Source: an uncultured virus (IMG/VR IMGVR_UViG_3300006793_000020) (Duplodnaviria; Heunggongvirae; Uroviricota; Caudoviricetes). From it: a stretch of 20,000 bases of DNA. The translations under genes were made by a program, and so were the position numbers. This document shows, piece by piece, positions 1 through 20,000 of this stretch; position 1 is the stretch's first letter; every line of letters starts with the position of its first letter. A model generated the notes under the pieces. That model was not told the DNA's origin, made no database searches, and saw only the letters and a list, made by a program, of their open reading frames with translations. Where the stretch lies: the IMG/VR virus record IMGVR_UViG_3300006793_000020. One strand, written 5' to 3'.

Positions 1-380
1 GACCCAACGTGTTGTTACAATATGCGGGTTGGGAACAGCAACATCCTAGTATACTTGGTAATCAGTTTTGGTCTCACGACACAATGTATGCACTGGACGG
101 ACTAGGACTAAAACAATTGTGTACTATGTATGAGGATTGGGTAGCTGATGACCTTGATAAACGTTTTTGTGGAAATAGTAACAGACCAACAGCCCATATG
201 CATCTTAGTGAGTTCTTTTTAACCCAAAATTATAATATACACTTTTCTGATCAACTAGGAAATGTAACACTAAGGATGTGGAAAGAATATCATAATCATG
301 ATGATTTTGATGATCACAGGCTAAGATGGTATAATTATACAATAGAACAACAACAATCAATATTAGGATTTAAAATATGA
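1..380 (+). CDS. Hypothetical protein, probably 5'-truncated; resembles the C-terminus of the 4422..5576 protein
   Basis: Frame is open from the window edge. TGA overlaps the next ATG (ATGA 377-380). ILGNQFWSHDTMYALDGLG..EDWV aligns by eye with ILRGHLNAGDVLNTFDGPG..EDWL. Confidence 0.7.
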   Translation, partial: PNVLLQYAGWEQQHPSILGNQFWSHDTMYALDGLGLKQLCTMYEDWVADDLDKRFCGNSNRPTAHMHLSEFFLTQNYNIHFSDQLGNVTLRMWKEYHNHDDFDDHRLRWYNYTIEQQQSILGFKI

Positions 381-1441
381 TAACACCAAATAGTCACATG
401 AACCCAGTATACGAACTGGAAGAACGTAATAGTGTTAAACAGTACATAGACAGCGGCGGCTGGATTATGGAGCATACTAAAACTAGAGAACTAGAACAAA
501 TGATTTGTGACTATACTGGTGCAAAACATGCTCATATGGTACCAAGTGCTACTATGGGTCTGTTGCTTTGTAGTATGCTCAGCGACATCAAGCCAGGTGA
601 GGTGTTTGACTGCCCAGCCTACACACAAGCCGCTACAGCAAATGGTAGTATACTTATGGGTGCTACTCCAAACTTTATTGATGTTGACCCCGATACATAT
701 ACTTTAGATTTTAATAAAGTTACAAACCGTGTTGTTTATATAGCAAGTATTAATGGCAGAACACCACAAAACTATCAACATCAAATACGAAAACTACGCA
801 ATAGTGGACACTTCGTTATTGAAGATGCCGCTCAAGCATTGAGTAGTTGGCATGGCAATAAACATATTGGAACAATGGGTGATGTTGGTGTGTTTAGTTT
901 TGGTGCACCTAAAATTATTACAACAGGACAGGGCGGGTGTATCATTACAAACAATGCCGAACTTAGTGAGCGTATACACGCTATAAAAAACTTTGGACGT
1001 ACAGTAGGAGTGGGCGAAGTATATAATATAATGGGTATGAACTTTAAGTTTACTGATTTACAATCTAGCTTTGGCGTAGAGCAAATGCGTAAACTACCTG
1101 AAATTGTAGAACGCAAGAAAGAAATTTATAATTTATACCGTCGTGAATTAGATAATGTGGTTGAATTTGTAGAAACTAACTTGTCATGGTGTACACCAAC
1201 ATATCCAGAAATACTAGTAGAAAATCGTGATGAACTTGCTAAACATTTACGTAGTTATCATATAGGATGTAGAGCAGTATACTATAGCTTATGCGAACAG
1301 CCCTTCCACAAACAATGGAAAACAGAAAGTCCAGTAACAGACTATATTGGTGCTCGTGGATTACAATTGCCAGGGCAAGCAGATTTGTTGGATTATGATA
1401 TTAAAGAAATTTGTCAAGTTATACGAGACTTTTATGAATAA
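377..1441 (+). CDS. DegT/DnrJ/EryC1/StrS family PLP-dependent sugar aminotransferase
   Basis: Motifs SATMGL, IEDAAQA, FSFGAPKIITTGQGG (PLP lysine present), GMNFKFTD, GLQLP; 354 aa. Confidence 0.95.
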   Translation: MITPNSHMNPVYELEERNSVKQYIDSGGWIMEHTKTRELEQMICDYTGAKHAHMVPSATMGLLLCSMLSDIKPGEVFDCPAYTQAATANGSILMGATPNFIDVDPDTYTLDFNKVTNRVVYIASINGRTPQNYQHQIRKLRNSGHFVIEDAAQALSSWHGNKHIGTMGDVGVFSFGAPKIITTGQGGCIITNNAELSERIHAIKNFGRTVGVGEVYNIMGMNFKFTDLQSSFGVEQMRKLPEIVERKKEIYNLYRRELDNVVEFVETNLSWCTPTYPEILVENRDELAKHLRSYHIGCRAVYYSLCEQPFHKQWKTESPVTDYIGARGLQLPGQADLLDYDIKEICQVIRDFYE

Positions 1442-2322
1442 ACTTTAATTAAGTTTTGTATTCCTTGATCCAAACTTTCAGTAGCAGTATATCCCAGTTC
1501 ACGTATCTTGGTATAGTCAACAAAGTAGTTGCGTCCGTCTTGGTCGTGTGCTAGTGTAGTATTGTTTTCATATGTCCAGTCTGGTAAGTGACGTTTAATT
1601 GTTTCGCATATTTCTAACTTAGTGTGATTTAATGTTTCATCACCTACATTCCAAATTTCGCCCTTCATATCGTCAAAGCGTTCGATGCTCCAAGCAAAGC
1701 TGCGCACCAGGTCATTAATACTAATAAATGTTCGTTTAAAATGGCCTTCAAACAGTGTCATGTGTTCGCCCTGACACGCCTTGTTTACAAAGTCATTAAT
1801 TAATAAGTCGTTACGCAATCGGTTACTAACACCAAATGCGGTTGCTGGACGTAGTATAACAGCATCAGTACCATCTAAATATTCCTCACCTACAAGTTTG
1901 TAAACGCTATATGTGCTAATAGGATTGGGCTCTACTAGCTCGGTACACACACTATCTAGTGCTCCGTACACACTACCAGTACTTGCATACACGAACGGTT
2001 TATTTGCACTTGCATCAATAACCCTTTTGGTACCATCTACATTAATACGATATGCTTCACTGGGATCTGCGTTACATGCTGGAAAGCCGATAATACCTGC
2101 CAAGTGTACAACGGCATCTGCACCAGCCAGCACAGGCTCTACTTGTGGAGTACAAATGTCCAGCTTGTGTAAATGGAAATTAGGGTGGTCTATAATGTTT
2201 AGTACAGGCTCAATACCCCATTTTAACCAGTCAATACAATCAACTGTGTGTCCTTGGCGTAAAAAATATTCACTCAGTCTACATCCTATGTATCCTGCTC
2301 CGCCTGTTATTGCTATTCTCAT
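1432..2322 (-). CDS. NAD-dependent epimerase/dehydratase (extended SDR)
   Basis: ITGGAGYIG Rossmann motif, VVHLAG, ASTGSVYG, catalytic YSVYK (YxxxK). Confidence 0.95.
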   Translation of the reverse strand: MRIAITGGAGYIGCRLSEYFLRQGHTVDCIDWLKWGIEPVLNIIDHPNFHLHKLDICTPQVEPVLAGADAVVHLAGIIGFPACNADPSEAYRINVDGTKRVIDASANKPFVYASTGSVYGALDSVCTELVEPNPISTYSVYKLVGEEYLDGTDAVILRPATAFGVSNRLRNDLLINDFVNKACQGEHMTLFEGHFKRTFISINDLVRSFAWSIERFDDMKGEIWNVGDETLNHTKLEICETIKRHLPDWTYENNTTLAHDQDGRNYFVDYTKIRELGYTATESLDQGIQNLIKVYS

Positions 2323-3110
2323 TTATATATCTCCATAAATTTTTCTGCAAATATGTTGTTGTGGTATCCGTCAACATGCATTCTATCTCTCGCACGGTTT
2401 AAGTGCTCAGTATCATATACTGTTTTATTACGTAAATCATTATCTAGATCAACCCATAATAGTCTACTGTGGCTTGCACTGCATATTCTTTGTATACAAT
2501 ATTTCATCATTGTGATCTTGGCTTCATGATATCTATGATTATCATCAAGCCATTCGTACCAATGATCTAGTTTATCTACAGCATTATCTCCAAGTGCCTC
2601 TAAAATTTCTGGGTTTTTTGCATTGCCAGGAAACAGTGTTACAATCCTATTATTATTATTCATTATTATTGATCTCTCACTATGCGGTGCTAATATAGCT
2701 ACTACTTTTGGCTGATGTCGCATGATAACACTACTAGCTATCATTAATACATTTTCCATACTGGCACCACACATACCCAAGTTAGCATAACGATCTGTAT
2801 TCATATTTAATTTTTTAGTAAGTTGATATCCCCAAGTATGTTCTAGTGGAATACCCACACCAAATGTATGGCTACAGCCCAGTGTCATTATATCAATATA
2901 TTGGTAATCTGCACGAGCTCTAAACCCATAATTAAGATCATACGTTACATTGTCGGCTGTATAATCAGTTGTAACATTTTTAACTAATTGGAAATGGTCT
3001 CCTGTTTGATAAAAACTATCATGCTCTAATTTACTGTAAAACTTATCATTATAACATTTTAAAGCAATGTCAAATGGCCATAAATTATGATCTGGTAATA
3101 GGTTCATCAC
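2319..3110 (-). CDS. SGNH/GDSL-like hydrolase or acyltransferase-like protein
   Basis: LGCSHTFG (block I-like), NLGMCGAS (block II-like), C-terminal ARDRMH (DxxH). Start is GTG 3110 or ATG 3107. Confidence 0.65.
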   Translation of the reverse strand: MMNLLPDHNLWPFDIALKCYNDKFYSKLEHDSFYQTGDHFQLVKNVTTDYTADNVTYDLNYGFRARADYQYIDIMTLGCSHTFGVGIPLEHTWGYQLTKKLNMNTDRYANLGMCGASMENVLMIASSVIMRHQPKVVAILAPHSERSIIMNNNNRIVTLFPGNAKNPEILEALGDNAVDKLDHWYEWLDDNHRYHEAKITMMKYCIQRICSASHSRLLWVDLDNDLRNKTVYDTEHLNRARDRMHVDGYHNNIFAEKFMEIYK

Positions 3111-3456
3111 AGTCGTTCCACCGTTTGGTAATCATTGCAATCATTTTACAGTCAGCAGTGGGGTAAAATGTATGCGGTACTAACATAGGCAAGTATATAC
3201 AATCTCCTGCACTTACTGGAGTTACTATCTCTTGACCATCTGTTAGTTCAGTGTACACACCTTCACCCTCAACAAACATAATATATTCGTCGAACTCTTT
3301 GTGATAGTGATGTCCACGCACAGCACCTTTGAGTGTTACAATATAATTCCACTCCACTATGTTGTACTGTTCAGGGTAAAATGTTTGTATAATGCCCCTG
3401 CCATCTTTGAACGTGATTGGGTTAATTTCCGGATCTAGCTTCTTTATTTGTTTCAT
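3085..3456 (-). CDS. Cupin-domain protein, NDP-sugar isomerase/epimerase-like (FdtA/RmlC-like)
   Basis: FKDGRG, AVRGHHYHK..EY and PHTF cupin motifs; sugar-gene context. Confidence 0.8.
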   Translation of the reverse strand: MKQIKKLDPEINPITFKDGRGIIQTFYPEQYNIVEWNYIVTLKGAVRGHHYHKEFDEYIMFVEGEGVYTELTDGQEIVTPVSAGDCIYLPMLVPHTFYPTADCKMIAMITKRWNDCDEPITRS

Positions 3457-3466
3457 AAATACTATT
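3454..3466 (+). promoter_or_regulatory. Putative late promoter CATAAATActatt for the 3491 operon
   Basis: ATAAATA at 3455-3461, back-to-back with the minus-strand box (ATAAATA-C-TATTTAT). AGGT SD-like sequence precedes ATG 3491. Confidence 0.55.
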
Positions 3467-3470
3467 TATA
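3463..3470 (-). promoter_or_regulatory. T4-type late promoter TATAAATA, 6 nt upstream of the cupin ATG
   Basis: Plus strand reads tatttata, an exact TATAAATA on the minus strand, at a divergent junction. Confidence 0.75.
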
Positions 3471-3490
3471 TTATGTAGGTACTTAATTAT

Positions 3491-4432
3491 ATGAAACTTT
3501 ACCGCACAGTAAATGACATCGAGACAGCAATACTCGATGGACTAGGCGACCATCTAGAACAAATACAATTTAATAATAGCCAAGCTGATAGCCATCCATA
3601 TGGTACTCGGGGTAAAGAGCCTGTGGCTAATGAAATAATTGTACCAAATGAATATTTTGATCGAGCACGTAATGGTGAAGATATGACTAATTATCATGCT
3701 AATACATTATGGCAATATTATACTGACAGTATGATAGGCATTATTAATAATGAGCAATTCGAGTTCTATAATCATATTAGTTATGTTAACGACTTAAAAA
3801 GTTATGACCAATTTGAAAGCATTTGGTGTACTAGACCCCAATCTCAGTTTTATGGAATAGGTATGTTATATGACCCAGTTGGATATTTTTTAAGACATTT
3901 AAAATATGATCGTGGTGACTTGCGTATTAATATTACAGGACATTATCGTGGTACATTTATGGTAGGTCGAGAGTACTTGTTGGACTTGTTAAAAAATTGC
4001 ACAGAGTGGTGGATGGAGTCACAAACACAACGCTTCAAACGTTGGCAACCAGATGCACTATGGCACGAAGACCTACAACATCAAGTAACACAACAGGAAA
4101 TTACAGAGATGCTTCCTGAAATAGAGTGGCCATATGGGATCAAGTGCATACTTAACAGTATTAGAAAAGTTGGTGTGATTACAGATCATAATTTAGAACG
4201 TCACCACCTATGGGGAAAACTGCGCCGTCGTGATAAGTTTAATGTTTGGCTAGAAAGGCATGTTAACTTAGAAGAAAGCAGTTGGTATTTTTTACAAGAT
4301 CCTGAAGTGTGGGAGGCATTTACACAACGATATAGTGAAGATTTTGCACTAGGCGGATTTAGTACTGAACCACGTACTGGTGATTGGATAGACTATTGGA
4401 AAAAAAGAGTAGGCAGTGATTATGGTCAGTAA
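3491..4432 (+). CDS. Hypothetical protein with weak sulfotransferase-like motifs
   Basis: 313-aa ORF overlapping the next gene. LYDPVGYF and YSEDFALGGF loosely resemble Sulfotransfer_2 motifs. Confidence 0.75.
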   Translation: MKLYRTVNDIETAILDGLGDHLEQIQFNNSQADSHPYGTRGKEPVANEIIVPNEYFDRARNGEDMTNYHANTLWQYYTDSMIGIINNEQFEFYNHISYVNDLKSYDQFESIWCTRPQSQFYGIGMLYDPVGYFLRHLKYDRGDLRINITGHYRGTFMVGREYLLDLLKNCTEWWMESQTQRFKRWQPDALWHEDLQHQVTQQEITEMLPEIEWPYGIKCILNSIRKVGVITDHNLERHHLWGKLRRRDKFNVWLERHVNLEESSWYFLQDPEVWEAFTQRYSEDFALGGFSTEPRTGDWIDYWKKRVGSDYGQ

Positions 4433-5576
4433 ACTAGATTTTGAATCGGAATTAGAATATTCTATTGATAGAGTGCGTGAAGTAACTGATCGTATTGTAG
4501 TAGTGCTTGTTGGGCAACCACGTGGTACTACATTAAAGACTTGGAAACGTTATTTAAGTGATGTAATGAAATCCACCATTTATCCATACCCTGAAGATGA
4601 TCACTGTAACGATCCTAATGCAAAACTAACTGGGGAAAATTGGGCAAAGGGTTGTCCTGTTAAACACAAACCTATAATTGATATAGTGTGTGTTGTTAGC
4701 GAATACGACACACCTGATCGTTATATGCAAGGCGAAGATCCACGTTTAGCTGGATTAGATGTGGATCCCTACTATGATCCACTGGCTATTATTAATAAAC
4801 ACAGTGCCAATGATTATGTAATGGATCTTTACAATTCCAAAAAGTTTCCAATTAATAAAGACAAATGGGAAAAATATCAGCGAGAAGTATGGGATTGGGC
4901 AGACAGCGTTAACTTTGTATACTGGACTGATGACAAAATATTAAATCGCATGGAAGAAAAGTTTGATTATCGTCCTTGGCATACCCGATGGATCAATCAA
5001 TTTTTACATTTTAGTTCAGCAGTACAAGAATTACCAGAAATATTTGACAATCTTACTAAAAATAGTGTAGTAATAAGACAGCGTTATGATACAGCATTAG
5101 CATCAGACTATAGTCTTTGGCATTATGCCAAAGAGTTGTTTAGTGTGTGGTGGACACCACATGGTGATGCTGACCAACACTACACACATCACGCAGGTTT
5201 TGATTTATCACCCATAGTTAGTTTACATGATATGCATATCTTACGTGGACATTTAAATGCAGGAGATGTTTTAAATACTTTTGATGGACCAGGTGCACAA
5301 ATATTTGGTGCTGGGTTAGAAGACTGGCTGTTAGAACAAGATAATCGAGTATACGGCGGAACTATAGATCCTATTGATAAGTGGAGTATACCTGAAATGG
5401 TAGTACCCAAGTTTTGTGTGGATAATGGATATACATTTAATATGGGATCAAAATTGCCGCCAATGTTACTGAGCTTAAACGATCCACCAATTGCTGACCA
5501 ATGGCGTTACCATTGGTATGATGATTGGACACCAGAATTAGTCGAGGAAATGAGAATACAATGCAACTTAGCCTAA
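4422..5576 (+). CDS. Hypothetical protein, possibly glycosyltransferase-like (GQPR...IRxRxD type)
   Basis: N-terminal VVLVGQPRG and central VIRQRYD. ATG 4422 is preferred over GTG 4416. Confidence 0.75.
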   Translation: MVSKLDFESELEYSIDRVREVTDRIVVVLVGQPRGTTLKTWKRYLSDVMKSTIYPYPEDDHCNDPNAKLTGENWAKGCPVKHKPIIDIVCVVSEYDTPDRYMQGEDPRLAGLDVDPYYDPLAIINKHSANDYVMDLYNSKKFPINKDKWEKYQREVWDWADSVNFVYWTDDKILNRMEEKFDYRPWHTRWINQFLHFSSAVQELPEIFDNLTKNSVVIRQRYDTALASDYSLWHYAKELFSVWWTPHGDADQHYTHHAGFDLSPIVSLHDMHILRGHLNAGDVLNTFDGPGAQIFGAGLEDWLLEQDNRVYGGTIDPIDKWSIPEMVVPKFCVDNGYTFNMGSKLPPMLLSLNDPPIADQWRYHWYDDWTPELVEEMRIQCNLA

Positions 5577-6175
5577 GTTATATATGTGCCAGTTGGCCCA
5601 AAATAAAAGAAACATATGAGTGTTTAGAACCACACTACAGTATGAGTCTACACATGGACTTTATGGATGGACAGTTTGTTCCACGCTTGGGATGCCACCC
5701 TGAAGCCATTGATGAAGCCAGAGAACACTTTGCTGGACACATAGACGTACACGCTATGATACAAAGTAACAGCAATGCTTGGGACGATATACTTGCCAGC
5801 AGTGCCAATGTAATCTATGCACACTATGAAAGTTTCCACAGTGACCAACAGTGTGTTGACTTTTTAAGCAGAGATGCTAGACTTAAACTGGCATTCAAAC
5901 CTTATCATACTATTCGACAAATGGACGATATATGCGACAGACTTGATGTAGACAACTTTTTATTAATGGCATATAATCCTGGTATTAAAGTACAGGATGC
6001 GTTCTTTGATCTAGACAGTCTATCACACACAGAGCGTTATGTAACAGTGGATGGCGGTGTAACACCAGCAACACTATCACGTTTTCAGTTACACCCTAAA
6101 ATACGATTGGTAGCAGGAAGTAAAATAATATTTAATGACAAATACAAGGAAAATATGCAGTGGCTAACCTCTTAA
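5561..6175 (+). CDS. rpe: Ribulose-phosphate 3-epimerase family protein (Rpe/AlsE-like)
   Basis: Metal ligands LHMDFMDGQFVP, DVHAM and VTVDGGV; C-terminal LVAGS. ATG 5561 gives a typical length. Confidence 0.88.
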   Translation: MQLSLSYICASWPKIKETYECLEPHYSMSLHMDFMDGQFVPRLGCHPEAIDEAREHFAGHIDVHAMIQSNSNAWDDILASSANVIYAHYESFHSDQQCVDFLSRDARLKLAFKPYHTIRQMDDICDRLDVDNFLLMAYNPGIKVQDAFFDLDSLSHTERYVTVDGGVTPATLSRFQLHPKIRLVAGSKIIFNDKYKENMQWLTS

Positions 6176-7563
6176 TACCATGCAGTGGACCCGGAACTAG
6201 AAGTGTAGGATACACTAAGTTTCACAAAGCACTTATACGTATAGGCAATATGGCAGTTATTGATCGTATTATACAAAGCTATACTGATATAGATACTATC
6301 TATATTACACTGGGTTATGAAGCTAACATTATTCGTGAGTATATTGAACATGCTGGATACACAAATATAGAGTTTATATACATCGACGACTGGATGAGTA
6401 ACCAGATTAGAAGTTTCCAACAGATCCCTGAACACGTATTTAAAGAGCCATTGTACTACAATGCATGTGATAACTGGACAACCAGTGTGCCTGAACCAGT
6501 GGGCAATACTTACTATACATGTAACCCAATAGATAGTCAACACTATGATACCAGTGGTGAAGAAGTTTACGCTGGCATTGCCTATATACAAGACAGTAAA
6601 CAGTTATATGATATACTACAACACAGTGAGTTAACTCGTAACGACTTATTGCTTTATCAAAAGTTTGACCAACTGGATAGTATTCCGCTTGACGACTGGT
6701 ATGATGTTGGCAATCGTAACAGTTACGAAACTTGTAGACAACAGTTTAATGATGACTTTGGTATACTGGATAAAACAAATCAGGAGTTTTATAAAGTAAA
6801 CCAACGTGTAGTTAAATTGTTTGAACACAAGCCGGATATAAACTTCAAGAATATGGCGTTTCCACATCCACAGCCTGTAACCCAAGGGGAACATGGCATA
6901 AGCTACGACTTTGTAGAGGGTCGTGTTAATCCAGACAACGGTGAGTTTACGCATCTGCTATCAACACTTGTGCGGTTATGGGAGTTTAGTTTACACAACA
7001 ATCAACAAACATACGATACTAAACTATGGCAAGACAAAACCTGGGAAAGATTTAATCTTATGATAGAGCAAAACCCAGAGTTTGCTGGTAGTATTATAAT
7101 TAACGGCAAAACAATAGACCCAGTACGTATTATGGAAAATTTACCTTGGCCAATGCTGTGCAGTGGTATACAAGGTCCAGCACATGGTGATTTGGTATTG
7201 GATAATATTGTTGTTGGTGATGATAAAATACATTATATTGATCACAGACCTGGCATAGTAGAGGATGTATATTATGATATGTGTAAGTTTTATCACAGTT
7301 TACATCTACATAATACAAATTTAAAGTCGGCTTGGCACTTGACAACACACCAAGATCAGTATATAATAGAATTAAAACTAACAAAGACAGACTATGAAAG
7401 AAGAGAACAATTTTATAACACTGGTTTGTATAAGTGGAACAAGCGCAAAATAGAACTAAGCGTAGGATGTATTTGGCTTAGTATGGCTCCGCTTAACGTA
7501 GATCAAGAGCTTAATAAATTCTTGTTCTTGTTAGCAATGGAAAAATTAAATGAACAACTTTGA
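6160..7563 (+). CDS. Fused sugar-phosphate nucleotidyltransferase and APH/choline-kinase-like phosphotransferase
   Basis: N-terminal IPCSGPGTR..HKALI, YNACD and WYDVGN. C-terminal HGDLVLDNI, YIDHR and DVYYDMCK. Confidence 0.88.
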   Translation: MANLLIPCSGPGTRSVGYTKFHKALIRIGNMAVIDRIIQSYTDIDTIYITLGYEANIIREYIEHAGYTNIEFIYIDDWMSNQIRSFQQIPEHVFKEPLYYNACDNWTTSVPEPVGNTYYTCNPIDSQHYDTSGEEVYAGIAYIQDSKQLYDILQHSELTRNDLLLYQKFDQLDSIPLDDWYDVGNRNSYETCRQQFNDDFGILDKTNQEFYKVNQRVVKLFEHKPDINFKNMAFPHPQPVTQGEHGISYDFVEGRVNPDNGEFTHLLSTLVRLWEFSLHNNQQTYDTKLWQDKTWERFNLMIEQNPEFAGSIIINGKTIDPVRIMENLPWPMLCSGIQGPAHGDLVLDNIVVGDDKIHYIDHRPGIVEDVYYDMCKFYHSLHLHNTNLKSAWHLTTHQDQYIIELKLTKTDYERREQFYNTGLYKWNKRKIELSVGCIWLSMAPLNVDQELNKFLFLLAMEKLNEQL

Positions 7564-8038
7564 CAAAGTTTGGAGTGATTATACTACACTCTATAATAAA
7601 CAAAAACAAGACACTATTCTAGTTGAACTGCAACGTGCCCGCAATATTGTATTTGTGGCAAAGGGAAGAGTGGGTTTAGCATGTAAGATGTTTATGCAAC
7701 GATTAAGCCAACAAGGGCTACGTGCATACCACAGTGAAGACCTACAAGTACCACGTTTAGATAGCAGAGATTTAGTTGTCTTTGTTACTGCTAGTGGAAA
7801 TACCGCCAGCAGTTTTTCTTACATAGACATCGCCAGTAAAACTGGTGCACGTACTATGAGCATTACTTTTAATCCCCAAGGACGTATTAGTAGTGCAACA
7901 GATGTTTGTATCGATTACAAAGAAAGCGATCTTCCGTTATTGATGAAAAGTTATCATGAATTGGGGTTTATCTATATATTTGAACGATTAATTAGTGACT
8001 TTCCACCGGAGGTATTTGTTCATACGAATTTTGAGTAA
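7550..8038 (+). CDS. SIS-domain sugar isomerase, 6-phospho-3-hexuloisomerase (HxlB)-like
   Basis: KGRVGLACKMFMQRL, VTASGNT, and C-terminal HTNFE (HANLE in HxlB). Confidence 0.8.
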   Translation: MNNFDKVWSDYTTLYNKQKQDTILVELQRARNIVFVAKGRVGLACKMFMQRLSQQGLRAYHSEDLQVPRLDSRDLVVFVTASGNTASSFSYIDIASKTGARTMSITFNPQGRISSATDVCIDYKESDLPLLMKSYHELGFIYIFERLISDFPPEVFVHTNFE

Positions 8039-8345
8039 ACCAAGATTCACTGTTAAAACTTTTATCACAAATATACATATCAAAATGCGGCTTGTTGCCA
8101 ACATGAAGTTCATGATACTTACAGCCCCATTCACTAAGTTGCTCACGTGTTAAATCAGTCCAGTCAATACCACGTGTTGCGCCACGGGCAGTCCAGTAAT
8201 GTATTTGGTGACCTTCAGCATACAGTTTATTGATAGCTGATATACGATCAGGATAAGGTTTTTGCGCAAGATAATGTTCGGCAGTTTTGCCACGGAATGG
8301 AATCTCCTCACAGATTGTTCCGTCAATGTCAACATAAATTATCAT
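7992..8345 (-). CDS. Small capless HAD-superfamily phosphatase (capsule-biosynthesis BcbF/EcbF-like)
   Basis: YVDIDGTIC (motif I), WTARG (motif II), KPHFDMYICDKS (motifs III/IV). Confidence 0.88.
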   Translation of the reverse strand: MIIYVDIDGTICEEIPFRGKTAEHYLAQKPYPDRISAINKLYAEGHQIHYWTARGATRGIDWTDLTREQLSEWGCKYHELHVGNKPHFDMYICDKSFNSESWFTQNSYEQIPPVESH

Positions 8346-8350
8346 ATAAG

Positions 8351-8358
8351 TATTTATA
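8351..8358 (-). promoter_or_regulatory. T4-type late promoter TATAAATA, 5 nt upstream of the HAD gene ATG
   Basis: Exact TATAAATA on the minus strand. An overlapping plus-strand variant TATAAGTA (8345-8352) may drive the carbamoyltransferase. Confidence 0.75.
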
Positions 8359-8382
8359 GTAGTAGTTAATTAAGGAAACAGA

Positions 8383-9894
8383 ATGATTACATGGGGTTGG
8401 AGCGGTATGTCACACGATGCTAGTTTAGCAGTGTTTAGTGCTGACGGATTAGAATTCGCCGCACACAGTGAACGCTATAGTCGTATTAAAAACGACAAAA
8501 ACTTACATCCTGATTTAATTGCAGAGGCACTTGAATTTGGCAAGCCTGATAAAATTTATTATTATGAGCGGCCACTATTAAAGAAAACACGACAAGCATG
8601 GGCTGGACAATGGCCATTATTAAAAAAGATATCGCCCACTGCTTATATGCGTAATCAATTATATGATCAAACAGCACCAGTTAGTGAACCAGTAAGTCAT
8701 CATTTAAGTCATGCAGCCGCAGGCTACTATACTAACCCTGGCGAAAAAGACAGTGCAGTACTAGTAATAGACAGTATTGGTGAATGGAATACTATTAGTA
8801 TCTGGAATGGCACTGGTGGTAAACTACGCAAACTGTGGAGCCAGAACTATCCACACAGTGTTGGTATCTGGTATAGTGCTATGACACAGCGACTAGGACT
8901 AAAGCCACAAGAACACGAATACATCCTCATGGGCATGGCTGCAATAGGCGATCCAGAACGGTATTATGAACTTGTAAAGATGGACTTTATTAAAAAGTTT
9001 CCAGACTTGCGTGATCCACGTACATTGTTTAAACGAGACTGTCACAGAGGATGCCGAGATTGGCGTCCCGAATTAAATAGTGTACAAGACTATGCTGACA
9101 TTGCCGCAGCCACCCAACGTATATATGAAGAAATATTTGAACGTTATTGTATGATAACGGCAGAAAAAACAAAAAGCCGCCGTATTACAATCATGGGAGG
9201 TTGTGCATTAAATTGCGTTGCAAACAGTTTGGCATATAAATATTTTGATAGCGTATGGATTATGCCTAATCCAGGCGATGCTGGTAGTAGTATTGGATGC
9301 GTACTAGCTAAAAAGAAACAATTTATGGAGTTTAAACATGCCTACACAGGACACGACATCCCAGGAGACTACCCAGTCGAAACTATTGTCAGAGAACTTA
9401 AAAACAAAAAAATCACAGCCGTTGCCTGTGGTAGAGCAGAATTTGGACCTAGGTCTCTCGGAAACAGAAGCATTCTTGCTGATCCTAGGGGAGTAGATGT
9501 CAAGGACAGAGTAAACCAAATTAAACAGCGTGAAGCGTTTAGGCCGTTTGCTCCCATGATATTAAAAGAGCACTTGGCTGATTACTTTGAGTTACCCAAA
9601 AACTTTACTGAGTCACCATTTATGCAGTACACACTTAAATGTCGTCAACCACATTTATTTCCTGCTATTGTACATTACGATGATACATCAAGAGTACAAA
9701 CAGTGGATGAGTCAAATGGCTGGATTTATACCTTACTAAAGCGTTGGGAAATGGAAACAGGATGTCCTATGCTGTTAAATACTAGTCTAAACATCAAAGG
9801 CGAGCCACTAGTTAATACCGAACAGGATGCACTACGTTGGACAGAACAATACGGAGTAAAGGTATGTTTACCAGAATCAGACAATGGTTACTAA
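8383..9894 (+). CDS. Carbamoyltransferase, NodU/CmcH/TobZ family
   Basis: SHDAS, ERYSRIKND, HHLSHAA, VIDSIGE, GGCALN, PGDAG, EFGPRSLGNRSILADPR, KQREAFRPFAP, RVQTV, LNTSLN..GEP; AAGGA SD. Confidence 0.97.
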   Translation: MITWGWSGMSHDASLAVFSADGLEFAAHSERYSRIKNDKNLHPDLIAEALEFGKPDKIYYYERPLLKKTRQAWAGQWPLLKKISPTAYMRNQLYDQTAPVSEPVSHHLSHAAAGYYTNPGEKDSAVLVIDSIGEWNTISIWNGTGGKLRKLWSQNYPHSVGIWYSAMTQRLGLKPQEHEYILMGMAAIGDPERYYELVKMDFIKKFPDLRDPRTLFKRDCHRGCRDWRPELNSVQDYADIAAATQRIYEEIFERYCMITAEKTKSRRITIMGGCALNCVANSLAYKYFDSVWIMPNPGDAGSSIGCVLAKKKQFMEFKHAYTGHDIPGDYPVETIVRELKNKKITAVACGRAEFGPRSLGNRSILADPRGVDVKDRVNQIKQREAFRPFAPMILKEHLADYFELPKNFTESPFMQYTLKCRQPHLFPAIVHYDDTSRVQTVDESNGWIYTLLKRWEMETGCPMLLNTSLNIKGEPLVNTEQDALRWTEQYGVKVCLPESDNGY

Positions 9895-9992
9895 GTCCTT
9901 GGACTAAACGAGCCCAAAGAAAACAAAAAGAACAGGAACGTGCAGAGAGGTTGGAAAAACTTCGTAAGCGTGATCCATTCATATATGATTAA
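9864..9992 (+). CDS. Unannotated 42-aa basic protein MFTRIRQWLLSPWTKRAQRKQKEQERAERLEKLRKRDPFIYD
   Basis: GGAG SD at 9853-9856, ATG 9864, TAA 9990-9992. Overlaps the carbamoyltransferase end and fills the gap exactly up to the next promoter. Confidence 0.75.
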   Translation: MFTRIRQWLLSPWTKRAQRKQKEQERAERLEKLRKRDPFIYD

Positions 9993-9995
9993 CGA

Positions 9996-10024
9996 TTGAC
10001 AAATTCGATATAATCGTATATTAT
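9996..10024 (+). promoter_or_regulatory. Sigma70-type promoter TTGACA-17 bp-TATTAT
   Basis: Perfect -35 at 9996-10001 and 5/6 -10 at 10019-10024, followed by AGGAG SD before TTG 10053. Confidence 0.7.
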
Positions 10025-10052
10025 TGTACAGAACACCACAGGAGAATACCGA

Positions 10053-10775
10053 TTGCTAGACGTAATACAAATCAGCTATCATGAAGAGCAGGCTGAAGAA
10101 AACTTTGAAATATTAAAATACTATGCACCACATGCTAAAAGAGTAGAAGGCGTTAAAGGTATATTCAATGCACATCAGGCTGCAGCAGAGATAGCAGAAA
10201 CAAGTCACTTTTATGTAATTGATGCTGATGCTATTATTGAAGAAGAGTTTAGTTTTAACTTTAAACCACAAGCAAACAAACTAGAGTACGAACACATTCC
10301 ACAAACAGAGTGTGTTTATGTGTGGCGTAGTCGTAACCCTATTAATGATTTAGTATATGGATATGGTGGAGCAAAAATGTTTCCACGCAAAGCTCTACTA
10401 AAAGCAAAGGATTGGCGAGTTGATATGACAACATCAATTGGTTGTCCGTTTGTGCCAAAGTTTCAAGTTAGTAACATTACAGCGTTTAATACTAATCCGT
10501 TTGATACCTGGAAGAGTGCATTTAGAGAATGTACTAAACTAGCCAGCAGTATTATTAAAAATGGAGATAATATAGACAACGAGTATAGACTAGATGTGTG
10601 GAAAACACGTGGAAAAAATCGACCATTTGGTGAATATTGTACAATGGGCGCAAAACAAGGTGCAGACTTTGGTGCTTATTACAGAGGCAATATCAATGCA
10701 CTCAATCGTATTAACGACTTTGCTTGGTTACAACAGACATTTACAGAAGCAGTAGAGGCACTGGAAAATGCTTGA
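10053..10775 (+). CDS. Putative GT-A fold glycosyltransferase
   Basis: FYVIDADAII (DxD), GIFNAHQAAA, YGYGGAKMF, WKSAFRE; TTG start with a strong SD. Confidence 0.7.
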   Translation: MLDVIQISYHEEQAEENFEILKYYAPHAKRVEGVKGIFNAHQAAAEIAETSHFYVIDADAIIEEEFSFNFKPQANKLEYEHIPQTECVYVWRSRNPINDLVYGYGGAKMFPRKALLKAKDWRVDMTTSIGCPFVPKFQVSNITAFNTNPFDTWKSAFRECTKLASSIIKNGDNIDNEYRLDVWKTRGKNRPFGEYCTMGAKQGADFGAYYRGNINALNRINDFAWLQQTFTEAVEALENA

Positions 10776-11865
10776 GCTTCATGAATTACTGGATAGATTT
10801 GAAATACTGTATCCTGATAACCAAAAGCTGAGTGACCTACGGCGAGCTGTTGTTGATCAAGACCTAAGCAGTATATTCCGGTTAGTGGATGATAATGACA
10901 GTGACTTGCGCAGTGCAGTACTGGACGATAACATACACAGTATATTTAGATTGGCAGAAGAGTGGCAAGTAACTGGTCACAGTGACGATCTCAGACGAGC
11001 AATGCTTGAGCAAAACATATACAGTCTGTTTAGATTATTTCCAGAACAAGACGAAACAGTGCACTTGTATCGTACAGCCATAGTTAATAAAAATATTCGT
11101 AGTATTACTCGTTTACTGGGCGATGAAGATTTGGGTAAACTAATACTGGATCACAATGAACACAAAGTGTTCCCGCAAATTGAAAAATATGTGGACTCTC
11201 CGTTTATTCCTGCATTAAAAAGTTTACGTAATAATAAAGTAGAGTGGAACACTGATTGTTTAAGTCAGGGTCAGTTGCGCAGTAAACGCTGGATAGTTGA
11301 TGAACTACAAAAACTAGACTTAGATTTGGGTGTGGTATTCCTGTGTGCAGGTTGGTATGCTACACTTGCTACAATGTTGTTTGAGAGTGATATAAAACTA
11401 GAACGCATACATAGTTTTGATACTGATCCATCAGCAGGACCCATAGCAGAAATATTTAATAAAACACAATATTTAAACAAGTGGGAGTTTAAAAGCAGTA
11501 CAGTAGACATCCACAAAATGAATTATACCACTGAGCCAGCCCCTAGTGACGGCAGTGTTGGTAACTTTTACTTTGAAACTGAGAACTTCTCTTCGGGTAA
11601 ACATATTGAAACTCGTCTAAAACCAAATACATTTATTAATACCAGCACAGAGCACATTCTTGATTTTAATGATTGGTATACCGGTATACCATTTGGAAGT
11701 TTAATCATCATGCAAGGCAACAACTACCATGATCTTGACGAGCACGTTAATACACACAACAGTTTAGCTGACTTTAGTTGGATGATACACATGCGTAAGC
11801 CATTGTTTGAAGGTGAATTGGATCTGGGCAATTACACAAGGTATATGAAAATTGGATTTAAATGA
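10768..11865 (+). CDS. Class I SAM-dependent methyltransferase-like protein with N-terminal helical repeats
   Basis: C-terminal half has SQGQLRSKRW, FLCAGWYATL (motif I-like), SFDTDP (motif II) and INTSTEH. N-terminal repeats present. Confidence 0.7.
   Translation: MLELHELLDRFEILYPDNQKLSDLRRAVVDQDLSSIFRLVDDNDSDLRSAVLDDNIHSIFRLAEEWQVTGHSDDLRRAMLEQNIYSLFRLFPEQDETVHLYRTAIVNKNIRSITRLLGDEDLGKLILDHNEHKVFPQIEKYVDSPFIPALKSLRNNKVEWNTDCLSQGQLRSKRWIVDELQKLDLDLGVVFLCAGWYATLATMLFESDIKLERIHSFDTDPSAGPIAEIFNKTQYLNKWEFKSSTVDIHKMNYTTEPAPSDGSVGNFYFETENFSSGKHIETRLKPNTFINTSTEHILDFNDWYTGIPFGSLIIMQGNNYHDLDEHVNTHNSLADFSWMIHMRKPLFEGELDLGNYTRYMKIGFK
10831..11181 (+). repeat. 4-5 degenerate intragenic repeats with an 18-aa core (DLRRAVxxxNIxSIFRL)
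   Basis: DLRRAVVDQDLSSIFRLV / DLRSAVLDDNIHSIFRLA / DLRRAMLEQNIYSLFRLF / LYRTAIVNKNIRSITRLL / DLGKLILDHNEHKVFPQI. Confidence 0.8.
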
Positions 11866-12079
11866 TTTAACTGTTAGACAATTACAAGTAGAAGCCGCTA
11901 GAGCATTAAGCACTATGGAAGCTACTAATAATAATATCTATCAATTTAATAAATTAGCACATCATAATAGTCATGCTTGGTATCAGGCAGTTATTGCCTG
12001 GTATATGTCAGAATATGGTGGCTTGCCTAGTAAAACTGGACCAGGACAAAACGTAAAGTTAATTATTGACAATGTATAA
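11852..12079 (+). CDS. Small hypothetical protein (75 aa)
   Basis: Overlaps both neighbours and fills the gap between the methyltransferase and the radical SAM gene. Confidence 0.75.
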   Translation: MDLNDLTVRQLQVEAARALSTMEATNNNIYQFNKLAHHNSHAWYQAVIAWYMSEYGGLPSKTGPGQNVKLIIDNV

Positions 12080-13154
12080 CTATCAAGATATAAAACAAGT
12101 ACATCTGGAAGTCACACAACGCTGTCAGGCGGCATGTCCTATGTGTGACCGTAATGAAAATGGTGGTGCTGACAACAGACATATTACTAATGCTGAACTT
12201 AGTTTAGCTGACTGTAAACGTATCTTTAAGCCAGAGTTTATCCAACAACTAGACAGTATGTACATGTGTGGTAATTTGGGCGATCCTATCATTGCAAAAG
12301 ATACACTAAAAATATTTCGTTACTTTAGACAACATAACCCCAATATGTGGTTGAGTATGAATACAAACGCTGGTGCAAAAGACACACAATGGTGGACACA
12401 GTTAGCAGAAGTATTTGGCAGAATGGGTACAGTTATCTTTAGTGTAGACGGTCTTAGTGATACTAATCATTTGTATAGACAGAATGTGGTCTGGGATAAA
12501 GTAGAAACCAATATGCGGGCCTTTATTGCGGCAGGTGGCCGTGCTCGTTGGGACTTTATTGTATTTGGACACAACGAACATCAAGTTGAACAAGCAGAAG
12601 CTCTAGCACATGAATGGGGATGTGAACGCTTTCAAAAGAAGAAAAGCGGTAGATTTTTTACAGCAAGTAATAAGGGTAAAGATGATCATCAAGCACAAAA
12701 CCGCAAAGGTGTAGAAACACAATTAATACGCAAGCCAGTTAAACTGGATAATCAAAACCTAGCATTATTAAAACAAAAAGAGATAGAAAAATCCTACGGA
12801 AGCATGAATGAATATTATAACAAGTGTAGCATACGTTGTAAAGCCGTAGAGAAAAAAGAAATCTTTATTACAGCAGAAGGATTATTAATGCCTTGCTGTT
12901 GGACTGCTGGGCGTATGTACAAGTGGTGGCACAAAGATTACCGTGTGGAACAAATATGGGATCATATTGAAATGGCTGGCGGTAAAATGGGTATTGACGT
13001 TCGTCGACATGGATTAGAAAGCGTATTTAATAGCGGTATACTCAATACTATACAAAACAGTTGGGATAAGTCCAACATTGCTGAAGGTAAGTTGGGTGTT
13101 TGTGCTATGAAGTGTGGTACAGAGTTTGATCCGTTTGGTGCACAGTTCGTTTAA
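12072..13154 (+). CDS. Radical SAM protein with C-terminal SPASM/Twitch-like domain
   Basis: CQAACPMC, CGNLGDP, FSVDG; C-terminal C..MPCCW..CAMKC. ATG 12072 preferred. Confidence 0.93.
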   Translation: MYNYQDIKQVHLEVTQRCQAACPMCDRNENGGADNRHITNAELSLADCKRIFKPEFIQQLDSMYMCGNLGDPIIAKDTLKIFRYFRQHNPNMWLSMNTNAGAKDTQWWTQLAEVFGRMGTVIFSVDGLSDTNHLYRQNVVWDKVETNMRAFIAAGGRARWDFIVFGHNEHQVEQAEALAHEWGCERFQKKKSGRFFTASNKGKDDHQAQNRKGVETQLIRKPVKLDNQNLALLKQKEIEKSYGSMNEYYNKCSIRCKAVEKKEIFITAEGLLMPCCWTAGRMYKWWHKDYRVEQIWDHIEMAGGKMGIDVRRHGLESVFNSGILNTIQNSWDKSNIAEGKLGVCAMKCGTEFDPFGAQFV

Positions 13155-14521
13155 GGTCGGTAATCAACTGATATTTCTTTACCCAGTTCATATAAACCAC
13201 GCAAGTGTGGTACACTAGTACACAAGTCTGTGCCACGGGCAACATCCATTTGTTTAAGACCATTATACCAGTAATATAAGTTTCTATAGTTTGGAGCCGC
13301 ATACCGCCAGTCTTCTTTAACAAGCCAATTCTGCCAACGATCAAGATTTTCTGTCCAACTTCGTGGATGAACTCCGCTTGTTTGCGCCTTACGTAAACTT
13401 TGTAAACATTGCTCACGTAACTCTGGTATATAGTAAGACATCTTTGGCTGTGTTGTATCGTTAGTCCATATAGTTAACTTGCCGTCTGGATTATTCATTG
13501 GCGGGTCATTAATTGTATTTAGAGGGCAATTATCCATAAACCATTCACCCAATTCATGTATATTAGGTGCATTAAAAATATTCCAACATGTTTGTATATT
13601 TAAATTGACACCGCTTTCATTAATTCTACGATATGTATTAAGCCATTTTTTATCTTTATATCCATAACGAGCATACTCTCCAGTACTACCAAACCCATCA
13701 TTACTCATTGTAATAGTTGCGTTGTCTCCCCAGTGTACAAGATAATCATCAATGATGTCAACCCCTTTGTACTTGGTAATAGTACCGTTAGTGTGACTCC
13801 ACACGTGAACACGTTCTTGTAACCCACGTTTTAGTAATTCTTCTAGTAGCTCATATGTTTCTTCAGCCATAAATGGCTCACCGCCGTTTAGGTGTATAGC
13901 ATGGATACTATCTATATTTCTTAGCACATAGTCTACTTTGTGCTTGGATCCATTAACCCAATTATCCATATCATTATGATAGTCGTCAGGGTCTTGTGCA
14001 TTTAGTATGGCATATTCACGTTTGTATTTGTCATTAATTGTACTACTGAGTTCTGGTGTACACCCCAAACATGCCATATTACATTTACTGGTCCACAAAA
14101 AATCCAACCACTGTGGTTTATGTTTGTGTAGTGTGCCGTCTGGATCTGTGTTGTTAACTAAATCCATGATAACAGGCACTGTACTCATGCCACTACCATG
14201 TAAGCGATTTAAACTAGTTTCACCATTCTCTTCTTGTTGCCAGCAAGCCTCACACTGTGGATGTCGTTCATTACGTAAAAATGCTGCTCTAACATCTTTA
14301 GCATGGTCACTGTTATACATTTCTTCAAACGTTTGCTTGCCACTCCAGCCAATTGGCTCTCGAGTTTTACAACAAGTACTTACTAATCCTTCTGGACCTT
14401 CGTGAAAACTATTCCACGGACTTGTACAAAAATTACTAAGCCCTGTTTTCTCAACAATTGCTTTGTGTATTTCTTCTTTATTGCCGTATTCTTCTCTTGC
14501 ATGTGAAGGTATTTTTGCCAT
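13151..14521 (-). CDS. Radical SAM protein with N-terminal Twitch/SPASM-like domain
   Basis: FCTSPW..STCCK..CEACW, then CNMACLGC, GGEPF, HTNGT, SNDG. Confidence 0.93.
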   Translation of the reverse strand: MAKIPSHAREEYGNKEEIHKAIVEKTGLSNFCTSPWNSFHEGPEGLVSTCCKTREPIGWSGKQTFEEMYNSDHAKDVRAAFLRNERHPQCEACWQQEENGETSLNRLHGSGMSTVPVIMDLVNNTDPDGTLHKHKPQWLDFLWTSKCNMACLGCTPELSSTINDKYKREYAILNAQDPDDYHNDMDNWVNGSKHKVDYVLRNIDSIHAIHLNGGEPFMAEETYELLEELLKRGLQERVHVWSHTNGTITKYKGVDIIDDYLVHWGDNATITMSNDGFGSTGEYARYGYKDKKWLNTYRRINESGVNLNIQTCWNIFNAPNIHELGEWFMDNCPLNTINDPPMNNPDGKLTIWTNDTTQPKMSYYIPELREQCLQSLRKAQTSGVHPRSWTENLDRWQNWLVKEDWRYAAPNYRNLYYWYNGLKQMDVARGTDLCTSVPHLRGLYELGKEISVDYRP

Positions 14522-14526
14522 ACAAC

Positions 14527-14546
14527 TATTTATTGATTCATAAATA
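14527..14546. promoter_or_regulatory. Divergent pair of late-promoter boxes: AATAAATA (minus, 14527-14534) and CATAAATA (plus, 14539-14546)
   Basis: Each box lies exactly 5 nt upstream of its ATG (14521 and 14552), with no SD between box and ATG. Confidence 0.75.
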
Positions 14547-14551
14547 TAAGT

Positions 14552-15628
14552 ATGTACTTAATAGATACCATTAAACGTGTAGAACTGGAGATATCAAGTG
14601 ACTGTAATGCTGCTTGTCCTGGATGCGCCCGTACACAAAACTTAGATATACTACAGCCCCGTAACTTAACTATAGAACAAATACAAAATTGGTTCCCTGA
14701 TAGACGACATATTGAAAATAAAACATTTAAACTGTGTGGAGTATTGGGTGATCCCATTGTTAATCCAGACTGTATGGCAATAACCAAATGGTTACTGGAA
14801 CACGGCGGCAACGTAGCATACAGTACCAATGGCGGACGTAACAGTGCTGAATGGTGGCGTGAACTAGGAGAGCTAAGTGGTCGATATAAACACGATCAAT
14901 TAAAAGTTCATTTTTGTGTTGACGGTGTAGAAACAAATCATGTATATCGTGTTAATACAAACTATAAAATTATTGATAGAAATATGCAAGCCTACAGTGA
15001 TGGCGGACGCAGTACAGGTAGTAAAGCACAAGCAAGTTGGGTTTATATTGTATTTGATCACAACGAACATGAATTGGAAACAGCCAGAGCTAGAGCAGAA
15101 GAACTAGACTTCCGCTTTGCAACACGCACTGGTATGCGTAATACCTTTCACGACTGGGTGGCTAAAATAGGTAAAAAGAACAATCAAATTGAAAAAACTA
15201 TTACTACAACAGGTGCTAAAGAACACAGTAAAGTGGCGGTTGTAAAAGAGTTAGATCGTTTTATCCAAAGTGAGGACAAGAGCCCGGAACAAATTACAGA
15301 AATAGTATCCAGTATTAGTTGTAAGTTTTATCATGACAGAGAAATATTTGTAAGTGCCAACAGTTCATTGTGGCCCTGTTGTTTCCTGTGGGATAGTGCT
15401 TTTAAAAACAAAGATGGAATCATGGACAAATACAGTTCATTTGAGTCAGGCTGGAATGATTTAAATCAACACAGTATAGAAACTATACTAAACACTGACT
15501 ACTATCAGACTACACTTAGTGATAGTTTTGATCCAAGACATAATAAACATGTTAGTCGTTGTATACGTACTTGCGCTAAGAATCGTGCATATCATAATGA
15601 AATAACATACAAGGACGAAAATGATTAA
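14552..15628 (+). CDS. Radical SAM protein with C-terminal SPASM/Twitch-like domain; paralog of 12072..13154
   Basis: CNAACPGC, CGVLGDP, FCVDG, IVFDHNEH, WPCCF..CIRTC. Confidence 0.93.
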   Translation: MYLIDTIKRVELEISSDCNAACPGCARTQNLDILQPRNLTIEQIQNWFPDRRHIENKTFKLCGVLGDPIVNPDCMAITKWLLEHGGNVAYSTNGGRNSAEWWRELGELSGRYKHDQLKVHFCVDGVETNHVYRVNTNYKIIDRNMQAYSDGGRSTGSKAQASWVYIVFDHNEHELETARARAEELDFRFATRTGMRNTFHDWVAKIGKKNNQIEKTITTTGAKEHSKVAVVKELDRFIQSEDKSPEQITEIVSSISCKFYHDREIFVSANSSLWPCCFLWDSAFKNKDGIMDKYSSFESGWNDLNQHSIETILNTDYYQTTLSDSFDPRHNKHVSRCIRTCAKNRAYHNEITYKDEND

Positions 15629-16280
15629 AATATTAACGTTGGGGTGTAGTTTTACACAAGGACACACAATACCTTACGATAATAGCTGGAGTTGGATACT
15701 TAGCAAACGTCATTCACATCTTCAATTCTTGGATTTAAGTAAAGGCGGAAGTAGTATACAGTGGGCCAACTATATGTACGATTGTGCAAAAAAACTCAAT
15801 TGTTTTGATTATTGTATTGCACAGTTTACCAGTCCACTTAGACTGACATTACATCCAGAACGTTGGAGTGATATTGAGAGTTGTCTAATTCCTAGGAGCA
15901 GTAATTATACATTTTGGAACAGTGATGAATTAGAACAGTTGTGTGATTTTAGTAGCAGTGGTTGGTTAGGTACTCCACGATTTGGATGGCCAGGTAATAG
16001 TAAACCCAAGGTACCGTTTGTAAGACAATATTTTGAAACTATACCCAAGCAATTTCATTTAATTAATTATGAAAGTGTAGTACACAATCTAAACAGTAAA
16101 GTAGACTTTGGATTTAAATGGCGTAGCGAAGACCCAGTTGACTTTGTTGCTATAGAAAATGTAATACACCGCTTTGATCAATTACAAATTGACGATTTTG
16201 GACATCTTGGAGTTGAAGGAAGTGAATTGGTTGCAGATTGGATCGAACAAGAATTTTTAATACCCAACAAATTAATATGA
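15621..16280 (+). CDS. SGNH/GDSL-like protein
   Basis: LTLGCSFTQG, DLSKGGSS, C-terminal DDFGHLG (DxxH). Confidence 0.68.
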   Translation: MIKILTLGCSFTQGHTIPYDNSWSWILSKRHSHLQFLDLSKGGSSIQWANYMYDCAKKLNCFDYCIAQFTSPLRLTLHPERWSDIESCLIPRSSNYTFWNSDELEQLCDFSSSGWLGTPRFGWPGNSKPKVPFVRQYFETIPKQFHLINYESVVHNLNSKVDFGFKWRSEDPVDFVAIENVIHRFDQLQIDDFGHLGVEGSELVADWIEQEFLIPNKLI

Positions 16281-16290
16281 TAGGTATATT

Positions 16291-17574
16291 TTATTGATCC
16301 GGCGCTGGAATATTTAAAATAAAGTCAGCCACTTGTGGTTGTAACATCTCATCATAGTTTTGTTTACGTACAATGTCAAGTGTTAGTGTGTCTTGTTTTA
16401 GCCTAGCTCTACGTTCTGTTAGTAGATCAGGATCATGTGTTTGAGATAAGCACCATTCCAAATACTTTATAGTTTTTTGTACACCACCTTGTACATATTC
16501 ATCACACTCCACAGCACACATAGTTTGATATGCTATATCCAATAGTTCTGTACTTGCCCACTTAACATCTAAACAACTGTTGTGTGGATGTGGATCAGGA
16601 ATACACTTCCATGTAATCTTGTGTTCACTATACCAATTATGCTGTATAATCCAATCAATGAGGTTACGTATGTTTAGCATGTTGTATGTGGTTAACACAC
16701 TGCATATGTGTATTTCAGTACTGAGTGGATCTTGTGTCTCACAAAGTTTGTTTATATTATCTTCTAGCTTACGCCAGTTGAATGGATATCGCATGTATTC
16801 ATATGTACTGCGTGTGCCGTCTACACTGAGAGTAAAATGTCTTTTACTGAACATCTTCATGCTGTCTAAAAATAAATGATTAAATTTAGTAGCATTGGTT
16901 GTTAAATGTATTTTTACGTTCTCTGGATAGTTTAAGTTATTAATGATACTCCAGAATGTTTTACTAACAGTTGGCTCTCCACCAGTAAACTTTAGCTCAC
17001 GTATTTCGTCTCCCAGTTCAAGCAACTCTTGTTGATACGCTTTATTAGGTCCAAAAAATACTTGTGATCCGTTCGGATCAGCTTGACTTTCAGTCTGTTT
17101 TATGTTATAGTATTCAGGTAATGGTAAGTCAAGTTCTAGTATCTGATTATAGTCTTTACGTAGACTGTTGCTAACACTGGGTGCACACATTCTACACTGT
17201 AGATTGCAGCTTTCGTCTATCATGGTGTCTAATTTTTGTAGACGTTGTGTAGCTGGTGCGGTACTTTGCTTTAGTGGTGTAATAGCAGTAATACGTGGGC
17301 TATGCCCAGTTTGTCTCTCCAGACGCCAACAGTACTCACAAGCTGGGTTGCGAATACCACTCAGCAAGTCTAAACGTAGTTGGTTAAACTGTGGGCTGGC
17401 AAATATATCACTTAAACTAGCACCACTGTCTATCAAGGGTTTTACTCCCATTGGATCGTCAGTATTATCCGACTTCATGTTACAACAAGGCGTCACACGA
17501 TGTGGCCGACCATCAACCCAGCTTTTAGGGGCAATGCTTTCAAAAGGAAAGCTACAATAAGTAGGATGTTCCAT
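16291..17574 (-). CDS. Radical SAM protein with N-terminal Twitch/SPASM-like domain
   Basis: YCSFPF..TPCCN..CEYCW, then CNLQCRMC, GGEPT, TTNAT, SVDG..YMRYP. Confidence 0.93.
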   Translation of the reverse strand: MEHPTYCSFPFESIAPKSWVDGRPHRVTPCCNMKSDNTDDPMGVKPLIDSGASLSDIFASPQFNQLRLDLLSGIRNPACEYCWRLERQTGHSPRITAITPLKQSTAPATQRLQKLDTMIDESCNLQCRMCAPSVSNSLRKDYNQILELDLPLPEYYNIKQTESQADPNGSQVFFGPNKAYQQELLELGDEIRELKFTGGEPTVSKTFWSIINNLNYPENVKIHLTTNATKFNHLFLDSMKMFSKRHFTLSVDGTRSTYEYMRYPFNWRKLEDNINKLCETQDPLSTEIHICSVLTTYNMLNIRNLIDWIIQHNWYSEHKITWKCIPDPHPHNSCLDVKWASTELLDIAYQTMCAVECDEYVQGGVQKTIKYLEWCLSQTHDPDLLTERRARLKQDTLTLDIVRKQNYDEMLQPQVADFILNIPAPDQ

Positions 17575-17579
17575 ACTAG

Positions 17580-17611
17580 TATTTATCTGTAAAATACGTA
17601 GTTAATAAATA
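17580..17611. promoter_or_regulatory. Divergent pair of late-promoter boxes: GATAAATA (minus, 17580-17587) and AATAAATA (plus, 17604-17611)
   Basis: Each box lies exactly 5 nt upstream of its ATG (17574 and 17617), with no SD between box and ATG. Confidence 0.75.
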
Positions 17612-17616
17612 ACAAT

Positions 17617-19068
17617 ATGAAAAACTTATTAAAGTATATCAGTAAAACCTTTAAACGTACACCAGCCAGGCCAGACGAACCTCATAAAAACTTTTGTGTA
17701 ATACCATTTATACACCTAGCCACCACTACTGAAGGTAATTGTAGATTGTGTTGCAAAGTAAGTAAGTTTGACACTATCAATAAACCTGATGGTACACCAT
17801 ATAATGTTAATGTAGACAGCATTGACGAGATATGGCACAGTGATCATTATAATGAAATACGTGATCGTGTACTGGCAGATGAGAAATTACCTGAGTGTAA
17901 AACATGCTGGCGAGAAGAAGAAATTCACTATAGTGACTGGAGCAAGTATAAAAACAACGAATTATCCAGTAAACGCCGTAAAGAAAACCAAAAATGGTTA
18001 CATCGTGAGAAAACACGACTAACTGACAACTGGCAAACAGTTGTTGATGATCCACAAATTCGTTACTTTGATGTTAGACTCAGTAACTTGTGTAATTTAA
18101 AATGTCGCATGTGTTGGCCACACTTTAGTAGTCAAATTGTTAAAGAACAAAAAGAATTTGCCAAAGCTGGATTACCCACACATTATAAAAACTATGATGT
18201 GAATGAATGGGATACAGAACTGTTGTGGGAAGGCATCAAACACAATTTAATAGCTGTTGAGGAAATATCATTTGTGGGTGGTGAACCTACATTACACGAA
18301 GGAATTGACCAGTTACTGGACCAACTAGTAGAGACTGGACAGTGTAAAAAGATAAGACTAAAGTATACAACCAACTTAACAAATATACAGCCAAAGACAC
18401 TGGAATATATGAAGCATTTTAAAAATACAGTTATTAATGGTAGTATAGACGGAGTTGGTAGCACAAATGATTACATACGTTTCCCCAGTGATTGGCAAAC
18501 TATAGAAAAAAATATTTTTAAACTAATAAATCTTCGCCGTATCAAATACAAGCACTGGCGTGAAACCAGTTTAACACTGACACCTGTTATACAAATCTAC
18601 AATGTGTTTAACATAAAAGACTTGGTTTGGTGGTACTGTCAAACATGGCTAAGTATATATAGTAAAAGTAAGAAATACTTTGTTCTTGATTTAGATTTAT
18701 TATATGATCCAGGCTATCTTAGTGTTAAACGGCTAAATGTACAAGGTAAGAAAGCATGGCATGCTGATGTGTTTAAACCTACAATGGATTATTTAGATGA
18801 TATTATTAATAATATTGATCGTTATGATGCAGACAGTAGAAATTATTGGTATGTCCTTATAGAATTACGAAAGCGTATTATTAATATTGCAGTGTATATG
18901 GAAGTAGTAAACTATGATACACAAACAGATGAATGGGATTATTGGTTTAGTGATACAACAGATCCTAAACTACAGAAACAATTAGTAGACTATACCAAAC
19001 AACTAGACAAACACCGTGGACAAGATGTTACTGATATCATACCAGGGTTTTATGAGTATATCAAATGA
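17617..19068 (+). CDS. Radical SAM protein with N-terminal Twitch/SPASM-like domain
   Basis: FCVIPF..RLCCK..CKTCW, then CNLKCRMC, GGEPT, TTNLT, SIDG..YIRFP. Confidence 0.93.
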   Translation: MKNLLKYISKTFKRTPARPDEPHKNFCVIPFIHLATTTEGNCRLCCKVSKFDTINKPDGTPYNVNVDSIDEIWHSDHYNEIRDRVLADEKLPECKTCWREEEIHYSDWSKYKNNELSSKRRKENQKWLHREKTRLTDNWQTVVDDPQIRYFDVRLSNLCNLKCRMCWPHFSSQIVKEQKEFAKAGLPTHYKNYDVNEWDTELLWEGIKHNLIAVEEISFVGGEPTLHEGIDQLLDQLVETGQCKKIRLKYTTNLTNIQPKTLEYMKHFKNTVINGSIDGVGSTNDYIRFPSDWQTIEKNIFKLINLRRIKYKHWRETSLTLTPVIQIYNVFNIKDLVWWYCQTWLSIYSKSKKYFVLDLDLLYDPGYLSVKRLNVQGKKAWHADVFKPTMDYLDDIINNIDRYDADSRNYWYVLIELRKRIINIAVYMEVVNYDTQTDEWDYWFSDTTDPKLQKQLVDYTKQLDKHRGQDVTDIIPGFYEYIK

Positions 19069-20000
19069 CAAAAGCACCAAGTGAAACATTTTGTATCCTG
19101 CCCTGGGTACATTTATCAACCAGACCAGATGGCAGTATGCGAGTATGTTGTACAGCCAATGCCAGTAGTGTTGGTCCGACAAATGACAAAAGTGAATGGG
19201 GAGGCATGGTGGGCGTACTCAAGGACGATCTAGGCCGTCCCAACAACTTAAATGTAACAGACTTTCAGAGCGCATGGAATTCAAAGTATATGCGTAATGT
19301 TCGCAAACAAATGCTTAATGGCGAAATTCCAGCTAGTTGTACCAAGTGCTTTAAAGAAGAAGCCGCAGGACACCGCAGTAAACGACAATGGGAAACTGCT
19401 TACTGGAGTCAGCGTGTTGATGTTGATAACCTTATCTCCAATACACAAGACGATGGCGAAGTACCTCCCAACTTGGCATACATTGACTTACGCTTTGGTA
19501 CCAAGTGTCAATTAGCCTGTGTTATGTGTAGCCCACATGATAGCAGTGGTTGGATTAAAGATTACAAAAAGATCTTTCCAGCAGTACAAAACACTACACT
19601 AAAAGACACCATGCAGTGGAGCGACAAAGGTAGCATAAACGGAAGTAGTTACAACTGGCACAAACAAAACGACATATTCTGGCAACAGTTTTATGAACAA
19701 ATGCCTAGTATGCAACAGATTTATTTTGCTGGTGGTGAGAGTTTAATTATTGAGGAACATTATGAGATACTTGAACATGCGATTAAAATGGGTTACGCAA
19801 AAGATCTGGAACTACGTTACAACTCAAACGGAGTTGAATGGCGAGAAGATTTATTTGATCTATGGAGAGAATTCAAACTGGTGCGTTTCCATTATTCGGT
19901 AGACAGCATACACGCTATGAATGATTATATACGTTATCCCAGTGAATGGAAGCGACAAGAGGAAGTGTTCCACATACTTGATACACAAACAAGCAACAAT
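19065..20000 (+). CDS. Radical SAM protein with N-terminal Twitch/SPASM-like domain, 3'-truncated by the window (absent from the ORF track)
   Basis: ATGA overlap at 19065-19068. Manual translation MTKAPSETFCILPWVHL..RVCCT..CTKCF..DLRFGTKCQLACVMC..FAGGES..NSNG..SVDS..YIRYP is open to the end of the window. Confidence 0.92.
   Translation, partial: MTKAPSETFCILPWVHLSTRPDGSMRVCCTANASSVGPTNDKSEWGGMVGVLKDDLGRPNNLNVTDFQSAWNSKYMRNVRKQMLNGEIPASCTKCFKEEAAGHRSKRQWETAYWSQRVDVDNLISNTQDDGEVPPNLAYIDLRFGTKCQLACVMCSPHDSSGWIKDYKKIFPAVQNTTLKDTMQWSDKGSINGSSYNWHKQNDIFWQQFYEQMPSMQQIYFAGGESLIIEEHYEILEHAIKMGYAKDLELRYNSNGVEWREDLFDLWREFKLVRFHYSVDSIHAMNDYIRYPSEWKRQEEVFHILDTQTSNN

Follow-up and report, generated by a model that had tools for sequence, protein, structure and literature searches.

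A run of radical SAM enzymes in a probable T4-like marine jumbo phage: a possible glycan-tailoring island

Why would a phage carry radical SAM enzymes one after another, and on what would they act? The question is raised by the right part of the window, by which we mean the whole 20,000-nucleotide stretch analysed here. An initial annotation had recognised there six CxxxCxxC proteins, each with an extra Cys-rich domain, and proposed a virus-encoded, multi-step radical tailoring pathway acting on a glycan, protein or nucleotide. The DNA is indeed viral, since window positions 1-13153 are 99.9% identical to an IMG/VR record (G001) and syntenic relatives carry a T4-type Gp23 capsid gene. ORFs, translations, Pfam and NF033640 also confirm the six proteins where they had been placed, within 12066-20000, and each translation holds both the motif and a second Cys-rich domain:

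12066..13154, plus strand, radical SAM A: CQAACPMC, with CxxxCxxC at residues 20-27 and a C-terminal twitch-like Cys domain; core member
13151..14521, minus strand, radical SAM B: CNMACLGC; N_Twi_rSAM with N-terminal twitch and a SPASM match at residues 32-94
14552..15628, plus strand, radical SAM C: CNAACPGC; A-type paralogue with a C-terminal Cys domain
16291..17574, minus strand, radical SAM D: CNLQCRMC; N_Twi_rSAM
17617..19068, plus strand, radical SAM E: CNLKCRMC; N_Twi_rSAM
19065..20000, plus strand, radical SAM F: CQLACVMC; N_Twi_rSAM, incomplete because the window ends within it; the best conserved of the six

Judged from their sequences, the six are intact SPASM/twitch-type radical SAM proteins. 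Pfam Radical_SAM matches all of them (E 5e-13 to 7e-5), with A, D, E and F above the gathering score of 29.5 and B (23.6 bits) and C (28.5 bits) slightly below; A scores 36.1 bits with PF04055 and probably starts at the ATG at 12072, as its orthologues open with MYxYxDIK. B, D, E and F match NF033640 (N_Twi_rSAM), a catalogued name for an uncharacterised family, over the whole model with 229.5, 210.2, 307.2 and 313.4 bits, respectively (F over 311 aa; cut-off 170), and their extra Cys domain, C-x18-CC-x~48-CxxC and invariant in alignment A1, lies N-terminal to the CxxxCxxC core. A (45.8 bits, below that cut-off) and C (no NF033640 match in the NCBIfam search) are relatives with the Cys domain at the C terminus instead; both match phrog_21308 (E 2.8e-20 and 4.9e-14), and C has a SPASM hit of 19.4 bits at residues 257-337, slightly below cut-off. 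Across the A family alignment, seven cysteines (C20, C24, C27, C277, C278, C346, C350) do not vary and C258 hardly does, and the four-Cys spacing of the window enzymes resembles what we take to be that of BtrN.

To follow the family further, we used 81 viral loci picked by similarity to the query, each with about 10 kb on either side; given this choice, all co-occurrence counts are biased and lower bounds. In the viral loci, all 434 related proteins with 300 aa or more keep CxxxCxxC, and GGE[PSA] is kept in 263 of 265 N_Twi-type proteins. The window paralogues are only 22-29% identical to each other (C and A, 29%), and these deeply diverged enzymes are each kept as an orthologue group of their own: A orthologues at 50% identity or more occur in 22 of the 81 loci and F orthologues at 60% or more in 29, and the F clade of 23 sequences draws a single copy from each of 23 viral loci. 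Such separate conservation fits a multi-step tailoring role. The initial choice of substrates, in turn, was so wide that it could hardly fail; the balance tips towards a glycan rather than a protein or nucleotide.

The case for a glycan starts from the rest of the window, where positions 377-9894 are filled by nucleotide-sugar and carbamoyl genes, followed by the conserved partners of the array and, within it, an SGNH-like gene:

377..1441, plus strand, DegT/DnrJ/EryC1-type sugar aminotransferase (PF01041, E 4.3e-63), left part of the sugar island
1432..2322, minus strand, SDR NDP-sugar epimerase/dehydratase (PF01370, E 2.1e-36)
3085..3456, minus strand, small cupin (Pfam Cupin_2, E 4e-8), possibly a sugar 3,5-epimerase or isomerase
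5525..6175, plus strand, ribulose-phosphate 3-epimerase-like sugar-phosphate epimerase (PF00834, E 2.4e-19; far below NCBIfam equivalog cut-offs)
7550..8038, plus strand, SIS-domain sugar-phosphate isomerase (Pfam SIS, E 2e-10; HxlB-like at 66.9 bits, below the cut-off of 160)
7992..8345, minus strand, small HAD-type phosphatase (phrog_1238, E 7.9e-26; Pfam match faint)
8383..9894, plus strand, NodU/Nol-type carbamoyltransferase (Carbam_trans_C, E 1.2e-51; Carbam_trans_N, E 2.1e-35; phrog_1601, E 3.7e-94)
10053..10775, plus strand, GT-A-fold protein (nucleotide-diphospho-sugar transferase fold) with invariant DxD, first gene of the conserved core operon
10768..11865, plus strand, candidate class I methyltransferase-like Rossmann protein, conserved partner
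11852..12079, plus strand, 75-aa protein, conserved over its full length; an accessory partner of radical SAM A or a domain of it
15621..16280, plus strand, SGNH-like hydrolase/esterase candidate, interrupting the radical SAM array

The sugar genes continue in G001 just upstream of the window with an NDP-sugar C-methyltransferase (Methyltransf_14/13), a Stf0-like sulfotransferase, an SDR and a UDP-glucose/GDP-mannose dehydrogenase, alongside a GDSL-like gene and a B12-type radical SAM. This filling of both stretches with sugar genes supports the glycan reading. The SGNH-like gene is a candidate by its motif, with G8, S10, D191 and H195 invariant in 17 homologues; it has no Pfam match, and its profile weakly matches the GDSL protein 4rw0 (E 2e-4).

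Of the flanking genes that the initial annotation had linked to the array, the interleaved SGNH-like motif and the upstream GT-A fold held up, while the methyltransferase stays a lead. The 10053..10775 product finds no Pfam, NCBIfam or PHROG match, but its AF2 model (pLDDT 88.6) has a GT-A fold: the top Foldseek matches are all GT-A glycosyltransferases, VIA Z-scores reach 11.7 for B4GALNT1 and 10.7 for ThuS, and D57 and D59 are invariant across 26 homologues. The fold is common to glycosyltransferases and to nucleotidyltransferases such as IspD and MobA (also Z ~10), a point that counts against the glycan reading, as does the weak methyltransferase label. For 10768..11865, we found no Pfam, NCBIfam or PHROG family match and no PDB profile match; an ESM Atlas cluster at 0.93 carries Methyltransf_31 on 21% of its members, and one of 24 homologues matches Methyltransf_25 (E 0.0066).

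Conservation of this neighbourhood gives a mixed answer. Among the 81 viral loci, we counted DegT in 1, SDR in 4, SIS in 3, HAD in 3, cupin and Rpe in 0 and carbamoyltransferase in 7; nucleotide-sugar genes are not conserved partners of the radical SAM family, and that they do not travel with it speaks against the glycan reading. The conserved partners are instead the GT-A-like gene (homologue in 38 of the 81), the methyltransferase-like gene (32), the 75-aa protein and enzymes A and F; the order GT-like, methyltransferase-like and A/C-type radical SAM recurs in 21 of the loci, and natural 599-aa fusions of the first two gene products exist in L005 and L006. The proposed sugar linkage survives in its transferase part, and the GT-A-fold partner with its fusions supports a glycan. 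So do bacterial relatives: on Bdellovibrionota MAG contigs (L092 and L094), N_Twi pairs stand in operons directly after two GT2 genes and are flanked by housekeeping genes, GT2 families occurring in 10/69 and 7/69 of the bacterial loci. In three loci, a PNP_UDP_1 (MTA/SAH-nucleosidase-type) gene lies within the array; this enzyme class removes 5'-deoxyadenosine, and by analogy the gene may serve the disposal of that by-product.

The searches for solved relatives point in another direction. None of the six enzymes reaches the cut-offs of MoaA (best 39 bits against 284) or NirJ (18.7 against 515), nor does any match PqqE in the NCBIfam search, so the grouping with cofactor families that the initial annotation had raised does not occur; neither PDB profile nor Foldseek searches gave a close characterised enzyme for any of them. 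The best profile matches are TigE (8vpo, E 3.9e-9) and SkfB (E 3e-8), both peptide-modifying, and BlsE matched as well. With the AF2 model of E (pLDDT 81), Foldseek found remote SPASM/twitch relatives, with SkfB, anSME and CteB at the top and query-normalised TM-scores all at or below 0.32-0.33. The sugar-acting twitch enzymes BlsE and AprD4 are also among the matches (TM <=0.29, identity 9-15%), which supports the glycan reading; like BtrN, itself not among the Foldseek matches listed, these enzymes of sugars or nucleosides pair a radical SAM core with a single auxiliary-cluster domain, though at the opposite protein end.

That the nearest solved relatives, TigE, SkfB, anSME and CteB, act on peptides or proteins counts against a glycan, and it is the first argument for an alternative that we consider unlikely, in which the array modifies a RiPP-like product or virion/tail-fibre residues. 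The 75-aa protein would then be a substrate-recognition domain for A: its genes are placed immediately upstream of A-type radical SAM genes, and among 13 longer proteins recovered, 9 (e.g. P0121) have it fused to the N terminus of an A-type enzyme. Recognition domains of RiPP maturases are arranged likewise. Asp/Asn beta-hydroxylase-like oxygenases (46 of the 81 loci) and nitroreductase-like enzymes (17 loci) could add further modifications, and such frequent neighbours, together with QueC-like genes, are compatible with peptide chemistry too, a further point against a glycan; the GT-A matches include the peptide S-glycosyltransferases SunS and ThuS, and the island of one relative lies beside fibre genes. 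On the other hand, the similarity to the solved enzymes is mainly in the common core, and the 75-aa family shows neither a Pfam match nor a PqqD/RRE signal even at E<=10. Being evenly conserved end to end (53-75% identity over 13 homologues), the small protein is not a leader-core precursor; an unsystematic look identified no conserved precursor-like small ORF, RiPP-typical protease or transporter genes were not seen among the frequent neighbours, and sugar enzymes dominate the context in the source phage.

Other neighbours evoke two further explanations. T4-like phages glycosylate DNA, and the island might hypermodify phage DNA against host restriction, with the GT-A-like protein transferring sugars onto bases and the radical SAM enzymes tailoring them; the many diverged cassettes would suit an arms race, QueC-like genes occur in 10 loci and ThyX near some. 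We regard this as very improbable: similarity to QueC is confined to the last 60 residues of one representative, and a second one lacks it; the frequent neighbours included no gene for DNA binding, base exchange or a hydroxymethylase; in Bdellovibrionota, members of this family stand in GT2 operons amid housekeeping genes; and the island of a relative (G005) lies in the structural/fibre region rather than a replication module. Quite unlikely, too, is a role in producing or altering a lipid or a small molecule other than a glycan for use during infection, for example an envelope lipid, a cofactor or an antibiotic-like metabolite. The mix does resemble secondary metabolism, with class B B12 radical SAM (37 of the 81 loci), a SnoaL-like protein and carbamoyl-, amino-, methyl- and sulfotransferases, and some loci have a fatty-acid desaturase and LpxO-family-type hydroxylases nearby; the lipid synthase GDGT-MAS gave weak profile matches. 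However, neither the window genes nor the frequent neighbours included an enzyme that would build a core scaffold (cyclase, PKS, NRPS), the cofactor-family scores are far from their cut-offs, and the GT-like partners and bacterial GT2 operons point to glycans.

The genome setting widens the array beyond the six genes first described. G001 has eight further radical SAM genes upstream of the window, making a run of at least 14 in the source phage, and a syntenic relative has five additional ones downstream. The nearest relatives with large genomes, T4-like jumbo phages of ~330-360 kb, each yield 17-22 radical SAM matches. Two loci (L003 and L004) are fully syntenic with the window; the latter is part of G005, which contains the Gp23 gene and, ~5-20 kb upstream of the island, genes for a baseplate wedge subunit, a 3745-aa virion structural protein and a fibre-like protein. 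The available text of Zaragoza-Solas et al. 2020 (PMC7029224) describes for pelagimyophages and cyanomyophages a 'host recognition cluster' that contains radical SAM cassettes together with glycosyltransferases and sugar genes of LPS type; this, too, is a hypervariable island that marine T4-like phages have in their structural region, and we count the match for phage origin and placement. That text leaves the radical SAM genes unanalysed, and the phages here are ~2x larger, with 17-22 radical SAM matches each. Among isolated pelagiphages, the sole match is weak (Mosig EXVC030M, 22.8% identity to A). A marine T4-like environmental viral genome (Nishimura et al. 2017, PMC5332604) similarly combines 12 radical SAM genes with Fe-S assembly genes; among four relatives here, two have an A-type carrier and one IscU. 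As far as the available text goes, the paper gives a passing count without family assignment, context or function, and the likeness is by gene content alone. The literature mentions such arrays only in passing. The best reading of the window is a piece of a hypervariable island from an uncultured marine T4-like jumbo phage of roughly 350 kb.

The initial interpretation is, overall, partly supported, and we give about even chances to its more specific form, a cassette-like radical glycan-tailoring island in the host-recognition region of the phage. The left half would supply a modified nucleotide-sugar through the SIS, HAD, Rpe-like, aminotransferase, SDR, cupin and carbamoyltransferase enzymes. 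The right half would open with the conserved core operon of GT-A-fold transferase, possible methyltransferase-like partner, 75-aa accessory protein and radical SAM A, with the widely conserved F as a further core member and B, C, D, E and the SGNH-like esterase as lineage-specific cassettes interleaved with the core. In each enzyme, CxxxCxxC would bind a [4Fe-4S] cluster and SAM be cleaved to a 5'-deoxyadenosyl radical that abstracts hydrogen from a sugar carbon, while a second cluster in the twitch domain may handle the electron, as in BtrN-type dehydrogenation, epimerisation, deoxygenation or decarboxylation. From this island, the phage would build and edit an unusual sugar decoration, presumably on virion fibres or the host surface.

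N_Twi arrays are cassette arrays of jumbo phages, formed by the expansion of radical SAM enzymes of the twitch type whose domain order is permuted. The ORF listing and translations show a dense run of genes along the window, and the initial annotation's count of six radical SAM genes in 12066-20000 was borne out: the CxxxCxxC motif of the SAM-binding [4Fe-4S] cluster and a second Cys-rich domain are present in all six translations, and the three cysteines of the motif are invariant in our alignments of the N_Twi type (A1) and of the A family (A7).

Radical SAM genes A to F in the window (position, strand, description)
A: 12066-13154, plus strand, 362 aa, C-terminal Cys domain
B: 13151-14521, minus strand, 456 aa, N_Twi type
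C: 14552-15628, plus strand, 358 aa, C-terminal Cys domain
D: 16291-17574, minus strand, 427 aa, N_Twi type
E: 17617-19068, plus strand, 483 aa, N_Twi type
F: 19065-20000, plus strand, open at the window end, N_Twi type

All six proteins match Pfam Radical_SAM (PF04055), with E-values from 5e-13 to 7e-5; A (36.1 bits), D (36.5), E (50.0) and F (31.8) exceed the gathering score of 29.5, and B (23.6) and C (28.5) fall short of it but are significant by E-value. Despite its sub-threshold score, B is far above the cut-off of the more specific NCBIfam model NF033640 (N_Twi_rSAM), of which B (229.5 bits), D (210.2), E (307.2) and F (313.4) are members at the curated whole-protein cut-off of 170, a value reached neither by A (45.8 bits) nor by C (no match to the model). 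The twitch-type Cys domain of the N_Twi proteins is N-terminal to the core: across the 18 sequences of A1, and in the numbering of E, the invariant C27, C45, C46, C94 and C97 precede C159, C163 and C166, and a GGEP motif is also visible. Pfam SPASM matches cover residues 27-98 of E, 32-94 of B and 10-95 of F. In A and C, the second Cys domain is C-terminal to the core; the A family keeps C277, C278, C346 and C350 without exception and C258 almost always. The start of A as first proposed, 12072, is an ATG two codons inside the TTG-started ORF and agrees with the orthologue consensus MYxYxDIK.

The gene pairs B/C and D/E are divergent, with start codons 30 and 42 bases apart (14522-14551 and 17575-17616), and the inverted orientation of B and D recurs in four related loci (L003, L004, L005 and L007). 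For the T4 late-promoter motif TATAAATA, 3 occurrences compare with 3.27 expected, and sigma-70-like and terminator-like sites show no enrichment; both are uninformative on timing.

The window shares its positions 1-13153, at 99.9% identity, with the reverse complement of the first 13,153 bases of the IMG/VR record G001, which ends there. At 38 kb, G001 has a CheckV completeness of 11%, so the genome should be roughly 350 kb. Upstream of window position 1, this record has six further NF033640 genes above the cut-off (L002, G001 18462-38461), as well as one weaker radical SAM gene and the following class B gene:

L002:4985-7198, minus strand, B12-binding class B radical SAM protein of 737 aa

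The array of six therefore stands for the window but is part of a larger run, with at least 14 radical SAM genes in this phage. Sugar-tailoring genes lie between the two arrays, just upstream of window position 1 (L001:13784-19766): an NDP-sugar C-methyltransferase (Methyltransf_14/13) and another methyltransferase, a Stf0-like sulfotransferase, an SDR, a UDP-glucose/GDP-mannose dehydrogenase and a GDSL-like gene. Methyltransferases and a SnoaL-like gene are also encoded between the arrays. Two loci, L003 and L004, are syntenic gene for gene with window 7550-20000, and in L004 the array extends beyond the equivalent of the window end with a QueC-like gene, five more radical SAM genes, and PNP_UDP_1 nucleosidase-type, nitroreductase-like and Asp/Asn hydroxylase-like genes.

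L004 sits in the viral genome G005 (198 kb, 55% complete). A T4-type Gp23 capsid gene is present there and also in G002 (328 kb, terminal repeats, 100% complete) and in G003. Given these capsid genes and the densely packed, overlapping genes, we rejected an origin from a giant eukaryotic virus; a search of the relatives for NCLDV capsids gave no match and was uninformative, the controls being silent as well. Radical_SAM matches number 22 in G002, 17 in G003, 18 in G004 and 20 in G005, and NF033640 matches at E<=1e-5 number 20, 15, 18 and 21, respectively, with 14 of the 20 in G002 above the cut-off. An A-type Fe-S carrier is encoded in two of these four relatives and IscU in one; both finds echo the T4-like viral genome with 12 radical SAM genes and Fe-S assembly genes described by Nishimura et al. 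2017 (PMC5332604). In G005, the 20 kb preceding the island encode a baseplate wedge subunit, a 3745-aa virion structural protein and a fibre-like protein. This layout is that of the "host recognition cluster" of pelagimyophages and cyanomyophages, which is described in PMC7029224 as containing glycosyltransferases, LPS-type sugar genes and radical SAM cassettes.

Relatives of E are numerous, 1289 at E<=1e-3 among 5236 candidates, and almost all are unnamed metagenome proteins. From IMG/VR, which yielded at least 564 relatives, 80 loci were kept, giving 81 viral loci together with L003. Multicopy arrays are the rule in these, commonly with 2-8 copies per ~20 kb, and CxxxCxxC is kept in 434 of the 434 related proteins of at least 300 aa; with all motifs intact, the idea of decayed duplicate genes was rejected. 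Since the loci were picked by similarity and reach about 10 kb to each side, the co-occurrence counts below carry a bias and represent lower bounds.

Viral loci with a homologue of each gene (blastp, E<=1e-5, n=81)
A-type radical SAM: 41/81
C-type radical SAM: 40/81
GT-like (10053-10775): 38/81
MT-like (10768-11865): 32/81
75-aa protein (11852-12079): 17/81
Carbamoyltransferase: 7/81
SGNH-like (15621-16280): 4/81
SDR: 4/81
SIS: 3/81
HAD: 3/81
DegT: 1/81
Cupin: 0/81
Rpe-like: 0/81

The linkage to sugar genes that had been noted at the outset is thus conserved for the GT-like and MT-like genes but not for the nucleotide-sugar genes. The order GT-like, MT-like (adjacent or fused), A/C-type radical SAM is found in 21 of the 81 loci, 13 of which also have the 75-aa gene. 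Also common near the arrays are Asp/Asn beta-hydroxylase-like oxygenases (in 46 loci), a B12 radical SAM family of class B (in 37) and a small protein that faintly matches GT92 (in 24); nitroreductase-like and QueC-like proteins recur as well.

N_Twi genes are repeatedly followed by one for a QueC-like protein (14 genes in 10 loci, among them L004:12749-13612); in one representative the match is confined to the final 60 residues of QueC (E 8.6e-6), and another has no Pfam match. PNP_UDP_1 genes of the MTA/SAH-nucleosidase type are found within arrays at L004:17609-18163, L015:16398-16946 and L081:11438-12013. A nucleosidase of this type fits the removal of 5'-deoxyadenosine, and these genes may clear it.

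For the GT-like gene, the AF2 model of the protein alone (pLDDT 88.6) has GT-A glycosyltransferases as all its top Foldseek matches, and in the VIA comparison GT-A structures reach Z-scores up to 11.7 (rmsd 2.5 over 136 residues), the fold being also used by nucleotidyltransferases, listed at Z about 10. D57 and D59 ("DADA"), invariant in 26 homologues, form a candidate DxD motif, and the ESM Atlas gave a weak GT2 lead (0.86). There was no match to a Pfam, NCBIfam or PHROG family, and a PDB profile search found nothing meaningful. On its predicted structure, the gene would encode a glycosyltransferase-type protein of GT-A fold without a curated GT sequence family. The MT-like protein has an ESM Atlas match (0.93) to a cluster in which 21% of the members carry Methyltransf_31, and one of its 24 homologues matches Methyltransf_25 (E 0.0066); the window protein itself has no Pfam match and nothing meaningful in the PDB profile search. 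Of the two enzymes initially placed upstream of the array, the glycosyltransferase is consequently supported by its fold, and the methyltransferase label is only a lead. The two occur as natural fusions of 599 aa (L005:2-1801 and L006:2-1801), with residues 44-262 matching 10053-10775 and residues 311-599 matching 10768-11865.

The label SGNH-like, given from the start to the interleaved gene, is a reasonable but tentative one, the gene matching no Pfam, NCBIfam or PHROG family: G8, S10, D191 and H195 are invariant in 17 homologues (a G-x-S N-terminally and the Asp/His pair C-terminally), and the profile weakly matched one GDSL structure (E 2e-4, first 66 positions), but no Pfam match was obtained for any of the 17 members. 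The window copy has GCS in place of GDS and an Asp-His spacing longer than the canonical DxxH. Further upstream, window 377-9894 encodes an aminotransferase, SDR, cupin, Rpe-like, SIS, HAD and carbamoyltransferase proteins. The open-ended ORF at 3-380 (340 aa at full length in G001) is paralogous to the 386-aa protein encoded at 4416-5576, and neither belongs to a known family. A 467-aa protein (6160-7563; phrog_21938, function unknown) has a faint N-terminal match to sugar-1-phosphate nucleotidylyltransferases (E 0.0042) and may be the activating enzyme of a sugar pathway.

There is good evidence, drawn from gene and domain arrangement, that the 75-aa protein functions together with A, because elsewhere it is fused in front of A-type radical SAM proteins. 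Such an N-terminal fusion was seen in nine of the 13 longer proteins found; in one of them, P0121, residues 1-73 correspond to the 75-aa protein (73% identity) and residues 76-435 to A (71% identity). In the window, the 75-aa gene overlaps the start of A. Conservation is even along the whole length of the small protein, and Pfam searches of its family at E<=10 gave chance-level hits only. Complex prediction for the pair, with run scores of 0.37, 0.00 and 0.00, counts neither way.

The copies within the array are old and strongly diverged, with 22-27% identity among the window N_Twi genes and 29% between A and C. In a FastTree tree of 400 N_Twi-type sequences, from which identical sequences and those under 330 aa or 150 bits had been dropped, each of B, D, E and F belongs to a clade of its own, and the F clade has one member per locus (23 viral sequences from 23 loci). 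Orthologues at 60% identity or more were found in 29 of the 81 loci for F, 15 for A, 12 for the 75-aa protein, five for C, three for D, two for B and one for E. From the separate clades and this spread of orthologues, we infer that the island has a stable core, comprising A, F, the 75-aa protein and the GT-like and MT-like genes, to which exchangeable members are added, namely B, C, D, E and the SGNH-like gene.

The family extends to cellular genomes. A scan of GTDB species genomes yielded 358 relatives, from which 69 loci were kept (L084-L152); by record title, 52 of these are from Bdellovibrionota, Mb-size contigs included, and the copies are again multiple. Two loci (L092 and L094) share the order tRNA-synt_2-like, unknown gene, GT2, GT2, N_Twi, N_Twi and are flanked by housekeeping genes, and GT2 families are present in 10 and 7 of the 69 bacterial loci. 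On the tree, viral copies are scattered among bacterial ones (42 changes over 400 leaves). Some of the "bacterial" contigs, L088 and L084 among them, carry the 75-aa/A/N_Twi module and for that reason resemble phage DNA that was binned.

The sugar-enzyme surroundings, the conserved GT-A partner, the GT2 operons of Bdellovibrionota and the placement by fibre genes make radical tailoring of a glycan made by the phage's transferases the best fit, in which we have about even confidence. Three observations speak against it: the nucleotide-sugar genes are not conserved partners, the closest relatives of solved structure mature peptides or proteins, and the oxygenases and the nitroreductase-like and QueC-like proteins nearby could serve peptide chemistry too. 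In the PDB profile search, only remote matches were found, led by TigE (8vpo, E 3.9e-9) and SkfB (E 3e-8) and followed by viperin, CteB, GDGT-MAS, BlsE and MoaA; the AF2 model of E (pLDDT 81) matched SkfB, anSME, CteB, BlsE, AprD4 and viperin, with query-normalised TM-scores of at most 0.32. These relatives favour modification of a peptide or protein instead, an explanation that we consider unlikely. RiPP maturases with a recognition element have a PqqD-like RRE, fused or adjacent, and a precursor peptide gene; the 75-aa domain, which is likewise found next to or fused with A-type enzymes, matched nothing in Pfam at E<=10, and a non-systematic look showed no precursor. Sugar-oxidising twitch enzymes of the BtrN type have one fully Cys-ligated auxiliary cluster by the active site, and the N_Twi proteins have four or five conserved cysteines that may ligate such a cluster. 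Production or remodelling of another small molecule or a lipid seems improbable, and modification of DNA slightly more so, a small remaining share of probability being given to none of these readings. Membership in the cofactor-biosynthesis families MoaA, NirJ or PqqE was rejected, as the scores are far under the curated equivalog cut-offs (at best 39.2 against 284 bits for MoaA, TIGR02666, and 18.7 against 515 for NirJ), and no PqqE model was listed by NCBIfam for any of the six proteins.

Building on glycan tailoring, we tentatively propose, as one joint reading that is possible but short of probable, that jumbo phages keep a library of radical SAM cassettes for a hypervariable glycan of their own and that the twitch-first enzymes are a new class of carbohydrate enzymes. 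Each radical SAM protein would then carry out a distinct C-H functionalisation of a sugar (epimerisation, deoxygenation, C-methylation or oxidation), and the glycan, placed on the tail fibres or the virion, would in effect be a phage O-antigen that determines the host range or protects the particle. Predatory Bdellovibrionota would share this twitch-first class with the phages.

NF033640 is catalogued but unstudied. Our literature search on phage-encoded and twitch-domain radical SAM enzymes in jumbo-phage, T4-like, Bdellovibrio and tail-fibre contexts found no functional study; PMC5332604 and PMC7029224 mention arrays of such genes in passing. With blastn, the 8-kb array had no match among GenBank phages, and protein searches gave weak relatives only: E shares 26-28% identity with proteins of eighteen Vibrio phages (~253 kb) and of one marine virus, F has weak matches in Vibrio phages K566 and K567 and in Ralstonia phage RsoM2USA, and A has one in Pelagibacter phage Mosig. 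The cultured Vibrio phage K566 (255 kb; L153, record 161548-165950) has three annotated radical SAM genes at 24-28% identity. With their three-gene mini-array, the cultured K566 and K567 are a tractable system and a possible experimental entry, and the 75-aa accessory protein and the GT-MT fusions are concrete starting pairs for biochemistry.

Radical SAM enzymes carry out some of biology's hardest reactions. A phage of ~330 kb with about 20 of them, each in an orthologue group of its own, points to a large body of chemistry, as yet unexplored, in viruses that abound in the ocean. Should the products be glycans on virions or host surfaces, they would bear on host recognition by marine phages and on the exclusion of competitors, and enzymologists would have several hundred permuted-twitch sequences to mine.
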